DNA from: Candidatus Omnitrophota bacterium
GTDB lineage: Bacteria; Omnitrophota; Gorgyraeia; B26-G9
Assembly (NCBI GenBank): GCA_018895275.1
Contig: JAHIOQ010000032.1
Coordinates: forward strand, 176-64,175
DNA: 64,000 nucleotides
Direction: 5' to 3'
In this document: piece by piece, positions 1 through 64,000 of the stretch
Layout: every line of letters starts with the position of its first letter
How positions within the stretch are numbered: position 1 is the first letter of the stretch
The notes under the pieces: generated by a model
Databases searched by the model: none
Told to the model about the DNA's origin: nothing
The model's input: the letters and a program-made list of their open reading frames with translations, nothing else
Program-made: the position numbers and the translations under genes

Positions 1-36
1 TAATGGGGGGCGCCGCGTTAGAGGGAAATCTCTAAC

Positions 37-188
37 GGGGCAAACCATTCGAAAGGATGGGACGGGCAGTAAATGCCCTTCTGAGAACAATCAGAAGCAA
101 AGCCGCAAACCTACGTTAGCTCATAGCTCATAGCTCATAGCTCATAGCAGAAACCAAGATCTAAGTAGGTGGTTGGGTTACCGAATGG
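37..188 (+). promoter_or_regulatory. candidate c-di-GMP-I (GEMM-I)-like riboswitch aptamer in the leader of the 289..2760 gene
   Basis: Collinear GEMM-I signature strings: GGCAAACC (39-46), ATTC-GAAA-GGAT tetraloop hairpin (47-58), GGGACG (59-64), GCAAAGCC (97-104), and GTAGGTGGTTGGGTTACCGAATGG (165-188). These closely match my recollection of the V. cholerae Vc2 aptamer. Atypical insertions lie at 65-96 and 120-160. Not verified by a covariance model. Confidence 0.55.
118..148. repeat. AGCTCAT heptanucleotide microsatellite, 4 perfect copies plus AGC
   Basis: Direct reading gives AGCTCAT x4 at 118-145, then AGC. The array lies between ACCTACGTTAG (109-119) and CTAAGTAGGT (161-170), which can pair with each other. 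Confidence 0.95.
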
Positions 189-194
189 AGAGTT

Positions 195-211
195 AGCTGA
201 TAGCTCATAGC
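195..211. repeat. short heptamer array AGCTGAT AGCTCAT AGC
   Basis: Direct reading. It is a degenerate member of the same heptamer family. Confidence 0.9.
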
Positions 212-240
212 AAGAGCTAAAAGATAACTGAAATAAACCA

Positions 241-277
241 GCCTGTTCTCAGAAAAACGAGAACAGGCCTTTTTATT
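241..277 (+). terminator. rho-independent terminator-like hairpin immediately upstream of the 289 start codon (likely attenuator)
   Basis: Perfect 10-bp stem GCCTGTTCTC (241-250) / GAGAACAGGC (259-268) followed by CTTTTTATT. The 5' arm is also complementary to 79-89. Confidence 0.7.
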
Positions 278-288
278 GGGATAAAAAA

Positions 289-2760
289 ATGATGAAAATA
301 AAAAGTAATAGTAGACAAAAAATAATGAACCTGCTGGTTGGCGCAGGTATAATAATTTTTTCAGCTGCGATTAATGTCTATGCTGCCAACCAAATGTCCG
401 CGGATAGTTATTTGTTTACGGTTATCGATGACAATACTCCGCCGGTTATCGACAGATGTTTGCCGGCCGCTGCAGGCGCTAATGTATCGCGCAGCAGTAA
501 TATCAAATTTTCGATCACGGATGATTTTTCCGGAGTGGATAGCTCTACGATAAATATTTCCGTAGGGACGACGCCTATCGTCGTTGACGGGGTAATCCGG
601 ACATATGTGAATGGCCAAGGCGATACAGTGGAATACGATGTTAAGATCGTAGAAAAATCCGCGAAGGAATATGTGGTTGTTTATGATCGGGTGGAATATT
701 TCAATTATGAAGAAAATGTTACGGTTTCCGTTTCCGCTAGCGATGTCCGGGGTAATGCGATGGGGACAAGTTCTTATTTGTTTAAGGTTCAGAACTTTGT
801 TCACGGTTCGGTTAAGTCCTTATCCGGCAAGAGAAATGCATCATCTGTCCTGGTTGAGCAAGAACAGGATAATTCCTGTGTTGTAGTTTCCGATAACGGT
901 AAGAATGTTTATATCGTATGGGAAGAGGTTGTCTCCGGATACTGGGATATCTATTGCGCGGAATCTGCGGATTTTGGCGAAAGCTTTCTGAACGTAATTA
1001 AGGTAAACGGAAATGAGGATAATGTCGACCACCGTTATCCGGATGCGGCAATCGATGCTTCCGGTAATGTGTATGTGGTATGGCAGCAGCGCAGCGGTGT
1101 TAACGATTGGGATATATATGTCGCGCGGCTTGAGAGTGGTGCGGCGGGCTTCGCAAGCGCTAGGCTTATTTACAATGACTCAGGCGCAAGTAATCAGACC
1201 CGGCCTTCGATTGCCGTCGGCCCCGCGCTTACGGATGACGGAGATAGTGATACTGTGGAGCCGGCGACCGTGTATGTTTGCTGGCTGGACGATAAGGCCG
1301 GTATAGATATGGTTTATTATACCAGAACAACCGCCGATTACGCGGATGAATGGGATGAATTTGTCGGTATGGCATTAAGGATTGATGATGACCGTTGGCC
1401 GCAGTTATGCGCGGATCCGAGGATAAGGTTAGATGACTCCGGCCGTATATTTGCTGCCTGGAGAGGGCAAAATCAGGATTCCACGTCAAGTATTTATTTT
1501 GATACGGCGGCCGCAACAAGTGTTGACGCGGGAGAAAATTTCGGTGTGGATACGATAGTAAGCGATGGGACGGCTAACGGTAAAGGCCCGGACTTAGAGG
1601 TTTCTCAAACCGGCAGTATTGTTTATGTGTTGTGCAAAAAACTAACCGGAACAGAGGCGAATTTGCTTCTTTATTGCTATAACTATAATCAGGGTTTGGG
1701 AGTTTATGAGCTGGACGGTAGTTACCAGGTGAATGATGCGGCATTGTCTGCGGATACGTTGTTGGAATATGCCCTGAAGATAAATAATAACAACGATGTT
1801 TTTGTGGCCTGGAGCGGAAAACAGGGAGATTCCTGCGTAATTAATTTAGCGGGCGCGCTGCATACGGATTATCAGTTTGAAGATTACACGCAGTTTGCAA
1901 CCGGAGGACAGCAATTCAGGCCGGCATTGGCGACGGATATAGAGGGCAATCACTTTTTTGTCACCTGGACGGATGATCGGAATCTGCAGAATGAAGTCTG
2001 CTTTTGCCGGAATACCTTTATTACGACGGATGAGATCATCTCTGAAGGGGTAGATAGCAATACCGGCGGGCAGGTAAACGTAAGCAGTGGGGATATCTCC
2101 GGAGCAGGGATTGATGTCTCTGCGGATGCGATGGAGACGCCTCTGCAGATTACGATTGCTGAAGTTGTTGCTCCTCCGGCGGATGCCGCGGATATGAGCA
2201 GTGTAGGGCCGGTTGTTGATTTCGGGCCGGGCGGTACGATCTTTAACAGTAACGTTACGATTAGTCTGCCGTATTCGGAGCTTTCCGTGACTGATGCCGG
2301 TATTAACGAGGCATCACTAAAGGTGTACTATTATAATCTTAGCGCCTCGGCATGGGAGCTTGTGAGCGGCGCCGTAGTCGATCCGGCGCGCAATGTTGTC
2401 AGCGTGGCGACCAACCATTTTTCCATGTATGTTGTGGCTGGAACAGCAGAATTAGGCGACGACAGTCCTCCGGATGACATTGTGCCCCCGGCGTCTGTAT
2501 CCAGCAGCAGCAGCAGCAGCGGCGGATGTTTTATCGCCACTGCGGCATTTGGAACAAAAATGGCCAAGGAAGTCAGGAGCTTATGTGAGTTCAGGGACAG
2601 GTACCTCTTGAAGAATACTTTCGGCAGTGCCTTTGTGCGGTTCTATTATCGTAATAGCCCACCGATAGCGGACTATATCGCGAAAAAAGAAAGGCTAAAA
2701 CGTGTAATCAGGGCTTGTTTAAGGCCGCTGATAATTTTTAGCCGGGCAATATGCGGGTAG
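289..2760 (+). CDS. secreted or surface repeat protein (beta-propeller-like W-motif repeats) with a C-terminal Cys-Phe-Ile box domain
   Basis: 823-aa ORF with an N-terminal hydrophobic signal/anchor ([18 protein letters not shown]). It has spaced repeats [36 protein letters not shown] and FFVTWTDD. A Ser run is followed by [37 protein letters not shown] at the C-terminus. Confidence 0.85.
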
Positions 2761-2773
2761 CGCCATTGGCGCT

Positions 2774-2843
2774 GGCTGATGGCTCGTGGCTCATAGCTCA
2801 TAGCTCATAGCTCATAGCTCATAGCTCATAGCTCATAGCTCAT
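2774..2843. repeat. heptanucleotide microsatellite, 10 copies (GGCTGAT, GGCTCGT, GGCTCAT, then AGCTCAT x7)
   Basis: Direct reading. The array starts 14 nt after the stop codon of the 289..2760 gene and lies upstream of the 2990 terminator, so it would sit in the 3' UTR. Confidence 0.95.
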
Positions 2844-2989
2844 GGAACGACACAAGCTACCCCGATAGGACAGAAGGCAGAAAAGGTGAGCGGTAACGAA
2901 GCCGGTATCGTCAGAAAAGGCAACGGTAAAAAAAGCCGTAGCTCATAAGTAGGAATTAACCGATATAGACGGTAAGGGGGGAAGTGGAT

Positions 2990-3027
2990 GAGCTCGAGAA
3001 AAAAATCTCGGGCTCTTGTTTTTTATT
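2990..3027 (+). terminator. rho-independent terminator
   Basis: Stem GAGCTCGAGA (2990-2999) / TCTCGGGCTC (3006-3015) with one G-U pair, an A6 loop, then TTGTTTTTTATT. Confidence 0.7.
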
Positions 3028-3282
3028 ATTATTAGTGGTATAGTTTGAAGATATTTATCCCGCCTTCGCACCTGCCCCCGCCAAGGGCGGGGGGATATCC
3101 GCCATAAATAATGGCGAGATCTCGGCGCGACTGGGGCGTGGCGGAAATGCGAAGAAACAGCTTCGGCGGGATGTCACTGGATGGCAAGCCCGATTCACAG
3201 TGTCGGGCGAGATAACTCCGGGCTTGCCGGGGGGGATTTCCATAAACAAGAAATTAGCCGTAAACCCATTGAATGGTGTATC

Positions 3283-4146
3283 GTGAAAGTACAAAATTTA
3301 TTAAAAACTTCAATTATTATTATTTTGCTGGGGATAATCTATTATCCTATGTTTTGCTGGGTGTGGGAACGCTGGAATGCTACCGAGTCGTACTACAGTC
3401 ATGGGCCGCTGATTATTATCACATCGTTATTTATTGTTTGGGTCAAAAAAAAGGAATTGAAAAAACTGGAACTGCAGCCTTCTAATTGGGGGATTGTATT
3501 GGTTGCCTTAGGATTATTACTTCATTTGTCCGGAATCTGGGCCGGAGTATATTTCGTATCCGGGTTTTCATTTATTTTGGCTATCACGGGTTTGATTATG
3601 TATTTTTTTGGGAAAAGAATTTTAAAGGAGATTTGGTTCCCTGTGACTTTTCTTCTTTTTATGGTTCCACTGCCATTGGTAATAATAAGCGATATTACGT
3701 TTAAAATGAAAATGTTTGCTACACATGGGGCGGTTTTAGCGCTTAATAAAATCGGAATAACATCAATACAAGAGGGAAGTACAATAAAAATGCCTTATTC
3801 TTATTTAATCGTGGAAGGACAATGTAGTGGCTTGAAGTATTTAATATCACTTTTAGCGTTTGGCGCGGCCTTTGCGTATTTAATAAGAAAAAATATTGCG
3901 GTTAGGTGGATGTTATTTTTATCATCAATTCCTATCGCGCTGCTGGCAAATATCTTCCGGATTGTATTGATGGGGTGGGTTAGTGATGTATTTGGAATGG
4001 AAGCAGCGCATGGGTGGTTTCATGATTTTTCTGGGTTTTTGTTATTTTTCTTTGCCGCAGTGGGGTTTTTAGTGGTGAACAATTTGCTTACAACCCAGGT
4101 TAAGATAGATACAAACACTAAACTCGAAATACCAAATTCTAAATAA
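3283..4146 (+). CDS. exosortase family protein (EpsH/Xrt-like transpeptidase)
   Basis: Polytopic membrane ORF with exosortase hallmarks: ESYYSHGPL near the N-terminus, Cys in EGQCSGLKY, Arg in ANIFRIV, and His in AAHGWFHDFSG. The start is ambiguous (GTG 3283 preferred; in-frame ATG at 3181). Confidence 0.85.
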   Translation: MKVQNLLKTSIIIILLGIIYYPMFCWVWERWNATESYYSHGPLIIITSLFIVWVKKKELKKLELQPSNWGIVLVALGLLLHLSGIWAGVYFVSGFSFILAITGLIMYFFGKRILKEIWFPVTFLLFMVPLPLVIISDITFKMKMFATHGAVLALNKIGITSIQEGSTIKMPYSYLIVEGQCSGLKYLISLLAFGAAFAYLIRKNIAVRWMLFLSSIPIALLANIFRIVLMGWVSDVFGMEAAHGWFHDFSGFLLFFFAAVGFLVVNNLLTTQVKIDTNTKLEIPNSK

Positions 4147-4180
4147 AATTCGAGTTAAAAAAACAGGCTCCTGTAAGTTT

Positions 4181-4224
4181 CTTGTGTTCACACAGAGACA
4201 CAAAGAACACTAAGTTTTTTTATT
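4181..4224 (+). terminator. possible terminator after the exosortase gene
   Basis: CTTGTGTTC (4181-4189) pairs imperfectly with GAACACTAAG (4205-4214) and is followed by T7ATT. The loop is large (15 nt), so the call is weak. Confidence 0.35.
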
Positions 4225-4400
4225 CGACACTTCCATTTATAATTCTTGATATCCCATGTTTTCAACAATAATATCTGCTCTAAATCCCTCGTCAAACTTT
4301 ATGCCTTAATATTAAATTTACACATGTAACTCATGTAGAGAATGTAGAAGAGAAATATTTTGAGCCGGCTAATAAAATTAAAAAACTCCATTCCATAAAA

Positions 4401-4475
4401 CCTACATGCTCTACAGGGACTACATGTTAAAAATTCTACCACATTACCCGTTATAATTGTACCAATCCCATTTTC
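4401..4475 (-). repeat. left copy of a 75-bp inverted repeat pair flanking the sugar-transferase/PEP-CTERM cassette
   Basis: The reverse complement of 4401-4475 aligns with 7333-7408. About 65 of 69 positions are identical outside a roughly 7-nt variable patch. Shared strings are GAAAATGGRATTGGTACAATTATRACGG and TGGTAGAATTTTTAACATGTAGTCCNTGTAGAGCATRTAGG. Confidence 0.85.
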
Positions 4476-4810
4476 TATCATTCTCCGTGTCTCTGCGTCT
4501 TTGTGTGATTATAATATTAAGTTTTTAAATGGGAATCGATGCTTTTTTCTTCTCTCTTGTCCTTCAATGCCTTATATCTTTTCTTTCAATTCATTTAAGA
4601 ATGGACCGCAAAGACAATAATGTTGGCTAATTAGCACAACAGTTGTTTATAAAAATGGACAGAAATAGAGGGACGGAGCAAATATTATTAGTAGAAGTAA
4701 TAAAAGTTAAAACATTAGGTATGTTTTTAAACAAATTTAATTGCTTTAATTTTATATCGTTATAAATATGAACAGATAAAAAATAAAAAAACGCCTTGCT
4801 GCATTGTTTT

Positions 4811-4826
4811 TGGCACAAAAAATGCT
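4811..4826 (+). promoter_or_regulatory. sigma-54 (-24/-12) type promoter upstream of the sugar transferase gene
   Basis: TGGCAC-AAAAAA-TGCT has exact consensus GG-to-GC spacing (G4812 to G4824 = 12 nt). It lies 66 nt upstream of ATG 4892, and a sigma-54 activator is encoded at 10691. Confidence 0.6.
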
Positions 4827-4891
4827 GATAAATGATACTAATACACTAATACACCTTTATTAGAGTTACAACAATAAAAGGAAGCGTAGGT

Positions 4892-5674
4892 ATGTTGAAC
4901 AAAATAGCAAGAGTACATCTTAAAATTCTGGTTTCTACGATTGCCGTTACTTTGCTGCTGGTGATTCCTAAGGTTATGGCTATGTCATCTTCACAAGAGG
5001 CCCTGGCGTTGCGGCCATATGGGGTTTTTGCGTTTTTATTCTGGCTTAGCGGGGTATCGCTTCGTTTTATACAGGCGCGCTTTTTACAGTTGAAACGCGG
5101 TTTTGATATTATGGTTGCTTCTATCAGTCTGATGATTACTTCCCCGATTATTGTGCTCGCGGCCTTGGGGATAAAGCTGTTTTCTCCCAAAGGTCCGGTG
5201 TTTTATTCCCAGTTAAGAGTCGGGGAGAACGGCCGGATATTTAAAATCTATAAATTGCGTTCTATGAAGCCTGATGCGGAGAACGGCACCGGCGCGATAT
5301 GGAGTTCCGGTGAGGCTGATCCGAGATTAATCCCGTTTATCGGAAGATTGATGAGGAAGGCGCATATAGATGAAATTCCGCAATTTTTCAATGTGCTAAA
5401 AGGCGAGATGAGTGTTGTCGGGCCGCGGCCGGAGCGTCCGGAGATAGTGAATATTTTAAAATATGAGATACCGGAATATGAGAAAAGATTGAGGGTAAAA
5501 CCGGGTATTACCGGGCTGGCGCAGGTAAGGAGCAGATATGACAAAACCCTGTCTGATGTGAAGAAAAAGGTGAAGCTTGACCTTTTATATATACGCAAGA
5601 TGTGTCTTTTTACGGAATTAAATATTATTTTTAAGACAGTGTTGGTTATTTTAACAGGTAAAGCGCTAGGTTAA
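4892..5674 (+). CDS. polyprenyl-phosphate sugar phosphotransferase (bacterial sugar transferase family; exopolysaccharide priming enzyme)
   Basis: Contains KRGFDIMVASISL..SPII TM, IDEIPQFFNVLKGEMSVVGPRPERPE and PGITGLAQV, all typical of the WbaP/EpsB-type C-terminal domain. Confidence 0.85.
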   Translation: MLNKIARVHLKILVSTIAVTLLLVIPKVMAMSSSQEALALRPYGVFAFLFWLSGVSLRFIQARFLQLKRGFDIMVASISLMITSPIIVLAALGIKLFSPKGPVFYSQLRVGENGRIFKIYKLRSMKPDAENGTGAIWSSGEADPRLIPFIGRLMRKAHIDEIPQFFNVLKGEMSVVGPRPERPEIVNILKYEIPEYEKRLRVKPGITGLAQVRSRYDKTLSDVKKKVKLDLLYIRKMCLFTELNIIFKTVLVILTGKALG

Positions 5675-5725
5675 AAAGGCATTGGTGCAAAGCTCTGGCG
5701 GATAGAAAAAAAAGTGGTGAGAAAG

Positions 5726-6424
5726 ATGAAAAAATTATTGGTTTTGATAATAATTATGGTATGGGGATTTATTGTCCCGCAATCAAGTTTTGCCGTTATT
5801 ATTATGGCTGATATCGCCAATTCCACGGCGGGGCTTGGCAATTTTGAAGGCACCCTTACCTACAGCGCGGGTAGTGCGACAAACGCGACGCTTGTGATTA
5901 GTTTAAAAAATACCAGTTCTTCAGGTGGTTATCTAACAGCGTTTGTATTGAATAATCCGTTTAATTCCATCTCTGGCATTCCTACCTGGTCGTTTACGAA
6001 TGAGGATTTTAATAAACTTTTTGTCAATGCTGGAATTAAAGGTGAACCTTATGGATATTTTGATATCGGCGCAAGTTTAGGGACAAATCTACACAGTAAT
6101 TTTGCCGATAATGGTCCTCCGACGAAAGGGATAGCTGCGGGTGTTACCGAGACATTCACTTTTAATTTGGCCGGCAGCGGCCTGGACGGATTAACAGAGC
6201 AGAGTTTTATCGACGCGCTTTCCACAGGGGGGAGTTCATATTACGGGCCGCAATTTTTTGTCGCGCGTTTTCGTGGCATACCTGTTGGCGAAGGCAGTGA
6301 TAAAGTTCCGGCAAAAACAAACGGAGAGCCTGTCCCTGAGCCGGCGACGATGTTGTTGCTTGGGCCGGCATTGATGGGATTAGCGGCTACCCGGAAAAAA
6401 ATAGTAAGCAGAGATGATCGGTGA
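5726..6424 (+). CDS. PEP-CTERM sorting-domain protein
   Basis: Signal peptide (MKKLLVLIIIMVWGFIVPQSSFA). C-terminus VPEPATMLLLGPALMGLAATRKK has the PEP motif, a TM segment and a basic tail. The ORF track starts at GTG 5714. Confidence 0.85.
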   Translation: MKKLLVLIIIMVWGFIVPQSSFAVIIMADIANSTAGLGNFEGTLTYSAGSATNATLVISLKNTSSSGGYLTAFVLNNPFNSISGIPTWSFTNEDFNKLFVNAGIKGEPYGYFDIGASLGTNLHSNFADNGPPTKGIAAGVTETFTFNLAGSGLDGLTEQSFIDALSTGGSSYYGPQFFVARFRGIPVGEGSDKVPAKTNGEPVPEPATMLLLGPALMGLAATRKKIVSRDDR

Positions 6425-6589
6425 GTTAGCACGTGTAAAAAAAATAATACAGGAATGACGCGAAGCACTCACTTTTTTAGATAGAACAATGGCCGTGAAT
6501 AAACACAGCGGCCCGGAATAACGTAAGAAGTAGTTAAATATTAAGCAAATGTAATAAATTTTATTAAGAAAAGGGGGTGAATTAGAAAC

Positions 6590-7210
6590 ATGAAAAGATT
6601 AATGTTAGCAGTTCTACTGGTAACAGGTGTAATTATGATGTCTCAACCGGCAATGGCCTTTACCTTTACGCTTAGTCCGGCTCAAATTCAACAGCTTTAT
6701 AAGACTTATGCTACGGGGGGAGCTGGCACAACAGTGTATGAGGTTGAGTCCCTATTTGACGGCGCAAAGTTTATCGGTAAAATCGCTAAAATCGGCGGTG
6801 GTAGTAGCGAGATACCGGAGATTTGGATTGGATCCACTGCGCTGGGGATTAGTGATTTAAGCGGGTTTGACGCGTACGCGTTAAATATCGGTAATTGGAA
6901 TGAAAATACATGGGAATATTGTCTATACTTAAACGCCGGAGGTTCGCCGGTGCAAAGCGGATGGACAGCAATACCGGTTGGCAGTTCTGCGGGTTTAATG
7001 CTGAATCTTACTACAGTATCAGGGTTAAATAATATCTCTGATATAGGTTTTTGTATTCGTGGTAAGGTTCCGCTTGGAACTCCCCGAAACCCTGATTATA
7101 CCTTTGAAACAGTAGTTGCTCCTGTTCCCGAACCGGCAACTATGTTATTGCTCGGGCCGGCATTGTTGGGATTAGCGGGTTTGAAGAGAAAAAAGAGTTC
7201 GTGCGCTTAA
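6590..7210 (+). CDS. PEP-CTERM sorting-domain protein
   Basis: Signal peptide (MKRLMLAVLLVTGVIMMSQPAMA). C-terminus VPEPATMLLLGPALLGLAGLKRKK. A strong RBS (AAGGGGGTG) precedes the start. Confidence 0.88.
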   Translation: MKRLMLAVLLVTGVIMMSQPAMAFTFTLSPAQIQQLYKTYATGGAGTTVYEVESLFDGAKFIGKIAKIGGGSSEIPEIWIGSTALGISDLSGFDAYALNIGNWNENTWEYCLYLNAGGSPVQSGWTAIPVGSSAGLMLNLTTVSGLNNISDIGFCIRGKVPLGTPRNPDYTFETVVAPVPEPATMLLLGPALLGLAGLKRKKSSCA

Positions 7211-7241
7211 TTGAATCAGGCTGTAGATAGAATAAAGAATT

Positions 7242-7291
7242 CGCTCAAGAGAGAAATGCGGTTTTTTTCTCTTGAGCGTTTTTTATTTTTT
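7242..7291 (+). terminator. rho-independent terminator after the second PEP-CTERM gene
   Basis: Stem CGCTCAAGAGAGAAA (7242-7256) / TTTCTCTTGAGCG (7266-7278) followed by TTTTTTATTTTTT. Confidence 0.75.
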
Positions 7292-7332
7292 AGGCAAGGT
7301 GGATTTTTAACGCTAGGTATGTGAAAATTATG

Positions 7333-7408
7333 GAAAATGGAATTGGTACAATTATGACGGATAGCCCTGGTAGAATTTTTAACATGTAGTCCATGTAGAG
7401 CATATAGG
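7333..7408 (+). repeat. right copy of the 75-bp inverted repeat pair
   Basis: See 4401..4475. This copy carries an in-frame stop where the left copy has the 60-aa ORF 4299..4481, which argues that the repeat is non-coding. Confidence 0.85.
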
Positions 7409-7418
7409 CCTTATCGAA

Positions 7419-7457
7419 TGAAATTAATCAGAAGAGTCCAACTCAATTAAGAAAGAA
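7419..7457 (+). repeat. 39-bp conserved intergenic motif, copy 1
   Basis: TGAAATTAATCAGAAGAGTCCAACTCAATTAAGAAAGAA matches 33956-33994 at 37 of 39 positions. Confidence 0.85.
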
Positions 7458-7628
7458 CCAAAATAATTTCGTCAGCGCCGAATTTGACAAAGAGCAGGAA
7501 TTAAGGTATACTACTTACTTAGTTATACTCACTTAGGCTATAAATAGCGTTTATTTTGCTGGACGCATAAACTTTAAACGTGTATAATTTTCAGTAGACT
7601 TAAAAATTATCAAAGCAAGGAGGCTGTC

Positions 7629-8096
7629 ATGATAAAAATTGAGTTCACTGAAAAAGAAAAAGAAATATTAAATTATGAGCGCTATCATCACCCCCATCCG
7701 CGCGTCCAACGAAAAATGGAGGCCTTATGGTTAAAAAGCCAAGGAGAATCGCGTAAACGAATCGCAAAATTAACAGGAGTGTCAGTTAATATTGTTACCC
7801 AATATATTAAAGAATACAAAGCAGGCGGTATCGAAAAATTAAAAGAAATTCATTTTTATAAACCGCAAAGTCAATTAAATGAATACATAATCACAATTGA
7901 AAATTATTTTCAAGAGCATCCTCCTGCAACCGTTAAAGAAGCGATGGCAAAAATTAAGGAACTTACCGGCATTAAACGCAGTGAGGTGCAAATTTGGAAA
8001 TTTATTAAACGCATTGGATTAAAATGTCGAAAAGTAGGCATGATTCCCTCGAAAGTCGATATTGAAAAACAGGAAAACTTTAAAAAAAAGAGTTAG
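7629..8096 (+). CDS. IS630-family transposase, OrfA (HTH DNA-binding part)
   Basis: 155-aa ORF with helix-turn-helix-like segments (RKRIAKLTGVSVNIVTQYIKEY; EVQIWKFIKRIGLKCRKV). It ends just after the slippery A_AAA_AAG at 8084-8090. Confidence 0.8.
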   Translation: MIKIEFTEKEKEILNYERYHHPHPRVQRKMEALWLKSQGESRKRIAKLTGVSVNIVTQYIKEYKAGGIEKLKEIHFYKPQSQLNEYIITIENYFQEHPPATVKEAMAKIKELTGIKRSEVQIWKFIKRIGLKCRKVGMIPSKVDIEKQENFKKKS

Positions 8097-8671
8097 AACC
8101 TCGTCTTAAAGAAGCAAAAAAAGGAACCCGAACCGTTTTTTTTGTTGATGCTGCACATTTTGTTTTAGCGCCTTTTTTAGGATACCTGTGGAGTAGGACG
8201 CGATTATTTCTAAAGGCTCCATCTGGAAGGCAACGGTTTAATGTTTTAGGAGCCCTTAATGCTGTTACGCATGAGTTGATTGCCATCACCAATGACGCTT
8301 ATATCAACTCTCAAAGTGTTTGTGATTTATTATGGAAAATTGCTCATTTAAACTTAAAGACACCTATTACCCTTGTGTTAGATAATGCTCGCTATCAAAG
8401 GTGTAATCTTGTTAAGCAATTTGCAAAGCAGCTTGATATTGAACTTCTGTTTTTGCCAGCATATTCACCGAATCTCAATCTTATTGAACGGCTTTGGAAA
8501 TTTGTCAAAAAGCAATGTTTGTATTCAAAGTATTATTCAGAGTTTGAAAGTTTTAAAAACGCTATCAGCGATTGTCTGGGTAAGACCCATTTAACTTATA
8601 AACGAGAACTTGATTCCCTATTGACTCTCAATTTTCAGATATTTAAGAAAGCACAATTTGTGACCTTTTAA
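8084..8671 (+). CDS. IS630-family transposase, OrfB (DDE catalytic part, reached by a -1 frameshift)
   Basis: The -1 frame is open from 8066. Translation KKELEPRLKEAKKGTRTVFFVDAAHF...LVLDNARYQ...LPAYSPNLNLIERLW shows the D, D, E triad pattern of IS630. The ORF track only shows it from TTG 8276. Confidence 0.75.
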   Translation, partial: KKELEPRLKEAKKGTRTVFFVDAAHFVLAPFLGYLWSRTRLFLKAPSGRQRFNVLGALNAVTHELIAITNDAYINSQSVCDLLWKIAHLNLKTPITLVLDNARYQRCNLVKQFAKQLDIELLFLPAYSPNLNLIERLWKFVKKQCLYSKYYSEFESFKNAISDCLGKTHLTYKRELDSLLTLNFQIFKKAQFVTF

Positions 8672-8779
8672 GGTATACCTTGATTTTTTTTTGAATGCTG
8701 TGTTTAAAAAAATGCACATTCGGCTGTATCTGTAAAGCTAAATATACACTCTTTTTAATAAACGTACCGGAGAATTGAT

Positions 8780-9652
8780 ATGCGGGAAAAAGGCATCACC
8801 CAGACAGGGGTTATAAAAAAGGCACTTGGAACCGGATTTCAGGCTATGGCTGATTTTCCGCAAATAGTGTATCCTTTCGCGATTATTGCGGTTATTGAGG
8901 TTATCGGCTTATTGCTGATCTTCGCGGCACTTCAGCCGCCTTTTGTTAAATACAGTATGCCGATTATTGAGCGCTTCTGGGGAGCGAAGTTTCTGCATTA
9001 TCCGCTGATACTTTTGTTGTTGTCTCATCTGCACTATTATTTCCAGACGGTTGTTGCTGTTTTTTGCGGGGCTTTTGCCTCGGGAATGACAATTAGCGCG
9101 TTTAAGCAGTATAAACAGGAAAAATTTATTACTTTGCGGTCTGCCGCGCGTGATGCCTTGCACAGCTATTGGCACCTCTTGGCGATTAATCTAATTGTGT
9201 TTGCCCTGGTGCAGTGTGCCTTTGTGTTTAAACGGCAGGCAGTATTTAAGATGATACTCGCGATGCGGAATCATTTTGGGGACGAGGGGAATTGGATGCT
9301 TATCCATGCGACAGCAGCGCTATTTATCGGCGCTGTTGTGCAAAGTTTGTTTGTTTTTGCCCAGCCGGCGGTTGTGATTGAAGGGAAAAATTTTATTTCA
9401 GCTATTTTTAAAAGCCTTATCTTAACTTTAAAGAATTTATGGGTGACGTTTGTATTGGTAATTTTTCCTTTGAGCTTATTTTTACCTATTGCTTTGTTAA
9501 AGAACAAGTTATTGTTTTTGATGCAAAGGTTTGTTCCGGAGGTGATTTTTCTCGTTTTGGCGGCGGGGATTTTACTTTCTTTTTTTCTAAACGCGGGGAT
9601 AACAATTATGGTTAGCGCCGGCTACTTTATTATAAAGGATGAGAGAGCATGA
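8780..9652 (+). CDS. polytopic membrane protein, unknown function
   Basis: 290-aa ORF with 6 or more hydrophobic segments and an RBS GGAGAA. It overlaps the next gene by 4 nt (ATGA). Confidence 0.7.
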   Translation: MREKGITQTGVIKKALGTGFQAMADFPQIVYPFAIIAVIEVIGLLLIFAALQPPFVKYSMPIIERFWGAKFLHYPLILLLLSHLHYYFQTVVAVFCGAFASGMTISAFKQYKQEKFITLRSAARDALHSYWHLLAINLIVFALVQCAFVFKRQAVFKMILAMRNHFGDEGNWMLIHATAALFIGAVVQSLFVFAQPAVVIEGKNFISAIFKSLILTLKNLWVTFVLVIFPLSLFLPIALLKNKLLFLMQRFVPEVIFLVLAAGILLSFFLNAGITIMVSAGYFIIKDERA

Positions 9653-10485
9653 GCAAAAAAACGATTCGTTTTTTAGCGCTTATTACGGTATTAATGCTCT
9701 CAGGATGCGGTCAGCAGTATATGCTGGAACGGATGATCTGGCAGGCGGATAAAATGGCCGAGAATATTTTGGCTAGCAGTGATACGGCTGCGCCTTATGT
9801 CTACAATAAAACAGTTGCTTTATACGAAACGGTAATAGCAAAAACTCAGGATCCGCAACTTTTGCTGAATGCGCAATTTAAGTTGGGTAAACTGCATACG
9901 GCGCAAAAATCATTTGACAAGGCCCGGGATATATATGATAAAATTTTTATATCTCACCAGGGACGGCAGGAAGTGAGTGCGCTTGCCTTATTTTCCAAGG
10001 GCCAGACGTTTGAGTTAGAAGGAAAGTGGCCTGAGGCTCTGGCAATATTCGATGAAATTATAAAGAAGTATCGCAATACGGCGCAAGGTTTGAATGTGCC
10101 CTTATATATCGCGCGCTATTATGGAGGAAAGGACGATCCGGTTGCGGCGCGTGCCGCATACGCGCGTGCGGTATCATATTATGAGGGGATAGCACAGGAG
10201 TATCCAAACACAAAGATCGCTTTGCTGGCCTACAATCTTATTGTGCGTACGTATGTGGAACAGAACGATTGGCAGGGGGCGGTACGGTATATAGAAGGGC
10301 TTGATGCTAAATACTCTATCGGGCCGGAAACGCTTTTTGTCCTGGGCGGGATTTACAGCAAAAGGCTCGATAATCCCGGAGCGGCGCTGGCAACTTATAA
10401 GAAAATTCTTGAACGTTTTCCCGATTTTGCGAATAAGGCTCAAGTTGAAAAAGAGATCGAGCAATTATCTAACGGGGGGGGATAA
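9649..10485 (+). CDS. TPR-repeat lipoprotein
   Basis: Lipobox LMLSGC after a signal peptide. Repeated TPR-like helices (ALYETVIAK.., AIFDEIIKKY.., ARAVSYYEGIAQEYP.., LATYKKILERFP). Confidence 0.75.
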   Translation: MSKKTIRFLALITVLMLSGCGQQYMLERMIWQADKMAENILASSDTAAPYVYNKTVALYETVIAKTQDPQLLLNAQFKLGKLHTAQKSFDKARDIYDKIFISHQGRQEVSALALFSKGQTFELEGKWPEALAIFDEIIKKYRNTAQGLNVPLYIARYYGGKDDPVAARAAYARAVSYYEGIAQEYPNTKIALLAYNLIVRTYVEQNDWQGAVRYIEGLDAKYSIGPETLFVLGGIYSKRLDNPGAALATYKKILERFPDFANKAQVEKEIEQLSNGGG

Positions 10486-10490
10486 CTGGA

Positions 10491-10535
10491 CGAAGTCCGA
10501 GGGACGAAGTAAAACAACCGAAGTCCGAGGGACGA
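10491..10535. repeat. two copies of the 17-mer CGAAGTCCGAGGGACGA (ACGAAG-word repeat family)
   Basis: Copies at 10491-10507 and 10519-10535. A related string CCGAAGTCCGAAGGACGATCG lies at 33632-33652. Confidence 0.9.
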
Positions 10536-10572
10536 TCGTTCGTTGCGCTCACTAAGACGAAGGACGGAAATT

Positions 10573-10600
10573 AGCTCATGGCTGATGGCTCATGGCTCAT
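10573..10600. repeat. heptamer array AGCTCAT GGCTGAT GGCTCAT GGCTCAT
   Basis: Direct reading. Same family as 118-148 and 2774-2843. Confidence 0.9.
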
Positions 10601-10690
10601 AGACAAAGGATGAAGTAAACTAACAAAAAAGCTTCAAGCCGCAGGCTGCTGTTATCAGGGAAAAATAGAGGTGGAAGGTGTTTCTCATGG

Positions 10691-11884
10691 ATGAGCCGAA
10701 TTTACACCCAGGATTCGGATGGGAGGGTAGTCATGAGAACACATATCTTAGTTACTGATGAGGATAAACAGATAAAAATGATTATAGATAAAATAACGGA
10801 TGGTAACGCCAAAAACTTCGGGGATAAAACAAATACATGTTTTGAAGGAAAACGTAAGTTGCCTTTTGATATGCAGCGCCATAAGTTTCATACCGTAATC
10901 GGTAAAGATGAGAAGATGCAGAAGATTTATTCCATGATTGAAGCAATTGCCGATACTCCTTCAACGGTAATGATTTGCGGAGAAAGCGGTACGGGTAAAA
11001 GAATGATCGCGCAGGCCATCCATCAGGCGGATACGTACCGCTGCAATAAGCCGTTTATTGAAATAAGCTGCGGGGCGCTGCCGGAGACGCTTTTGGAAAG
11101 TGAACTGTTCGGCCATGTTAAGGGCGCCTTTACCGGAGCGATTAAAGATCGGGCCGGCAGATTTGAGCTCGCGAACGGAGGAACTTTATTACTGGATGAG
11201 ATCGATACATGCTCGCCGAGTTTGCAGGTTAAATTACTGCGGGTATTGGAAGAAGGCGGGTATGAACGGGTGGGGGATACAAGGACGTTTAAATCCGATG
11301 TGCGGATTATCGCGGCAACGAATCAAAATCTTGAAGAGCTTGTAAAAAGGAAGAGCTTTCGCGGGGATTTGTTCTGGAGGATTAATGTGATAAGTATTAA
11401 TTTGCCTCCGTTACGGGAGCGCCCGGGAGATATCTCGCTGCTCGCGAGTCATTTCCTGAATAAATATAACCTGATGCGTAAGCCGCGCAACGGAATGTTT
11501 ATTGAAAATGTTTCAGAGGAAGCAATGCAGGCGATGATGCTGTATTCATGGCCGGGAAATATCCGGGAACTGGAAAACACGATTGAAAGAGCGTGTATTT
11601 TGGTTAACACCAATACGATCCAATTGAAAGATTTGCCGGATTCAATCCGCAATAACAGCTGCCCGCTCAAAGAGGAAGCTTCGAAGAGCAGTTTTTCTTT
11701 AAAAGACGCTCTGAAGCACCCGGAAAGGGATATCGTGATTAATGCTCTGGAGCATACGAATTGGAATTGTACGAGAACCGCGGCGTATCTGGGCATTAAC
11801 CGTACGACACTCTACAATAAGATGAAGCTTTACAATATAAAGCGAAGCAAGGAAAAAGGATTTGACGGCAACGGTAATTTTTAG
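10691..11884 (+). CDS. sigma-54-dependent transcriptional activator (bEBP) lacking a full receiver domain
   Basis: AAA+ core with Walker A GESGTGKRM, the sigma-54 contact motif GAFTGA, and ELENTIERA. C-terminal Fis-type HTH (TRTAAYLGINRTTLYNKMK). The N-terminal region is only about 80 aa, with a vestigial HILVTDEDK string. Confidence 0.88.
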   Translation: MSRIYTQDSDGRVVMRTHILVTDEDKQIKMIIDKITDGNAKNFGDKTNTCFEGKRKLPFDMQRHKFHTVIGKDEKMQKIYSMIEAIADTPSTVMICGESGTGKRMIAQAIHQADTYRCNKPFIEISCGALPETLLESELFGHVKGAFTGAIKDRAGRFELANGGTLLLDEIDTCSPSLQVKLLRVLEEGGYERVGDTRTFKSDVRIIAATNQNLEELVKRKSFRGDLFWRINVISINLPPLRERPGDISLLASHFLNKYNLMRKPRNGMFIENVSEEAMQAMMLYSWPGNIRELENTIERACILVNTNTIQLKDLPDSIRNNSCPLKEEASKSSFSLKDALKHPERDIVINALEHTNWNCTRTAAYLGINRTTLYNKMKLYNIKRSKEKGFDGNGNF

Positions 11885-11920
11885 GATAATAATCACAAAA
11901 TTTAATTGAGGTGTTGTTGA

Positions 11921-11970
11921 TTGAGGTTACTTTAGGTTGCTTGAGGTTCCTTAATGTTTCTTAAGGTTGC
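11921..11970. repeat. five phased decamers TTRAGGTTNC
   Basis: TTGAGGTTAC TTTAGGTTGC TTGAGGTTCC TTAATGTTTC TTAAGGTTGC with an exact 10-nt period. A further ATTGAGGTGTT lies at 11905-11915. Confidence 0.85.
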
Positions 11971-11994
11971 CCCATCTGTTTCATCCTATGAGCT

Positions 11995-12023
11995 AAGATT
12001 TAGCCCCTACGGGGCTAAATCTT
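11995..12023. other. 13-bp perfect hairpin enclosing the helicase stop codon between convergent genes
   Basis: AAGATTTAGCCCC (11995-12007), loop TAC, GGGGCTAAATCTT (12011-12023). No adjacent U-tract on either strand, so terminator function is uncertain. Confidence 0.5.
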
Positions 12024-14166
12024 GTGCTTCCACTTGTTTTTTTATGTTGGCGGCAATCTCTTTACCGATAGTCGGAATCTTTTGTAATGATTCTAAAGGC
12101 GCGTTTTTAAGCTGCGCGATGTTTTTATAGCCTTTCCCAAATAGATTGCGGGCGCGCATCCTGCCGATTCCCTTTAGATTTACAAGTTCGATAAGCTCCG
12201 GCTTGATTCCGTATTTCATCTGTGTCCTTAATGTCTGCACTAATTTTATCCCGGGAATCTTGAGCAGTTTGGCTAATTCGATTGCCGCGTAGAGCAGCCA
12301 TTCGGCGGTTTCAACAAAACGGTGCACGTCGCCGGGGCCGATATTAAAAATCTCACAGATATTTTCTTCTTTTTCTTCATTCATCCAGAGGGATAACATC
12401 CATACGGTTTTAATCTTTGCCAGATGGGAATTGAAGTCATCGCTTAAGGGCAGAGGCAGTTCAAAATCTTCGTTATGCGCATCGGCAAAGGGAAGTACTT
12501 TTTCCAAGTCGGCTTTGTTTAAAGCGAGTACGCTCATATCCGGAACGGAACAAATAAGATACAAAAGTTTTAATGACGATATGTGTTCGTTCGTTTCCTG
12601 TAAGCAGTCGCGGATGATTACGGCACTGATGGGGTCAAGATAAAGGCGGCTGATTCTTGCCCCGAATGCCGTAGCCAGCAGCGAGTCATTTTTCTTTTGG
12701 ATCATTTTTTCCCGCGCTAAAAATTCGATGATTTCAATGACCATGTCGGAAATGTCGTAACGCTTCTGCTGATAAGAAAAGAACGTCTTTTGAATGAATT
12801 CGAACGCGCTGTTTATACTGGTGATAAAACCGGTGGCAATGGATGCGAGAAGGTGGGTTCTCAAGGCGGTTTCATTGCCAAGCTGCGAGGCTATCGGTTC
12901 GGCGTCGGCAAAAATGAAATCAGTAAACAAGCTGTTTTGCTCTCTCTGGCTTTTGGAAACAAGGATTGCTTCTCCATACGTATCGTATTTAGGCCGGCCG
13001 GCGCGGCCGCTCATTTGCTTATATTCCATGACGCTGATCGGCCGCATGCCCAGGCCTGAGACATAGCGGTAAAGCCCGCGGATGATTGCCCGCCGGGAAG
13101 GGAGGTTGACTCCTACGGCAAGGGTCGGGGTCGCGCAGATAACTTTTATGGTGTTGCCGCGGAAATTGTCTTCGATCAGTTTGCGGTGCGTATGGTGAAG
13201 CCCGGCATGATGAAATACAACGCCGCTTTGCAGGCATTCACTCAGTTGTTTGCTTAATTTTGTCGTTTCTCCGCTATCATTGTCGACTTTTTCCGAGAGG
13301 GATTTTAGGCGTATGCGTTCATCATTTGATAGTACGCGGTGCATTTGTTTGGCGATGCGCCGGGCTTCTGCTTGCGCGGATTTCCTCGTATTGACAAAGA
13401 CCAAGGCTTGTCCCTGTTCCTTGATGCAATCAATGGCAAGCGCGGCGATATCGTCATCTTCTGCGGTGGAGGTGTCTATTTGCTTTGAAGTGCCGTCGGC
13501 AAATTTTACCGTACCTTGGTAATAGACCCCTTCTTTTAAGGCTACCGGCCGCCATGTGCTGGTAACCAGGTTGGCGTTTAACCAGCCGGCGATGGTGTGC
13601 GCATTGGCGATGGTCGCGCTGAGCCCGAGAATTTTTAATTGGGGATTAATCGTAAGCAGCCGGGTAATCACGGTTTCCAGTGTCGGGCCGCGGTGCGGAT
13701 CTCCGATATAATGTATTTCGTCGACAATAACACAGGCAAGCCGCGAGCACAGCCAGGAGGGGTCCTGGCGTAAAAGCGAATCGACCTTCTCCGCGGTAGC
13801 GATAAGAATGTCGTTTTTTGTGAGGCGCCGGTCTACGTAATCATAATCTCCGGTAGCGATGCCGACGCTAACATTGAGCGAAGTGTAGCGTTCTTTAAAA
13901 TCGTCATGTTTTTCCGAGGCAAGCGCGCGCATGGGGACAATATAAAGGCAGTTGCCTTTTCCCGAGAGTATTGTTTGCAGCATTACAAGTTCGGCCAGCA
14001 ATGTCTTTCCGGCAGCGGTCGGCATGGAAAGGACCATGTTTTTTGGGGATAGCAGCCCTTTTGCAACTGCTTCTGCCTGCGGCGGATACAGATTTTTTAT
14101 CCCGTTTTTGCTGAGTACTTCGCGAAGATTTTCCGGAAGCAGGTCAATATTTGTTTTTTTGTTCAT
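12007..14166 (-). CDS. Hel308/Ski2-like superfamily-2 DNA helicase
   Basis: 719 aa with motif I PTAAGKT, motif II DEIH, SAT, and QMSGRAGR. The C-terminal helix-hairpin-helix LKGIGRMRARNLF gives the archaeal/eukaryotic Hel308 domain order. Confidence 0.8.
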   Translation of the reverse strand: MNKKTNIDLLPENLREVLSKNGIKNLYPPQAEAVAKGLLSPKNMVLSMPTAAGKTLLAELVMLQTILSGKGNCLYIVPMRALASEKHDDFKERYTSLNVSVGIATGDYDYVDRRLTKNDILIATAEKVDSLLRQDPSWLCSRLACVIVDEIHYIGDPHRGPTLETVITRLLTINPQLKILGLSATIANAHTIAGWLNANLVTSTWRPVALKEGVYYQGTVKFADGTSKQIDTSTAEDDDIAALAIDCIKEQGQALVFVNTRKSAQAEARRIAKQMHRVLSNDERIRLKSLSEKVDNDSGETTKLSKQLSECLQSGVVFHHAGLHHTHRKLIEDNFRGNTIKVICATPTLAVGVNLPSRRAIIRGLYRYVSGLGMRPISVMEYKQMSGRAGRPKYDTYGEAILVSKSQREQNSLFTDFIFADAEPIASQLGNETALRTHLLASIATGFITSINSAFEFIQKTFFSYQQKRYDISDMVIEIIEFLAREKMIQKKNDSLLATAFGARISRLYLDPISAVIIRDCLQETNEHISSLKLLYLICSVPDMSVLALNKADLEKVLPFADAHNEDFELPLPLSDDFNSHLAKIKTVWMLSLWMNEEKEENICEIFNIGPGDVHRFVETAEWLLYAAIELAKLLKIPGIKLVQTLRTQMKYGIKPELIELVNLKGIGRMRARNLFGKGYKNIAQLKNAPLESLQKIPTIGKEIAANIKKQVEAQDLAP

Positions 14167-14322
14167 TTTTTTATTATAATATATAAATTTATAATGTGGT
14201 TAAATACCTGGCCTTATAGTTATAACACGTTCGGTTTAAATTCTCAAGACTTTTGCTGTTTATTTTCGTATGTTTATTTTCGTGTTGACTACCCGGATAC
14301 TTTGTAGTATCTTATATGTGCT

Positions 14323-15294
14323 ATGAAAAGTAAGCTGATTACATATACAAAGAGGCCGCGATTAAAAAGCCCGTATCTTATTGCCGCCTGGCCGGGAATG
14401 GGGAATGTGGCGGTGCGGGCCGTAGAGTTCCTCTGGGAAAAGCTGCGGCCGGTGGAATTCGCGGAGATAACCGCGGATGGCTTTTTTTCGCCGCATGAGG
14501 CATGGATCGTAAACAGCCAGGTTGAATTTCCGCGCTTGCCGACGGGAAAATTCTATTATTGGAGAAATCCTTCCGGAAAACATGATTTGATTATATTTTT
14601 ATGCGAGGCACAGCCGGCACAGGAAAAAGGGTATGATTACGCGAAACTTGTTTTGGACATAGCCGTACTGTTTAAAGCAAGACGTATATTTACGTTTGCT
14701 TCGATGCCGTCCCCGATAGATCATTTGCAGGTACCTAAGGTATGGACCACCGCCACGGATAAAAAGATATTAAAGGAGTTATCTAAACTGGAGGTTAGCT
14801 TTTTGCGTACGGGGCAGATAAGCGGCCTTAACGGGCTGTTGCTCAGCGTGGCTAAAGAACGCCGCATAGAAGCTGTGTGTTTTTTGGCGGAGATACCGCT
14901 TTATGCCATACAAATTGAAAATCCCCGGGCGTCGAAAGCCGTGCTGTCCGCTTTTTCCCGGCTGCTGAATCTGGCGCTGGATTTTAGCGGCCTTGACGAA
15001 CAGATCAAGATTATTGAGGATGAGATTGAAAAGCTGATTGATTACTTTAAATCAGGAACGGTCCCGGGCCCGATAAGCGAAGAAGAGGTTGAAAAAATTA
15101 AGCAGACATTGGCCGCGGTTACCAGGTTGCCGGAATCGGCCAGAACAAAAATCGAAGAGTTGTTTAAAAACGCGGAAAAAGATATCTCCAGAGCCAATGA
15201 ATTAAAGCAGGAATTGGATCGATGGCATATTTATAAAGATTATGAGGACAGATTCCTGGATTTGTTCCGGACGCGGAGAAAGGATAATAACTAA
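14323..15294 (+). CDS. PAC2 (proteasome assembly chaperone 2-like) family protein with a coiled-coil tail
   Basis: The N-terminal LIAAWPGMGNVAVRAVEFL pattern and overall alpha/beta layout resemble PAC2/DUF75. The C-terminal 80 aa are charged and helical. Confidence 0.55.
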   Translation: MKSKLITYTKRPRLKSPYLIAAWPGMGNVAVRAVEFLWEKLRPVEFAEITADGFFSPHEAWIVNSQVEFPRLPTGKFYYWRNPSGKHDLIIFLCEAQPAQEKGYDYAKLVLDIAVLFKARRIFTFASMPSPIDHLQVPKVWTTATDKKILKELSKLEVSFLRTGQISGLNGLLLSVAKERRIEAVCFLAEIPLYAIQIENPRASKAVLSAFSRLLNLALDFSGLDEQIKIIEDEIEKLIDYFKSGTVPGPISEEEVEKIKQTLAAVTRLPESARTKIEELFKNAEKDISRANELKQELDRWHIYKDYEDRFLDLFRTRRKDNN

Positions 15295-15302
15295 ATCTGT
15301 AA

Positions 15303-16286
15303 ATGCTTACCTACTTTTTAAGACGCCTGTTCATGCTTATTCCCTTGCTTATCGGTATAAGCTTAATTTCTTTTCTGGTTATCCATCTTGCTCCCGGTAA
15401 GCCAACCGATGTCCAACTGCAATTAAACCAAAAAGTAAGTCTGCAGGTGAGAGAGCGCCTGGAGAAGCTATATGGGCTGGATGAGCCGTTGCCGGTACAG
15501 TACGCTAAGTGGCTAAGCCGGCTGGTGAGGCTGGATTTCGGGAATTCTTTTATTGATAACCGTCCGGTTATGACCATGATTAGCGAAAGGATTCCGGTTA
15601 CTTTAACGATTAATCTTTTTTCATTGTTATTGATTTTACTTATCGCTGTGCCTATCGGTGTGTTCAGCGCGGTTCATGAGGATACGTTTTTTGACCGGGC
15701 AATGACCGTGTTCGTTTTTATCGGTTTTGCCATGCCGACATTCTGGCTGGCGCTTTTGCTCATGAAGTTTTTCGGCGTGACACTGCATTGCCTGCCGGTT
15801 TCCGGCATTCGTTCCATCAGTTTTGAATATTACAGCGGTTGGGAGAAGTTCATTGATTATCTGCGGCATCTCTTATTGCCGGTTATTATTTCCGCGTTCA
15901 CCGGCCTCGCCGGGTTATCCCGCTATATGCGCACGAGCATGATTAATGTTTTGCATCAGGATTATATCCGTACGGCCAAAGCCAAGGGCCTGCCGCAAAG
16001 ACGCATCTATTTTCGGCATGCCATGAGTAATGCGTTATTGCCGGTAATTACGCTCCTGGGGCTGTCGGTTCCCGGGCTTATCGGCGGCAGTGTTATCGCC
16101 GAATCTATTTTTGCTATTCCGGGCATGGGAAAATTGTTTTATGACGCGGTGATGTCGCGGGATTATCCGGTAATTATGGGGGTGCTTGTGATTGGAACAT
16201 TGCTCACCTTAGTAGGCAATCTCGCGGCGGATCTGGCTTATTCGTTTGCGGATCCGCGGATTAGAACAGGAGAGCAAAGCGGATGA
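15303..16286 (+). CDS. ABC peptide/nickel-type transporter permease (OppB/DppB-like)
   Basis: Starts [29 protein letters not shown] and ends [15 protein letters not shown], which is typical of the family. Confidence 0.88.
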
Positions 16287-17095
16287 CAAAGGTATTTTTT
16301 AAAAACAAGCCGGCCGTGGCCGGTGCGTTGATTATCCTGGTTATGGCTCTGTTTGCCTTGAGTGCGCCGCTGTCCGGCTACCAGCCGGATGAGGTGGATA
16401 TCGGCAGTTATCTTTTAGCGCCTAACGCGCAGCATATAATGGGAACGGATCTTTTGGGCCGTGATTTGTTTTCGCGTATGGCATATGGAGCAAGGATATC
16501 GTTGCTGGTGGGTATTGTTTCCGTAGGTATCTCCGTGGCCATCGGTATTTTTTTCGGCGCGATTGCCGGTTATTACGGCGGGAAGATAGATATGCTGATT
16601 ATGCGTTTTGTCGATATTATGCTCTGTTTCCCGAGTATTTTTCTGATCCTTGCTTTAGTCGCCTTGTTCGAGCCCGGCATTATGATTATTATGGCGGTAA
16701 TCGGTGTTACGGGATGGATGGGAATATCACGCCTTGTACGCGCGGAGATTTTGAGTTTAAAAGAGAGGGAATTCGTCCTGGCCGCACGCGCCTGCGGGGT
16801 TTCCAACGCGAGGATTATTACCCGCCATCTTATTCCTAATGCCGCCGGCCCTGTACTTGTCAGCGCGACACTGGGAGTTGCCGCGGCTATTTTAGTGGAA
16901 TCAAGCCTGAGTTTTCTCGGAATCGGGGTGCAGCCGCCGACGCCGAGTTGGGGCAATATATTGATGGATGCAAAGGCCAGCCTGGGGGCGGCCTGGTGGC
17001 TGACATTGTTCCCCGGGGTGGCGATTTTCATAACTGTTTTGGGGTATAATCTGCTGGGAGAAGGGCTGCGGGATATTCTTTTGCCCCGCAAGTAA
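16283..17095 (+). CDS. ABC peptide/nickel-type transporter permease (OppC/DppC-like)
   Basis: Contains [21 protein letters not shown] and the EAA-loop region [17 protein letters not shown]. Overlaps the upstream gene by 4 nt. Confidence 0.88.
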
Positions 17096-17103
17096 AGGCG
17101 AAC

Positions 17104-18078
17104 ATGCTTGAGGTTAAAAACTTAAAAACCTATTTTTTTTATGACGATAAAATTATTCCCGCCGTAGATGAAGTTTCTTTTTCTCTGGAAGAAGGTTCAA
17201 TATTGGGCATGGTCGGAGAATCCGGCTGCGGCAAGACAATGACGGCGTTATCGATTACGCGCCTTTTGCCTTCGCGGAATTGTAAAATAGCCGAGGGAAG
17301 TATTGTTTTTAACGGGATTGACCTGGCCTCTTTGCCGGAAGATGAATTGAGAAAAAAACGGGGCAGTGAAATATCCTATGTTTTTCAGGAACCGGCAACA
17401 TCGTTAAATCCGGTGCTGAGGATAGAGGAACAGATGAAAGAAGTCATCTTCCTGCACCGCAAGGATATTGCTGCCGCAAAACGCGATGCTTTTATTGTTG
17501 AGCAGTTAACGGAAGTCGGTATCCGCAACGCGCAGAAAAAGGTGAAGTGTTTCCCGCACCAGTTATCCGGAGGAGAAAAACAGCGGGTGATGATTGCCAT
17601 GGCGATGGTGACGCGGCCGAAGTTATTGATTGCCGATGAACCGACAACCGCGCTGGACGTGACTATTCAGGCGCAGATTATTGTCCTATTGCAGGAATTA
17701 AGGCAAAAGTTCGGAGTTTCCATCCTGTTTATCAGCCATGATATAAATGTAATCGGTGAATTGGCGGATTGTGTCGCGGTAATGTATGCCGGGCAGATCG
17801 TGGAATATGCGAAAGCAGAACGCTTAATGCGGCAGCCGCAGCATCCCTATACGCAAGGGCTGTTTGAATGTCTGCCCGGGGCTTGGGCGGTAAAACGGAG
17901 TAGGCTTAATGTACTCTGCGGAGAAGTTCCGAAGGCGGGCTGTTTTCCTCAAGGCTGCCGTTTCCATCCGCGCTGCCCGAAAGTTTTTGACCGCTGCCGT
18001 AAAGAAATGCCGGCGTTGGCCCGGCAAAAAGAAAATCAGGAGGTCCGCTGTTGGCTATACTCCGGCTCAGAAATATAA
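17104..18078 (+). CDS. ABC transporter ATP-binding protein (OppD/DppD-like)
   Basis: Walker A GESGCGKT, signature LSGGEKQR, Walker B LLIADEPTTALD, and a C-terminal Cys-rich oligopeptide-ATPase tail. Confidence 0.9.
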   Translation: MLEVKNLKTYFFYDDKIIPAVDEVSFSLEEGSILGMVGESGCGKTMTALSITRLLPSRNCKIAEGSIVFNGIDLASLPEDELRKKRGSEISYVFQEPATSLNPVLRIEEQMKEVIFLHRKDIAAAKRDAFIVEQLTEVGIRNAQKKVKCFPHQLSGGEKQRVMIAMAMVTRPKLLIADEPTTALDVTIQAQIIVLLQELRQKFGVSILFISHDINVIGELADCVAVMYAGQIVEYAKAERLMRQPQHPYTQGLFECLPGAWAVKRSRLNVLCGEVPKAGCFPQGCRFHPRCPKVFDRCRKEMPALARQKENQEVRCWLYSGSEI

Positions 18079-19025
18079 CTAAATTTTATGAAATAAACCG
18101 GAATTCTTTTTCGCTGCGTCCGCAGCGGATTAAGGCCGTTGATAATGTTTGCCTTACCTTGACCGAGGGGATGACGCTTGGTTTGGTCGGAGAGTCGGGG
18201 TGCGGAAAATCTACCTTGGCAAAGATTATTCTTAAGCTTATTCCGCCGACTTCCGGAGAAATAATTTTTAAGGAAAAAAATATTACGCGTTTGTCCGAGT
18301 CTGCTTTCCGGCCTTTGCGCCGGCAGATGCAGATTGTTTTTCAGGACCCCTACGGAAGCCTTTCTCCCCGGCTTACGGTGAAAGATATAATTGCCGAGCC
18401 TTTGCGGTCTTTCGGAATGCCGAAAATTTTTATGCGGCCGAGGATAGAGGAACTGCTTATCCAGGTCGGGTTGAACTCAGGGCATGCGGACCGCCTGCCG
18501 CAGCAATTAAGCGGCGGAGAAAGGCAGCGGGTGGGAATAGCTCGCGCGCTGGCGACGTCGCCTAGATTGGTGGTGCTGGATGAAGCGGTTTCCTCCCTTG
18601 ACCTCTCCACGCAGGCGCAGGTTTTGAATCTTTTAGTTAAGCTGCAGCAAAAGTACGCGTTGACCTATGTGTTTATCGCGCATAATCTGGGAGTGGTGCG
18701 TTACGTAAGCGACAGGGTTGCCGTGATGTTACGCGGGACAGTAGTGGAAAAAGGCAGCACGGGTGAAGTCTACAATAATCCCTTGCATCCGTATACACAG
18801 CTTTTACTCGGCAGTATGCCGTCTTTGCATAAACGGCTGCTTCGTACCCGAAAAAAGGAAGCTGAGTTGCCGCGTAAAGATGAGCGGGGTACGGCTGCGG
18901 ACACCTCTTCCGCTTGCGTGTTTTTTTCGTTTTGCCCCAAATCCCGTAAGGAGTGCGCGGAAAAGAATCCGGTTTTAAAAGAGGTGGCGCCGCACCATTG
19001 GGTGAGTTGCGCCTGTATCGAATAA
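18051..19025 (+). CDS. ABC transporter ATP-binding protein (OppF/DppF-like)
   Basis: Walker A GESGCGKST, LSGGERQR and VVLDEAVSSLD. The TTG start is uncertain. Confidence 0.88.
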   Translation: MAILRLRNITKFYEINRNSFSLRPQRIKAVDNVCLTLTEGMTLGLVGESGCGKSTLAKIILKLIPPTSGEIIFKEKNITRLSESAFRPLRRQMQIVFQDPYGSLSPRLTVKDIIAEPLRSFGMPKIFMRPRIEELLIQVGLNSGHADRLPQQLSGGERQRVGIARALATSPRLVVLDEAVSSLDLSTQAQVLNLLVKLQQKYALTYVFIAHNLGVVRYVSDRVAVMLRGTVVEKGSTGEVYNNPLHPYTQLLLGSMPSLHKRLLRTRKKEAELPRKDERGTAADTSSACVFFSFCPKSRKECAEKNPVLKEVAPHHWVSCACIE

Positions 19026-19039
19026 AAAATGAGGAACTA

Positions 19040-19843
19040 ATGTTGAATAAATTACCGGTTAGTGTGGTTATTATTACCTGGAATGTGGAATCGAATATCA
19101 AAGAATGCCTGGAGTCGGTTGCCTGGGCGCAGGAGATTGTAATCGTAGATAACGGTTCCACGGATAAGACCCTGGAGATTGCCCGGTTATATACGAAATC
19201 CATTTATCCCGATACCTGGGACAAGGAAGGTTCTATCCGCAACCGTGCTTATCAGCGCGCTAAGAATGAATGGGTTTTATCGCTTGACCCGGATGAACGT
19301 GTAAGCGAAACGCTCAGGAACCAAATCGAAGAGGTATTAAAAAACGGCACGGAATATGACGCCTTTTCCGTGGCGATGAAAAGTATTTTCGGCCGGAATT
19401 ATTGGATGCGTTATGGAGGATGGTATCCGGCCGGCAGGGTAAAATTTTTCAAAAAAAGTAAATTTCGTTATGAGGATGCGGAAATACATCCGCGGGCTTA
19501 CCTTGACGGTAAAGAGGGAAGGCTTAGCGGTGATATCGCGCATTATTGTTATGACGATTTCTCCCAGGTCGTTTCAAAAATGAACCTGCAGAGCACGCTA
19601 GAGGCGCAAAAGTGGGTAAGAGACAAACGCAAAATGAATGCGGGGGTTGCCGCCGTGAGGACTTTTTCGCGTTTTTTCAAGATGTATGTGCAGAAGAAAG
19701 GTTATAAAGACGGCGTTATCGGTTTTATGATGGCCTGGCAGTGGGCTACGTATCAGTTGTTGAGTTATGTTAAATATTGGTGTTTGAAAAAGATGGAAAT
19801 TAATACAGAGAAGCAGTCAAAACAGGAGAAGTCAGCGGTTTAA
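19040..19843 (+). CDS. family-2 glycosyltransferase
   Basis: PVSVVIITWNVESNIKECLESV...EIVIVDNGSTDKT..SLDPDE (DxD). ATG 19040 is preceded by a GAGGA RBS. The ORF-track start 18953 overlaps the upstream gene. Confidence 0.85.
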   Translation: MLNKLPVSVVIITWNVESNIKECLESVAWAQEIVIVDNGSTDKTLEIARLYTKSIYPDTWDKEGSIRNRAYQRAKNEWVLSLDPDERVSETLRNQIEEVLKNGTEYDAFSVAMKSIFGRNYWMRYGGWYPAGRVKFFKKSKFRYEDAEIHPRAYLDGKEGRLSGDIAHYCYDDFSQVVSKMNLQSTLEAQKWVRDKRKMNAGVAAVRTFSRFFKMYVQKKGYKDGVIGFMMAWQWATYQLLSYVKYWCLKKMEINTEKQSKQEKSAV

Positions 19844-19858
19844 AAGCAGGGGAATCGT

Positions 19859-21058
19859 ATGGGAAAGACCATAAAACAAATCAATGCTAAAATCAAAAAT
19901 GGTAAAGCAGTCGTTGTAACCAAAGAGGAAATGCTCGATATCGTAGCCAAAAAAGGGCTAAAAAAAGCGGCGCAGCATGTGGACGTGGTTACAACCGGGA
20001 CTTTTGGCCCAATGTGTTCTTCCATGGCCGTTTTTAATATCGGCCATTCCAAACCGAAAATTAAAATACAAAAGGCATGGCTTAATGATGTCGAATGTTA
20101 TTGCGGATTGGCGGCGGTGGATATGCTTATCGGAGCAACTCAGATTTCCGATAAAGACCCGGCCAATTCTTACGGCTGCGGCGAATTTAGATACGGCGGT
20201 GCGCATGTCATTGAAGATTTGGTCTCGGGGAAAAGCCTTCGTTTAAGGGCGGAATCTTACGGTACGGATTGTTATCCGCTGCGGAAACTTACAACGTTGA
20301 TTAAATTAAAAGACCTAAATGAAGCCTGGATGATCAATCCGCGCAATTGTTATCAGAACTATAATGTCGCGGTGAATATGTCCGAGCGTACGATTAGCAC
20401 TTATATGGGAGTGTTGCGGCCGTATGCGGCTAATGCTTATTATTGCAGCGCCGGGCAATTGTCTCCGTTATTAAATGATCCCTATTTTCGCACGATTGGT
20501 GTGGGAACGAGGATTTTTTTGGCCGGGGCCGTTGGCTATGTTATTTCTCAAGGGACGCAGCACACTACGGACGTTAAAAGGACCAAAACCGGGGTGCCGG
20601 AGAGCCCGGCGGGTACGCTTGCCGTAAAAGGAGACTTGAAAGAGATGTCTACCCGTTGGCTTCGGGCGGCTTCTTTTCGCGGTTATGGAGTAAGTTTGTC
20701 GGTGGGCATAGGCGTGCCGATTCCGATTCTCGACGAGGAAATGGCGAAATTTGTCAGTGTTAAGGATGAGGAAATCTTTGCGAACATTGCAGATTACGGT
20801 AAAGACTATCCGGAAGGCAAATCCAACTCTTTAGGAAGGGTGAACTATAAAGAACTGCGCTCCGGAAAGATTATGTTTAACGGGAATGCGGTGCCTACTG
20901 CCGGATTATCCAGTTATTACAAGGCAAGTGAAATTTGCGCTGTTTTGAAAGAACGCATTAAAAAAGGCGGGTTTTTTCTGACGGAACCTGTACAGTCAAT
21001 TCCTACCAAGGGCTCGGGAGTGAATTTTAAAACGCTTCATATGCGCCCGATAGAATAA
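19859..21058 (+). CDS. COG1900/DUF39-family homocysteine biosynthesis protein (sulfur incorporation)
   Basis: 399 aa with VDVVTTGTFGPMCSSMAVFNIGH, YGGAHVIEDLV and NPRNCYQNY strings, which I recognise from the methanogen MA1821-type family. Confidence 0.7.
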   Translation: MGKTIKQINAKIKNGKAVVVTKEEMLDIVAKKGLKKAAQHVDVVTTGTFGPMCSSMAVFNIGHSKPKIKIQKAWLNDVECYCGLAAVDMLIGATQISDKDPANSYGCGEFRYGGAHVIEDLVSGKSLRLRAESYGTDCYPLRKLTTLIKLKDLNEAWMINPRNCYQNYNVAVNMSERTISTYMGVLRPYAANAYYCSAGQLSPLLNDPYFRTIGVGTRIFLAGAVGYVISQGTQHTTDVKRTKTGVPESPAGTLAVKGDLKEMSTRWLRAASFRGYGVSLSVGIGVPIPILDEEMAKFVSVKDEEIFANIADYGKDYPEGKSNSLGRVNYKELRSGKIMFNGNAVPTAGLSSYYKASEICAVLKERIKKGGFFLTEPVQSIPTKGSGVNFKTLHMRPIE

Positions 21059-21071
21059 GACAAGAACGAAG

Positions 21072-21233
21072 TTATTCTGATTTGGATTTTTTCTCTGCGG
21101 GTTTTTTAAAGCAAGCAGGAAAATAATCGCATAGTTCACAGCAAACATCTTCTTCGTGCCGTTCTCCGCGGTACCATTTTAATTCGCATGTCCAGTATAT
21201 TTGACATCGTGTGCAGCAGTAATGTATCGGCAT
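21072..21233 (-). CDS. small Cys-rich protein (53 aa), not in the ORF track
   Basis: My own translation is MPIHYCCTRCQIYWTCELKWYRGERHEEDVCCELCDYFPACFKKPAEKKSKSE. It has 8 Cys, an AGGA RBS about 8 nt upstream, and starts 30 nt after the CheC-like gene on the same strand. Confidence 0.4.
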   Translation of the reverse strand: MPIHYCCTRCQIYWTCELKWYRGERHEEDVCCELCDYFPACFKKPAEKKSKSE

Positions 21234-21263
21234 TGTTTTTTCCTGTAAGTGTTTAGAATCGGT

Positions 21264-21905
21264 TTAATTTGTCTTTTTGTCGGACTCCCAGTATTTCCGC
21301 GTATCTTCCAGCAGCCTTTTTATTGTTTTTGGATCGAACAGAAGGAAAAAACTGCCTTTGATGCTGTTTTCCTTTATATCGAAAAATGTTTCGATAAGGA
21401 TAATTTCATGCGCCACGTTTTTAAAGCCGTGGAAAGCGACATTGAATATTGTTTCCAGTGTTCCGCAGATAAGACTGGGGGTTGAGTGCAGAATTACCTG
21501 CTTTGTAAACGTGGACAATGTTGCCAGGTAGGCAGAGATAACGATATTGCCGACTTCCTTCAAAGACGATACTCCGTATTCCGTGGCATTGCCGAGTTCG
21601 CTGCGGTATTGAGAAACCGCGTCGACCAGGCTGTAAGCGCTTTTTTCCGGGAACATTAATACGATGTTCCCGGAGAGGTTACCGAGGAGCTGAATGTTTA
21701 CGCCGACTAAAATTTCTTGTGAATGGTTAAGTTTGCTAAATACGGAGTTTGCTTTGATGAGTTTAAGGTCGGGTATTTTTAGCTCTATTCTTTGATTAAG
21801 TACTTGAGAAAGCGCGACGGTGGCATTTCCGGAACAAATATTCCCGACTTCTTTAAGCATGTCGATGCACATAGGATCTAGCGTCGTATTTTTATTTTCT
21901 CCCAT
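21264..21905 (-). CDS. CheC-like protein (CheC/CheX/FliY phosphatase family)
   Basis: Duplicated motif MLKEVGNICSGNATVALS and LKEVGNIVISAYLATLS. Length 213 aa. Confidence 0.75.
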   Translation of the reverse strand: MGENKNTTLDPMCIDMLKEVGNICSGNATVALSQVLNQRIELKIPDLKLIKANSVFSKLNHSQEILVGVNIQLLGNLSGNIVLMFPEKSAYSLVDAVSQYRSELGNATEYGVSSLKEVGNIVISAYLATLSTFTKQVILHSTPSLICGTLETIFNVAFHGFKNVAHEIILIETFFDIKENSIKGSFFLLFDPKTIKRLLEDTRKYWESDKKTN

Positions 21906-22158
21906 GGGATTTTGAACCCTCCTTACTATTTAACTTGTTAGATTTGACCGTTATATGCTTGTCCCTGACCATCTTCACAAAGGCTTCCTTTTTGATTGTA
22001 AACTATAACATAATAAGAAATTAGTGTCAATAAAATTTGTTTTCAAATTAATGTTTTTATGCTAATATAAAATAATATTTTTTTTTTAAGAAAAGCCGTT
22101 CAAAGAGATTTGAGGCAAAATAAGAGCGGCAAATTTATATTGGAAAAGGGCTATAATT

Positions 22159-23475
22159 ATGAACGGATTGAATGCGGCAATGAAAACATTTCCGGGCGGA
22201 AAACATATAGAAGGGCATAAGCAGCTTACCAGGAATGAGCCTATTTGCGCGATGCCGTTACCGGCACAGGTCATTATTCCTTTAAGCCAGCATACGGGGA
22301 GTATCTGTGAACCGCTTGTAAAAAAAGGCGACAAGGTTAAAGCCGGGACAAAAATCGGGCAGGGTAACGGCGTGGTTTCCAGCACGGTTCATGCCAGTGT
22401 TTCCGGTACGGTAAATAATATTAGTGACTATAACCACCCGGTATTGGGCTCTTGTCCTGCCGTAATTATAGATTCCGACGGCAAGGATGAAAACGATGCA
22501 CAGGTGAAGGAGCGCAGCGGGATTGCGGAGCTCTCTAAGGAGGAGTTGCTGGCTATAATTAAAGATAGCGGGATCGTGGGGCTTGGCGGAGCGGCTTTTC
22601 CTACCCAGGTTAAATTAAATCCGCCGCGGCCGGTAGATACCTTAATTATAAACGGGGTTGAATGCGAGCCGTATCTTACGTGCGATTTTCGTCTGATGCT
22701 GGAGAGGACCAACGAACTGCTGCAGGGAATTCAGCTGATTCAGAAGATTGTAAATGTACAAAAAGTATTTATCGGGATAGAAGAAGACAAGCAGGAAGCG
22801 GTTTTGCAGCTTAGAAATAGAATTATGGAAAAGAAGCGCCGGTTTGAAGTTGTTGCTTTAAAAGCAAAATATCCGCAGGGCGCGGAAAAGCAATTGATTA
22901 AGGCGGTTGTCGGACGGGAAGTGCCTCCGGGAAAACTGCCTTTTGATGTCGGCGTTATTGTTGTAAATGTAGGAACGGCGGTAGCTGTTTACGAAGCCGT
23001 ATGTTTAGGAAAGCCTTTATACGAGAGAATCGTTACGGTAACGGGAAGAATTGTAAAGAAGCCGGCTAATTTAAAAGTAAGATTAGGTACGAGGTTTTCG
23101 GATATAATTGCGTTTTGTGAAGGGACAAAAGAGCCCTTGGGAAAAATCATCATGGGCGGGCCGATGATGGGGCTGGCGCAGTTTACGGATGATGTACCGG
23201 TCATAAAGGGAACATCCGGTATATTGATGCTTGCGAAAGATGAAATCAAGGATTTTACGGAAACCCCTTGTATCCGCTGCGGCAGATGCGTGAATGTTTG
23301 TCCGGTTAGGATGCTTCCGTACGCATTAAGCCTCTGCGTGGAATCTAAGAGTTTTGAGCAGGCGCTGCAGTATAATCCGCGGGATTGTATGGAATGCGGG
23401 GCCTGCGCGTATGTTTGTCCGGCAAAACGACGGATCGTCGAAAGTATAAGATTAATTAAGGCGGTTGTGAAATGA
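22159..23475 (+). CDS. rnfC: RnfC-like electron transport complex subunit
   Basis: FPGGKHIEGHK N-terminus, GIVGLGGAAFPT (NADH/FMN site), SGILM, and two ferredoxin motifs CIRCGRCVNVCP and CMECGACAYVCP. Confidence 0.88.
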   Translation: MNGLNAAMKTFPGGKHIEGHKQLTRNEPICAMPLPAQVIIPLSQHTGSICEPLVKKGDKVKAGTKIGQGNGVVSSTVHASVSGTVNNISDYNHPVLGSCPAVIIDSDGKDENDAQVKERSGIAELSKEELLAIIKDSGIVGLGGAAFPTQVKLNPPRPVDTLIINGVECEPYLTCDFRLMLERTNELLQGIQLIQKIVNVQKVFIGIEEDKQEAVLQLRNRIMEKKRRFEVVALKAKYPQGAEKQLIKAVVGREVPPGKLPFDVGVIVVNVGTAVAVYEAVCLGKPLYERIVTVTGRIVKKPANLKVRLGTRFSDIIAFCEGTKEPLGKIIMGGPMMGLAQFTDDVPVIKGTSGILMLAKDEIKDFTETPCIRCGRCVNVCPVRMLPYALSLCVESKSFEQALQYNPRDCMECGACAYVCPAKRRIVESIRLIKAVVK

Positions 23476-24458
23476 GTGAAGAGAGGGCTATGACGTTATC
23501 AATGACGAGTTCTCCGCATATTCGTTTCCCGGAGACGACATCAAGAATAATGTGGACGGTGTTTTTTTGCTTAATTCCGTCCGGGATCGTGAGTGTTTAT
23601 GTTTTTGGGCTTTCCACGCTTTGGATTATTATAACCGCGGTATTGGGCGCAGTGGCTACTGAATACGGATGTGGCTTAATGGCGGGAGGCAAAAATACGA
23701 TTAGTGACGGAAGCGCGGCATTGACGGGGTTATTGCTTGCATATAATTTACCACCGCAGGCGCCTTTATGGATGGTTTTTATCGGTGCGTTCATCGCGAT
23801 TGTTTTTTCCAAGGTTCTTTTCGGCGGTCTGGGATTTAATATCTTTAATCCGGCTTTAATCGGCCGGGTTTTTCTTATGGCAAGCTTTCCTGTATTGATG
23901 ACACGCTGGCCCGCGCCTTTTCGTGTGGATGCGGTTACGGCGGCAACTCCGCTGGCCGTCTTTAAGGACAGCTTCCAGGGGACGAATGTTTTATCTCAAG
24001 CGGATATCATTAATTATTCTTACCGTGATCTGTTTCTTGGGTTTCGCGGCGGTTGTATTGGCGAAGGGTGCGTGGCCGCGCTGCTGCTGGGTGCGGTTTA
24101 TTTACTTATCCGCGGATATATATCATGGCAAATACCGGTCAGTTTTATCGGGACCGTAGCTGTTTTCAGCTGGCTTTTTTCCGGAAAGGATGGTATAGCC
24201 GGCGGAGATTTTATATTGCATATTCTTTCCGGAGGGCTGGTGCTGGGGGCGTTTTATATGGCGACTGATTACGTTACCAGTCCGATAACCAAGACCGGAC
24301 AGCTGATTTTTGGTTTCGGTTGCGGTTTGATCACCGGTGTTATTCGCTTATGGGGAGGATATCCGGAGGGGGTTTCTTATTCTATCTTACTTATGAACAT
24401 CTTAGTCCCGCTGCTGGATAAATTTATTGTGCCAAGGAGGTTTGGTGAATTAAAATGA
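23472..24458 (+). CDS. rnfD: RnfD-like membrane subunit
   Basis: SSPHIR start, polytopic, SGGLVLGAFYMATDYVTSP (covalent-FMN region), and LLMNILVPLLD. Confidence 0.88.
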   Translation: MSEERAMTLSMTSSPHIRFPETTSRIMWTVFFCLIPSGIVSVYVFGLSTLWIIITAVLGAVATEYGCGLMAGGKNTISDGSAALTGLLLAYNLPPQAPLWMVFIGAFIAIVFSKVLFGGLGFNIFNPALIGRVFLMASFPVLMTRWPAPFRVDAVTAATPLAVFKDSFQGTNVLSQADIINYSYRDLFLGFRGGCIGEGCVAALLLGAVYLLIRGYISWQIPVSFIGTVAVFSWLFSGKDGIAGGDFILHILSGGLVLGAFYMATDYVTSPITKTGQLIFGFGCGLITGVIRLWGGYPEGVSYSILLMNILVPLLDKFIVPRRFGELK

Positions 24459-25255
24459 ATAGTATTGCTTCGGCGGTTATCGCCTTATCAGGATTGGGGC
24501 TTATTTTCGGCGCAGTACTGGCGTGGGTTTCAAAAAAATTTCATGTTTTCGTGGATCCCCGGATTACTAAAGTAACGGAATTATTGCCGGGAATCAATTG
24601 CGGCGCGTGCGGATTGGCCGGTTGTGCCGGCCTGGCGGAAGCGGTGGTGAATAAAGAAACCGAGCTGGCGGTCTGTGTTGCCTGTTCGCCTGAAAACAAG
24701 AAAGAAATTGCCGCGGTTCTGGGCGTTTCGGCGGGAGATATGGCCCGGTCAAATACTCTCGCCGCGATAATCGGCTGCGGCGGCGGTACGCGCTGTAAAA
24801 ATAAGTTTGAATACCAGGGGCTTAAAGACTGCCGGGTTGCCGCCCTGACAATCGGTGCTCATAAGGAGTGCCGGTACTCGTGCCTGGAGCAAGGCACATG
24901 TATAGAGGCTTGTCCTTTTGGGGCGATTACGATGCAGCCGGAAGGAGTCCCGAAGGTCATTCTTGAACGTTGTGTCGGCTGCAAAAAATGCGTTTCCGTG
25001 TGTCCGCGGCGGATTATTTATATGGTTGAGCGTAAGAAAAAAGATGTATATATCAATTGTCAGTCCCGCGATAAGGGAGCGCAAGTAATGAAAAAATGCA
25101 AGGTTGGATGTATTGCCTGCGGTAAATGCGTTAAGGCTTGTCCGGTAAATGCGATTGCGATAGAAAACAACCTTGCGCAGATAGATTACAAGAAGTGTAT
25201 TAATTGTAAAAAATGTGTGGCAGTTTGTCCGACAAAGGCAATTGCGCTTCGATGA
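24455..25255 (+). CDS. rnfB: RnfB-like iron-sulfur subunit (N-terminal TM, CxxC FeS domain, multiple 4Fe-4S ferredoxin motifs)
   Basis: TM anchor, LPGINCGACGLAGCAGLAEAV, then CVGCKKCVSVCP, CIACGKCVKACP and CINCKKCVAVCP. Confidence 0.85.
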   Translation: MNSIASAVIALSGLGLIFGAVLAWVSKKFHVFVDPRITKVTELLPGINCGACGLAGCAGLAEAVVNKETELAVCVACSPENKKEIAAVLGVSAGDMARSNTLAAIIGCGGGTRCKNKFEYQGLKDCRVAALTIGAHKECRYSCLEQGTCIEACPFGAITMQPEGVPKVILERCVGCKKCVSVCPRRIIYMVERKKKDVYINCQSRDKGAQVMKKCKVGCIACGKCVKACPVNAIAIENNLAQIDYKKCINCKKCVAVCPTKAIALR

Positions 25256-26565
25256 TGAGTAAAAAAAAGAAAAAAAGCGATTCGCTTGTTAAAAGGATTA
25301 ATTTCCCGTCCGGATGGTCTCTTATCCTCGATAACAATGAGCTGTTAAAAGTAGAAGAAACGAATCAAAAACATGTTTTTGGCCTTGCCGTTGACTTTGG
25401 GACAACATCCGTTTGTGTCAGTTTATGTAATCTGGAGAGCCGGGAAGAACTCGCGGCATCTACGGTGACCAACGCGCAGGCGGAATACGGTCATGACCTT
25501 TGCAGCCGGATTAATTTTGCTTTGCGCGGAAAGGATAACCTGCGTTTATTAAGCGAAAAAGCGGTTTCTTCTTTAAATTGCGGCATCGATGAATGCGCGC
25601 AAAAATCCGGAGTGGACCGGCAAAGGATTTTTACGGTTGTTTTAGTGGGCAATCCTATCCTGCATCAAATTTTGTTTCAACTGCCTCCGGATAGCGGGCC
25701 GGTGTTTAATCACACAGGTGTTTATCAGACGAAAGCAAAGATTTTAGGCCTCAAGGTTAATCCTGATGCAAATGTGCGTTTTCTTCCTGGCGCGGATTCC
25801 GCTGTCGGTTCGGATATCCTGGCCGCGATATTAAGCCTGCGCTTATCCAAATCGAAAAAGATAAATCTTTGTGTGGATATGGGCACGAGCCTGAAGATCG
25901 TGCTGGGGTCCGCATCGAAGTTTGTGATTGCTTCTACGGCCGTGTGTTCGACTTTTGAAGGTTCGCTTATTACCTCCGGCATGACCGCCAAGCCGGGCGC
26001 GATCGAATGGGTGAAGATGGATAAGGGAAAGATAAAGCTGTTGACCATAGGCCATATCCGGCCGCTGGGAATTTGTACAAGCGGAATTATAGATATTATA
26101 AGTGAATTGTTAAGGGAAGGCATTATCGATTCCTCTGGATGCTTGAAGCAAGGTCCATTTTTGATTTATAAAGACAAAAAAATTACTATTGAAATAAATA
26201 AGGATGATGTCAAACGCGTGCAAGCGGGAAAATCGGTAATCTGTAGCGCGATTAAGCTTCTTATGAAAAAAATGGATATAGGGGCGGATTCCGTAAAAAA
26301 GGTATTTATCAGCGGCGCGCTAGGCGGGTATCTTAATCCGGAAAATGCCCGGCGGATCGGTTTAGTTCCGCAGGATTTGCAACAAAAAATCGTTTTTGCC
26401 GGGAATACCGCTTTTGCCGGTGCAAAATTGGCATTGCTTTCCTCTAAGGCGTTTAATGAGATATTAGCGCTTTCAAAGTCTGTGGTTCATGTATCATTGG
26501 CAAAAGACAAGAATTTTGAAAAGGCATGTGCCGAGTTTCTGCCTTTTCCCTCAGAGCCTAAATAA
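25252..26565 (+). CDS. ASKHA-fold DUF4445 protein (C-terminal module of RACo-type reductive activases), no ferredoxin domain
   Basis: FGLAVDFGTTSVCVSL phosphate-1 motif, LVGNPILHQI, and GALGGYLNPENARRIGLVP. The ATG overlaps the rnfB stop (ATGA). Confidence 0.65.
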   Translation: MMSKKKKKSDSLVKRINFPSGWSLILDNNELLKVEETNQKHVFGLAVDFGTTSVCVSLCNLESREELAASTVTNAQAEYGHDLCSRINFALRGKDNLRLLSEKAVSSLNCGIDECAQKSGVDRQRIFTVVLVGNPILHQILFQLPPDSGPVFNHTGVYQTKAKILGLKVNPDANVRFLPGADSAVGSDILAAILSLRLSKSKKINLCVDMGTSLKIVLGSASKFVIASTAVCSTFEGSLITSGMTAKPGAIEWVKMDKGKIKLLTIGHIRPLGICTSGIIDIISELLREGIIDSSGCLKQGPFLIYKDKKITIEINKDDVKRVQAGKSVICSAIKLLMKKMDIGADSVKKVFISGALGGYLNPENARRIGLVPQDLQQKIVFAGNTAFAGAKLALLSSKAFNEILALSKSVVHVSLAKDKNFEKACAEFLPFPSEPK

Positions 26566-26594
26566 ACCTTAAGTATGCCTATGCGGGTACGGCG

Positions 26595-26825
26595 TTATTT
26601 TTTTTCCGTATTTTGAAGGCGGATTGTATTTTTAGGAAGAGGTTTGACTTTACTTTTCGGCTGCCAGTAAAACTGCTCGATCTTTCGTTTTTTTTCGTCC
26701 CAGCGAATCTTATAATATCCGCCGTTGGGTAAGCAGCATTCATATTCATGTCCGGTGTAAAGCAATACGAATACGGCAATGGCAATAAGTAAAATCGCGA
26801 TAAAAAATGTAAAAAATCCACTCAT
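26595..26825 (-). CDS. small membrane protein, hypothetical
   Basis: 76 aa with one N-terminal TM (FFTFFIAILLIAIAVFVLLY) and a basic tail. The RBS is weak. Confidence 0.3.
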   Translation of the reverse strand: MSGFFTFFIAILLIAIAVFVLLYTGHEYECCLPNGGYYKIRWDEKKRKIEQFYWQPKSKVKPLPKNTIRLQNTEKK

Positions 26826-26881
26826 AGGTTTTTAATCAATGTTTCCTAATTGTTTCATATTCATTAAAGTGACGAGTCGAA

Positions 26882-26967
26882 TGGTGCCGAAGGTGGGAGT
26901 CGAACCCACACGAGCTTACGCTCATCGGTTTTTGAGACCGACGTGTATGCCATTCCACCACTTCGGC
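26882..26967 (-). tRNA. tRNA-Leu (anticodon CAA), CCA encoded
   Basis: The reverse complement GCCGAAGTGGTGGAATGG...TCGGT-CTCAAAA-ACCGA...long variable arm...GGGTTCGACTCCCACCTTCGGCACCA folds as a class II cloverleaf. Confidence 0.92.
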
Positions 26968-26982
26968 ATCCGCAGAAATATT

Positions 26983-27366
26983 CTATCTTCTTATCGGAGA
27001 ATTTTTCCAATTAAAACGCAGTTTAGAGCGCGGAAGCCCTAAAATAATAGACCATATTATGCCTTCTTCAATCTTACATTTCAAGTATAACGTTTCTTTT
27101 TCGGAGGTAATCAGGAAATATTCCTTTAGTTCATCATCACTGATTGCGCTGGAGTCCTGCTTTACCCGTGCCTGTGATTCGTCCGCAAAGTCGCCTTCCC
27201 TCAAAGGTTCTTGTTTTTCAGGTTTTTGTTCAGGTGCCGGGGAGGGAGGGATATGGTCCGGAACCCGTGGAATTTCCGCCTCCCACTTGCCTTGTTTTTT
27301 AATATTTCTGATGACCCAAGCAGCGATGATTATTACATAAATGATAAGGTTGATTAATCCGTCCAT
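26983..27366 (-). CDS. hypothetical membrane-anchored protein (last gene of the flotillin operon)
   Basis: 127 aa with an N-terminal TM (LINLIIYVIIIAAWVI) and a Pro/Glu-rich linker. Confidence 0.5.
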   Translation of the reverse strand: MDGLINLIIYVIIIAAWVIRNIKKQGKWEAEIPRVPDHIPPSPAPEQKPEKQEPLREGDFADESQARVKQDSSAISDDELKEYFLITSEKETLYLKCKIEEGIIWSIILGLPRSKLRFNWKNSPIRR

Positions 27367-27380
27367 TATTTATCTCAGGC

Positions 27381-28370
27381 TTATTCGTTGGTTTTTTTAT
27401 CATTTTTAGTTTTGTCAATCCCGCCGATTTGTTCACGCATGGTTGTATCCGCTTGTATGTTTTTTATATTATAATAATCCATAACGCCGAGTTTGCCTTC
27501 ACGAAATGCCTGGGCAATAGCCTTAGGGATCTCGGATTCTGCTTCCACAACGCGCGCGCGCATTTCCTGGGTGCGTGCTTTCATCTCCTGTTCCTGGGCA
27601 ACAGCCATGGCGCGCCGGGTTTCCGCCCGTGCCTGGGCAACTTTTAAATCAGCATCCGCCTGGTCTGTTTGTAACTTTGCGCCGACGTTTCTTCCGACGT
27701 CTACATCGGCGATATCTATAGATAATATTTCAAAAGCCGTTCCGGCATCAAGGCCGCGATCGAGAACGTTTTTAGATATTTTATCCGGATTTTCCAGCAC
27801 TTCCTTATAGGTATTTGCCGAACCGATTGTGGTAACAATCCCTTCTCCCACACGGGCAATTATTGTATCCTCGGTAGCGCCGCCGACAAGACGTTCAATA
27901 TTAGCGCGCACGGTTACCAGTGCCCGGGCGCGGACTTCAATACCATCCTTGGCTACTGCGGACAGCAGCCCTGATTTTGGGGCGTCAATTACTTTTGGGT
28001 TTACCGATGTTTTAACCGCTTCAAGGACATTGCGTCCGGCAAGGTCTATCGCGCAGGCTTTTTCAAATTTAAGATCAAGGTTCGCTTTATCCGCGGAAAT
28101 TAAGGCTTTAACAACACGTATAACGTCACCTCCGGCAAGATAATGGGCTTCTAAAGAGTCACTGTTTACAGTTAAACCGGCCTTATGCAGCATTATAATC
28201 GAAGGGACAATGACAAAAGGGTCTACTTTTCGCAGGCGCATTCCGAACAGGTTAAAAAGAGAGGTTTTTACCCCGGCAGCAATTGCCGAAATCCAGAGCC
28301 TAACGGGGATAAAATAGACGAAGAGAGAAAATCCCGCGGCAAAAAAAATAATAATAACAAGCATTGCCAT
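27381..28370 (-). CDS. floA: flotillin-like protein FloA (SPFH domain, UPF0365/YqfA family)
   Basis: N-terminal hairpin [32 protein letters not shown], and a C-terminal EA-rich coiled coil. Confidence 0.85.
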
Positions 28371-28421
28371 ATTAACCTCCTTTGTTTGTAATGGTTATTG
28401 TTTGCTGTATCCGCATAATGT

Positions 28422-28901
28422 TCAAGTTGTTTTTTTCACCATGATTTTATTGCCTTCTACGCTGCTGACAACAATAGATTCATTTTTTTCGATGAATTCT
28501 CCGTCGGTGAGAACATCATAACGTTTATTATCTATTAAGGCCGTACCGCTGGGCCGAAGCATGGTCAATGCTTTTCCCGTTTTATTAATCAACGCGGTTA
28601 ACTCGATACGCGCAACTTGATATCCCATATTCTTGTTTTCTACGGATGTTAGTCTGATTTTTTGCCATAATGAAGTTTTTGGAAGGATTTTAACCAGGGT
28701 GATAGTAATTATAATTGCGCTTATTGTCGCAACTGTTCCCGCCAGCGGGCTTAAACTGTTAAATGCCGTATAGCAAGCGCCGGCAAGTGAAACAATGCCT
28801 AATATGCCGGCGAATCCAAAGCCGGGAATGATTATTGCTTCAATTAGTAAAAGTATGAATCCGATGATGAAAAGAGCGATAACCATGACGGAAATCGGCA
28901 T
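28422..28901 (-). CDS. NfeD-family membrane protein (short form, C-terminal OB domain)
   Basis: 159 aa with 3 TM segments, then GKALTMLRPSGTALIDNKRYDVLTDGEFIEKN. Confidence 0.8.
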   Translation of the reverse strand: MPISVMVIALFIIGFILLLIEAIIIPGFGFAGILGIVSLAGACYTAFNSLSPLAGTVATISAIIITITLVKILPKTSLWQKIRLTSVENKNMGYQVARIELTALINKTGKALTMLRPSGTALIDNKRYDVLTDGEFIEKNESIVVSSVEGNKIMVKKTT

Positions 28902-30383
28902 TTATGCCTCCTTTATTTCTTCGACAAATATTTTATTGCCTTCAAGCTTGGTTATCTGAATCTTTTTATCTTTCGCGATAAATTCTCCGTAGGTTATTAC
29001 ATCAAAAACCCGAGTGTCGAATAGAGCTCGTCCTGAAGGACGAAGCATTGTCTTTGCCAGTCCTATTTTACCAACATTAATATCTTCGGGCAAGGATTTT
29101 ATTTGAAAGCCAAGCGCCTTATCTTCTTTTGTTTGCAACGTTATTCGTTTCCAAAGGGATGTCCGGGGGATATACTTCAACGAAAAAAACATTGCCGCAA
29201 AAACGATGGCACTCGCGTAAGCGATGGTGGTTACGGCGTTAGTTAATTGCAGTTGGGGAAAAGTTACGGGATATTTTATCATTGTTAATATCAACCCGGT
29301 AATGATCAAAATTATGCCGGAAACACCGGCTATTCCGAATCCGGGTGTTACAAATATCTCAATGAATAGAAAGACAATGCCGGTGATCACAATGAGAATA
29401 TCAACCCAATTGGCCAGGCCGGCAAGATAGTGTCCCCAGAAGAATAATACAATGAAAATAGCGCCTAAAGTTCCGCTGACCCCCCAGCCGGGTATTTTTA
29501 ATTCAAAGAATAGTCCGAGGAATCCCAAACTTAGCAGAAGAGAGCTGATAATGGGATGCGTAAGAAAGCGAACGAGGTTTTCCGACCATGTGGGACTGGG
29601 GCGCAGGATATTAAGTTGTTCTGTTGTAAGGGAAAAATGTTCTGCGACATGGCTGAGGAATTCTTTGTCCGAGGTTACGACCGATGCCGCCAATTTTAAG
29701 TCAAGCGCTTCATCAGCCGTCAGGTTAAGAAGCTTGTCCTTAGGACAAATGATTGTTTCATCTTTAAGATTTATTTCTCCGTACTGATTTTTTTTCTTAT
29801 CTAATTCTTCTTGAGTGAGGATAAGCGTTTCTTTTTTGAATTCGACTTTAATCAGCGTAATATCTTTATCAACCATCGCTTGCGCCAGATTACCGGAATG
29901 ATTATTTGCTTCCGCGGTTGCTTTGAATTTAGCGCGCAATGCAGATATCATTTTTTCATCCGTAGTTTGTTGTTCAGTAGAAAAACCGATTGCGCGCGGT
30001 TCGGCGGAGCCGATGGAGGAGCTTTTATTCATGATAATGGTTTTACACGCAAGTGCGATAAGGGCGCCGGCTGACCATGCGGAATTGGTGACATAGGCAT
30101 ATGTGGGAATGGGGGATAGGCCATTGAGTATGTTCGCTATTTCATCGGCAGCGTCAACGCGTCCGCCAAAGGTATCAATTTCAAAAATAACCGCTTGGGC
30201 GTTGTTTTGTTTTGCTTCGTTAACTGCGCGTTTGATGAACGCGGACAGCCCTAAATCAATAACGCCTTTTATAGGGATTATATAAATAGTTGCCTGTGGC
30301 GGGGCGCAGGAAATCCTGCACGGCAGGTATAAAAGGCTGATACTTAAACAAAGAAAAAATAGTAACCGGAGATTGTTTTTCAT
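28902..30383 (-). CDS. NfeD-like membrane-bound serine protease (ClpP-class domain, TM bundle and OB domain)
   Basis: IYIIPIKGVIDLG..FEIDTFGGRVDAA..SAWSAGALIA, TM region, then LAKTMLRPSGRALFDTRVFDVITYGEFI. The start is taken at MKNNLRLLFF. Confidence 0.82.
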   Translation of the reverse strand: MKNNLRLLFFLCLSISLLYLPCRISCAPPQATIYIIPIKGVIDLGLSAFIKRAVNEAKQNNAQAVIFEIDTFGGRVDAADEIANILNGLSPIPTYAYVTNSAWSAGALIALACKTIIMNKSSSIGSAEPRAIGFSTEQQTTDEKMISALRAKFKATAEANNHSGNLAQAMVDKDITLIKVEFKKETLILTQEELDKKKNQYGEINLKDETIICPKDKLLNLTADEALDLKLAASVVTSDKEFLSHVAEHFSLTTEQLNILRPSPTWSENLVRFLTHPIISSLLLSLGFLGLFFELKIPGWGVSGTLGAIFIVLFFWGHYLAGLANWVDILIVITGIVFLFIEIFVTPGFGIAGVSGIILIITGLILTMIKYPVTFPQLQLTNAVTTIAYASAIVFAAMFFSLKYIPRTSLWKRITLQTKEDKALGFQIKSLPEDINVGKIGLAKTMLRPSGRALFDTRVFDVITYGEFIAKDKKIQITKLEGNKIFVEEIKEA

Positions 30384-30675
30384 AGAACTTTTTTGTATTC
30401 TTGGCCCCCTCGACGCACTGCATTTGCTCGGGGGCATTCGACGCGTTAATCAACACTACAAACCTATTTATGTACTTCTCCAAGTTTTCTTATTATACAC
30501 TTTCTCGTTTTAATTTGCAAACAAAAAACCAGTACTTGTGGTTCTTTAGCGTTTCTGTCAATTTGTGTTGTGTCGGGATTGTTCTTTGCGCAAACGATTT
30601 TTGGGGAGAAGGATGTTTAGTAATAAGAAAAGACTGCAAAAAAAAACAAAAATAGTGTACACTTACATAAATTTC

Positions 30676-30703
30676 TTGACATCTCGCGTTATTTCCGTAT
30701 AGT
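30676..30703 (+). promoter_or_regulatory. near-consensus sigma-70 promoter with no obvious downstream gene
   Basis: TTGACA (30676-30681), 16-nt spacer, TATAGT (30698-30703). Confidence 0.3.
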
Positions 30704-30901
30704 AAAATGCAATTAAAAAGGGGTATCAAGGTGTGTAAAAATAATATTGATAGAGCTAAACCCCTTGACAAAGTTTGTGGTAATATAAAGGTTAAACACC
30801 CAACTTCCTCGAGAGTACTTTTAGGATGCCGCTAGATCGGGATCTTAACGTCTTGCTTGCGCGATAAGTTTTATGTTCTTCTTTTTTATCGGAGCGAAGG
30901 A

Positions 30902-30977
30902 TGGTGGAGCTGGGGGGATTCGAACCCCCGACCAACAGACTGCCAGCCTGCTGCGCTCCCAGCTGCGCTACAGCCCC
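30902..30977 (-). tRNA. tRNA-Ala (anticodon GGC), CCA encoded
   Basis: The reverse complement is GGGGCTGTAGCGCAGCTGGGAGCGC...CTGGCAG...GGGGGTTCGAATCCCCCCAGCTCCACCA. The G3:U70 identity pair is present. Confidence 0.92.
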
Positions 30978-31002
30978 ACACCAGAATTTTACAATTGATG
31001 AT

Positions 31003-31031
31003 ACTTTATCACGAGCTGTTGATTCTGTCAA
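31003..31031 (-). promoter_or_regulatory. putative sigma-70 promoter for tRNA-Ala
   Basis: On the minus strand: TTGACA, 17 nt, TAAAGT, ending about 25 nt before the tRNA 5' end. Confidence 0.4.
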
Positions 31032-31152
31032 TCCTTAGCTAAAATTCAACTTGCTCTAAAACTAATGGCTATGCTAAAATAATAAAATGTTCTATAGGTA
31101 AAAACAAGCGGACGGAATCCGAATATAATTATAAGAAGAAAGGGTGTTTTTG

Positions 31153-33630
31153 ATGAGTGATTATGATTTTTTGCGTATAGAAAAGGAGTGGCAGGAGTAT
31201 TGGCGCAGCCATAATCTTTTTAATGTTAAGATGGATGAAAGCAAGGAAAAGTACTATGTCCTGGAGATGTTTCCCTATCCTTCCGGGAGAATCCATATGG
31301 GGCATGTGCGCAATTATACCATCGGCGATGTGATTGCGCGGTATCGAATGCAGGCGGGATTTAATGTGCTGCATCCGATAGGGTTTGATGCCTTCGGCCA
31401 GCCGGCGGAAAACGCGGCGATTAAGCATAAGACAGGCCCGAAAGAATGGACGGAAAATTGTATCAGCTGGATGGTGAAAGAGCTCAAACAGATGGGTTTT
31501 TCCTATGACTGGGACCGCGAGCTTTCCACGCATAGACCGCAATATTATAAATGGAATCAGTGGATCTTTTTGAAGATGTTCGAAAAGGGTTTGGCCTATA
31601 AGAAAAGTTCCGGCGTGAACTGGTGCGCCTCATGTGAAACAACGCTGGCGAATGAAGAGGTGGTCAACGGCGGGTGCTGGCGCTGTCATACGGAGGTTGA
31701 ACAGAAGGAATTGGATCAATGGTACCTGAAAATTACCGAATATCAGGATGCATTGCTGGAAGATCTGGAGCTTTTGAATGACTGGCCGGAACGCGTTATC
31801 ACCATGCAGAAAAATTGGATCGGGAAGAGTTATGGTCTGGAGATATATTTTCCCGAAGTTGATACCGGCACGTTAATTCCCGTGTTTACCACGCGTGCGG
31901 ATACCATTTTTGGCGCTACGTATGTTGTGCTTGCTCCGGAACATCCGCTGCTTGATGAAATGATTAAGGGCCGGTCTCGGGAAAAAGATGTGCGTGAATT
32001 TATCGAACGTGTTTCCAGGGAGAGCAAAATCTCCCGGATGTCTGCGGATGTGAAAAAGGAAGGGATATTCACCGGATGTTTTGCCGTAAATCCGGTTAAT
32101 TATGAAAAAATTCCGATATGGACCGCGGATTACGTGCTTATGGATTACGGCACAGGCGCGATTATGGCCGTGCCGACGCATGACCAGCGGGATTTTCTTT
32201 TTGCCGGGGAGCATCGTTTGCCGATGCGCGTTGTAATCCAATCACCCAATACCCCCAACCAGCTGCCGGAAAAAATGACGCAGGCATATGAAGCAGGCGG
32301 GATATTGGTTAATTCCGCCCAGTTTGACGGTATGGACAATGAGGCGGCTAAGGAAAAGATCGCCTTATGGATGGAGGAAGAAAAGATCGGGCAGAGAAAG
32401 GTGTTTTTCCGGCTGCGGGATTGGCTGATCTCCCGGCAGCGTTACTGGGGAACACCGATCCCGGTGATTTATTGCCGCCAATGCGGGATTGTTCCCGTAC
32501 CGGAAAAGGATTTACCGGTAACCTTGCCGGATAAGATTGAAATCAGCGGTACCGGCGGCAGCCCGTTATCAAAAGTAAAAGAGTTTGTGGATGCGGCGTG
32601 TCCGAAATGCGGGGGGCCGGGGCAAAGAGAAACGGATACGATGGCGACATTTTTTGATTCCTCCTGGTATTTTCTGCGTTATTGCAGCCCGCAGCAGAAT
32701 GAAGCGGTATTTGATAAGCAGGAAGCGAAGTATTGGATGACGGTTGACCAGTATATCGGCGGCATAGAACACGCGGTATTGCATCTATTGTATTCAAGGT
32801 TTTTTGCGAAATTTTTCCGGACACTGGGATTAGTCGACTTTAAAGAACCTTTTCGCAAGCTGCTGACTCAAGGGATGGTGCTTAAGGACGGCGAAGTAAT
32901 GTCCAAATCAAAAGGTAATATTGTTGATCCCGACGAGATGATTAAAAAGTACGGGGCGGATTCCCTGCGTTTGTTTATCCTTTTTGCCGCGCCGCCGGAA
33001 GCGGAGTTTGATTGGAACGAACGCGGCATGGACGGCGCCTGGCGGTTCTTAACCCGTGTCTGGACATTGGTTCAGAACTTCCGCGAATTAAAGCAGGCGG
33101 CCTTGACGCAGCCGCTGCCGATACAGGAAAAAGAGCTTGAATTTAAACTGCATGCGGTAATAAAGAAGGTTACAGAGGAGATGAAGGGAGGGTTTAAGTT
33201 TAATACGGCGATCAGTTCGCTTATGGAGCTGACCAATGAGATTATGCCGGTATTACGGCGGGCGGAAGAAACAAAGCGTATCGGCCCGGTATTGGAACAA
33301 GCCGTCCGTACTCTGGTTATCCTGCTTTCTCCGATAACGCCGCATATGTGCGAAGAATTATGGAAATTGTTCGGCAGCCGCGAGAGTATTATAAAAACAG
33401 CCTGGCCGCGATATGACCCGGCAAAACTGCAAAAAGATGAAATTACGCTGGTTCTTCAAGTAAACGGTAAGGTGCGTTCAAAGATTACCGTGCCCGCGGA
33501 CATCGCGGAAGAAGAATTAAAAACAAGGGCGCTTGACGATACAAAGATTAAGGAATGGGTAAAGGGAAAATCCGTTAAGAAGATTTTTGTCGTTAAAAAT
33601 AAGCTGGTTAATATTCTTCTTGAGGGCTAA
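31153..33630 (+). CDS. leuS: leucyl-tRNA synthetase
   Basis: HIGH-type motif [15 protein letters not shown]-type VMSKSKGN, a CP1 editing region and Zn-type Cys pairs. ATG 31153 is preferred over GTG 31144. Confidence 0.95.
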
Positions 33631-33631
33631 C

Positions 33632-33689
33632 CCGAAGTCCGAAGGACGATCGCTCTCTGCGTTCGCTATGACGAGGGACGAAAGACGAG
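33632..33689. repeat. ACGAAG-word repeat block directly after the leuS stop
   Basis: CCGAAGTCCGAAGGACGATCGCTCTCTGCGTTCGCTATGACGAGGGACGAAAGACGAG parallels 10519-10570. Confidence 0.85.
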
Positions 33690-33793
33690 ATAAAAGGTAA
33701 ACGGTTGCGATGCCCGCCTGTCCTCCTTGGAGGGTATCGTCAGAAAAGGGTAACGTTGAGCGGGTAGAAGCGAGTAGCAGGAAAAAGTATATT

Positions 33794-33810
33794 GGCTGAT
33801 GGCTGATAGC
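33794..33810. repeat. heptamer array GGCTGAT GGCTGAT AGC
   Basis: Direct reading. Confidence 0.85.
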
Positions 33811-33955
33811 AGAAGATAAAAGCCGAAAAAACTTAATTAACCGCCCGCTTCGCTCGATAAACGCTGATTAACGCTGTTTTTAAAATAGTGTGAGAATAAA
33901 AAATATATAAAATAATTTTGGACCCAGATTTTCGCTGATACTCGCAGATTATATA

Positions 33956-33994
33956 TGAAATTAATCGGAAGAGTCCAACTCTATTAAGAAAGAA
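33956..33994 (+). repeat. 39-bp conserved intergenic motif, copy 2 (22 nt upstream of comEA)
   Basis: TGAAATTAATCGGAAGAGTCCAACTCTATTAAGAAAGAA matches 7419-7457 at 37 of 39 positions. Confidence 0.85.
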
Positions 33995-34015
33995 TAGCAA
34001 AAAACAGGCAGAAAA

Positions 34016-34402
34016 ATGTACGAAGCAAAGCTTGAACAAAGAAGAGTTATTGTTTTTATCCTGAGCCTTGCGGCAATATCTCTGGCGCTTTCCTGGGGAA
34101 AAAAGAACCTGGCTGAAAGGGCGGATTCTTTTATCTACCTTTCTAATCCTCAAGAGAATTCTTCCGCTCAGGTTTCCAAAGAAACGCCTGCTTGCACCCG
34201 TGCTCCTGAGATTGTGAATATTAATACCGCTGAGGAATCGCAGCTTCAAACAATACCGGGAATCGGCAGGGTGATTGCTTCGCGTATTGTGGAATATCGC
34301 CTGCAGCACGGCCCGTTTACAAGTAAAGAGGACTTGGTAAAGATAAAAGGGATCGGCAGTAAAAAGCTTGCGCTAATCGAAAAATATATACGTGTAGAAT
34401 GA
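34016..34402 (+). CDS. comEA: ComEA-type helix-hairpin-helix DNA receptor
   Basis: N-terminal TM, then INTAEESQLQTIPGIGRVIASRIVEYRLQHGPFTSKEDLVKIKGIGSKKL. Confidence 0.88.
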   Translation: MYEAKLEQRRVIVFILSLAAISLALSWGKKNLAERADSFIYLSNPQENSSAQVSKETPACTRAPEIVNINTAEESQLQTIPGIGRVIASRIVEYRLQHGPFTSKEDLVKIKGIGSKKLALIEKYIRVE

Positions 34403-34417
34403 AAAGACCGTTGTGTT
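34395..34417 (+). repeat. 23-bp direct repeat, left copy (contains the comEA stop and a vestigial comEC start)
   Basis: TAGAATGAAAAGACCGTTGTGTT versus 38003-38025 TAGAATGAAAAGACCGCTGTGTT (22 of 23 identical). Confidence 0.9.
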
Positions 34418-34510
34418 CAAAAAATAAAGGGGTGGAATTAAAAAAGAAATTAAATTTGAATGTTTGGGGAATGTGGTATAATTAACCACCACCTAAGATA
34501 GGAGGCAGAT

Positions 34511-34783
34511 ATGGCTAAAAAGAAAAAAACGCTGCCGGAGTATGATTCAGAAAGAGAGACCAGAGTATTATTAGAGCAGATGAATAAAAGTATTGGTATT
34601 ATTGCTGAACAGCACGGAGAAACGAACAAGAATATTAATGAGATAAAATCCGAACTTGAAACAGTGAAAATGGCGGTAATGGAAAATAGCGCGAATATAA
34701 AAGCGATCAAATTTAAGCTTGATACCAACATAACAAATCATGATAAAAGAATAACACACCTCGAGGAAAAAGTAGTCGTATAA
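34511..34783 (+). CDS. hypothetical coiled-coil protein (90 aa)
   Basis: Extended -10 TGGTATAAT at about 34466-34474 and an AGGAGG RBS. The sequence is heptad-like and charged. Confidence 0.6.
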   Translation: MAKKKKTLPEYDSERETRVLLEQMNKSIGIIAEQHGETNKNINEIKSELETVKMAVMENSANIKAIKFKLDTNITNHDKRITHLEEKVVV

Positions 34784-34870
34784 AGAATTTGGAGAAAGAT
34801 TTGCTTATATTACTAAGAAGTGGGATAATGGAAAGGCGGAAATAAATGGTCGCTTCCTTGTTTCCTCTTA

Positions 34871-35004
34871 TTGAAAAAAAAGGGATTATGCAGATAATAT
34901 CGATTAATCAAACAACGTCCCCTTCGTCCCCCCTTCGTCCCATCTTGAAAAAAAAGGGATTATGCAGATAATATCGATTAATCAAACAACGTCCCCTTCG
35001 TCCC
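34871..35004 (+). repeat. tandem duplication: perfect 60-nt unit repeated with a 74-nt period
   Basis: TTGAAAAAAAAGGGATTATGCAGATAATATCGATTAATCAAACAACGTCCCCTTCGTCCC occurs at 34871-34930 and 34945-35004. It is followed by more CCCTTCGTCCC words up to about 35050. Confidence 0.95.
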
Positions 35005-35191
35005 ACGTCCCATCCCCTTCGTCCCAAACAACGTCCCCTTCGTCCCCCTTGGCATTGCTTTAATCGCAAGCCCATTGGTCTTGAAGTATGATTTTGAGAA
35101 TAAAGCGTTGAATGTTTTGCTGTATTTGCCGTTTTTGGTTAATCTTTTAATTTTATTTATGATTGCCAGGTCATTGGAATAAAAAAAACGT

Positions 35192-35220
35192 TTGACAAAG
35201 TGTCTATATTTGTGTATACT
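35192..35220 (+). promoter_or_regulatory. sigma-70 promoter of the toxin-antitoxin operon
   Basis: TTGACA (35192-35197), 17-nt spacer, TATACT (35215-35220). The GGAGGG RBS and ATG 35244 follow. Confidence 0.6.
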
Positions 35221-35243
35221 TATGATAGAAGGAGGGATTTGTT

Positions 35244-35543
35244 ATGAGTCTAATTGTAAGAAAATTATTTAGACATGGCGGCAGTTACGCGATAGATTTA
35301 CCAATGGAATTTATTAAGAATGCAGGTACACTTGAGGTTATTTTAGAGAGTACGCCGAATAGATTAAGCATTCGTCCTAAAACAGAATTAGATAGTATTG
35401 AATCAGACCCTCTGTTTGCTGAATTTATTAATGCGTTGACAGTTGATGCAATGAAACATCCGGAAAAACTTCATGAAGCAAAGAAGGTTTGGGATAAAGA
35501 ATGGGATGAGCTTCTTAAGGGGGTTACTGTTGATGAAGAGTAA
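35244..35543 (+). CDS. prlF: PrlF/SohA-like AbrB-fold antitoxin
   Basis: 99 aa. The N-terminal KLFRHGGSYAIDLPMEF looks like a swapped-hairpin motif. It sits upstream of, and overlaps, a YhaV-like ORF. Confidence 0.6.
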   Translation: MSLIVRKLFRHGGSYAIDLPMEFIKNAGTLEVILESTPNRLSIRPKTELDSIESDPLFAEFINALTVDAMKHPEKLHEAKKVWDKEWDELLKGVTVDEE

Positions 35544-35979
35544 CTACCTCTTGAAATACCACGATTTTTACTTCCTGCGTATAGCCAAACTAAAAGAGCA
35601 AGTAAAAGAGCTGCGTAATAAACTTAGTAATGAAGCATTCAGGCAACACGAAATTGTAAAGCTTGCTTATCGCATTCGTGAAGCTGATCAAGAAATTATT
35701 CCCCAGGATCCAAACCGGCCGGAATATCGCCTGACTGGCAATCTTAAAAAATATCGCCGTTATAAACAAGGCCTACAACGCTATAGGCTGTTTTTTTGTT
35801 TTGCAAATCAGCCTAAGATTATTCTATATCTATACCTGAATGATGAAAGGCATTTGCGCAAGGCCGGGGACAGGAATGATCCCTATGAAGAATTTAGTCG
35901 CCTTGTAGATAAGGAATGCTTTTCACACAAGCCTGATGACCCCAAAATCCAGAAGTGGATAAAAAGTTATCGTCCATAA
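35533..35979 (+). CDS. yhaV: YhaV-family type II toxin (ribonuclease)
   Basis: EYRLTGNLKKYRRYKQGLQRYRLFFCFANQPKIILYLYLNDERHLRKAGDRNDPYEEFSRL matches the YhaV pattern as I recall it. The start is taken at the ATG overlapping the antitoxin end. Confidence 0.65.
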   Translation: MKSNYLLKYHDFYFLRIAKLKEQVKELRNKLSNEAFRQHEIVKLAYRIREADQEIIPQDPNRPEYRLTGNLKKYRRYKQGLQRYRLFFCFANQPKIILYLYLNDERHLRKAGDRNDPYEEFSRLVDKECFSHKPDDPKIQKWIKSYRP

Positions 35980-36007
35980 GCGAAAGATTGCATAAATTTA
36001 GGTAGTT

Positions 36008-37477
36008 ATGAAACCACTGATATTTTTAGTATGTTTAATTTTAATCATAGAGAATATCTCCATAGCTCAACCGCTTGCTCAAAACCACTTAAGAGTAAAG
36101 ATAACCGTTCCTTATCCGTATTCCCTGATCAGAGGTGATGTCCCCATCTATGGAGTTGCCTGCGGCGAAGGTTTTAAAGAATATAAATTGGAATACGGCG
36201 AGGGAGAGAACCCTCAAGCATGGAAGCTTATCGTTAAGTCTGAGAAGCCTCAATTAGAAGAGAACAGCTGGCCTAAAGTGGATTTTTCCCTGGACAAAAC
36301 AATCCCGGGTAATTTGGGGGTTTGGGATACGGGTTTAAGTGAATATGAATATGGAAAACATTTGGTTGACCTGCCAATGGGGACTTATACCTTAAAATTG
36401 ACCGTTAGCAGTCGTTCCGGAGATATAAAAGAGGACCGGGTGGTGGTAGAGGTAGGCCGGGTGGTGTTAAATGCTTTTAGCAGTAAACTGGAAAGTATTG
36501 ATGCTAAAGCAGATTTATTGATCCAGGAACATTCGTTACAAAGCGCTGCGGGGGTTTTTTCCTTAAAGCCTTTGAACATAAAAGCCGAAGGCATTCCCCA
36601 GGGATATAGATTGATTGGGGATGTTTATGAAGTCAATCCTCCGGGAGAGAAATTTACCCGGAAGGCACAATTGGCGATTGTGTATGATAAGTCAAAAGTT
36701 TCTAATGCGGAGAATCTGGGTATTTTTGTTTTTAATCCTGAGATAAATGATTGGCAGTATTTGGAGACTTTTTGTGATGAAAAAACAGACCGATTGGAGG
36801 CGGAGATAGATTCTTTGCCGGAGAAATTTGCGGTTTATGCGGTATTTGAGGCTAAAACGATAAACAATAGGATTAGTCAAAAGGAACAACTAAAGGTTGC
36901 TGAGCCGATCAGTCCTGTTTTAGCTAATGATACCTTTGAAAACGGGTTAGACCAGTGGAAAAATAAACATGGCGCGGCAGGCGCGGTTTTAGAGTTGGAT
37001 AGCAAACAGAATAAAGATAAGGGTTATTGTTTAAAAATAATAGATAGAAATGGAGGAGGGAATTTTGCTTCTCTTATAAGAAGCGAACCTTTTGATGCGC
37101 GGATATACATAATAGTAAAATTTGACTACAGAATCGACAAGGATGTTAAAACCAATTTTTTAGTAAAGGTAAATAATAAATGGTATGACATTGTTTTTAC
37201 CGATGATGAAAAAGTCTACTGGGATATTAATATGGAAAAGATCGGAGAAATTGCCGGGGTAATTGCCGATAATCGATGGCATTGCGCGGAACTTAATCTT
37301 TATGAAATGCTGAGGTCATATACGGATGAGTTTATCGTCCAGGAAATGGTTATGGCCGACTGGGATTCTACCGGGTTTAAGAAACTCGAATTTGGGCATA
37401 ACCCTAAAGGAGCAACGTATTATATCGATAATTTTGAGATAAAATCCGGAGCTAAATCTTATATATGGTGTTTCTGA
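36008..37477 (+). CDS. secreted protein of unknown function (signal peptide; Ig-like and CBM-like regions), probably truncated by a frameshift
   Basis: 489-aa ORF with signal MKPLIFLVCLILIIENISIA. A segment FAVYAVFEA resembles the HFSMYVVAG segment of the 823-aa protein. Confidence 0.7.
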   Translation: MKPLIFLVCLILIIENISIAQPLAQNHLRVKITVPYPYSLIRGDVPIYGVACGEGFKEYKLEYGEGENPQAWKLIVKSEKPQLEENSWPKVDFSLDKTIPGNLGVWDTGLSEYEYGKHLVDLPMGTYTLKLTVSSRSGDIKEDRVVVEVGRVVLNAFSSKLESIDAKADLLIQEHSLQSAAGVFSLKPLNIKAEGIPQGYRLIGDVYEVNPPGEKFTRKAQLAIVYDKSKVSNAENLGIFVFNPEINDWQYLETFCDEKTDRLEAEIDSLPEKFAVYAVFEAKTINNRISQKEQLKVAEPISPVLANDTFENGLDQWKNKHGAAGAVLELDSKQNKDKGYCLKIIDRNGGGNFASLIRSEPFDARIYIIVKFDYRIDKDVKTNFLVKVNNKWYDIVFTDDEKVYWDINMEKIGEIAGVIADNRWHCAELNLYEMLRSYTDEFIVQEMVMADWDSTGFKKLEFGHNPKGATYYIDNFEIKSGAKSYIWCF

Positions 37478-37727
37478 ACTAAAACCTTCTTATGTTTTAA
37501 AAATAAATACAGGGACACAGAAATCTTCAACCGTTGGGCTTAATTTAAGAAAATTTGAGATTATATTAAACGGTAATAAATTGAAAGAGTTTTATTATTC
37601 CGGAAGCGCAGAACAAATTTCCATATCAGTCCCTAACGAATATGTGAAACAAGGGGCAAATGTTATAAGAATAAACTGCCCTAATAACAAGGATGATATA
37701 CCATTTTTAAAAATGAAGATGGAATAA
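37443..37727 (+). pseudogene. start-less 94-codon open frame continuing the 36008 gene in the +1 frame
   Basis: My translation is NPELNLIYGVSELKPSYVLKINTGTQKSSTVGLNLRKFEIILNGNKLKEFYYSGSAEQISISVPNEYVKQGANVIRINCPNNKDDIPFLKMKME. There is no ATG, GTG or TTG near its 5' end, and it overlaps the end of the 36008 ORF at an A4 run (37441-37444). Confidence 0.45.
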
Positions 37728-38002
37728 AAAATGAAAGATTGAATCATAAGATTAGTTAATAAATTAAAAAAGACATAATTAATCTTAGCGTACTTTGCGG
37801 CTTGGCGCGAGAAAAAAATAAGAAGTTATAACAAAACCAATAAAGAAGGGCTCAAGCGATATGTTTTATAGTTTCTTCGTGCTCTTCGTGTCCTTCGTGG
37901 TAAAATAAAATTAAAGGGTATTATAAGCTTTCTTGAGCCGGATGATAGTAAGTGGTAACATATTCTTAGGAAATTAAAAAGGATATCAAAAAAATTTTGC
38001 AA

Positions 38003-38025
38003 TAGAATGAAAAGACCGCTGTGTT
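38003..38025 (+). repeat. 23-bp direct repeat, right copy (contains the comEC start)
   Basis: See 34395..34417. Confidence 0.9.
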
Positions 38026-39536
38026 TTATATGTATAAGTGTGATTGCCGGGATCCTTAGCGCGGACCTCTTTTGGGTTTCGTTTCGAGCGCTTATCCCGG
38101 CTTTGGCGGTGCTGATTGCCGGCTTATGGTTTTACCTGCGAAATAGCCGTTTATTCTTTGTTTTCCTTTTTTTTGCTTCTTTTACCGTGGGTATGTGCCT
38201 GGTGGTTAATTCCCGCACTTTAGCGCCGGACCATATCGCCAAATTTACCCCGGCTAAGGGCAAAGAGGTGACGTTAAAGGGCCGCGTAGTTTCAGAGCCG
38301 GAGCAGAGAAAGAATAGAGATATATTTCTGCTCGAAGCGGAAACAGTCGAGATGAACTCTAAGGTATCTAAAACGCAGGGCAAGGTATTGGTTGTATTAT
38401 TCAAAGAGGTAAAAGGCATTGATTACGGAAAGGAATTGATTTTGCGCGGAAAGCTGTACCGTCCGTATGCCTTTAGGATTTCCCGGCGCTTGAATTACCG
38501 GGATTATCTGATGCGGCGCGGCATATATTCCATGCTGTCCGTAAGCAAAGCGGCCGGCGAAGTGATTTTTACGCGGGAAGATATTGCCAACCCTCTGCTG
38601 CAGGCTGCGTTCGTGCTGCGTAAAAAGATTACGGCAATCAACCGCGCGTATCTCTCCGCGAACGCGGCGGGAGTAATCAGTGCGATGGTTGTCGGATTGC
38701 GCCATGAGGTGCCTTCCTTCTTTAATAATTTATTGCAGCATACAGGGACAATTCATATCCTGGCCGTGTCGGGATTGCATGTCGGAATCATGGTGTTTTT
38801 GGTTATCATGGCATTGCGTCTTTTTGCCATGCCTTACCGGCTGCAGTATTCTCTGGCAATACTTATGCTTGTTTTCTTTTGCCTGCTTAGCGGAGCACGG
38901 ACTTCCGTGGTCAGGGCAACAGTTATGGCCGGTATCTTTCTTGTCGCGTTTCTGGTTAACCGTGATTATGACCCGCTTTCGGCATTGAGCCTGGCGGCAT
39001 TGGTAATTCTTTCCGGCTATCCGCTGCAGATTTTTGATGCCGGATTTCAGTTGTCTTTTTCAAGCGTATTATCTATTTTTCTTTTTCATGAAAAGATTAG
39101 CGCCTGTTTCCCGAAAAAACTGCTTAATCATAAATCGTGCGCTTATCTATTGAAAATGTTTGCCGTTTCTCTGGCAGCATGGCTGGGTACCCTGGGGATA
39201 ACCGCCTATCATTTTAGTATAATTACGCCGGTAGCGGTCATTGCCAATATGGCAGTTATCCCGCTGCTTTTTGTCGTCGTTGTAAGTGCGGTTTTGTTTC
39301 TTGCCGGGACAATGATTTCCCCTTTACTCGCTGCGGCCCTGGCGCTGAATTGTGAATTTTTCGTAAATCTCGTTTATAAAATAAACGCCGTTTTCTTTCG
39401 TTTGCCGGGAGCGTATTATTACGTTCCCGGATTTAAATTTGCCTATGCGGCGGCATACTATTGTGCGGTTATCATTGTTATAGCAGGCGGAAATTTTTTA
39501 GTACGCTATAGGCGGAACCTGGGGCGGCATGTTTAG
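38007..39536 (+). CDS. comEC: ComEC/Rec2 DNA uptake channel (OB/DUF4131 and competence domains; no metallo-beta-lactamase domain)
   Basis: 509 aa and polytopic, with TGTIHILAVSGLHVGIM and GFQLSFSSV. The length is about 250 aa shorter than three-domain ComEC. Confidence 0.82.
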   Translation: MKRPLCFICISVIAGILSADLFWVSFRALIPALAVLIAGLWFYLRNSRLFFVFLFFASFTVGMCLVVNSRTLAPDHIAKFTPAKGKEVTLKGRVVSEPEQRKNRDIFLLEAETVEMNSKVSKTQGKVLVVLFKEVKGIDYGKELILRGKLYRPYAFRISRRLNYRDYLMRRGIYSMLSVSKAAGEVIFTREDIANPLLQAAFVLRKKITAINRAYLSANAAGVISAMVVGLRHEVPSFFNNLLQHTGTIHILAVSGLHVGIMVFLVIMALRLFAMPYRLQYSLAILMLVFFCLLSGARTSVVRATVMAGIFLVAFLVNRDYDPLSALSLAALVILSGYPLQIFDAGFQLSFSSVLSIFLFHEKISACFPKKLLNHKSCAYLLKMFAVSLAAWLGTLGITAYHFSIITPVAVIANMAVIPLLFVVVVSAVLFLAGTMISPLLAAALALNCEFFVNLVYKINAVFFRLPGAYYYVPGFKFAYAAAYYCAVIIVIAGGNFLVRYRRNLGRHV

Positions 39537-39595
39537 TTCGCTGATGTAATAAGGCACAAAAGAGCCGGCGTTAATGCGAATATCCGGGTCATTAT

Positions 39596-39631
39596 ATATG
39601 GCAAAATATATGGCGAAATATATGGCAAAAT
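39596..39631 (+). repeat. three tandem 12-mers ATATGGCRAAAT upstream of gmhB
   Basis: Copies at 39596-39607, 39608-39619 and 39620-39631, followed by the inverted partial copy TTGCCAATAT (39635-39644). Confidence 0.9.
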
Positions 39632-39674
39632 GTGTTGCCAATATAATCGAATTGATATATACTAAAATATTCTA

Positions 39675-40268
39675 ATGGATAAAATAATCTTTTTAGACAG
39701 AGACGGCGTTATAAACAAAGACCTGAACGGGTATGTTACCGCATGGCCGGAGTTTGAGTTTCTCCCGAATGTTTTGGAAGCAATAAAAAGGCTTAGCGAG
39801 CTGGGGTTTAAGGTTGTGGTTGTTTCGAACCAGGCCGGCGTGGCAAAGGGGTATTATACGGCCGAGACGCTGGCGCGGATTACGGCGCAGATGCTTGAAA
39901 CTGTTAGGGCGGCGGGCGGCCGGATTTTTTCCGTGCATTACTGCACGCATCGGGATGAAGATGATTGTATCTGCCGCAAACCAAAGACAGGCCTATTCAA
40001 ACAGGCCCTGGCCGGGATTTCGGTGAATCTTAAGGAAACCTTTTTTGTCGGCGACAATGAGAGAGATATCGAAGCCGGAAAAAAAATGGGATGTAGGACG
40101 ATACTGGTGCTCTCCGGGATTACAAAGACCAAGGCGGATGTGTATAATTTTAAACACAGGCCGGATTTTATCGCGGATGACCTGTGGGACGCGGTGGAAA
40201 GAATAATCGCTAAAGGTAAAGGTTCTAATGATGGAAAAGAAAAAACTGGTTTTAACATTTCCGCATGA
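39675..40268 (+). CDS. gmhB: D-glycero-D-manno-heptose 1,7-bisphosphate phosphatase (HAD-IIIA)
   Basis: FLDRDGVIN, VVSNQAGVAKG, the Zn-site string CTHRDEDDCICRKPKTG, and VGDNERD. Confidence 0.85.
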   Translation: MDKIIFLDRDGVINKDLNGYVTAWPEFEFLPNVLEAIKRLSELGFKVVVVSNQAGVAKGYYTAETLARITAQMLETVRAAGGRIFSVHYCTHRDEDDCICRKPKTGLFKQALAGISVNLKETFFVGDNERDIEAGKKMGCRTILVLSGITKTKADVYNFKHRPDFIADDLWDAVERIIAKGKGSNDGKEKTGFNISA

Positions 40269-40638
40269 TCTTTTGGATAAGCCGATAACCTATCACCTTA
40301 TCAAAGATTATGATTTGATTGTGAATATATTGAAAGCGAAGATTACGCCGAAAGAGGAGGGCGTATTGGTACTGGAAGTTTCCGGGAAAAAAACCAGTGT
40401 TGCTCAGGGTATCGCTTATTTAAAAAATATCGGAATTGCCGTTGAACCGCTGATTAAGGATATCAAATGGGACAAGGACAAGTGTACGCATTGCACGGCC
40501 TGTGTGAGCGTATGTCCGACGGATGCGTTTACCGTTATCCGCGAAACGATGCAGGTTGTTTTTGATCGGGACAAATGTATTGCCTGCGGCTTGTGCGTGA
40601 GCCTTTGCCCGTATCATGCTATGGAGATTATTCTTTGA
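40228..40638 (+). CDS. NIL-domain plus 2x[4Fe-4S] ferredoxin protein
   Basis: N-terminal LVLTFPHDLLDKPITYHLIKDYDLIVNILKAKI (NIL), then CTHCTACVSVCP and CIACGLCVSLCP. Confidence 0.75.
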   Translation: MMEKKKLVLTFPHDLLDKPITYHLIKDYDLIVNILKAKITPKEEGVLVLEVSGKKTSVAQGIAYLKNIGIAVEPLIKDIKWDKDKCTHCTACVSVCPTDAFTVIRETMQVVFDRDKCIACGLCVSLCPYHAMEIIL

Positions 40639-41108
40639 GTAACAAAAACATAATACACAAAATAAGAAAAAGTGTTGTCTCAGATGCGGTTTACATACAG
40701 GAATTGATAAACGGTATCGCTAAAACCGGACAGGTCTTACCGCGTTCGCTTAACAATATCTATGAAAATTTGCGTGATTTCTTTGTCTATGAAAAAGAAG
40801 GCAGGATTTACGGCTGCAGCGCGTTGCATATAACCTGGGAAAACCTGGCGGAAATACGTTCCCTGGTCGTGCATGATTCCTGCCGGGGCAGGGGAATCGG
40901 CAGGGAACTGGTGGATGTTTGCTGTAAAGAAGCGAAAGAGTTTGGTATTAATAAAGTGTTTTTGCTTACGGAAAAAACGGTTTTTTTCGGTAAGTTTGGA
41001 TTCGAACCGGTAGATAAATCCCTGCTTCCGCATAAAATATGGAGTGATTGCGTGCAATGTATTCACTTCCCGAACTGTCAGGAAACGGCAATGATGAAAA
41101 ATATATAA
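40635..41108 (+). CDS. GNAT-family N-acetyltransferase (ArgA C-terminal-like)
   Basis: [20 protein letters not shown] acetyl-CoA motif. A TTG start overlaps the upstream stop, so the start is uncertain. Confidence 0.7.
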
Positions 41109-41119
41109 GCGGAGGAGAT

Positions 41120-42433
41120 ATGTCTTACACGATTACGGAAAAGATTTTTAATAAACACGTTAAAGGCGAAAAAGTTAAAGCCGGAGATTTTGTATATGCC
41201 AAAGTGGACCTGGCGCTGGGTAATGATGTAACTGCGCCGATTGCCATAGACCAGTTCAAAAAGCTTGGGGCGAAAAAAGTCTTTGACCGGAAAAAGATCG
41301 TCCTGGTGCCCGACCACTTTACTCCGGCAAAAGATATTAAAAGCGCGGCTCAGGCAAAACTCATGCGGGAATTCAGCCAGGAACAGCATATCCGGCATTA
41401 CTATGAAGTAGGAAGGATGGGTATCGAGCATGCGCTTTTACCGGAATTGGGGCTGATTGAACCGGGCAAGCTGATTATCGGAGCGGATTCGCATACGTGT
41501 ACTTATGGTGCTTTAGCTGCGTTTGCCACAGGTGTCGGCTCGACCGACCTTGCGGCTTGCTGGGCGACCGGGTATTGCTGGTTCCGCGTTCCGGCAACGA
41601 TTAAATTTGTTTATACCGGAAAAATGAAAAAATGGGTGTGCGGGAAGGATTTAATCCTATATACGATAGGGAAGATCGGCGTGGACGGAGCGTTGTATAA
41701 GGCAATGGAATTTACGGGGCCGGTGATCAAGAAACTGCCTGTTGAGGAACGGCTTACAATGGCGAATATGGCAATTGAAGCCGGCGGAAAGTCGGGAATT
41801 ATCGAGCCGGATGAAATAACCTATGAATATGTTCGGGAAGTTATCCTCAGGCAGGATGTTCCGCTGCGGAAAAAGACGGAGATGTCGTTGCGCGCGTGCC
41901 GGGAACGCTGGGATGAATTAAAGAGTGATAAGGATGCCGTGTATGAGGCCAGGATGGAAATCAATGCCTCTGATATCGAGCCCCAGGTGGCATTGCCGCA
42001 TTTGCCGAGCAATACCGTCAGCGTAAGTAAATTAAAGAATATGCCGGTTGATCAGGTGGTTATCGGTTCCTGCACGAACGGAAGGATTTCCGACCTGCGG
42101 GTCGCGGCAAAGATATTAAAAGGCAAAAAAGTCCATCCCCGTGTGCGTTGTCTTATTTTTCCCGCAACGCAGGCCATCTATTTGCAGGCGATAAAAGAAG
42201 GGCTTGTGGAAATTTTTGTTAATGCCAATGCCGTGGTTTCCACTCCTACCTGCGGCCCATGCCTGGGCGGTCATATGGGTATCCTGGCCAAAGGGGAACG
42301 GGCAATTGCCACGACCAATAGAAATTTTGTCGGCCGGATGGGGCATCCTGAAAGCGAGGTTTATTTGAGCAGCCCGGCAGTGGCTGCGGCAAGCGCGGTT
42401 ACCGGTAAAATCACGCATCCGGACGCGGTGTAA
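41120..42433 (+). CDS. leuC: 3-isopropylmalate/homoaconitate dehydratase large subunit (archaeal-type LeuC/HacA)
   Basis: [45 protein letters not shown] and TCGPCLG cluster ligands. A GGAGGAG RBS precedes ATG 41120. Confidence 0.9.
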
Positions 42434-42456
42434 AAAAAAAGTGAGGGAAAGAGGGA

Positions 42457-42951
42457 ATGAAAATACAAGGCAAAACATGGAGATTCGGGGATAATATCAA
42501 TACGGATGAAATTATTGCCGCCCGCTATTTAAACACCTTTGACGCGCAGGAATTGGGCAGCCATTGCATGGAAGATATCGATAAGAATTTTTCCCAAAAA
42601 ATTGCGCCGGGGGACATCATCGTTGCCGGTAAAAATTTCGGATGCGGTTCATCGCGGGAACACGCGCCGATTGCCATAAAAGGCTGCGGCATCTCCGGTG
42701 TCGTTGCGGAAAGTTTCGCGCGTATCTTTTACCGTAATGCGGTTAATATCGGGCTGCCGATTTTTGTCAGCGCGGAGGCGGCAGAGTCGATAAAAGAGGG
42801 TGATTTAATTGAAATCGACGCGCAATCCGGGGTTATCTGCAACCGGACGCAGTCTAAAAACTATCAGACCGATAAGTTTGCCGGTTTTATGCAGGATATC
42901 GTGAATGAGGGCGGTTTGCTGAATTGGATAAAAAAGAAAGGGATAAAATGA
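42457..42951 (+). CDS. leuD: 3-isopropylmalate dehydratase small subunit
   Basis: [15 protein letters not shown] and [18 protein letters not shown]. Confidence 0.9.
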
Positions 42952-43214
42952 AAGTGGAACAATCCGTTATTGAGGTGGTTATTTCTGTGCAGAACAGCCG
43001 TATCGAAGGCAATATGCACCTGCCCTCCGGAGGGAGACTAACGGATTATCTTGCCCTGCCCGAGCGGAAATTTATTCCGTTGACGGAAGCGAAGATATTC
43101 AGTATCCCCGGAAACGAGTTATTGTATGTGGTGCCGTTTTTAAGTTTGAACAAGGCTTTTATAATTTATATATTCCCGAAAGATAAAGAAGAAAAAGACA
43201 ATAAACAGTTATAA
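42948..43214 (+). CDS. hypothetical 88-aa protein embedded in the leu operon
   Basis: The ATG overlaps the leuD stop (ATGA). I recognise no motif. Confidence 0.45.
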   Translation: MKVEQSVIEVVISVQNSRIEGNMHLPSGGRLTDYLALPERKFIPLTEAKIFSIPGNELLYVVPFLSLNKAFIIYIFPKDKEEKDNKQL

Positions 43215-43232
43215 GAGAGAGGAAATGCTGCG

Positions 43233-44306
43233 ATGTATAAGATTGCCGTTATGCCTGGAGACGGAACCGGTCCGGAAGTTGTGTCTGAAGGGTTGAAGGT
43301 GTTGGAAAAGGTGAGCAAAATCTACGGCTTCAAATATGAAACTGTGTCGTTTGATTGCGGAGGAGAGCGATATCTTAAGACCGGTAAAACGATTACGGAT
43401 GAAGAAATCGAACGGCTCAAGACCTTTGACGCGATTTATCTGGGCGCGATCGGGCATCCGGATGTAAAGCCGGGAATCCTGGAACAGGGTATTCTGCTTA
43501 AGACCAGATTTGCCCTGGACCAATATATTAATTTAAGGCCCGTACGTTTATATAACGATTCGTTTTGCCCGCTTAAAGACAAAAAAGAGTCCGATATCGA
43601 TTTCGTCGTCGTACGCGAGAACTCGGAGGGGTTGTATAAAGGGATGGGTGAATTTCAGGCCAAAAACACGAAAGACGAGGTTGCGCTCCAGATTTCCTAT
43701 AATACGCGCAAGGGAGTTGAGCGCTGTATCCGCTATGCCTTTGAATATGCGCGCAAGCGTAACAAGAAAAAAACCCTGACATTATGCGGGAAGACCAATG
43801 TCCTCACCTATGCGTGGGACTTATGGCAGAGGACCTTCAATGAGGTTGCCAGGGAGTATTCTGATATTAAGACCGATTACGCGCATGTTGATGCGACGAC
43901 GATGTGGTTCGTGAAGAATCCGGAATGGTTTGACGTCATTGTTACCGATAATATGTTCGGAGATATTATTACGGACCTCGGCGCGATGATTCAGGGAGGG
44001 ATGGGCATTGCCGCCGGCGGCAATATTAATCCGCAGGGGGTCTCGATGTTCGAACCGATAGGCGGTTCCGCTCCCAAATATACGGGAAAGAATGTGATTA
44101 ACCCGCTTGCGGCGATTTGCGCGTTATCGATGCTGCTGGATGTGCTCGGAGAAGAAAAGGCCGCGGCAAGCGTGGAAAATGCCGTGATTAAAATTGTAAA
44201 GACGAAATTAAAAAGCCTTGCCGCCGGCAAAATGGGCTATTCAACGACGGAAGTGGGCGATTTGGTGGCAGCTAATCTTGTTGAAAAGGAGCATGTTTTT
44301 GAATGA
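43233..44306 (+). CDS. leuB: 3-isopropylmalate dehydrogenase family protein
   Basis: [34 protein letters not shown] and [10 protein letters not shown]. Confidence 0.9.
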
Positions 44307-45379
44307 AGAAAAAGTCAGGATATAATGTTGCGGTTGTCGGCGTAGGCGCGGTAGGGGTAGAGATGCTGCGGGTACTTAAACAGCATAAATTTCCGCTAAA
44401 GGAATTGCGCGTTTTTGCGCGCAGTGCCCGTGATATTTGTGTTGACGGGAAAACCTATCGCGTGGATAAGATAAACGCGGACGGTTTTAACGGGATGGAT
44501 TTTGCTTTATTCGCCGGCACGGAAGGGGATAAAGGCGCGGCGGTTACTTATGCTCCGGAAGCGGTAAAACGCGGTGCGGTGGTTATCGATAACGGCGCTG
44601 ACTTTCGTTTGCGAAAGGACGTGCCGCTGGTAGTGCCGGAGGTAAACGGCGAAGACGCGCGAAAGCACAAAGGGATAATCGCCAACCCCAATTGTTCGAC
44701 GATTCAAATGGTCGCGGCGATTGCGCCGATTCATCGCAAGGTGAAGATAAAGCGGATTATTGCCGTAACCTATCAGGCGGCGAGCGGCGCCGGAAGAGGC
44801 GCGATAAAACAGTTGTGGGATGAGACCGGCTTCATACATGCGAAAAAAAGCCTGGAGGAGGCCTGGCAGTCTCCGCTGCAGTGTAAATATAAGGCGCAGG
44901 AAGCGGCTTTCCCGCATCAGATAGCCTTTAATCTTCTCGCGCAAATCGGCGGTTTCAGGGATGACGGATATACCTCGGAAGAATGGAAGATGGTTGCGGA
45001 GACGCATAAGATTTTTCACGACAAAAAAATCAGGATTTCCGCGACGTGTGTGCGGGTTCCGGTACTGAACGCTCACTCTGAGGCGCTTTATCTGGAAACG
45101 CAGAAACCGGTTTCCGCGGCCGCGGTGCGCGCAATCCTGGGAAAGGCAAAAGGGGTTGTCGTCATTGATGAGCCGGCTGCCGGCAGATATCCGATGCCGG
45201 TTTCGGCATGCGGAAAAGATGAGGTTTTTGTCGGGCGTATCCGAAACGATCCTTTTGTGAAGAACGGATTATGGCTGTGGGTCGTAAGCGATAACCTGCG
45301 TAAAGGCGCTGCTTCCAATGCCGTACAGATCGCGGAATATTTAATCAATGAGCACATGACTTATAGAGCGAAGCGCTGA
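44303..45379 (+). CDS. asd: aspartate-semialdehyde dehydrogenase
   Basis: VAVVGVGAVG, the active-site string IANPNCSTIQMV, and SGAGRGA. Confidence 0.9.
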   Translation: MKKKSGYNVAVVGVGAVGVEMLRVLKQHKFPLKELRVFARSARDICVDGKTYRVDKINADGFNGMDFALFAGTEGDKGAAVTYAPEAVKRGAVVIDNGADFRLRKDVPLVVPEVNGEDARKHKGIIANPNCSTIQMVAAIAPIHRKVKIKRIIAVTYQAASGAGRGAIKQLWDETGFIHAKKSLEEAWQSPLQCKYKAQEAAFPHQIAFNLLAQIGGFRDDGYTSEEWKMVAETHKIFHDKKIRISATCVRVPVLNAHSEALYLETQKPVSAAAVRAILGKAKGVVVIDEPAAGRYPMPVSACGKDEVFVGRIRNDPFVKNGLWLWVVSDNLRKGAASNAVQIAEYLINEHMTYRAKR

Positions 45380-45425
45380 TAAGTCATAGTGCGAATTGAC
45401 CCTGAGCGACTCGAAAGATTAAACC

Positions 45426-46208
45426 TTGTTGAAACACAGGAATATCCTTATTACGATAGAGTATGACGGGACAGATTATCAGGGCTGGCAGGCGCAGCGC
45501 CGGCTGCCTTGCGCCGCTACCGTGCAGGAAACTATTGAGAATGTTCTGCAGCGCGTCCTTCAGAATAAAATACCGCTTATCGGTTCCGGCCGTACGGATG
45601 CCGGAGTCCATGCCAAAGGCCAACGCGCGCATTTCAAGGCCGTGCTTAAGCTCGGCCTGCCGCAGCTGAAAAAAGCGCTCAACGCGCTTCTGCCCGGTGA
45701 TATCCGCATCGTGCGCATCCGCTTTGTGCCGGATGAATTCCATGCCCGCTATGATGCGAAATGGAAACTATACCGCTATACGGTTCATAACGCAATCTGC
45801 CATTCGGTTTTCTCGCGCCGCTATGCGATGCATTTTTCCCAGCCGTTGGATGTAGATTCCATGCGGAAAGCCGCAGGCCTGCTTATCGGCAGGCACGACT
45901 TCAGGTCATTTCAGGCTTCGGACAGGGTTGCCCGGGATGCGGTGCGCACGATAAAGCGCATTGCGGTTAAAAAGCAGGGGGCATTAATTTATATAGATAT
46001 CGAAGCGGACGGCTTCCTCTATAATATGGTAAGAAACATCGCCGGAACCCTGATTGAAATCGGCAGGGGAAAGATACCTGCCGCAAGCATGAAAAAGATA
46101 TTAGCGGCAAAAGACAGAAGGCTGGCAGGGCCGACGGCTCCGGCCCAAGGCCTATGCCTCATAAAGGTGGTTTATGAGAAGGGGACATTAACTTCTTCAG
46201 CACGTTAA
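45426..46208 (+). CDS. truA: tRNA pseudouridine(38-40) synthase
   Basis: ILITIEYDGTDYQGWQ, GSGRTDAGVHA, GFLYNMVRNIAG. TTG start. Confidence 0.9.
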   Translation: MLKHRNILITIEYDGTDYQGWQAQRRLPCAATVQETIENVLQRVLQNKIPLIGSGRTDAGVHAKGQRAHFKAVLKLGLPQLKKALNALLPGDIRIVRIRFVPDEFHARYDAKWKLYRYTVHNAICHSVFSRRYAMHFSQPLDVDSMRKAAGLLIGRHDFRSFQASDRVARDAVRTIKRIAVKKQGALIYIDIEADGFLYNMVRNIAGTLIEIGRGKIPAASMKKILAAKDRRLAGPTAPAQGLCLIKVVYEKGTLTSSAR

Positions 46209-46451
46209 CGTTATCCTGCTGGCTTTGCGCTGCCTGCACCGTAACTTCGTGCTCAAAAACTTGCTGCTTGGAACCTGTTTGCTTTTGACGCGATGTCTGT
46301 CTGCTTCCGAGCAATGGCTTGACAATTGCAATTGTTATAAAAATTGCTATAAAATTGTTGACATTTTTAAGTAATTTTGTTAATCTGGGTTAAAATCAAA
46401 GTGGTATAATAAGTTTCCTTAAAATGGGGCAAACAATGAGGGGGGGGAACG

Positions 46452-47429
46452 ATGGGTACTAAAATAGAAGGACATGGAATTCCGTTTGATCCGATTGAAC
46501 CTGCAGATTTGGATACGCCGCCGCTGAAAGCAGTGAGTGAAAAAAACATAATCGAGGATAATGCGCAGCCTGCCAATCTACCTCAAACTAAAAAAACGAA
46601 CTCCCGCATTGTTTTAATCTTGTTGACGATAATTACCCTGCTTTTCTTTTCGGCGGCGATAGCTTTGTATGTTGCCAAAGAAAATGAGATTAATCAGCGC
46701 TTAAAAGTTCAGGCAGAGCTGGAACAGCTTCAGTCTGATAAAGCCGTAGTGGACAGGGAATTGAAATCGACCTTGCTTGTCAAAGAGCAATTGGAGATTG
46801 ACCTGGCGCAAAGAAAAGAAAACTACAATGTGCTTTTGGGCCAATGCCAGCAGCAGCAGTCGGATAATGAAGCGTTGATGGAAAAGTTTAATGAAAAAAT
46901 GAAACTAGTTAATTCTTTGAAAGGCCGCCTGGAAAAAGAAGAGCAGGATAAGAAATTGCTCGGCAGCAAGTTTGAAGCGATCAATCTTGAATATGATGAT
47001 GTCAAAAAACAGTTGAGCCAGATTCGTATGGCTAAGGATGCGCTTGAAAACAGGATCCTGCAGCTGAGCCGCAAAAGAAGGGCGAATACGGTTGAACTGG
47101 AAACAATAGTCGTAGATTCGGATAACCCGGTCAATCCGATGTCCGCAGCCGGTGATTCCGCGAGTAAACCGCTATTCATAAAATTAGGGCCGCCGGCTCG
47201 TTTGGAAGGCCAGGTTTTGGTGGTGAATAAAGAATTTGCTTTCGTGGTTATTAATATCGGGGAAAAAGACGGTATCCAGGAGTCACAGGTTTTGGACGTG
47301 TACCGGGGGCAGGATTTGCTCGGTAAGGTGAAGGTAGAACGGATTTACGATACGATGTCTTCCGCGGTAATCCTTCCGGAGGCGACGAAACAGGAGCTCA
47401 AGGAGGGCGATATCGTAAAGCTGATATAG
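46452..47429 (+). CDS. membrane-anchored coiled-coil protein with a C-terminal beta-rich domain, unknown function
   Basis: One TM (IVLILLTIITLLFFSAAIALYV), about 150 aa of heptad coiled coil, and C-terminal GQVLVVNKEFAFVVINIGEKDGI..VYRG..LGKVKVERIY. Confidence 0.7.
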   Translation: MGTKIEGHGIPFDPIEPADLDTPPLKAVSEKNIIEDNAQPANLPQTKKTNSRIVLILLTIITLLFFSAAIALYVAKENEINQRLKVQAELEQLQSDKAVVDRELKSTLLVKEQLEIDLAQRKENYNVLLGQCQQQQSDNEALMEKFNEKMKLVNSLKGRLEKEEQDKKLLGSKFEAINLEYDDVKKQLSQIRMAKDALENRILQLSRKRRANTVELETIVVDSDNPVNPMSAAGDSASKPLFIKLGPPARLEGQVLVVNKEFAFVVINIGEKDGIQESQVLDVYRGQDLLGKVKVERIYDTMSSAVILPEATKQELKEGDIVKLI

Positions 47430-47501
47430 TTTTTGCGCGGAAAACGTTTGAGCCAACAAGGGGGAGTCTATACTTCCCCTTTTAACTTCTTAGACATAAA
47501 T

Positions 47502-48815
47502 ATGCCTAATATTAAAACAGCTAAAATTCGAGGGATAAACGGTGAATTTTTTGCGCCTGCGGATAAATCTATCTCGCAGCGGGCGGTGATTATCGCTGCA
47601 TTAGCCAAAGGCAGGACGCGTTTCGACAATTTCCTGGATTGTGCGGATTGCCGAAGGGCGATGGCTGCTTTCCGGCAGATGGGAGTGGATATCAGGTTAG
47701 AAAAGAAAAACCGGCAGGCGGAACTTTATGTGCAAGGCAAGGGGCTCTTTGGCCTGAGCGCGCCGAAAAAAGAGATGGATATCGGCAATTCCGGAACAAC
47801 AATGCGGCTTGTTTGCGGAATTCTTGCCGGGCAGCCGTTTGAGAGTAAGCTTAGCGGGGATGCCTCTCTGTCGAAAAGACCGATGAAACGGGTTATTGAG
47901 CCGTTACGGTCTATGGGCGCCGTCATAAAGGGAAGGCTTAAAGACGGACAGGAATATCCTCCTTTGACGATTAAGGGAATGCCGTTACAGGGGATTTCAT
48001 ATAATATGCCGATAAAAAGCGCACAGGTTAAATCCTGTGTTTTGCTTGCCGGCTTATTGGCCGAGGGCAGGACCGAAGTGCTGGAAATGGTGAAAACACG
48101 TGATCATACGGAACGGATGTTAAAGGCATTTCAGGCGGATATTCGTATTAAAGGAAGACGTGTCTGTGTAAGGGGAAAAAAAGAGCTTTGTGCTCCGCGC
48201 CGGTTATTTATTCCCGGAGATATGTCTTCGTGCGCTTTTTTTATTATTGCCGCTGCCCTGGCCCCGAAGTCACGGCTGCGGATAAAAAATGCCGGGCTTA
48301 ATCCTACGCGTATAGCTTTGCTTTCGATATTAAAGCGGATGGGTGTTGAGGTTAACGTTATAAAAAACAAAAATAGCCTTGAATCCTTCGAGCCGTATGC
48401 CGATATTTCGGTGAAATCAAGCCGTTTAAAAGCGGTTACCTTAACCGAAAACGATGTTGCCTATTGCATTGATGAATTGCCGATTTTGTGCGTAGCGGCG
48501 TGTTTTGCCGAGGGGACGACCCGTATTCTCGGCGCTGCGGAATTAAGAGTGAAGGAAACGGATAGAATTCATGCTATGGTGACGAATTTAAAGAAAGCAG
48601 GTGCGGATATCCGTAATGTCCGCAATGATTTGATTATCAAAGGTACCGGTGCGTTGCATGGTACGACAGTGGATAGTTTTGGCGATCACCGCACGGCAAT
48701 GAGCATGGCTGTAGCCGGGTTGATGGCTGAGGGCGAAATGGTCATTCGGAATACCGAATGTGTAAATAAATCTTTTCCGGAATTTATGAATATTATGCGC
48801 TCGATTATAAATTGA
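47502..48815 (+). CDS. aroA: 3-phosphoshikimate 1-carboxyvinyltransferase (EPSP synthase)
   Basis: PADKSISQRA, IGNSGTTMRL, LRVKETDRI and FGDHRTAMS. ATG 47502 is preferred. Confidence 0.92.
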   Translation: MPNIKTAKIRGINGEFFAPADKSISQRAVIIAALAKGRTRFDNFLDCADCRRAMAAFRQMGVDIRLEKKNRQAELYVQGKGLFGLSAPKKEMDIGNSGTTMRLVCGILAGQPFESKLSGDASLSKRPMKRVIEPLRSMGAVIKGRLKDGQEYPPLTIKGMPLQGISYNMPIKSAQVKSCVLLAGLLAEGRTEVLEMVKTRDHTERMLKAFQADIRIKGRRVCVRGKKELCAPRRLFIPGDMSSCAFFIIAAALAPKSRLRIKNAGLNPTRIALLSILKRMGVEVNVIKNKNSLESFEPYADISVKSSRLKAVTLTENDVAYCIDELPILCVAACFAEGTTRILGAAELRVKETDRIHAMVTNLKKAGADIRNVRNDLIIKGTGALHGTTVDSFGDHRTAMSMAVAGLMAEGEMVIRNTECVNKSFPEFMNIMRSIIN

Positions 48816-48881
48816 CATGGATTTGCGATTGTGTTATAACAATAATATCTTATCACATGAAGAAAGGCGGAAAGGGGTACG

Positions 48882-49946
48882 ATGGATAAAATTTTTAAGC
48901 GGTTAGTAGCCTTTTTTGATTCGATTAAATCGTTTTTCTCCTTTGATATAGGAATCGACCTCGGTACGGCAAATACCCTGGTTTATGTTAAAGGCGAAGG
49001 GATTGTATTGTGTGAGCCTTCCGTGGTGGCGATTAAAAAGGGGACTTCACAGGTTCTTGCCGTGGGAGAAGAAGCAAAACGGATGTTGGGGCGTACTCCG
49101 GGCAATATTGTCGCTATCCGTCCGATGAAAGACGGCGTTATTGCCGATTTCGACATAAGTGAACGTATGCTGCGTTATTTTATCAGCCGGGTTCACAAAC
49201 GGAAACGTTTTATTAAACCGCTTATCGTCATTGCCGTTCCGTCGGGGATTACGGAAGTCGAGAAAAGAGCGGTGATTGATTCTGCGGAGCGGGCAGGGGC
49301 AAGAGAGGTGTATCTTATCGAAGAACCGAAAGCCGCGGCAATCGGAGTCGGGCTTCCTGTACAGGAACCTATCGGCAATATGATTGTCGATATCGGCGGC
49401 GGGACGACGGAAATTGCGATTATATCCTTAGGCGGTATTGTTTGCGCGAAAAGTCTGCGTATCGGAGGCGATGAGATGGATGATGCGGTTGTGCAGCATC
49501 TTAAACGTTCCTACAATTTGATGGTCGGAGAGCGTACGGCGGAAGAAGTTAAGATAAAAATCGGTTCTGCTTATCCTCTTGAGGAAGAACTTAGCCTGGA
49601 TATCAAGGGCCGGGATTTGATTGCCGGACTGCCGAAGACGGTGAAGGTTACATCCCAGGAAATAAGAGAAGCGTTATCCGAATCGATCAGCGCTATTGTC
49701 GAATCCATAAGGGTAGTTCTGGAAAAAGCGCCTCCGGAATTGTCCGCTGATTTGGTGGAACAGGGTATTGTCCTTGTCGGGGGAGGCAGTCTGCTGCGCG
49801 GTATAGATAAGCTGCTTCATGAAGAGACCGGGCTGCCGGTACGCGTTGCGGAGGATGCCTTAACTGCCGTAGCGTTGGGAACCGGCAAATTTTTGAGCGA
49901 AGTACACAATTTCCGGAAGCTTGGTTTGCAAAGGAATAAATATTGA
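48882..49946 (+). CDS. mreB: rod shape-determining protein MreB
   Basis: [29 protein letters not shown] and [11 protein letters not shown]. Confidence 0.95.
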
Positions 49947-49962
49947 AAAATAACTCTATATT

Positions 49963-50754
49963 GTGTTTAAACGAAAAAAAATACTTTTACTCACCCCTTT
50001 AGTAATTATTTTACTTGTCGTTTTAATTATACCGCCGCATAAATTAGTGCATTTAAAAAGTAATTCTTTCTTTGCCTTCAGGACTCCGCTTTCTTTCGGA
50101 TACCACGCGTATGTTCTGGTTACCTATGCGAAAAAAGTATTTACCTGCCTAAGGGAATATCCGCTTATGAAAAAAGAACTGGAAGAATTACGGTTTGCCG
50201 CAAATCAATTTCAGGAGGAACAGCTGGAAAATAAACGGCTGCGGAAAATTCTCGAGTTAAAAGAAAAAGAGGAAAACAGATTTATCGTGGCGCGGGTTAT
50301 CGCCAGGGAACCGACAAATTGGTTGAGCAGTTTGATTATTGATAAAGGTGAAAGAGACGGAATAGTCATAAACCAGGCGGTGATGAGCTTTTCCGGGCTT
50401 ATAGGAAAAGTCATCGAAGTTTATTCCGCGTCGGCAAAGGTATTGCTTATAAATGATGTTAATTCCCGCGTGGTAGTATTAGTGCAAAGAACAAGAGAGG
50501 AAGGTATGCTTGAGGGGATAGGACGCGGTTTGTGCCGGCTGAAATATTTGCCGGTTGATGCGGATGTGCGTTTGGGCGATGCGGTTGTGAGTGCCGGAGT
50601 AGGCGGTGTTTATTCCAAGGGCCTGCTCATCGGTAAGGTGGAAAGTATTCGCCTTGAGCGGGGAGGGATTTATAAAAGCTGTATTATTAAACCCGCGGCG
50701 CCGTTAACCGGGCTGGAAGAGGTTTTATGTTTAAGATCAAATTCAAAACCTTAA
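49963..50754 (+). CDS. mreC: rod shape-determining protein MreC
   Basis: TM, coiled coil (ELEELRFAANQFQEEQLENKRLRKILELK), then beta domains. Position after mreB. GTG start. Confidence 0.88.
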   Translation: MFKRKKILLLTPLVIILLVVLIIPPHKLVHLKSNSFFAFRTPLSFGYHAYVLVTYAKKVFTCLREYPLMKKELEELRFAANQFQEEQLENKRLRKILELKEKEENRFIVARVIAREPTNWLSSLIIDKGERDGIVINQAVMSFSGLIGKVIEVYSASAKVLLINDVNSRVVVLVQRTREEGMLEGIGRGLCRLKYLPVDADVRLGDAVVSAGVGGVYSKGLLIGKVESIRLERGGIYKSCIIKPAAPLTGLEEVLCLRSNSKP

Positions 50755-51233
50755 GATTTTTTCTTATTGCCTATCTGACGCTTATCTGCCAGGCTACTTT
50801 TGTACACGTGTTTTCTTTGGGCGGGGTTGTCCCCGATTTTGTTCTATTGCTGGTAATTTTTTTTAGTTTGTATAACGGCCGGAAGAACGGCATGATTTTC
50901 GGACTGGTGAGCGGCCTGGGCGTTGATATATTAAGCGGCGGGATTGTCGGTATCAACTGTTTTGTTTTAGGGTGCGTGGGCCTTCTTACCGGGCTGCTTA
51001 AGGAACGTGTTTACACGAATCATCTCTTGACAAGGATATTAGTCCCGCTGGCTGCGGGCATTTTCTCTATAGCGGTTTATTATCTTTTGGCCGTGCGTTT
51101 TTACCAGGTGCCCTCTTTTTCGGAAAACATACCGGTGATAGCCGGAACGCTTCTTTATACGACTTTGTGCAATGTTTTTTTTGCCGATATTCTTGAAAGA
51201 ACGGTAGTGTTAAAACAAATGACGCTTTCATGA
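50727..51233 (+). CDS. mreD: rod shape-determining protein MreD
   Basis: 168-aa polytopic protein after mreC. Confidence 0.8.
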   Translation: MFKIKFKTLRFFLIAYLTLICQATFVHVFSLGGVVPDFVLLLVIFFSLYNGRKNGMIFGLVSGLGVDILSGGIVGINCFVLGCVGLLTGLLKERVYTNHLLTRILVPLAAGIFSIAVYYLLAVRFYQVPSFSENIPVIAGTLLYTTLCNVFFADILERTVVLKQMTLS

Positions 51234-52927
51234 GACTGAAAATCCTGCGCAATATATTATTTCTGCTTTTTTTGGTCTTATACGCGGGTATCTTCCGGAT
51301 GCAGATAATCAAGGGGCCCGAATATTTCCGGCAGAGTGAGAATAACCGTATCCGTCTGGTTCCGGAAGAAGCCTCACGCGGGATTATTTATGACCGCAAC
51401 CGTATCCCTTTAGTCGAGAACCGGCTGGCATTTGATGTCGCGGCCGTTCCGCAGGAGATAGAGCCGGAAAACAAGGATGTATTGTTCTTAAAATTAAGTA
51501 AACTTATCAATGTTACCCCGGAGGCGCTTGCGGATACTTTTGCGCGGAATGCCGATGCTTTTTTCTCTCCGGTTCTGATTGCCGGCAATGTTCCGCGGGA
51601 AACGGCGTTTTTGGTTGAACAGGAGATGGCGCAGTTGTCGGGTGTATTTATAAAACCGCGGGCAATTCGTTATTATCCCTTTGCTAAGGCGGCCGCACAT
51701 CTTGTCGGTTATGTGGGGAAAATGCGCGAAAACGAATATCCGCAATTAAAGAAATACGGCTACCGGATTAAGGATGTTATCGGCAGAAACGGCCTGGAGC
51801 GTGCTTTTGATGATACCTTGCGCGGAAAGCCGGGCGGCATGCAATTGGAAGTCGATAATACAGGGCATGTCGTTAAAGTGCTTAGTTACCGCTATCCGGA
51901 GCGCGGCAAGGACGTTTACACGGTGATCGATATAAAGCTGCAGGAGCTGTTGTGCGGCCTCATTGGCAATACGAAAGGTGCGGCAGGGGTGATGGATGCG
52001 GATAGCGGAGAGATCCTCGCTTTATACAGCGGGCCTTCGTATGATCCTAATTTTTTTGTCGACACCGGCAAGGCCGATGAGGTAAAAAAGATTTTACGGG
52101 ATAGCGATGCTCCGCTCATCAACCGGAATCTGAAGACATATCCTCCGGGGTCTATTTTTAAAATAGTTACGGCATATACGGGGCTTTTTGAAAACATAAT
52201 AACTGCGCAGTCAACGTGCGATTGTACCGGAGAATTTATAATCGGCAATTCAACGCGTAACTGCTGGCTTAAAAGCGGACACGGAGAGGTTAATGTCAAA
52301 AAGGCGCTTGCCGTATCCTGTAATGTTTTCTTCTGGGACGTGGGGCTAAAAATCGGAGAACGAATATTATCTGCTTCGGCAAAAGAATTCGGGTTTGGAA
52401 AAGCTACGGGCATAGAGCTGCCGGGAGAAGATGCGGGTACCGTACCGAATGCGCGCTGGAAAAATTCCGTATTGCGTCAGCGCTGGTACGGGGGGGATAC
52501 GGTGAATTTCTCTATAGGCCAGGGCTATTTGCTGGTGAGCCCGGTGCAGGCCCTGAAGATGGCCGCTCTTGTTGCTAACGGCGGGCATGAGGTGATGCCG
52601 CATATCGTAAAAGACGAGAAAAGACTTAAACCGGGCAGGAATATACTTTCAGCGGAAATCTTACGAGTGGTAAAGAAGGGAATGTTTGCCGTGGTAAACA
52701 GCGCGGAAGGTACGGGGCGGCGTGCTTATCTGGAAGGGGTGGATATCTATGCCAAAACAGGCACGGCACAGGTAGGGGGAAGGCCGCCTCACGCGTGGTT
52801 TGTCGGTTTTGCGGAAATCTCGAATAAAAAGATTTGTTTTGCCGTATTTCTTGAACACGGCGGGCACGGCGGCGACCAGGCCGCGGATATTGCCAGGCAG
52901 GTAATTGTTTATTTTAAAGAACATTAG
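51230..52927 (+). CDS. mrdA: penicillin-binding protein 2 (elongasome transpeptidase)
   Basis: SxxK (PPGSIFKIV), SxN (AVSCNVFF) and KTGTAQ motifs. Located between mreD and rodA. Confidence 0.92.
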   Translation: MRLKILRNILFLLFLVLYAGIFRMQIIKGPEYFRQSENNRIRLVPEEASRGIIYDRNRIPLVENRLAFDVAAVPQEIEPENKDVLFLKLSKLINVTPEALADTFARNADAFFSPVLIAGNVPRETAFLVEQEMAQLSGVFIKPRAIRYYPFAKAAAHLVGYVGKMRENEYPQLKKYGYRIKDVIGRNGLERAFDDTLRGKPGGMQLEVDNTGHVVKVLSYRYPERGKDVYTVIDIKLQELLCGLIGNTKGAAGVMDADSGEILALYSGPSYDPNFFVDTGKADEVKKILRDSDAPLINRNLKTYPPGSIFKIVTAYTGLFENIITAQSTCDCTGEFIIGNSTRNCWLKSGHGEVNVKKALAVSCNVFFWDVGLKIGERILSASAKEFGFGKATGIELPGEDAGTVPNARWKNSVLRQRWYGGDTVNFSIGQGYLLVSPVQALKMAALVANGGHEVMPHIVKDEKRLKPGRNILSAEILRVVKKGMFAVVNSAEGTGRRAYLEGVDIYAKTGTAQVGGRPPHAWFVGFAEISNKKICFAVFLEHGGHGGDQAADIARQVIVYFKEH

Positions 52928-52990
52928 CCCGAATATTTCATGGTATGGTCTACTGCGCTCGCTACAACGATACCATGAAATATCCGGGCT
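52926..52990. repeat. 65-bp hairpin element with CCCGRATATTTCA termini, starting inside the mrdA stop codon
   Basis: AGCCCGAATATTTCATGGTAT (52926-52946) pairs with ATACCATGAAATATCCGGGCT (52970-52990) at 20 of 21 positions, with a 23-nt loop. Confidence 0.9.
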
Positions 52991-53011
52991 AGAAAAAACG
53001 GATGCTCATAA

Positions 53012-54094
53012 ATGCTGAAAAACATTGACTATGTTCTGGGACTTATTCTTATCGTATTATTGATTTTCGGACTGGTGGCCTTATTCAGCGCCTCATATCA
53101 AAAACAGCTCGATACGGGTAAGAGTTTTGTCCTGACGCAAATGGTCTGGATTTTTATCGGATTAATCATTGTTTTTTTTGTGACGCTTCCCGGGTATCAT
53201 TCTTTCTTAAGTGCTTCTTATATTTTATACGGCCTGGATATTTTTCTGCTTTTGCTTGTGCTGGTCATGGGCAAAACCGCGCTGGGCGCGCAGCGCTGGA
53301 TAAGTATCGCCGGCATAGGGGTCCAACCGTCTGAAATTTCCAAGATAGTGACAATATTGGCCCTGGCGAGAATGATCGGAGATAATCCGCAGCGTTTAAA
53401 AACGGTAAGAGGGCTGATCGGCCCGGCCCTTATGGTTTTAATCCCGATGCTGTTGATTTTTAAACAGCCGGATTTGGGCACAGCACTTGTTTTCGCGCCG
53501 ATTTTTTTATCCATGTTATGGGTCGGGGGGATTAGGCTGAAATATCTTATTATTGCGCTGGCCGCGGGAATTACATGTTTGCCGTTGGGCTGGTATCTGC
53601 TTAAGGACTATCAGCGGGACCGCCTGCTTGTATTTATTAATCCCGACCTCGATCCTTTGGGGGCCGGGTATACGATTAATCAGTCTAAAATAGCGATCGG
53701 TTCCGGGATGTGTATGGGCAAGGGATGGCTTACCGGTACGCAAAACCAGCTTAATTTTCTTCCCGAACGCCATACGGATTTTATCTTTTCCGTTGTCGGA
53801 GAGGAATGGGGATTTATCGGTACGGCGATTGTATTGTTTGTTTTTTTGCTTTTAGTTATGCGCGGGCTTAAGATTGCCGAGACGACAAATGATATCTCCG
53901 GTAAACTTATTGCTGTCGGAGTAACGACAATGCTTGCATTGCATGTTATAATAAATATCGGTATGACTTTGGGGCTGATGCCTGTAGTGGGAATGCCTTT
54001 GCCTTTTATCAGTTATGGAGGCTCGGCCCTGATTTCAAACCTTATCGCCGTTGGTTTTCTGTTTAACGTACGCATGCATAAGACAATGTTTTGA
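53012..54094 (+). CDS. rodA: SEDS glycosyltransferase RodA
   Basis: FtsW/RodA/SpoVE family strings QPSEISKI, TDFIFSVVGEEWGF and PFISYGGS. Confidence 0.92.
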   Translation: MLKNIDYVLGLILIVLLIFGLVALFSASYQKQLDTGKSFVLTQMVWIFIGLIIVFFVTLPGYHSFLSASYILYGLDIFLLLLVLVMGKTALGAQRWISIAGIGVQPSEISKIVTILALARMIGDNPQRLKTVRGLIGPALMVLIPMLLIFKQPDLGTALVFAPIFLSMLWVGGIRLKYLIIALAAGITCLPLGWYLLKDYQRDRLLVFINPDLDPLGAGYTINQSKIAIGSGMCMGKGWLTGTQNQLNFLPERHTDFIFSVVGEEWGFIGTAIVLFVFLLLVMRGLKIAETTNDISGKLIAVGVTTMLALHVIINIGMTLGLMPVVGMPLPFISYGGSALISNLIAVGFLFNVRMHKTMF

Positions 54095-54122
54095 GCGTAC
54101 ATAATTAGGAGGGGAGGAAAAT

Positions 54123-56162
54123 ATGAACATGGAATTTAAAAAGTGGGAAAAACCGCCGAAGGGCTCAAAAGAAGAAAAAGACATAGTGGATTTAATTAAA
54201 GCATTTATTTCTGCTCTGAAAAAAATTCCTCTTTACCCGGCTACACATCCGATGGTTACAGAATCGGTCTTGAAGCTTTTTCTCGGCCTGGGCGCTTTTT
54301 TTAAATCTTATGGTGATTTTAGCCTGGATGTTTTTGAAGATAAGATTTTAATTTGCGAAGAGTCATTGGATGAATTGCAAAACCTGGCAAAAGATCTTGT
54401 TCAGGAATTCAAAAAGATATCGGTTGTCGGAGTGACCTTTGTGAACGGCCTGAATGAAGCCGAACTTGAAAGCTTTCTCAAACTGCTTATGCTTAAACCG
54501 GAAGTGATTGTTCAGAGAGGCGGGATGAAGCAGATCCTTGAACAGGAACATATCGAACACATAGTCCTAAATGAAGTCCGTTTTGCCCGCATAAAAGAAG
54601 AAGAGGAGATCGTTAAGAAGGATGAAAAAGGGGGGTCAGGTTTAGGCACTGAAGCAGGCGGCACAGCCGCAGCTGCGGATCAAGAGCAAAAAGATAACGA
54701 TATTGTTGCCAGGGTAAGCGATTTCTTTACGGGCAAGTCGGATGCAGTGCCGGACAAAGAAGTTATTTCGTATCAGTTTAAGAAAAATACCCGCCGCCTG
54801 GTTAAGCAGATATTAAAATTGATCGGGCCGGAAAAGGCGGTGGAAGAGGTGCTGAAAATTATTGAAGAGCGGTTTCAAAAGGCCGGGTTTACGGAAGAAG
54901 AGCAGGATGTCCTGGTGGAAAAATTAAATATGGAAACCATACGCCTGAAACAGCCCAAGGTGACTAAAAAAGATTTAGAAAAAGAGCTGAAGCTCTTAAG
55001 GGAAGAAAATTCCGTGTTTAAAGTAAAGTTGAATCAGACGGAGGGACTGATAGAGGCGGCGGTTAAAAAATCTACGGAAGAGATGGTTCAGGAAAATCGG
55101 AAGATTAAGCGCGAAAAACAGCGTATTAATTCTGTTTTGCGCCATGTCGCGGAAGGCCTGGTGATTATTGATAATGACGGCAAAGTGCTGCTGCTCAATC
55201 CGGCGGCGGAAGAGTTGTTCGGCGTAAGTAAAGAAAATAAAATCGGACAGCATATTTTGGAAGGGCTGCAGGAAGGACAGATGGTGAGCCTTTCCAAGGA
55301 TAAACATCAGGAGTTTGAGATAGAATTGGCCGGCTCGGATGAAAAGACGAAAAAGACTTTGCGCGCCAGTAATGCGGTTATCGAAAGCCCGGAAGGTGAA
55401 ACGATTGGTGTGGTTTCGGTTTTGAGCGATATTACCAAGCAAAAAGAACTGGAACGCATGAAAGATACGTTTGTATCTAATGTTACGCATGATTTGCGCG
55501 CGCCGCTTATTTCTATTCAAAAGAGTATATCGCTTATTTTAGAATCGGCAAAAGAGCCCCTGCCTCAAGAGCAAAAACAGTTCCTGGAGATTGCCAATAA
55601 TAGCGCCACCCGCTTAATGGGTCTTGTCAATGACCTGCTTGATGTGGCAAAGCTGGAGGCCGGGCGCGTGCCTTTGGAGTATACGCACGTGTCTTTGCCT
55701 AACGTGGTCGAAAGCGTTTTTAGCACGCTTTCGGTCTGGGCCGGCAGCCGGGGTGTGGAGTTAAAAAAAGAAGGATTGGAATCGCTAGAATTCGACGCGG
55801 ATGAAAAGCTGCTTAATCAGGTATTTACCAATCTTGTCGGTAATGCGATAAAATTTACGCCGGCCGGCGGCAGTGTTGCGATAAAAGCGGAGAAGGCGGA
55901 TAAGGAAGTGAAGATTTCCGTTATCGATACCGGATGCGGTATTCCTGCCGATAGCCTGGGGCGTATTTTCGAAAAGTTCGAACAAACCAGGGCAATACCG
56001 GTCGGTAATGCCCCGAAAGGCTCAGGCCTGGGGCTGGCGATCGTTAAGGATATTGTGCAATTGCACGGGGGAAAGGTTTGGGCTGAAAGTGAAGTGGGCA
56101 AAGGAAGCGCGTTTATCTTTATGATTCCGCAGCAAAAAGAGGTGCTTGATATTCGTGACTGA
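54123..56162 (+). CDS. cytoplasmic sensor histidine kinase (N-terminal unknown domain, coiled coil, PAS, HisKA, HATPase_c)
   Basis: PAS LRHVAEGLVIIDNDGKVLLLNPAAEELFG, H-box FVSNVTHDLRAPL, N-box NLVGNAIKFT, and G-boxes DTGCGI and GSGLGLAIV. Confidence 0.88.
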   Translation: MNMEFKKWEKPPKGSKEEKDIVDLIKAFISALKKIPLYPATHPMVTESVLKLFLGLGAFFKSYGDFSLDVFEDKILICEESLDELQNLAKDLVQEFKKISVVGVTFVNGLNEAELESFLKLLMLKPEVIVQRGGMKQILEQEHIEHIVLNEVRFARIKEEEEIVKKDEKGGSGLGTEAGGTAAAADQEQKDNDIVARVSDFFTGKSDAVPDKEVISYQFKKNTRRLVKQILKLIGPEKAVEEVLKIIEERFQKAGFTEEEQDVLVEKLNMETIRLKQPKVTKKDLEKELKLLREENSVFKVKLNQTEGLIEAAVKKSTEEMVQENRKIKREKQRINSVLRHVAEGLVIIDNDGKVLLLNPAAEELFGVSKENKIGQHILEGLQEGQMVSLSKDKHQEFEIELAGSDEKTKKTLRASNAVIESPEGETIGVVSVLSDITKQKELERMKDTFVSNVTHDLRAPLISIQKSISLILESAKEPLPQEQKQFLEIANNSATRLMGLVNDLLDVAKLEAGRVPLEYTHVSLPNVVESVFSTLSVWAGSRGVELKKEGLESLEFDADEKLLNQVFTNLVGNAIKFTPAGGSVAIKAEKADKEVKISVIDTGCGIPADSLGRIFEKFEQTRAIPVGNAPKGSGLGLAIVKDIVQLHGGKVWAESEVGKGSAFIFMIPQQKEVLDIRD

Positions 56163-57939
56163 TTTTGCCGTAATAAACGATTTTCTTTTAGAAGTGCAGA
56201 AACCGGCGCGCTATATTGGCAGTGAATTCAATAGCGTTCATAAGCATCTGACGCCGGATATGATTCATTTTGCCGTGTGTTTTCCCGATGCCTATGAAAT
56301 CGGGATGAGCCATCTGGGTTTAAAGATAATTTATGATATCCTGAACCGGCAGGATGATGTTTTTTGCGAGCGTTGTTTTACTCCCTGGACGGATATGGAG
56401 CAGCAGCTTCGCCGGCGCGGTATCCCTTTGTTTGGACTGGAAAGCAAGACGCCCTTGTCGGAATTCGATATTATCGGTTTTTCCCTGCAGTATGAACTTG
56501 GCTATACAAATGTCCTGAACATGCTCAATCTGGCAAACATTCCTTTGTCTTCGCGTGAACGGCTGCGCCATCCGCTGGTTATTGCCGGAGGGCCTTGCTG
56601 TTATAACCCGGAACCGTTATCCGAATTTATTGATGTTTTTTTTCTCGGCGAAGCGGAGGATATGCTGCTTGAGTTTACGGCGCTTTACCGCACTTTTAAA
56701 AATAACACGGCTGCCTTAGAGAAAAATGATGATGCGGCTTACGCAAAGGAGAAAGAAAATTTTTTAAGGCAAGCGGCAGGGATCGAAGGTTTATACCTGC
56801 CGCGTTTTTACGAATACCGGCAAGCCGGCGGCAAGGGGTTTTGCCGTATCCCGCTTTTTCCGGAAGCCGCGGCAAAGATTAAACGCCGTTTTCTGGATTC
56901 GTTGGAAAATAACGATTACGCTACTTCGCCGCCGGTACCGTTTATTGAAGTGGTGCATGACCGCATAAACCTGGAGATAATGCGGGGCTGCCCTAACCGC
57001 TGCTTGTTCTGTCAGGCGGGATTTACGATGAATCCGGTGCGTGTCCGCAGCGTGGAAAAGGTGCGCCGGATGGCGGAGAAGACGTGGCGTGCTACCGGCT
57101 ATGATACCCTTTCGTTCTGCGCGCTTTCCAGCGCGAGCTATCCGTATCTTAAAGAGCTGATAATGAGCCTGCACGCATTTTGCGCGGAAAGAGGCCTGGG
57201 TATATCTTTGCCGTCATTAAGAATCGATAAAGAGTTTTTGGGAATAATCTCCATGTTGGGAGAGCTGAAAAAAACCGGACTGACTTTTGCCCCGGAAGCG
57301 GGCAGTCTGCGTTTGCGTAAAGTGATTAATAAAAATATTGACGTGGGGGAATTGAAAGAAGCGGTGCTTGAGGCATATCGTGCCGGATGGCGGCGGCTGA
57401 AACTTTACTTTATGATTGGGCTTCCCACGGAAACGGAAGAGGATTTGCTCTGCATGATAAATTTGATCGAAGAGTTTTCCTCTCTGCGTAAAGCGATAGA
57501 CGGCCGGCGCGGAAAGGTCAGTATCGGTATCTCCAATTATATACCGAAACCGCATACTCCGTTTCAATGGCTGGGGATGGATGATATGAGCAGCTTGTCC
57601 GCAAAACAGGAATTCCTGCGCCGTCGTTTAAGCGGCAAATATCTTGATGTAGACTTTCATAATGTTCGGATGAGTTACGTGGAAGCATACCTTTCCCGTG
57701 CGGACCGTTCTGCCGCGGCCGTGATAAAAAAAGCCTTTGAAAACGGCGCGCGGTTCGATGCCTGGACAGATAAATTTAATTTTAATATTTGGATGGATGC
57801 ATTCCGGCAGGCGGAAATTGCTCCGGACTACTTTGTGCATAAGCATCACGATTTTCAAGCTTGCCTGCCGTGGGAGCACATCGACTGCGGGGTCCGGCGT
57901 CAGGCCCTGCAGGAGAGTTGTGTCAAATCCGGTGTTTGA
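56146..57939 (+). CDS. B12-binding-domain radical SAM protein (TIGR03960-like)
   Basis: VQKPARYIGSEFN start pattern and the CxxxCxxC motif in LEIMRGCPNRCLFCQAG. The start is TTG 56146 or GTG 56155. Confidence 0.8.
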   Translation: MIFVTDFAVINDFLLEVQKPARYIGSEFNSVHKHLTPDMIHFAVCFPDAYEIGMSHLGLKIIYDILNRQDDVFCERCFTPWTDMEQQLRRRGIPLFGLESKTPLSEFDIIGFSLQYELGYTNVLNMLNLANIPLSSRERLRHPLVIAGGPCCYNPEPLSEFIDVFFLGEAEDMLLEFTALYRTFKNNTAALEKNDDAAYAKEKENFLRQAAGIEGLYLPRFYEYRQAGGKGFCRIPLFPEAAAKIKRRFLDSLENNDYATSPPVPFIEVVHDRINLEIMRGCPNRCLFCQAGFTMNPVRVRSVEKVRRMAEKTWRATGYDTLSFCALSSASYPYLKELIMSLHAFCAERGLGISLPSLRIDKEFLGIISMLGELKKTGLTFAPEAGSLRLRKVINKNIDVGELKEAVLEAYRAGWRRLKLYFMIGLPTETEEDLLCMINLIEEFSSLRKAIDGRRGKVSIGISNYIPKPHTPFQWLGMDDMSSLSAKQEFLRRRLSGKYLDVDFHNVRMSYVEAYLSRADRSAAAVIKKAFENGARFDAWTDKFNFNIWMDAFRQAEIAPDYFVHKHHDFQACLPWEHIDCGVRRQALQESCVKSGV

Positions 57940-58002
57940 CTTAGTTTAAGATATATGTTATATTCATTCAAGTAATAACTTATCAGGAAAAACAGGTGAT
58001 AT

Positions 58003-59073
58003 ATGGCATCTAATATAGAAAAATTACTTAATATTATGCTGGAAAAAGGGGGCTCGGATTTACATATCCACGCGGAAACTTTTCCTATAGTAAGAATTAA
58101 TGGTAAATTGACGGCAGTTGAAAAGGATGTCTTGTCTGCGGAAGACTCGAAAAAACTGGTTTATGCTTTGCTGAATGAAACGGAAATAAAAATTCTGGAA
58201 AAAAGAAAAGAGCTGGATAAAGGCTTTTCTCTTGAGGATAAAGGGCGGTTTCGTTTAAATGCGTTTTACCATAGAGGGGCGGTATGTGCGGCAATCCGCT
58301 CCGTACCGTTGACGGTACCTGATTTTAAGACATTGGGGCTGCCGGAAGAACAGATGGCAAGTATCTGCAGAAGCAAAAGCGGGCTGGTGTTGGTTACAGG
58401 AGCAACCGGGGTAGGGAAAACCACCACGCTGGCGTCAATTGTTGACCGGATTAATGCCGAACGTTACTGTCATATTATAACAATCGAGGATCCCGTCGAG
58501 GTTGTGCATAAAAACAAAAAGAGTATTATTACCCAGAGAGAAGTGGGAAATGATACGCTTGGTTTTGGCCCTGCCCTAAAGTATATATTGCGTCAGGATC
58601 CGGATGTCATTCTTATTGGTGAAATGCGTGATTTTGAGACAATACAGGCGGCGCTTAATATCGCTGAAACCGGGCATTTGGTATTTGCCACATTACATAC
58701 TACGGATTGTGTGCAGACAATTAACCGAATTATCGACGTTTTTCCGGGGTCTCAACAGTCACAGGTACGCACGCAGCTTTCCTACGTTTTGTTGGCGACC
58801 ATTTCTCAACAGCTGCTGCCAAAGACGGACTCTAGCGGCCTGTGTTTAGCGGTGGAGATAATGGTTTCCAACTTTGGAGTCAGGACGATGATTCGGGAAG
58901 ATAAAATTCATCAGATATTTTCTATGATTCAAACCGGGCAGAAAGAAGGCATGAAGACAATGAACCAATCCTTGTTCGAACTTTACCGTGAGGGGAAAAT
59001 CAGCTATCAGGAGGCTTCATTGCATGTGAGTGATCTTGAAGATTTCAAGCGTTTTTTTAAAGATGGAAGGTAG
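58003..59073 (+). CDS. pilT: type IV pilus retraction ATPase PilT (copy 1)
   Basis: GGSDLHI, Walker A GATGVGKTTT, Asp box ITIEDPVE, Walker B ILIGEMRD, and His box GHLVFATLHT. Confidence 0.9.
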   Translation: MASNIEKLLNIMLEKGGSDLHIHAETFPIVRINGKLTAVEKDVLSAEDSKKLVYALLNETEIKILEKRKELDKGFSLEDKGRFRLNAFYHRGAVCAAIRSVPLTVPDFKTLGLPEEQMASICRSKSGLVLVTGATGVGKTTTLASIVDRINAERYCHIITIEDPVEVVHKNKKSIITQREVGNDTLGFGPALKYILRQDPDVILIGEMRDFETIQAALNIAETGHLVFATLHTTDCVQTINRIIDVFPGSQQSQVRTQLSYVLLATISQQLLPKTDSSGLCLAVEIMVSNFGVRTMIREDKIHQIFSMIQTGQKEGMKTMNQSLFELYREGKISYQEASLHVSDLEDFKRFFKDGR

Positions 59074-59121
59074 ATACTAATAATTTTTGACAGAACGTGC
59101 TAATAGACAAGAGGTGGAATT

Positions 59122-59520
59122 ATGAGCGAAGAAACGAAGGTTCTGCTTGTTGATGATGACGTTGATTTTATCAATATGATGCAGTATTGGCTGAAGAGCC
59201 GGAAATTTAACGTGGATGTTTTATATAGCGGCGAGCACGTTATCGAGTGGGTTAAGACCAATAATTATCATATTATCTTTCTTGATTTAAAGCTTCCGGG
59301 GGCAGACGGTATTGAAATCCTGCGGCAAATCCGCAGTTTCAGCAAGATGCCGGTTATCATTTTCAGCGCATACGGCACCAAAGAGAGCCTGCATCAAGCC
59401 ACCCAGCTCGGTATTTCGGGCTTTTTTGCGAAAGAAAAGGGGTTTGAGGAGGCCGCACGGCTTATCTATACGGCATTAAGAATTCATAAAGGGTTGTCAA
59501 CAGAGGAAAAAAGAGGTTAA
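59122..59520 (+). CDS. single-domain response regulator (CheY-like receiver)
   Basis: VLLVDDDVDF, IIFLDLKLPGADG and the conserved K region VIIFSAYG. Confidence 0.88.
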   Translation: MSEETKVLLVDDDVDFINMMQYWLKSRKFNVDVLYSGEHVIEWVKTNNYHIIFLDLKLPGADGIEILRQIRSFSKMPVIIFSAYGTKESLHQATQLGISGFFAKEKGFEEAARLIYTALRIHKGLSTEEKRG

Positions 59521-59521
59521 G

Positions 59522-60586
59522 ATGGCAATAGAGATGGCGAAATTATTACAGTTGCTTATTGAAAGAAAAGGCTCTGACTTGCATCTGGGCGCGAATTCTC
59601 CGCCGTATTTGCGAATTGATGAAAACCTTGTGCCCGCGGACCCGGCGGTTCTTTCGACAACAGAAGTGCGGGAACTGATTTATAGCCTTTTGTCTCCGGA
59701 AGAAGTGGAGATATTCGAAAGAGAGAAGGAATTGGACCGGTCTTTTGAAGTGGAAGGCCTGAGTCGGTTTCGTATGAACATATTTTTTCAGCGCGGATAT
59801 GTAGGGGCGGCGCTGCGCGTGATTCCGTTTAAGATTTCGACATTTTCCGAGTGCGGCCTGCCGGTAAAGGTTATTACGGAGCTTTCCCGTAGGCCGAAAG
59901 GGCTGGTACTTGTAACCGGGGCTACCGGTTGCGGTAAGTCAACGACCCTGGCTTCGATTGTTGATAAAGTTAACGACGAACGCCAGTGCCATATTATCAC
60001 CGTGGAAGATCCGATAGAATTTGTTCACCGCAATAAGAGAGCGGTTATCGACCAGCGCGAGGTCGGACAGGATACCAAGACTTTTGCCAGGGCCTTGAAG
60101 TATGTATTGAGGCAGGATCCCGATGTGATTCTCATCGGCGAAATGAGAGATATGGAGACCATAGAGGCGGCGCTTACGATTGCGGAAACCGGCCATCTGG
60201 TTTTTGCCACGCTGCATACTTCCGATGCGGTACAGACGATAAACCGGATTATCGATGTATTTCCTTCGCATCAACAGCAGCAGGTGAGGACACAGCTTTC
60301 CTTTGTGTTATTGGGAATCCTTTCTCAACAGTTGATTCCGAAAGTCGGAGGCGCAGGCCGCGTGCTGGCTTTGGAGGTTATGGTGGCAACGGCTGCGTTA
60401 AAAAGTATGATTCGGGAACAGAAAGGCCACCAGATTTATTCGATTATTCAAACCGGACAGAAAGAGGGCATGGTCACGATGAATCAGTCTCTGTGCGATC
60501 TTTACGTGCGTAAACTGATTTCTTATGAACATGCCATAGGCCGGTCAATGGACCCGGATGATCTTATTCGGCTTTTAAAGAAGTAA
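59522..60586 (+). CDS. pilT: type IV pilus retraction ATPase PilT (copy 2)
   Basis: GSDLHL, GATGCGKSTT, ITVEDPIE, ILIGEMRD and GHLVFATLHT. Confidence 0.9.
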   Translation: MAIEMAKLLQLLIERKGSDLHLGANSPPYLRIDENLVPADPAVLSTTEVRELIYSLLSPEEVEIFEREKELDRSFEVEGLSRFRMNIFFQRGYVGAALRVIPFKISTFSECGLPVKVITELSRRPKGLVLVTGATGCGKSTTLASIVDKVNDERQCHIITVEDPIEFVHRNKRAVIDQREVGQDTKTFARALKYVLRQDPDVILIGEMRDMETIEAALTIAETGHLVFATLHTSDAVQTINRIIDVFPSHQQQQVRTQLSFVLLGILSQQLIPKVGGAGRVLALEVMVATAALKSMIREQKGHQIYSIIQTGQKEGMVTMNQSLCDLYVRKLISYEHAIGRSMDPDDLIRLLKK

Positions 60587-60616
60587 TTAAAAATCTGCGC
60601 CGTGGGGAATCCATTT

Positions 60617-61231
60617 ATGGCTGTAAAAAAATCAAAAACCAAGCAATTAGGCAATATGTTAATTGAAAAGAACCTGCTTACCCAGGAGCAGCTTGATGCC
60701 GCTCTGGAGGTTCAGCTTAAAGAAGGGGGGCTGCTGGGGCAGATTCTTGTTAAGCTTGGTTTTGTTACGAAAGAACAGATAGAAAACAGCATTTCGGAAC
60801 AAACGGATAGCGCGCAGAAACTGGAGAATGTCTTGATGGAGATGGGCATTATTTCCTCTGAGCAACTGGTCCAGGCGAAGGAAATTCAAAATAAACAAAG
60901 TGGGCTCCTGTCGAAGATTTTAATCAACCTGGGATTTCTTAGTGAGGAGGATTTGGTAAGCAACATGGTAACTCAATTCGGGTTTCCTTATTTGCAATTG
61001 ACGAATTACGAGATTGATGCTGAAATCGTAAAATTGGTGCCCAAAGAAACTGCCTTGAAATATTATCTTATTCCTATCGATCAAATCGGAAATATTCTCA
61101 CGCTGTCCATGGCGGATCCTCTCAATGCTGCCGCGCAGGACGAAATCAGGAAGATAACTGCGCTAAATGTTGAAACATTTATTTCTACCTTTTCTGATAT
61201 TAATAATGCGATTGAAAAGTATTACGTATAA
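60617..61231 (+). CDS. standalone GspE/MshE N-terminal domain protein with four MshEN-like 24-residue motifs and no ATPase domain
   Basis: Four motifs: QLGNMLIEKNLLTQEQLDAALEVQ, LLGQILVKLGFVTKEQIENSISEQ, KLENVLMEMGIISSEQLVQAKEIQ and LLSKILINLGFLSEEDLVSNMVTQ. Then T2SSE_N-like FGFPYLQL..LIPIDQIGNILTLSMADPLN. Confidence 0.75.
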   Translation: MAVKKSKTKQLGNMLIEKNLLTQEQLDAALEVQLKEGGLLGQILVKLGFVTKEQIENSISEQTDSAQKLENVLMEMGIISSEQLVQAKEIQNKQSGLLSKILINLGFLSEEDLVSNMVTQFGFPYLQLTNYEIDAEIVKLVPKETALKYYLIPIDQIGNILTLSMADPLNAAAQDEIRKITALNVETFISTFSDINNAIEKYYV

Positions 61232-61256
61232 CGCCGGCATTGTTGAGGTCTAGGTC

Positions 61257-62972
61257 ATGGTTCAAAGTGTAATAGAGAAAATGCTCGAAGTCTTAACCCG
61301 GTCCAACTTTCTTACCAAGGAGCAGTTGGATGAGGCGATTGAAACGCAGCATAAAACCGGCCGGCGTTTGAGCGAAGTATTGACGACGATGGGGTACATC
61401 AGCCAAAAGGACCTCGTTATCGTTTTCAGCCAGAGCCTGCGTATCCCGCCGATAAATCTCGCGAAAATTAAGATAGACCCGGAGGTCGCTAAAATCGTTT
61501 CGCGGCTTACGGCGGAGAAATATCAGGTGATACCGGTTTCGCGCATCGGTAAAGTCTTGACGATAGCCATGGTTGATCCGCTCAATATCCTGGCCATAGA
61601 TGAATTAAAAGTACTTACTAATTATGAATTGAAAGTAGTTGTTGCCGGCGAAGCGGAAATGAAGGCGGCCATCGATAATTACTATAGCGTATCGACGAAT
61701 GAACAGCTCCGCGGATTTATAGATAATGTAAAAGATATGGGACTGGAGATTATAGAGGAAAAAGAAGCGCCGGAGGTGTCCGTAAATACGCAGCAGCTGC
61801 TTCGGGACATTGAAGGCGCGCCGGTTGTAAAAGTTACGAATATGATACTTACCGACGCGATAAAAAAACAGGCGAGTGATATTTTGATTGAACCGCAGGA
61901 AAAGAAACTGCGCTTGAGGTATCGTCTCGACGGAATTCTGCAGGAATTTCCGCCGCCGCCGAAATCGATGCAGGAAGCAATTGTTTCGCGTATTAAGGTT
62001 ATGTCGGTTTTGAATATTGCCGAGCATCGGTTGCCGCAGGACGGCAGGTTTAAAATAAAGATACATGACCGTGAAGTTGATTTTCGCGTTTCGATTATGC
62101 CCACAAGCCACGGAGAAAAAGTCGCGCTGCGTGTTTTGGATAAGGCCGTAGTAGTGCTGGACATAGATAAAATGGGATTTGAGGCCGAACCGCTTAAAAA
62201 TATCAAAGAAATTTCGCTTGAGCCGCATGGTATGATATTGGTTTGCGGCCCGACCGGCAGCGGAAAATCAACCACGCTTTACAGTATTCTTAAGTATGTG
62301 GACGATCCGGAAAAGAATATATGTACTGCGGAAGATCCGGTCGAATACCAGCTGGCGGGAGTGAACCAGGTCAACGTGCATCCTGAGGTGGGGTTCACGT
62401 TTGCTTTGGCCCTGCGCTCATTTCTGCGCCAGGACCCCGATGTGATCATGGTCGGTGAAATCCGCGACGTGGAGACGCTGGATATCGGGATTAAAGCGGC
62501 GCTTACCGGGCACCTGGTCTTAAGTACACTGCATACAACCGAGGCGGCGGGCGCGGTGACCAGAATGGTAAATATGGGGATTGAGCCGTTTCTGATTACT
62601 TCTTCCTGCCTTTTAATCTGCGCGCAGCGTTTGATACGAAAACTTTGCCCCTTTTGCAAAAATGCCTATGCCATAACTGCGGAGATAAGGGAAAAATTCA
62701 GGATTACCGGTGAGTTTAAAGAATTGTACCGGGCGAAAGGCTGCCCGAAATGCGAAAATACCGGGTATCGCGGCAGAATCGGCCTATGCGAGGTTTTAGT
62801 CCTGACCCCGGCGGTTAGAGATTTGATTATGCAGCGGGCGCAGGAAAACGAGCTTAAGGCACTGGCGCGCAAAGAAGGCATGAGCACCTTGCGGGAAAAC
62901 GGAGTTACCAAGGCATTGAAAGGTATTACAACGTTAGAAGAAATTACCCGGCTGACGGTTGCGGACAGCTAA
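61257..62972 (+). CDS. pilB: type IV pilus assembly ATPase PilB/GspE family (copy 1)
   Basis: N-terminal MshEN-like motifs, Walker A GPTGSGKSTT, EDPVEYQL, IMVGEIRD, GHLVLSTLHT, and a tetracysteine CPFC..CPKC. Confidence 0.9.
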   Translation: MVQSVIEKMLEVLTRSNFLTKEQLDEAIETQHKTGRRLSEVLTTMGYISQKDLVIVFSQSLRIPPINLAKIKIDPEVAKIVSRLTAEKYQVIPVSRIGKVLTIAMVDPLNILAIDELKVLTNYELKVVVAGEAEMKAAIDNYYSVSTNEQLRGFIDNVKDMGLEIIEEKEAPEVSVNTQQLLRDIEGAPVVKVTNMILTDAIKKQASDILIEPQEKKLRLRYRLDGILQEFPPPPKSMQEAIVSRIKVMSVLNIAEHRLPQDGRFKIKIHDREVDFRVSIMPTSHGEKVALRVLDKAVVVLDIDKMGFEAEPLKNIKEISLEPHGMILVCGPTGSGKSTTLYSILKYVDDPEKNICTAEDPVEYQLAGVNQVNVHPEVGFTFALALRSFLRQDPDVIMVGEIRDVETLDIGIKAALTGHLVLSTLHTTEAAGAVTRMVNMGIEPFLITSSCLLICAQRLIRKLCPFCKNAYAITAEIREKFRITGEFKELYRAKGCPKCENTGYRGRIGLCEVLVLTPAVRDLIMQRAQENELKALARKEGMSTLRENGVTKALKGITTLEEITRLTVADS

Positions 62973-63151
62973 CCCGGATATTTCATACTAACTTCGCAGC
63001 GAAGCGGCGTAGATACTTGTGTATACGAAGGTTGCGACTGAAGAGCCCGCAGGCGTATCCGCTGTGATACGTCGAGGACTCTGATGAAGCAAACTGAAGT
63101 AGACGCAAGTAGATACGTTGCTGCAGTAGAAGGTAGTGTGAAATATTCGGG
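62972..63151. repeat. 180-bp element with CCCGRATATTTCA-type inverted termini between the two pilB genes
   Basis: CCCGGATATTTCATACTA (62972-62989) pairs with TAGTGTGAAATATTCGGG (63134-63151) over 18 bp, including two G-U-compatible positions. Internal words TAGATAC x3 and CTGAAG x2. Confidence 0.85.
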
Positions 63152-63169
63152 CTAAGGAAGGGAGAATTA

Positions 63170-64000
63170 ATGCATAAAGGGAGAAAACGTCTAAACGAAC
63201 TTTTGCTGGATTATAACCTGATTGATGCAAAAGATGTCAGCCGGGCATTGGCGTTACATCATAAAAAGGGCGGACAGCTGGCGACAATACTGGTTGAAGA
63301 GGGGTTTGTTAAGGAGGAGGATATTGTTAATTGCTTCTGCCGTTACTTAAATATTCCTCCGATCAATCTCTCAAAATTTAAAGGCAGAGAAGAAATAATT
63401 AAGATCATCCCTGAGCATGTAGCGCGCCACTATCGCTTGATATGTGTTTCGCAGACAGGAAACATGCTCACCGTGGCTATGAGCGACCCTTTAAATGTGC
63501 TGGCCATAGATGATATTAAGGCCCTCACCGGCTACGACATCACCCCGGTTGTTGCGCCTCTCAATGATATCAGTACCGCTATAGACCGCTTTTATCATCA
63601 TAAGGAAGAAGCAAAAGCAAGCGGGTCTTTGGGTGATCTTGTTAAGGAGATTTCCGATGAGGATATTCAAATCGTAAAAGAGCAGGAGCAAATAGACATC
63701 GGCGAAGTAATCCGTTCCAGTTCGGAAGCGCCGATTGTCAAAATGATTGATGCCTTGATAGCCGAAGCCTTGATAAAACGCGCTTCCGATATACATATAG
63801 AGCCGTATGAGACGGATATTCGCATACGGTATCGGATTGACGGGTCATTGAGCGAAGCGGTGCGCCTGCCGAAAAAGGTACAAAATGCGATAACCGCGCG
63901 CCTGAAAATAATGTCGAATATGGATATTACACAGCGGCTTATCCCTCAGGACGGAAGATTTAAGGTCAAGCTGGAAGAAAAAGAGGTTGATTTTCGCGTT
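63170..64000 (+). CDS. pilB: type IV pilus assembly ATPase PilB/GspE family (copy 2, 3' end outside the window)
   Basis: Not in the ORF track because it is open to the window edge. My translation is MHKGRKRLNELLLDYNLIDAKDV...LTVAMSDPLNVLAIDDIK...ASDIHIEPYETDIRIRYRIDG...IPQDGRFKV. A GGAAGGGAG RBS is present. Confidence 0.85.
   Translation, partial: MHKGRKRLNELLLDYNLIDAKDVSRALALHHKKGGQLATILVEEGFVKEEDIVNCFCRYLNIPPINLSKFKGREEIIKIIPEHVARHYRLICVSQTGNMLTVAMSDPLNVLAIDDIKALTGYDITPVVAPLNDISTAIDRFYHHKEEAKASGSLGDLVKEISDEDIQIVKEQEQIDIGEVIRSSSEAPIVKMIDALIAEALIKRASDIHIEPYETDIRIRYRIDGSLSEAVRLPKKVQNAITARLKIMSNMDITQRLIPQDGRFKVKLEEKEVDFRV

Follow-up and report, generated by a model that had tools for sequence, protein, structure and literature searches.

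A mosaic 3.6-kb islet between comEA and comEC of a Candidatus Omnitrophota bacterium is bounded by a 23-bp duplication of the gene junction

In the 64,000-nt window, the whole stretch of DNA analysed here (Candidatus Omnitrophota bacterium, GCA_018895275.1, contig JAHIOQ010000032.1, positions 176-64,175, forward strand), 3.6 kb of accessory DNA separates comEA from comEC. It carries a toxin-antitoxin (TA) pair, a small coiled-coil gene and pieces of a broken surface-protein operon. Insertion of this DNA with duplication of the gene junction is well supported by a unique repeat, a relic start, relatives without the islet and a deviant composition. We regard as probable the overall history, in which insertion took place at the comEA/comEC overlap, 23 bp were duplicated and the cargo was mosaic; the case is a tidy yet fairly ordinary genome-islet insertion. 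The sequence-level statements of an earlier note on this locus all hold. The locus comprises the following features.

34016..34402, + strand: comEA, 128 aa, full length with native C-terminus (Pfam HHH_3, 8e-22)
34395..34417, + strand: left 23-bp repeat copy, an ancestral-type comEA stop/comEC start junction (ATGA; sequence, repeat search)
34399..34485, + strand: 28-codon relic ORF, MKRPLC (comEC-start copy) plus 22 unrelated codons (sequence read, alignment with ComEC N-termini)
34456..34482, + strand: promoter-like site (TTGAAT, 15-nt spacer, TGgTATAAT) serving the 90-aa gene, with AGGAGG as ribosome-binding site after it (sequence read)
34511..34783, + strand: gene of a 90-aa coiled-coil protein, elsewhere in Omnitrophota the first gene of recombinase-associated cassette arrays (homologues, contexts)
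34871..35046, + strand: two exact 74-bp tandem units, then 21-bp CAAACAACGTCCCCTTCGTCC repeats (repeat search, locus comparison)
35018..35181, + strand: remnant of a family-2 glycosyltransferase gene, its final ~53 codons (tblastn, residues 499-551 of the L017 glycosyltransferase)
35192..35220, + strand: promoter-like site of the TA operon, TTGACA-17-TATACT (11/12 match, promoter scan)
35244..35543, + strand: PrlF-like antitoxin, 99 aa (NCBIfam PrlF E 0.002, below cut-off; position)
35533..35979, + strand: YhaV-family toxin, 148 aa (Pfam Toxin_YhaV 3.6e-27, 95.5 bits against a cut-off of 35)
36008..37477, + strand: secreted protein X, 489 aa (homologues at 45-59% identity)
37446..37727, + strand: remnant of a long-form X gene, C-terminal domain, out of frame (tblastn, P0124 633-715 and P0134 667-748)
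37728..38002, no strand: AT-rich non-coding right end, 30% GC, with a threefold TCTTCGTGC array (composition, repeat search)
38003..38025, + strand: right 23-bp repeat copy, holding the working comEC start (sequence, repeat search; also in GCA_022013175.1, L005)
38007..39536, + strand: comEC, 509 aa, intact, without a metallo-beta-lactamase domain (Pfam DUF4131 and Competence, 4e-53)

The two repeat copies, TAGAATGAAAAGACCGTTGTGTT (34395-34417) and TAGAATGAAAAGACCGCTGTGTT (38003-38025), are identical at 22 of 23 positions, and their single T/C difference leaves the encoded Leu unchanged (TTG versus CTG). No further match to the 23-mer occurs in the 64 kb at up to three mismatches, where none is expected (100 shuffles), and the similarity of the two copies is confined to the 23 bp (flanking extension, p 0.04 upstream and p 0.9 downstream). 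Among 27 fetched loci, the core ATGAAAAGACCGYT was found at comEC starts only. The full 23-mer was absent from JGI metagenome contigs and IMG/VR and is therefore no widespread repeat; the flanking direct repeats described in the earlier note thus stand as the sole pair in the window, and the objection that they belong to a widespread family fails. The 23-mer displayed neither an inverted-arm structure nor a hairpin, and its similarity to recombinase 3' ends is marginal (p 0.02-0.25).

Within the left copy, the comEA stop (TGA, 34400-34402) overlaps an ATG (34399-34401). The frame opened by this ATG encodes MKRPLC as in ComEC, then diverges and closes after 28 codons in total, as had been read from the sequence before, and alignment limits the match with ComEC N-termini to the first six residues. 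The ComEA C-terminus, IEKYIRVE, aligns end to end with IKENISLE of the relative L006, and ComEC agrees with its relatives in length and in the N-terminus MKRPL. Both termini at the former junction are native and conserved, and both genes are whole.

Comparison with related genomes, for which the earlier note had called, recovered uninterrupted junctions: comEA and comEC follow each other with a 1-nt overlap (TAATG) in L007/L008/L009, an 8-nt gap in L012/L013 and a 46-nt gap in L006, all within the common synteny leuS-comEA-comEC-HAD-NIL/Fer4-GNAT-aconitase. In four separate relatives (L006, L007, L010 and L012), every islet gene is missing from this position. The nearest ComEC relative is 49% identical at the amino acid level, the comparators ranging over 44-50%. 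Comparison of these sequences supports direct adjacency of comEA and comEC as the ancestral arrangement. The left copy, which the junction of L007 with its 1-nt overlap (...AAAAAATATATAAGTTTATAATGAACGCGCCGCTT) resembles, has the look of the overlapping junction before insertion. Of the ancestral coupling through ATGA that had been proposed, adjacency is thus borne out by the relatives; the exact ATGA is deduced from the left copy only, the relatives having a 1-nt overlap or short gaps. L010 carries an unrelated 386-aa gene between comEA and comEC, and the junction is therefore open to invasion by other ways.

The islet also stands out by composition. Its GC content is the lowest in the 64-kb window (0.369 versus 0.449 +/- 0.029) and its tetranucleotide distance the highest (0.311 versus 0.182 +/- 0.037). 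The DNA between the repeats, whose comparison with its flanks the earlier note had suggested, is thus compositionally foreign. Word repeats, which had been listed among the elements of the islet, proved to be a genome-wide trait of this organism's intergenic DNA and do not mark the islet. All islet genes are co-directional with comEA and comEC. The islet was recovered in two MAG assemblies and one Logan assembly, and neither an empty site nor a circular junction was found for this species.

The islet is mosaic: it combines at least four pieces, each with a history of its own, and two of these pieces are gene fragments. The earlier description of a mobile islet that integrated is therefore too simple: the insertion stands, and the single coherent mobile element does not. 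The left-hand piece holds the 90-aa gene, whose protein has homologues at 92-93% amino acid identity, only generic coiled-coil matches in PDB and no family member in IMG/VR. Positions 34436-34783 share 96-97% nucleotide identity with L019/L020, two other metagenome contigs in which MntA/HepT follows the 90-aa gene in place of PrlF/YhaV. The promoter hexamers are kept upstream of family members in L019, L021, L022 and L023-L027; a simple promoter scan had missed this promoter-like site because its spacer is 15 nt. Further downstream, the 74-bp tandem duplication seen previously was recovered with repeats that are 100% identical (34871-34930 and 34945-35004). One such unit, which has no significant hairpin, is common to L019/L020, and the homology between loci stops at its 3' edge.

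The TA block including its promoter (35192-35970) is 81% identical in nucleotides to L021, where the antitoxin homologue also adjoins a YhaV homologue; ComEC, by comparison, reaches 49% amino acid identity with its nearest relative. The antitoxin gene lies in the classic position upstream of the toxin gene and overlaps it by 11 nt. The proposed PrlF/YhaV-like pair with a consensus promoter is clear for YhaV, as which NCBI also annotates the 148-aa protein (YhaV family toxin), and weaker for PrlF, whose match lies below the cut-off. This cassette occupies the site where a glycosyltransferase stop and an X start normally overlap. To its left, the glycosyltransferase remnant matches the L017 protein at 49% identity (E 1.5e-10; SPLVLKYDFENKALNVLL aligned to SPLVFKYDFENKAVNLLL). 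To its right lies X, which has no match in Pfam or PDB and whose family was seen in Omnitrophota-type MAGs only, its members being either short (~480 aa) or long (~720-775 aa); elsewhere it is part of TPR-glycosyltransferase-X-RHS operons, and in L017 its neighbour is a SpvB/TcdB/RHS gene. The C-terminal ~85 residues of the long-form homologues P0124 and P0134 align to 37446-37700 in another frame (E 5e-5 and 7e-6). The 489-aa gene is thus frameshifted, as had been suspected, with the nuance that ~150 codons before the C-terminal remnant have also been deleted internally. In tblastn, neither the RHS protein of L017 nor the tip from L021 matched the islet, which has no RHS sequence, and the right end (37728..38002) has a homologue in none of the loci fetched from other genomes.

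Pfam, PHROGs and PADLOC detected no integrase or transposase in the islet, as the earlier note had stated, and tblastn with a related recombinase found none anywhere in the window. In L021, L023 and L024, the gene immediately upstream of the 90-aa gene encodes a XerD-like tyrosine recombinase (Pfam Phage_integrase, 4.5e-43), of which L022 retains just a 3'-end relic at this place. In such arrays, the 90-aa gene precedes orphan RHS-toxin/immunity or toxin-antitoxin cassettes. The mobilisation, previously called unclear, thus gains a candidate: the islet does lack a recombinase, and the XerD-like enzyme heading related arrays, whose modules are 81-97% identical in nucleotides, is a possible though unproven agent. 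The same genome has a further paralogue of this gene in a polysaccharide cluster that lacks any recombinase, so the 90-aa gene is not strictly a recombinase partner. In L021, the recombinase-bearing array whose flanks are complete, no direct repeat bounds the array. The sequences thus show that the DNA was inserted, that the junction was duplicated, that the islet is mosaic and that its modules are linked to recombinase arrays. Since neither islet nor window holds a recombinase, the insertion mechanism is inferred, as are the enzyme and the order of events.

In the proposed history, comEA and comEC would have lain head to tail in the ancestor, the comEA stop overlapping the comEC start (ATGA). 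Accessory DNA would then have entered 19 nt into comEC, leaving 23 bp across the overlap on either side; the left copy would retain the comEA stop and the right copy restore the comEC start, and both genes therefore stayed intact. The inserted DNA would be a mosaic from a pool of modules moving among Omnitrophota: the self-promoted 90-aa gene, which elsewhere comes first after a XerD-like tyrosine recombinase and is itself followed by cassettes that vary (TA pairs, or orphan RHS toxin tips accompanied by immunity genes); the PrlF/YhaV cassette with its own promoter; and a broken piece of a glycosyltransferase-X-RHS surface operon.

Two readings that dispense with an insertion at this site are both highly improbable. 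If the islet genes were ancestral and lost in relatives, with the 23-bp similarity due to local duplication or convergence, the distance of the comparators (ComEC 44-50% identity) and the gene between comEA and comEC of L010 would be accommodated. However, L006, L007, L010 and L012 have no islet gene here, the L010 insert is unrelated, the composition is extreme, the fragments come from genes intact in other operons, the modules are 81-97% identical in nucleotides to copies in other contexts, and 19 nt of comEC coding sequence persist in the left copy, where they are under no selection. A contig made chimeric via a short repeat, the true comEA-comEC being uninterrupted and the islet lying elsewhere, is contradicted by a longest exact run between the copies of 16 nt, shorter than any usual assembler k-mer, by the left copy's own variant base (T), and by a second assembly (GCA_022013175.1) that confirms the islet-comEC junction and differs at only 13 positions over 14.8 kb. 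The accessions in the source MAG are MBU4477932, 934, 935 and 936 for the 90-aa protein, YhaV, X and ComEC, and the genes are therefore consecutive on one contig, of 70.4 kb. On the side of an artefact, the left junction occurs in only one of the assemblies examined, and the GCA_022013175.1 contig starts at 34710, within the 90-aa gene, whose full-length protein stands there under a separate accession, suggesting an assembly-graph branch or repeat.

For the insertion itself, the likeliest mechanism, advanced tentatively, would be pseudo-site integration by a tyrosine recombinase of the XerD-like kind that heads related arrays, acting in trans or later deleted, with the 23 bp as the core shared by the two junctions. 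Nearly as likely, if itself doubtful, is a non-site-specific insertion in which foreign or relocated DNA, for example imported by transformation, joined at a 23-nt staggered break whose fill-in made the duplication, the interior being reshuffled later; a variant would join the ends by microhomology or template switching, and neither form would need a dedicated recombinase. The absence of recombinase, transposase and terminal inverted repeats, a 23-mer without recombinase-site-like symmetry or hairpin, an interior that is the patchwork of gene fragments random joins predict, and the independent insertion in L010 all fit such joining, and the putative recombinase relic differs in length between L022 and the window, which disfavours one fixed crossover site. 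Yet the sharp-edged 23-bp duplication is unusually long and tidy for end-joining, selection alone needs only the 4-nt overlap duplicated, and the left edge lies just upstream of the conserved 90-aa promoter, near the place at which related arrays have the end of their recombinase gene. The ~28 nt at 34418-34445 resemble L021/L022 and may be a relic of the 3' end of a recombinase gene. With the att-core length of the direct repeats, the low GC, the gene remnants and internal deletion, and a TA pair of the kind common on islands, this relic would suit a decayed integrative island or prophage that entered at the comEC 5' end through a 23-bp attP core matching the target exactly and then lost its integrase and most genes, so that attL, attR and a remainder were left. 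We consider such decay unlikely: the relic similarity falls in A-rich sequence, phage and conjugation genes are absent (YhaV is the only PHROGs match and the 90-aa family is not in IMG/VR), the cargo consists of chromosomal-type surface-operon fragments, and the deletion would need to end within ~30 nt of attL.

The islet resembles TA-stabilised direct-repeat islets in being low-GC accessory DNA between conserved neighbours, absent from relatives, with target-duplicating repeats at both ends and a self-promoted TA pair. It differs in having no integrase, tRNA target or mobility genes, in its target, a 4-nt stop/start overlap of competence genes, and in an interior of mostly gene debris instead of a functional cargo operon. 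TA cassettes are thought to stabilise integron arrays. As in chromosomal integrons, single-operon cassettes appear exchangeable, PrlF/YhaV here and MntA/HepT in L019 following the same upstream module, but there is no IntI-type integrase or attC-like imperfect palindrome, the cassettes are self-promoted and a 23-bp duplication is no integron signature. In related loci, RHS tips start at a DPxGL-type core end and have small genes downstream of them, as in orphan rhs/YD-repeat toxin-immunity modules, and the X gene adjoins a SpvB/TcdB/RHS gene in L017, whereas the islet has no RHS sequence (tblastn). The arrays in L021, L023 and L024 further recall rAID-1, the recombinase-associated acquired interbacterial defence clusters of Bacteroidales (Ross et al., bioRxiv 10.1101/471110), whose recombinases are defined by >44% identity to the reference (bioRxiv 10.1101/471110): downstream genes are low in GC and co-directional, include orphan RHS C-terminal tips (toxin remnants) with small immunity-like genes, and vary modularly between genomes. 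Unlike rAID-1, the phylum is Omnitrophota, the islet lacks a recombinase, and the arrays begin with the conserved 90-aa coiled-coil gene and also contain TA pairs. A conserved intergenic repeat like the rAID or integron motif was not found, and the 74-bp unit does not fold.

For the host, the insertion would have abolished translational coupling of comEA and comEC. Any comEC promoter must lie within 37728..38002 or upstream, and transcription of comEC probably comes from promoters in the islet by read-through, which is plausible because the islet genes are co-directional and X and comEC are separated by no strong + strand terminator. The YhaV/PrlF pair, in turn, probably guards the islet against deletion between the repeats.

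The genes comEA (34016-34402, + strand) and comEC (38007-39536, + strand) are separated by an islet bounded by two 23-bp direct repeats (34395-34417 and 38003-38025), which are alike at 22 of their 23 bases. A scan of the window reproduced the positions and the single-base difference claimed in the earlier note, and, with up to three mismatches allowed, gave no matches in the window but this pair; 0 are expected by chance. Its account of the left copy was likewise borne out by direct reading of the sequence: the 3' end of comEA reads ...CGT GTA GAA TGA, and the stop is overlapped by an ATG at 34399, the start of a 28-codon ORF that encodes MKRPLC plus 22 unrelated residues. An intact 509-aa ComEC starts in the right copy. 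ComEA, with the helix-hairpin-helix DNA-binding domain HHH_3 (Pfam), has a native, full-length C-terminus, while the start of ComEC, MKRPL, is conserved; the latter protein comprises the DUF4131 and Competence channel domains, the metallo-beta-lactamase domain being absent here and in its relatives. As a test of an originally longer duplication, we compared the flanks past the edges of the repeat, where similarity was not significant. Because the core ATGAAAAGACCGYT was found solely at comEC starts across all fetched loci, and the 23-mer (with Y at the variable base) had no match in JGI metagenome contigs or IMG/VR, we read the repeat, on sequence grounds, as comEA/comEC junction sequence that was duplicated, not as a dispersed repeat.

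The interval from 34710 onward, including the right junction, is reproduced, save for 13 mismatches over 14.8 kb, in a second assembly of the same population, GCA_022013175.1, and a Logan assembly matches 35677-37838 exactly. The accessions of the 90-aa, YhaV, X and ComEC proteins (MBU4477932, 934, 935 and 936) lie on one 70.4-kb contig of the source MAG. The left junction is present in one assembly only; since exact identity between the repeat copies runs for just 16 nt and one base differs, a k-mer chimera there seems unlikely. Contig JAKLQU010000072.1 of GCA_022013175.1 starts at 34710, inside the gene of the 90-aa coiled-coil protein (34511-34783), and that assembly also lists the complete, identical 90-aa protein under another accession, with overlapping contig ends. 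The overlap at 34710 hints at a branch of the assembly graph, caused by strain variation or by the nearby 74-bp duplication.

We then compared the junction of this uncultured Omnitrophota bacterium with those of relatives, the closest of which have ComEC proteins 44-50% identical to that of the window. They keep the order leuS-comEA-comEC-HAD phosphatase-NIL/Fer4-acetyltransferase-aconitase, and their comEA/comEC loci are arranged as follows.

Junctions between comEA and comEC in relatives
L007/L008/L009: stop and start overlap by 1 nt (TAATG)
L012/L013: gap of 8 nt
L006: gap of 46 nt
L010, 4834-5994: an unrelated 386-aa gene separates comEA and comEC

The two genes abut in L006, L007/8/9 and L012/13, which fits the earlier note's picture of an originally uninterrupted comEA/comEC. 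The junction in L007, AAAAAATATATAAGTTTATAATGAA..., is closely parallel to the window's GAAAAATATATACGTGTAGAATGAA... Between the repeats lie 3,585 bp that have the lowest GC at that size in the window (0.369 vs 0.449 +/- 0.029) and the most deviant tetranucleotide usage (0.311 vs 0.182 +/- 0.037), so that on both measures the islet, set against its flanks, is the extreme of the window. A same-species empty site was not found in the 23-mer search, abutting comEA and comEC being seen only at ~45-50% ComEC identity. Exact-protein look-ups for the window's ComEA and ComEC returned no record, a GenBank twin differing by 1 residue, and a scan of GTDB genomes with ComEC gave distant relatives only. 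Taken together, the relatives' junctions, the native ends of ComEA and ComEC and the deviant composition of the islet make it a well-supported reading that the islet was inserted into a junction where comEA and comEC ancestrally overlapped or abutted, 23 bp of which would have been duplicated. The predicted empty-site sequence is ...ATATACGTGTAGAATGAAAAGACCGYTGTGTTTTATATGTATAAG...

The 386-aa protein of L010 (from the PVC-group MAG GCA_024231215.1) has a signal-peptide-like N-terminus and no Pfam match. Its gene is a second, independent invasion of the comEA/comEC junction, and shows that DNA can enter there by a different way.

The islet is a mosaic of five parts; small, degraded and made of accessory DNA, it is of a kind already known. 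Its four genes are co-directional, with a GC content of 0.30-0.40 against a window mean of 0.45.

Components of the islet, from left to right
34436-34783, 90-aa gene module: promoter (TTGAAT, 15-nt spacer, TGgTATAAT), strong ribosome-binding site and 90-aa coiled-coil gene
Tandem repeats: a 74-bp unit, exactly duplicated in the window, then 21-bp repeats
35018-35181, family-2 glycosyltransferase remnant: last ~53 residues (E 1.5e-10)
35192-35979, toxin-antitoxin cassette: PrlF-like/YhaV pair with a promoter matching the consensus at 11/12 positions
36008-37477, gene X: 489-aa secreted protein of an Omnitrophota-restricted family with ~480-aa and ~720-775-aa forms
Right end, last 275 bp: AT-rich, non-coding

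Most of the elements listed in the earlier note, namely the 90-aa gene, the 74-bp duplication and the toxin-antitoxin pair, were recovered. The proposed frameshift of X also held: relative to the long form, ~150 residues are lacking, and the ~85 residues of the C-terminus persist in another frame at 37446-37727. By contrast, the "word repeats" did not stand as an islet trait; intergenic DNA throughout this genome often has short tandem arrays, which explain them. A diverged third 74-bp unit at the right end was rejected, its alignment being unconvincing. No Rfam RNA family was found in 33000-39000, and X had no match in the PDB or Pfam.

The segment 34436-34783 is 96-97% identical in nucleotides to two JGI contigs (L019, L020), in which homology runs on at 84% through one 74-bp unit and ends there, followed by an MntA/HepT pair. 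Gene X has a different context. In L017 and L018 it belongs to an operon of a TPR protein, a glycosyltransferase, X and an SpvB/TcdB/RHS protein, where the glycosyltransferase stop overlaps the X start. From the glycosyltransferase and X remnants, compared with this gene order, the window carries a broken piece of the glycosyltransferase-X operon, with the toxin-antitoxin cassette placed exactly in the glycosyltransferase/X overlap. The operon of L017 spans 2944-12934 and is conserved, its last protein having 1495 aa; in L016 (694-10399), the neighbours of X are a surface protein of 1627 aa and a transposase of the IS3 type. X probably belongs to a toxin-delivery or surface complex.

The toxin belongs to the YhaV family (Pfam PF11663, 3.6e-27, 95.5 bits against a gathering score of 35, profile positions 4-124 of 138). 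The antitoxin had no Pfam match and matched the NCBIfam PrlF model NF007429 weakly (E 0.002, 17.9 bits against a cut-off of 125), in its C-terminal half only. The antitoxin gene comes first (35244-35543) and overlaps the toxin gene (35533-35979) by 11 nt, and the pair has its own promoter, TTGACA-17-TATACT, at 35192-35220. Pair and promoter are kept as a block in L021, a locus with a member of the 90-aa family, at 81% nucleotide identity over 782 nt. Toxin-antitoxin modules have been proposed to penalise the loss of islands and integrons, and the YhaV/PrlF pair, if active, would penalise loss of the islet.

Repeats are abundant elsewhere in the window. A 40-nt direct repeat, ATGAAATTAATCRGAAGAGTCCAACTCWATTAAGAAAGAA, occurs at 7418-7457 and 33955-33994 with 95% identity; one copy stops 21 nt short of the comEA start, while the other lies just outside an IS630-like element, beyond its 13-nt inverted repeats. 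This repeat could be a 10-codon mini-ORF or a shared leader or promoter element. Dispersed intergenic repeats were found at 4401-4475 (-) and 7333-7408 (+) (76 nt, 88% identity, inverted) and at 33632-33683 and 10518-10569 (52 nt, 83%). The leuS-comEA spacer, at 385 bp several times as long as in relatives, is built largely of dispersed repeats. Intergenic tandem arrays of heptamers (TAGCTCA/TGGCTGA) and of a 12-mer lie at 117-227, 2780-2856, 10572-10613, 33793-33826 and 39594-39641, the 12-mer array, ATATATGGCAAA x4, being just 3' of comEC. In 3181-7210, which ranks second in the window by compositional deviation, lie genes for the exosortase EpsH, a sugar transferase and a pair of PEP-CTERM proteins whose C-terminal sorting signals (6329-6401 and 7121-7193) are nearly identical. 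Finally, two adjacent paralogous genes (58526-58986 and 60045-60505) share 73-78% nucleotide identity over ~400 nt.

Close copies of the 90-aa protein, with up to 93% amino-acid identity, are encoded on other contigs, and this genome has at least 3 paralogues. Members of the family measure 88-132 aa, owing to variable numbers of short coiled-coil repeats (e.g. DTKVNNL), between conserved N-terminal (PEYDSERETRVLLEQ...) and C-terminal (...KLDTNIxNHEKRITKLEEKV) segments. Searches for the function of the 90-aa protein gave generic coiled-coil matches only, and no member was found on viral contigs.

Neighbours of 90-aa family genes in other loci
L021: upstream, a 307-aa XerD-like tyrosine recombinase (Phage_integrase, 4.5e-43); downstream, an orphan RHS C-terminal tip, a small immunity-like gene and PrlF/YhaV
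L023: upstream, a like recombinase; downstream, an RHS tip and a small gene
L024: upstream, a like recombinase; downstream, the contig end
L022: upstream, nothing of the recombinase but a short 3'-end relic; downstream, an RHS tip
L019/L020: upstream, the contig end; downstream, MntA/HepT
L026 (distant family member): upstream, no recombinase; downstream, AbiE-like genes
L027 (same genome): upstream, a glycosyltransferase in a polysaccharide cluster, no recombinase; downstream, mannose-1-phosphate guanylyltransferase

The association with a recombinase is thus frequent but not obligatory. The L021 array (2061-5485) is placed between groEL and an ABC-transporter gene, and its RHS tip begins at a DPxGL-type core end. 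The promoter of the 90-aa gene is conserved in these arrays. Two modules of the islet appear to derive from such recombinase/90-aa/cassette arrays of other Omnitrophota.

As the earlier note had stated, the islet has no integrase or transposase: no islet ORF matched Phage_integrase, rve, DDE or serine-recombinase families in Pfam, and tblastn with the L021 recombinase had no match anywhere in the window. The islet thus resembles an integrative element in its flanking direct repeats (of the attL/attR type) and the empty site in relatives, but differs from one in the absence of an integrase. Insertion sequences, transposons and MITEs have terminal inverted repeats and target duplications of 2-14 bp, whereas no inverted repeats pair the islet ends and the duplication is 23 bp. 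A transposon was rejected on these grounds and for want of an islet transposase, the window's only one (IS630-like, 7629-8671) lying 26 kb off with unrelated ends. The IS630 family duplicates TA, and this element, with no ends in common with the islet and the 40-nt repeat outside its own inverted repeats, was likewise dismissed as the islet's mobiliser; its transposase is split into an HTH ORF (7629-8096) and a DDE_3 ORF (8276-8671), between ends at ~7499-7511 and ~8673-8685 that form 13-nt inverted repeats ~1.19 kb apart. An integron cassette array was also discarded, with neither IntI nor an attC-like fold: for attC- or terminator-like structures, the 74-bp unit at the module boundary and the repeats fold no better than shuffled sequences (74-bp unit, z 0.7 and 1.3 on the two strands; L019 copy, -0.2 and -0.1).

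How the 23 bp came to be duplicated allows several explanations. A tyrosine recombinase, acting in trans or later deleted, may have integrated the islet at a pseudo-site, a route we hold tentatively and slightly favour over illegitimate insertion at a staggered break, itself nearly as likely. The recombinase route is supported by the left islet edge, which falls a short way 5' of the 90-aa promoter, at the point that marks the end of the recombinase gene in related arrays, and by 34418-34445, which loosely resembles the last codons of that gene. Against it count the 23-mer, which lacks recombinase-site-like symmetry and is at best marginally like the recombinase 3' regions, and the L021 array, around whose recombinase-bearing islet no direct repeats were found. 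A fully decayed island, a related third option, is improbable. A resemblance of the junction to the recombinase 3' end, as expected of a pseudo-site, was seen with MAFFT and taken as chance, with local alignment p values of 0.02-0.25 and differing segments per locus. Of the earlier proposal of a mobile islet that duplicated the junction on integration, insertion and duplication are upheld by the relatives and the composition, and the single element gives way to a five-part mosaic.

A described parallel to the arrays is the rAID-1 clusters of Bacteroidales, which combine a XerD-like recombinase at the 5' end with low-GC genes in one direction, remnants of toxins and immunity genes (bioRxiv 10.1101/471110). 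The Omnitrophota arrays L021, L023 and L024 are alike in their recombinase-headed, toxin-remnant/immunity layout. The window islet shares the low-GC co-directional genes, but lacks the 5' recombinase as well as the orphan immunity genes and toxin remnants present in L021-L023. No conserved structured intergenic repeat was found here, and the likeness is one of gene layout; the arrays are candidate members of rAID-1 at most. A broader and unlikely reading is that Omnitrophota carry an undescribed integron- or rAID-like platform, of which the window islet would be a recombinase-less offshoot planted at a comEA/comEC pseudo-site with its 23-bp core duplicated. The platform may consist of a XerD-like recombinase, a self-promoted 90-aa "leader" whose coiled coil varies in length and exchangeable toxin/immunity cassettes, which may include orphan RHS tips, PrlF/YhaV, MntA/HepT and AbiE-like genes. 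Should the insertion also have rewired comEC to promoters of the islet, DNA uptake would be linked to the state of the toxin-antitoxin promoter.

Insertion into the overlap without junction duplication would have destroyed the comEA stop or the comEC start, and selection explains how the present event could persist. The junction is a natural example of a stop/start overlap insertion tolerated via junction duplication, leaving both genes whole, whereas the translational coupling of DNA receptor (ComEA) and channel (ComEC) has presumably been lost. There is no obvious Shine-Dalgarno sequence for comEC, and a simple scan gave no promoter in the right end of the islet. Because all islet genes point in the same direction, with no strong terminator on the + strand from X to comEC, read-through into comEC from the 90-aa or toxin-antitoxin promoters is plausible. 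The 23-bp repeats could also mediate a precise deletion.

The more interesting lead is the recombinase/90-aa/cassette arrays of other Omnitrophota, for which the basis is eight metagenome loci. The 90-aa gene and PrlF/YhaV modules are 81-97% identical in nucleotides across genomes whose housekeeping proteins are about half identical, which indicates gene flow in uncultured Omnitrophota, and these modules frequently adjoin a tyrosine recombinase and RHS toxin fragments. Omnitrophota are thought to be predatory or host-dependent. If the recombinase association is real, they would have an array that collects toxin/immunity cassettes, comparable to the one in gut Bacteroidales.

Follow-up and report, generated by a model that had tools for sequence, protein, structure and literature searches.

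The small protein encoded immediately before the tandem pilB genes of this 64 kb window (the whole stretch of DNA that was analysed) is fairly probably a free-standing MshEN receptor for c-di-GMP and a dedicated partner of the type IV pilus extension motors of Omnitrophota. The residue signature of c-di-GMP recognition has been kept only by this stand-alone protein and has been lost by the motors, so that it probably senses the nucleotide on their behalf. The window protein is a lineage variant of a two-motif protein that occurs Omnitrophota-wide and is placed before two motif-less pilB genes.

Gene and domain organization

The reading frame of the stand-alone gene starts with an ATG at 60617 and ends with the stop codon at 61229–61231 (Table 1). 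A GTG at 60602 lies in the same frame and would add five residues, but the orthologues begin at the position of the ATG. A 'hypothetical protein' from a Ca. Omnitrophica MAG is 100% identical to the 204-residue window protein.

Table 1. Features of the stand-alone MshEN gene and its neighbours in the window
Feature	Coordinates	Strand	Description
PilT1	58003..59073	+	Pfam T2SSE; second retraction-type ATPase
Single-domain response regulator (REC)	59122..59520	+	Pfam Response_reg, E 5.7e-25; between both pilT genes
PilT2	59522..60586	+	Pfam T2SSE; retraction-type ATPase, 354 aa
Stand-alone MshEN gene	60617..61231	+	ORF; (MshEN_N)2 then T2SSE_N1, without ATPase; 204 aa + stop
Module A, motifs 1 and 2 (QLG..Q - LKEGG - LLG..Q)	60644..60802	+	aa 10-62; predicted c-di-GMP-binding four-helix bundle
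Module B, motifs 3 and 4 (KLE..Q - NKQSG - LLS..Q)	60818..60976	+	aa 68-120; degenerate internal duplicate, predicted non-binding
T2SSE_N1 / MshEN_C alpha/beta domain	60977..61225	+	aa 121-203; Pfam PF05157, E 5.7e-18, 65 bits against a cutoff of 23
PilB-1	61257..62972	+	complete 571-aa type IV pilus assembly ATPase; degenerate MshEN_N (MLE.. / RLS..)
PilB-2	63170..64000	+	translation; second pilB paralogue, 5' part only, runs off the window; degenerate MshEN_N (RLN.. / QLA..)

A preliminary description of the gene, made from its sequence, had listed four repeats of an MshEN-type motif, and all four are present with 24 residues each (residues 10–33, 39–62, 68–91 and 97–120), separated by the five-residue spacers LKEGG, TDSAQ and NKQSG; their binding residues are unequal, however, since repeats 3 and 4 have no glycine at position 3. 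The 24-5-24 architecture of the MshEN receptor domain is present twice, in module A (10–33/39–62) and in module B (68–91/97–120). The same description placed a T2SSE_N domain without an ATPase behind the repeats, and this was confirmed by the proposed Pfam comparison, in which the family PF05157 (MshEN, formerly T2SSE_N) matched the C-terminal part well above its cutoff, whereas no T2SSE ATPase domain was found in the protein, which ends at residue 204. The protein stands outside the PilB/GspE/MshE secretion ATPase family (Pfam T2SSE, PF00437). PilZ, EAL and GGDEF domains gave no Pfam match in it, and it resembles the PilZ/FimX-type cofactors of PilB in logic alone.

In the AlphaFold2 monomer model (mean pLDDT 83), eight helices form two helical modules, consisting of H11-17/H23-36/H40-46/H52-64 in module A and H69-75/H81-94/H98-104/H110-121 in module B, and are followed by the alpha/beta (N1) domain, for which the pLDDT is around 90 or higher. 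The best PDB matches of the model are 5HTL (the MshE N-domain with c-di-GMP, E 1e-9) and the GSPII domains of PilF, and the best full-length PDB sequence match is PilF GSPII-C (E 7.7e-39). The N1 domain was matched by Foldseek to 5HTL, 9G1W, 7LKM and 2D28, with target-normalised TM-scores of 0.62–0.81, and shows about 37% sequence identity with its counterparts in PilB-1 and PilB-2. Domains of the N1 type are the docking part of PilB/GspE ATPases, to which GspL/PilM-type platform proteins or, in Xanthomonas, PilZ bind.

The NCBIfam model NF053729 ('c-di-GMP_motif, MshE-related') matches the protein twice, with a total of 94 bits against a cutoff of 38; module A is covered over model positions 1–53 with 64.5 bits and module B over positions 4–48 only with 43.8 bits. 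PilB-1, PilB-2 and module B all exceed this cutoff although they are without the glycines, and with every module scoring above 38 bits the cutoff does not discriminate c-di-GMP binders. For annotation, a match to the c-di-GMP_motif model is not to be equated with the possession of a binding site.

The frame stops where a PilB would run on into its ATPase domain, as would be seen in a truncated pseudogene or leftover of a third pilB, an origin that the preliminary description had put forward as its own refutation, to be recognized by an ATPase remnant downstream. The complete PilB-1, with its own N-terminal domain, starts 25 nt after the stop codon and leaves no ATPase remnant behind the stand-alone gene. 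Moreover, 80 species carry a gene of 145–215 codons at the equivalent position, the gene length is stable across loci and dN is around 0.2 with dS saturated. Saturation affected most comparisons, and dN/dS, given for the remainder in which dS was measurable, amounts to 0.06–0.22. Conservation, purifying selection and the complete PilB downstream make an origin as a pilB remnant practically inconceivable.

Module A as the predicted c-di-GMP site

In MshEN motifs, the residue at position 1 stacks on guanine, the backbone NH of the glycine at position 3 contacts the Hoogsteen edge of guanine and the terminal glutamine at position 24 forms hydrogen bonds to ribose and phosphate. The MshE variants G11L and G40I show poor, if any, c-di-GMP binding (PMC5013675), and alanine in place of glycine in PilF GSPII-A is accompanied by a 10–30-fold lower affinity (PMC12002112).

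Among 42 four-motif orthologues aligned for residue conservation, G12, G41, Q33 and Q62 of module A are invariant (42/42 each), with L26 and L30 showing little or no variation. The leucine triad at motif positions 2, 17 and 21, represented by L11, L26, L30 and by L40, I55, I59, is kept as Leu/Ile/Val. In the first module of the stand-alone proteins from 80 species loci, both glycines are present throughout (80/80 and 80/80), as are the glutamines with a single exception (79/80 and 80/80). As glycine and glutamine are kept together in the first repeat pair alone, we predict module A (residues 10–62) to be the single c-di-GMP site, with one site per protein and not two. Conservation of the leading and terminal motif residues, named at the outset as critical for binding, thus holds for motifs 1 and 2, whereas motifs 3 and 4 are without the glycine, and the suggestion of a doubled, four-motif binder has to be given up.

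The residues at position 1 deviate from the classical arginine. In motif 2 this residue is leucine in 42/42 orthologues and 78/80 loci, which fits the extended consensus (R/K/L) and corresponds to the type of the high-affinity PilF GSPII-B; the latter carries Lys and Leu at its two first positions, binds with 6 nM affinity and gave rise to the widened consensus (R/K/L)LG (PMC11731258). In motif 1 it is glutamine (37/42 orthologues, 55/80 loci), which lies outside both the relaxed pattern of the literature, [RKPN], and the extended (R/K/L). PA14_29490 (PLG) and Bd2402 (FLG) bind c-di-GMP, and serine at position 1 abolished binding in one PilF GSPII-A construct. The position-1 residues of module A may be compatible with c-di-GMP binding. 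A conserved motif is nevertheless insufficient for binding, as follows from the precedent of the consensus-restored PilF GSPII-A, which bound the ligand only after removal of inter-subdomain contacts and the N-cap (PMC12002112).

Module B as a degenerate copy

In module B, the glycine position of motif 3 is occupied by glutamate (E70) in 42/42 orthologues, and that of motif 4, S99 in the window protein, by Ala/Ser/Thr in 36/42 and by glycine in 0/42. The set of terminal glutamines is complete in the window protein (Q33, Q62, Q91 and Q120); across the orthologues Q120 is as invariant as the two glutamines of module A (42/42), whereas Q91 is found in 25/42. L21 and Q24 of motif 3 are poorly conserved, position 21, a lysine in the window protein, varying among family members, and dN of module B is the highest among the three regions of the protein. 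Module B is probably a non-binding copy, judging from these substitutions. It is nearest to module A (21/53 identities, score 108), and an origin by recombination from the N-terminus of PilB-1 was rejected in view of the lower scores to PilB-1 and PilB-2 (86 and 84).

The invariance of Glu70 in 42/42 sequences, without drift, suggests a retained function, and together with the unusual glutamine for arginine at position 1 it could point to a receptor for another ligand such as 3'3'-cGAMP, or to a dual-ligand protein in which module B binds the second ligand; MshEN binds cGAMP too, according to a passage of PMC5013675. This reading is very unlikely, since neither the window nor the loci showed a CD-NTase or cGAMP gene, the neighbours found belong to the HD-GYP and GGDEF families, and module B, fastest-evolving and deprived of L21 and often of Q24 in motif 3, looks like a module decaying under structural constraint.

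The loss of the site from module B and from both PilB N-termini, in which the fold persists, is also what would be expected if the helical repeats were purely structural and the protein a nucleotide-independent decoy or adaptor modelled on the PilB N-domain, either rivalling the two PilBs at the PilM/PilC platform or bridging PilB and PilT. The similar identity of its N1 domain to those of both PilBs fits such a role, as do the precedent that even a perfect motif is no guarantee of binding and the lack of a c-di-GMP enzyme gene near the cluster in the window clade. A structural bundle, however, needs no invariant glycine and glutamine at the exact ligand-contact positions in 80/80 species, while module B and both PilBs vary freely at the equivalent positions, and the HD-GYP linkage and a PilZ fusion described below indicate c-di-GMP. 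We consider a mere mimic of the N1 domain unlikely.

Gene context in the window

PilT2 lies directly upstream of the stand-alone gene with a gap of 30 nt and has no N-terminal MshEN domain according to Pfam. In PilB-1, the Pfam T2SSE domain covers residues 188–565 (E 1.8e-140, 468 bits), accompanied by an N-terminal MshEN match, and TIGR02538 scores 639 bits. The best sigma-70-like site of the region, at 57936–57964, shows 10/12 matches with a TG element, and terminator-like sites were found in none of the intergenic gaps down to pilB-1; PilT1 is likely to be the first gene of the operon. A scan of the window at the Rfam gathering thresholds returned only tRNA-type matches elsewhere, and no riboswitch or further RNA close to the gene. 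The REC gene between the pilT genes occurs at the equivalent position in three related loci (L002–L004), and in two loci of the window clade (L002 and L003) pilC and pilin genes follow downstream of pilB-2.

Distribution across Omnitrophota

The 80 Omnitrophota species loci were fetched because they encode a relative of the stand-alone protein; the presence of the gene is therefore given by construction, and information comes solely from the linkage and the motif pattern. In all of these similarity-selected loci (80/80), the ATPase-less MshEN gene is directly upstream of pilB, which answers the neighbourhood survey proposed earlier; the gaps have a median of 18.5 nt and a minimum of -50. A tandem second pilB is present in 71/80 loci, and the other nine loci stop within the first pilB or shortly behind it. 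The form in most Omnitrophota is a two-motif version of 145–153 residues, among them the 149-residue orthologue of Ca. Velamenicoccus archaeovorus (L073); four-motif proteins occur either intact, as in P0129 (L005) and P0124, or half-degenerate. The position-3 glycine is practically absent from the motors: at the two motif positions it is found in 0/80 and 3/80 sequences of PilB-1 and in 0/67 and 7/67 of PilB-2. With both PilB-1 and PilB-2 devoid of the c-di-GMP signature, the stand-alone protein would supply the c-di-GMP input in trans. The free-standing receptor or adaptor of the preliminary description thus stands as an ATPase-less MshEN protein of a pilT/pilB cluster that is not a pseudogene, with the receptor or adaptor role as the best reading of the sequences.

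The constant position before pilB, where the genes nearly adjoin or overlap, would also result from the fission of an ancestral (MshEN)2-T2SSE PilB. The stand-alone protein would then be the detached first N-domain of PilB-1, still bound constitutively and non-covalently to the hexamer as a subunit and not a regulated cofactor, a view that is compatible with c-di-GMP binding. ATPases of (MshEN)2-, (MshEN)3- and (MshEN)4-T2SSE type are known, many proteins with several MshEN stretches were among the best matches of an exhaustive search, and Thermus PilF likewise combines binding and non-binding GSPII domains. Against this origin, a fused Omnitrophota form was found in 0/80 loci, the N1 domain is equidistant from PilB-1 and PilB-2, and paralogues exist away from pilB (P0046) as well as downstream of pilB-2 (L038 and L065). 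A simple fission product appears rather improbable to us.

c-di-GMP-related genes near the cluster

In 21/63 loci, including that of Ca. Velamenicoccus archaeovorus, a REC-HD-GYP gene with intact HD and HHExxDGxGYP motifs follows within 300 nt after pilB-2, and a single family member (P0089) carries a fused PilZ domain with RxxxR and NxSxxG. Genes for HAMP-GAF-GGDEF-like proteins lie upstream of the cluster in about 60/80 loci; their A-sites are mostly degenerate (GDDEF, GDNEF and similar) and the RxxD I-site is absent, so that they give no evidence for local c-di-GMP synthesis and were discarded as candidate local cyclases. GGDEF/GGEEF proteins with an intact motif were found in two loci (L045 and L076). 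The loci of the window clade have neither GGDEF-like nor HD-GYP neighbours, and pilT1-REC-pilT2 stand in their place. Within the window itself, Pfam comparison of 42 ORFs revealed no GGDEF, EAL or HD-GYP gene, and a search for the GGDEF motif in the six reading frames gave no match.

Proposed mechanism and significance

In the preferred reading, that of a dedicated c-di-GMP receptor, the four-helix bundle of module A would take up one extended c-di-GMP molecule, with G12 and G41 contributing their backbone amides to binding alongside the Leu/Ile clusters, Q33 and Q62, and we infer a 1:1 stoichiometry from the single site. Module B would be a site-less internal duplicate serving as a structural spacer packed on the C-terminal N1 domain. 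The protein would bring the c-di-GMP input in trans to both co-transcribed PilB paralogues, and its ligand-dependent docking onto the N-terminal ring of PilB or onto the platform may gate pilus extension.

Taken further, Omnitrophota may have moved c-di-GMP sensing off the pilus extension ATPase to a separate, operon-encoded MshEN subunit for two PilBs, with the REC-HD-GYP phosphodiesterase and the pseudo-GGDEF protein completing a local signalling module and with the second, ligand-blind bundle of the window clade, marked by its invariant Glu, altering the coupling of the sensing bundle to the docking domain. We put this forward tentatively, as a possibility to which we give somewhat less than even weight. 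If true, it would constitute a third, previously undescribed coupling of c-di-GMP to pilus extension, after the PilB-intrinsic MshEN and FimX-PilZ. The route by which c-di-GMP reaches pilus motors with non-binding N-domains has been solved in a few proteobacteria only (FimX-PilZ), and Omnitrophota offer a phylum-wide natural experiment in which both motors have lost the sensor signature that a small protein of its own retains, with the three motif variants open to comparison. The stand-alone proteins are small and soluble, so that the hypothesis is testable without culturing Omnitrophota. This phylum comprises ultra-small, putatively predatory or parasitic bacteria, and the question bears on the regulation of their pili, which are thought to be involved in attachment to host or prey.

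Comparison with known systems

No paper found by the literature search describes a stand-alone MshEN protein from Omnitrophota or one that acts as a cofactor of PilB, and a 2024 review on PilB cofactors leaves such a protein unmentioned. The detached four-motif form had been called uncharacterised as far as its describer knew. ATPase-less MshEN receptors and (MshEN_N)2 proteins are in fact known, whereas the combination (MshEN_N)2-T2SSE_N1 is absent from the architecture table of Wang et al., in which (MshEN_N)2 and MshEN-xT2SSE_N1 are present; it is this variant that the window protein adds. Among the ATPase-less MshEN proteins that bind c-di-GMP tightly are P. aeruginosa PA3740 (MshEN-xT2SSE_N1, KD around 30 nM) and B. 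bacteriovorus Bd2402/CdgA (REC-MshEN_N, 0.04 or 0.4 uM), which are tied to surface motility or the prey-invasion pole. They share with the window protein an MshEN_N site on a protein without ATPase, but are composed of different domains, and for neither of them has a conserved place at the head of a pilB operon been reported. Cyanothece cce_1044, catalogued in Wang et al. (2016), Supplementary Table 4, is an (MshEN_N)2 protein and likewise contains the 53-residue bundle in tandem within a small stand-alone protein, without T2SSE_N1 and without a described pilB linkage.

The fold and the order of 24-5-24 motifs followed by T2SSE_N1 are common to the window protein and MshEN of V. cholerae MshE (5HTL), and module A retains the Gly, Leu and Gln ligand-contact positions. 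The c-di-GMP-binding N-domains of PilB from M. xanthus, C. perfringens (PilB2) and C. thermophilum share the architecture and the type IV pilus context. In contrast to the MshE and PilB N-domains, the window protein is not fused to a T2SSE ATPase, has Gln (motif 1) and Leu (motif 2) in place of Arg at position 1, and has its binding bundle separated from N1 by an additional, degenerate helical module. In Thermus thermophilus PilF (8PDK, 9G1W and 6F8L), tandem MshEN-type units mix binding and non-binding members as here: GSPII-B, in which Leu at position 1 of motif II accompanies the very high affinity, binds at 6 nM, GSPII-C, which contains three motifs, at around 0.3–0.5 uM, and GSPII-A is a degenerate non-binder. 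The PilF units are located in cis on the ATPase, each with its own N1 subdomain, whereas the window protein duplicates the helical bundle only and is a separate polypeptide.

A parallel in logic is FimX-PilZ-PilB of Xanthomonas and Pseudomonas, in which a PilB with a non-binding N-domain obtains the c-di-GMP signal in trans by way of a small protein that docks onto this domain; the structure 7LKM is among the structural matches of the window protein, and P. aeruginosa PilB, in which Ser occupies the two Gly positions, is among the proteins listed as non-binding by experiment. In that system the signal is relayed by a degenerate EAL protein (FimX) and a PilZ adaptor, whereas the putative sensor of Omnitrophota is a copy of the PilB N-domain itself.

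Architecture and integrity of the stand-alone MshEN gene

The 204-residue stand-alone protein, here termed the sensor after its proposed role, matches a 'hypothetical protein' of a Candidatus Omnitrophica MAG at 100% identity. The four 24-residue repeats reported in the preliminary description were confirmed within residues 10-120, with three spacers of 5 residues each, as was a following T2SSE_N domain without an ATPase: Pfam assigns this segment to MshEN (formerly T2SSE_N), and a domain search of the protein found no ATPase domain. The 53-residue NCBIfam model 'c-di-GMP_motif, MshE-related' matches the sensor twice (94 bits summed). The AlphaFold2 model (38 sequences; mean pLDDT 83) consists of eight helices forming two bundles, joined by a low-confidence linker at residues 62-66, and then the alpha/beta domain; its top PDB matches in Foldseek were 5HTL (MshE-N with c-di-GMP), PilF GSPII-A and GSPII-B, the X. 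citri PilB(N)-PilZ complex and XpsE-N.

Features of the window and of related loci (L numbers); conservation refers to 42 four-motif orthologues
Feature	Location	Strand	Remarks
Sensor ORF	60617-61231	+	intact, 204 codons
Motif 1	residues 10-33		Q-[LI]-G...L...L..Q; G, L6, L21, Q24 invariant
Motif 2	residues 39-62		L-L-G...Q; L1, G, Q24 invariant
Motif 3	residues 68-91		K-L-E...; Gly position invariant Glu; L21 unconserved; Q24 25/42
Motif 4	residues 97-120		x-[FL]-[AST]...; Gly position Ala/Ser/Thr 36/42, Gly 0/42
MshEN domain	residues 121-203		Pfam, E 5.7e-18
Second pilB	from 63170		leaves window before its end
Radical-SAM protein	56146-57939		Radical_SAM_N2 + Radical_SAM
PEP-CTERM/exosortase sorting cluster	3181-7210		exosortase (EpsH), sugar transferase, two small PEP-CTERM proteins
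Sigma-54 activator	10691-11884
tRNA-Ala(GGC)	30902-30977	-	ARAGORN
YhaV-family toxin	35473-35979		toxin-antitoxin endonuclease
489-aa ORF	36008-37477		no Pfam match
HAMP-GAF-GGDEF-like genes	L006:6571-8010, L012:6541-7986, L073:6504-7967		examples
REC-HD-GYP genes	L006:11964-13034, L073:12262-13434		examples
Second stand-alone MshEN genes	L038:6191-6643, L065:5219-5752		3' of pilB-2
P0046 gene	L081:8001-8750		four-motif-intact paralogue

A truncated pseudogene followed by an ATPase remnant had been raised as an alternative; the downstream gene, beginning 25 nt 3' of the sensor stop, encodes a complete, 571-residue PilB, which has an N-terminal MshEN-like domain of its own as well as a full T2SSE domain. 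A search of GTDB species representatives gave 593 related stretches, of which the best 80 were kept, nearly all labelled as Omnitrophota or PVC/Planctomycetes MAGs. A stand-alone MshEN gene (145-215 aa) lies directly 5' of pilB in all of these best 80 loci, at a median gap of 18.5 nt; the loci were chosen by a search with the sensor, so the gene's presence is given by construction, but its linkage and conservation are not. In comparisons with the four closest loci dS is saturated at a dN of about 0.2, and dN/dS is 0.06-0.22 wherever calculable. The complete PilB, the conserved linkage in 80 loci and the low dN/dS rule out a pseudogene or remnant of pilB. That gene fission left a constitutive subunit beside this complete PilB is considered improbable.

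Predicted c-di-GMP site

In MshE, the backbone NH of the position-3 glycine contacts the guanine Hoogsteen edge, and binding is poor, if present at all, in the G11L and G40I variants (PMC5013675). Alanine at that glycine in a PilF GSPII-A construct causes a 10-30-fold loss of affinity (PMC12002112), and the listed, experimentally tested non-binders include P. aeruginosa PilB, in which Ser occupies both Gly positions. The glycine and terminal glutamine are conserved in motifs 1 and 2 of the sensor; motifs 3 and 4 lack the glycine, and motif 3 keeps the glutamine in only 25/42. Since the glycine is kept only in motifs 1 and 2, and its replacement cuts binding elsewhere, module A (residues 10-62) is predicted to be the only plausible site, with one c-di-GMP per protein. 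Thus, although the four repeats stand, they are not equivalent MshEN motifs, and the proposed doubled binder is not upheld, motifs 3 and 4 lacking the glycine in all 42 orthologues. PilF GSPII-B, with Lys and Leu at position 1, binds at 6 nM, and the consensus was therefore extended to (R/K/L)LG, with a hydrophobic residue at position 1 suggested to predict very high affinity (PMC11731258). By this analogy, the absence of Arg at position 1 need not disqualify module A; the Gln of motif 1 lies outside the extended consensus. That the protein is instead a receptor for a different ligand is considered very unlikely.

The N-termini of the stand-alone protein, PilB-1 and PilB-2 from the best 80 of 593 loci were aligned to one HMM. 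The stand-alone protein has Gly in 80/80 sequences in both motifs and Gln in 79/80 (motif 1) and 80/80 (motif 2). In PilB-1 the Gly is found in 0/80 and 3/80, respectively, the Gln of motif 1 in 77/80, and at the Gln position of motif 2, which is mostly Gly, Gln is outside the five commonest residues; in PilB-2 the counts are 0/67 and 7/67 for Gly and 52/67 and 23/67 for Gln. The small protein retains the c-di-GMP signature, and both motors have lost it. The degenerate module B (43.8 bits), PilB-1 (50.4 bits) and PilB-2 (42.6 bits) segments all score above the NCBIfam cutoff, as do intact bundles (64.5-67.7 bits), and a model match alone is therefore no proof of a binding site.

Origin of module B

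The two-motif form (145-153 aa) occupies 67 of the best 80 loci; within this set the four-motif form (202-215 aa) is confined to L001-L005, and the window has it as well. The short form's one bundle aligns better with module A of the window protein (mean alignment score 136) than with module B (103), and module B (residues 68-120) itself resembles module A (21 of 53 residues identical) more than it does either PilB N-terminus. From sequence, module B is therefore judged to be a diverged internal duplicate. It has the highest dN of the sensor regions. All four glycines are intact in four-motif stand-alone proteins of other lineages (P0045, P0046, P0124, P0129 and P0195), which points to the degenerate second bundle as a trait of the window's clade.

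Gene neighbourhood

The window order (mreBCD-PBP2-rodA, PAS histidine kinase, radical-SAM, pilT1, REC, pilT2, sensor, pilB-1, pilB-2) is common to L002-L004, with pilC and pilin genes after pilB-2 in L002 and L003. The strongest promoter-like site lies 5' of pilT1, and no terminator-like sites were found in the intergenic gaps as far as pilB-1. In 53 of the best 80 loci a radical-SAM gene is conserved 5' of the pilus ATPase genes. Tandem pilB paralogues are a fixed element of Omnitrophota type IV pilus clusters, occurring in 71 of these 80, the remaining nine ending before a second could show; the two ATPases may form a heterohexamer or serve as alternative motors, as with PilB/TfpB.

The short-form order is radical-SAM, HAMP-GAF-GGDEF-like, optional pilT, sensor, pilB, pilB. 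The HAMP-GAF-GGDEF-like protein (~475 aa) is encoded directly 5' of the sensor or pilT in about 60 of the best 80 loci. Nearly all species have a degenerate A-site in it (GDDEF, GDNEF, DDDEF, RDDKF and others) and (T/S)E(V/I)D replaces the RxxD I-site, so that these proteins look like pseudo-cyclases; two loci, L045 and L076, do encode intact GGDEF/GGEEF proteins. Of the 63 loci that extend far enough 3' of pilB-2, 21 have a REC-HD-GYP (RpfG-like) gene within 300 nt after it, at 2-86 nt and usually <15 nt; L076 has a REC-GGDEF protein with intact GGDEF in its place. Across all loci, HD and HHExxDGxGYP are intact in 24/26 HD-GYP homologues, including that of Ca. Velamenicoccus archaeovorus. P0089, a 290-aa protein from a 1.2-kb metagenome contig, fuses a short-form sensor to a canonical C-terminal PilZ domain with RxxxR and NxSxxG; its MshEN motif 2 is FLS, with Ser for Gly, as if sensing had been taken over by PilZ. 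Taken together, the HD-GYP, GGDEF-like and intact GGDEF neighbours and the PilZ fusion connect the cluster with c-di-GMP signalling. The clade of the window itself is without these enzyme neighbours of other clades, the HAMP-GAF-GGDEF-like gene included.

In L038 and L065 the pilB pair lies between two sensors. The P0046 gene is near pilMNOPQ and rplU-rpmA-obg, not beside pilB.

Elsewhere in the window are an exosortase sorting cluster, a sigma-54 activator gene and a YhaV-family toxin gene adjoining a 489-aa ORF (see table). A tmRNA match of only 76 nt (Rfam, 48.1 against a gathering threshold of 47 bits) coincides with the tRNA-Ala(GGC); most likely a tRNA-like sequence has been wrongly assigned there.

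Proposed role and relation to known proteins

We infer both c-di-GMP binding and docking by the sensor. Module A would bind one c-di-GMP, module B would serve as a rigid spacer, blind to ligand, that packs against the N1 domain (residues 121-203) like MshEN_N in canonical domains, and N1, by analogy with GspE-N1:GspL and PilB-N:PilZ, may dock onto the PilB N-terminal ring or the PilM/PilC platform. The sensor would thereby give c-di-GMP control to two PilB paralogues unable to sense it themselves. A decoy docking independently of the nucleotide seems an unlikely reading of the same protein.

What gives the finding its value is that sensor and motor are separated across the phylum, not that there are 'four motifs'. 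In the literature searched, no stand-alone MshEN protein is described from Omnitrophota or as a cofactor of PilB. An exhaustive search yielded 17,516 clusters at E <= 1e-3, and the best 150 include many proteins of 145-260 aa; stand-alone MshEN proteins are thus a common but unstudied kind. ATPase-less MshEN receptors are already known in PA3740 (KD ~30 nM) and Bd2402, the (MshEN_N)2 protein cce_1044 is already catalogued, and an array mixing binding and non-binding GSPII units is known from PilF.
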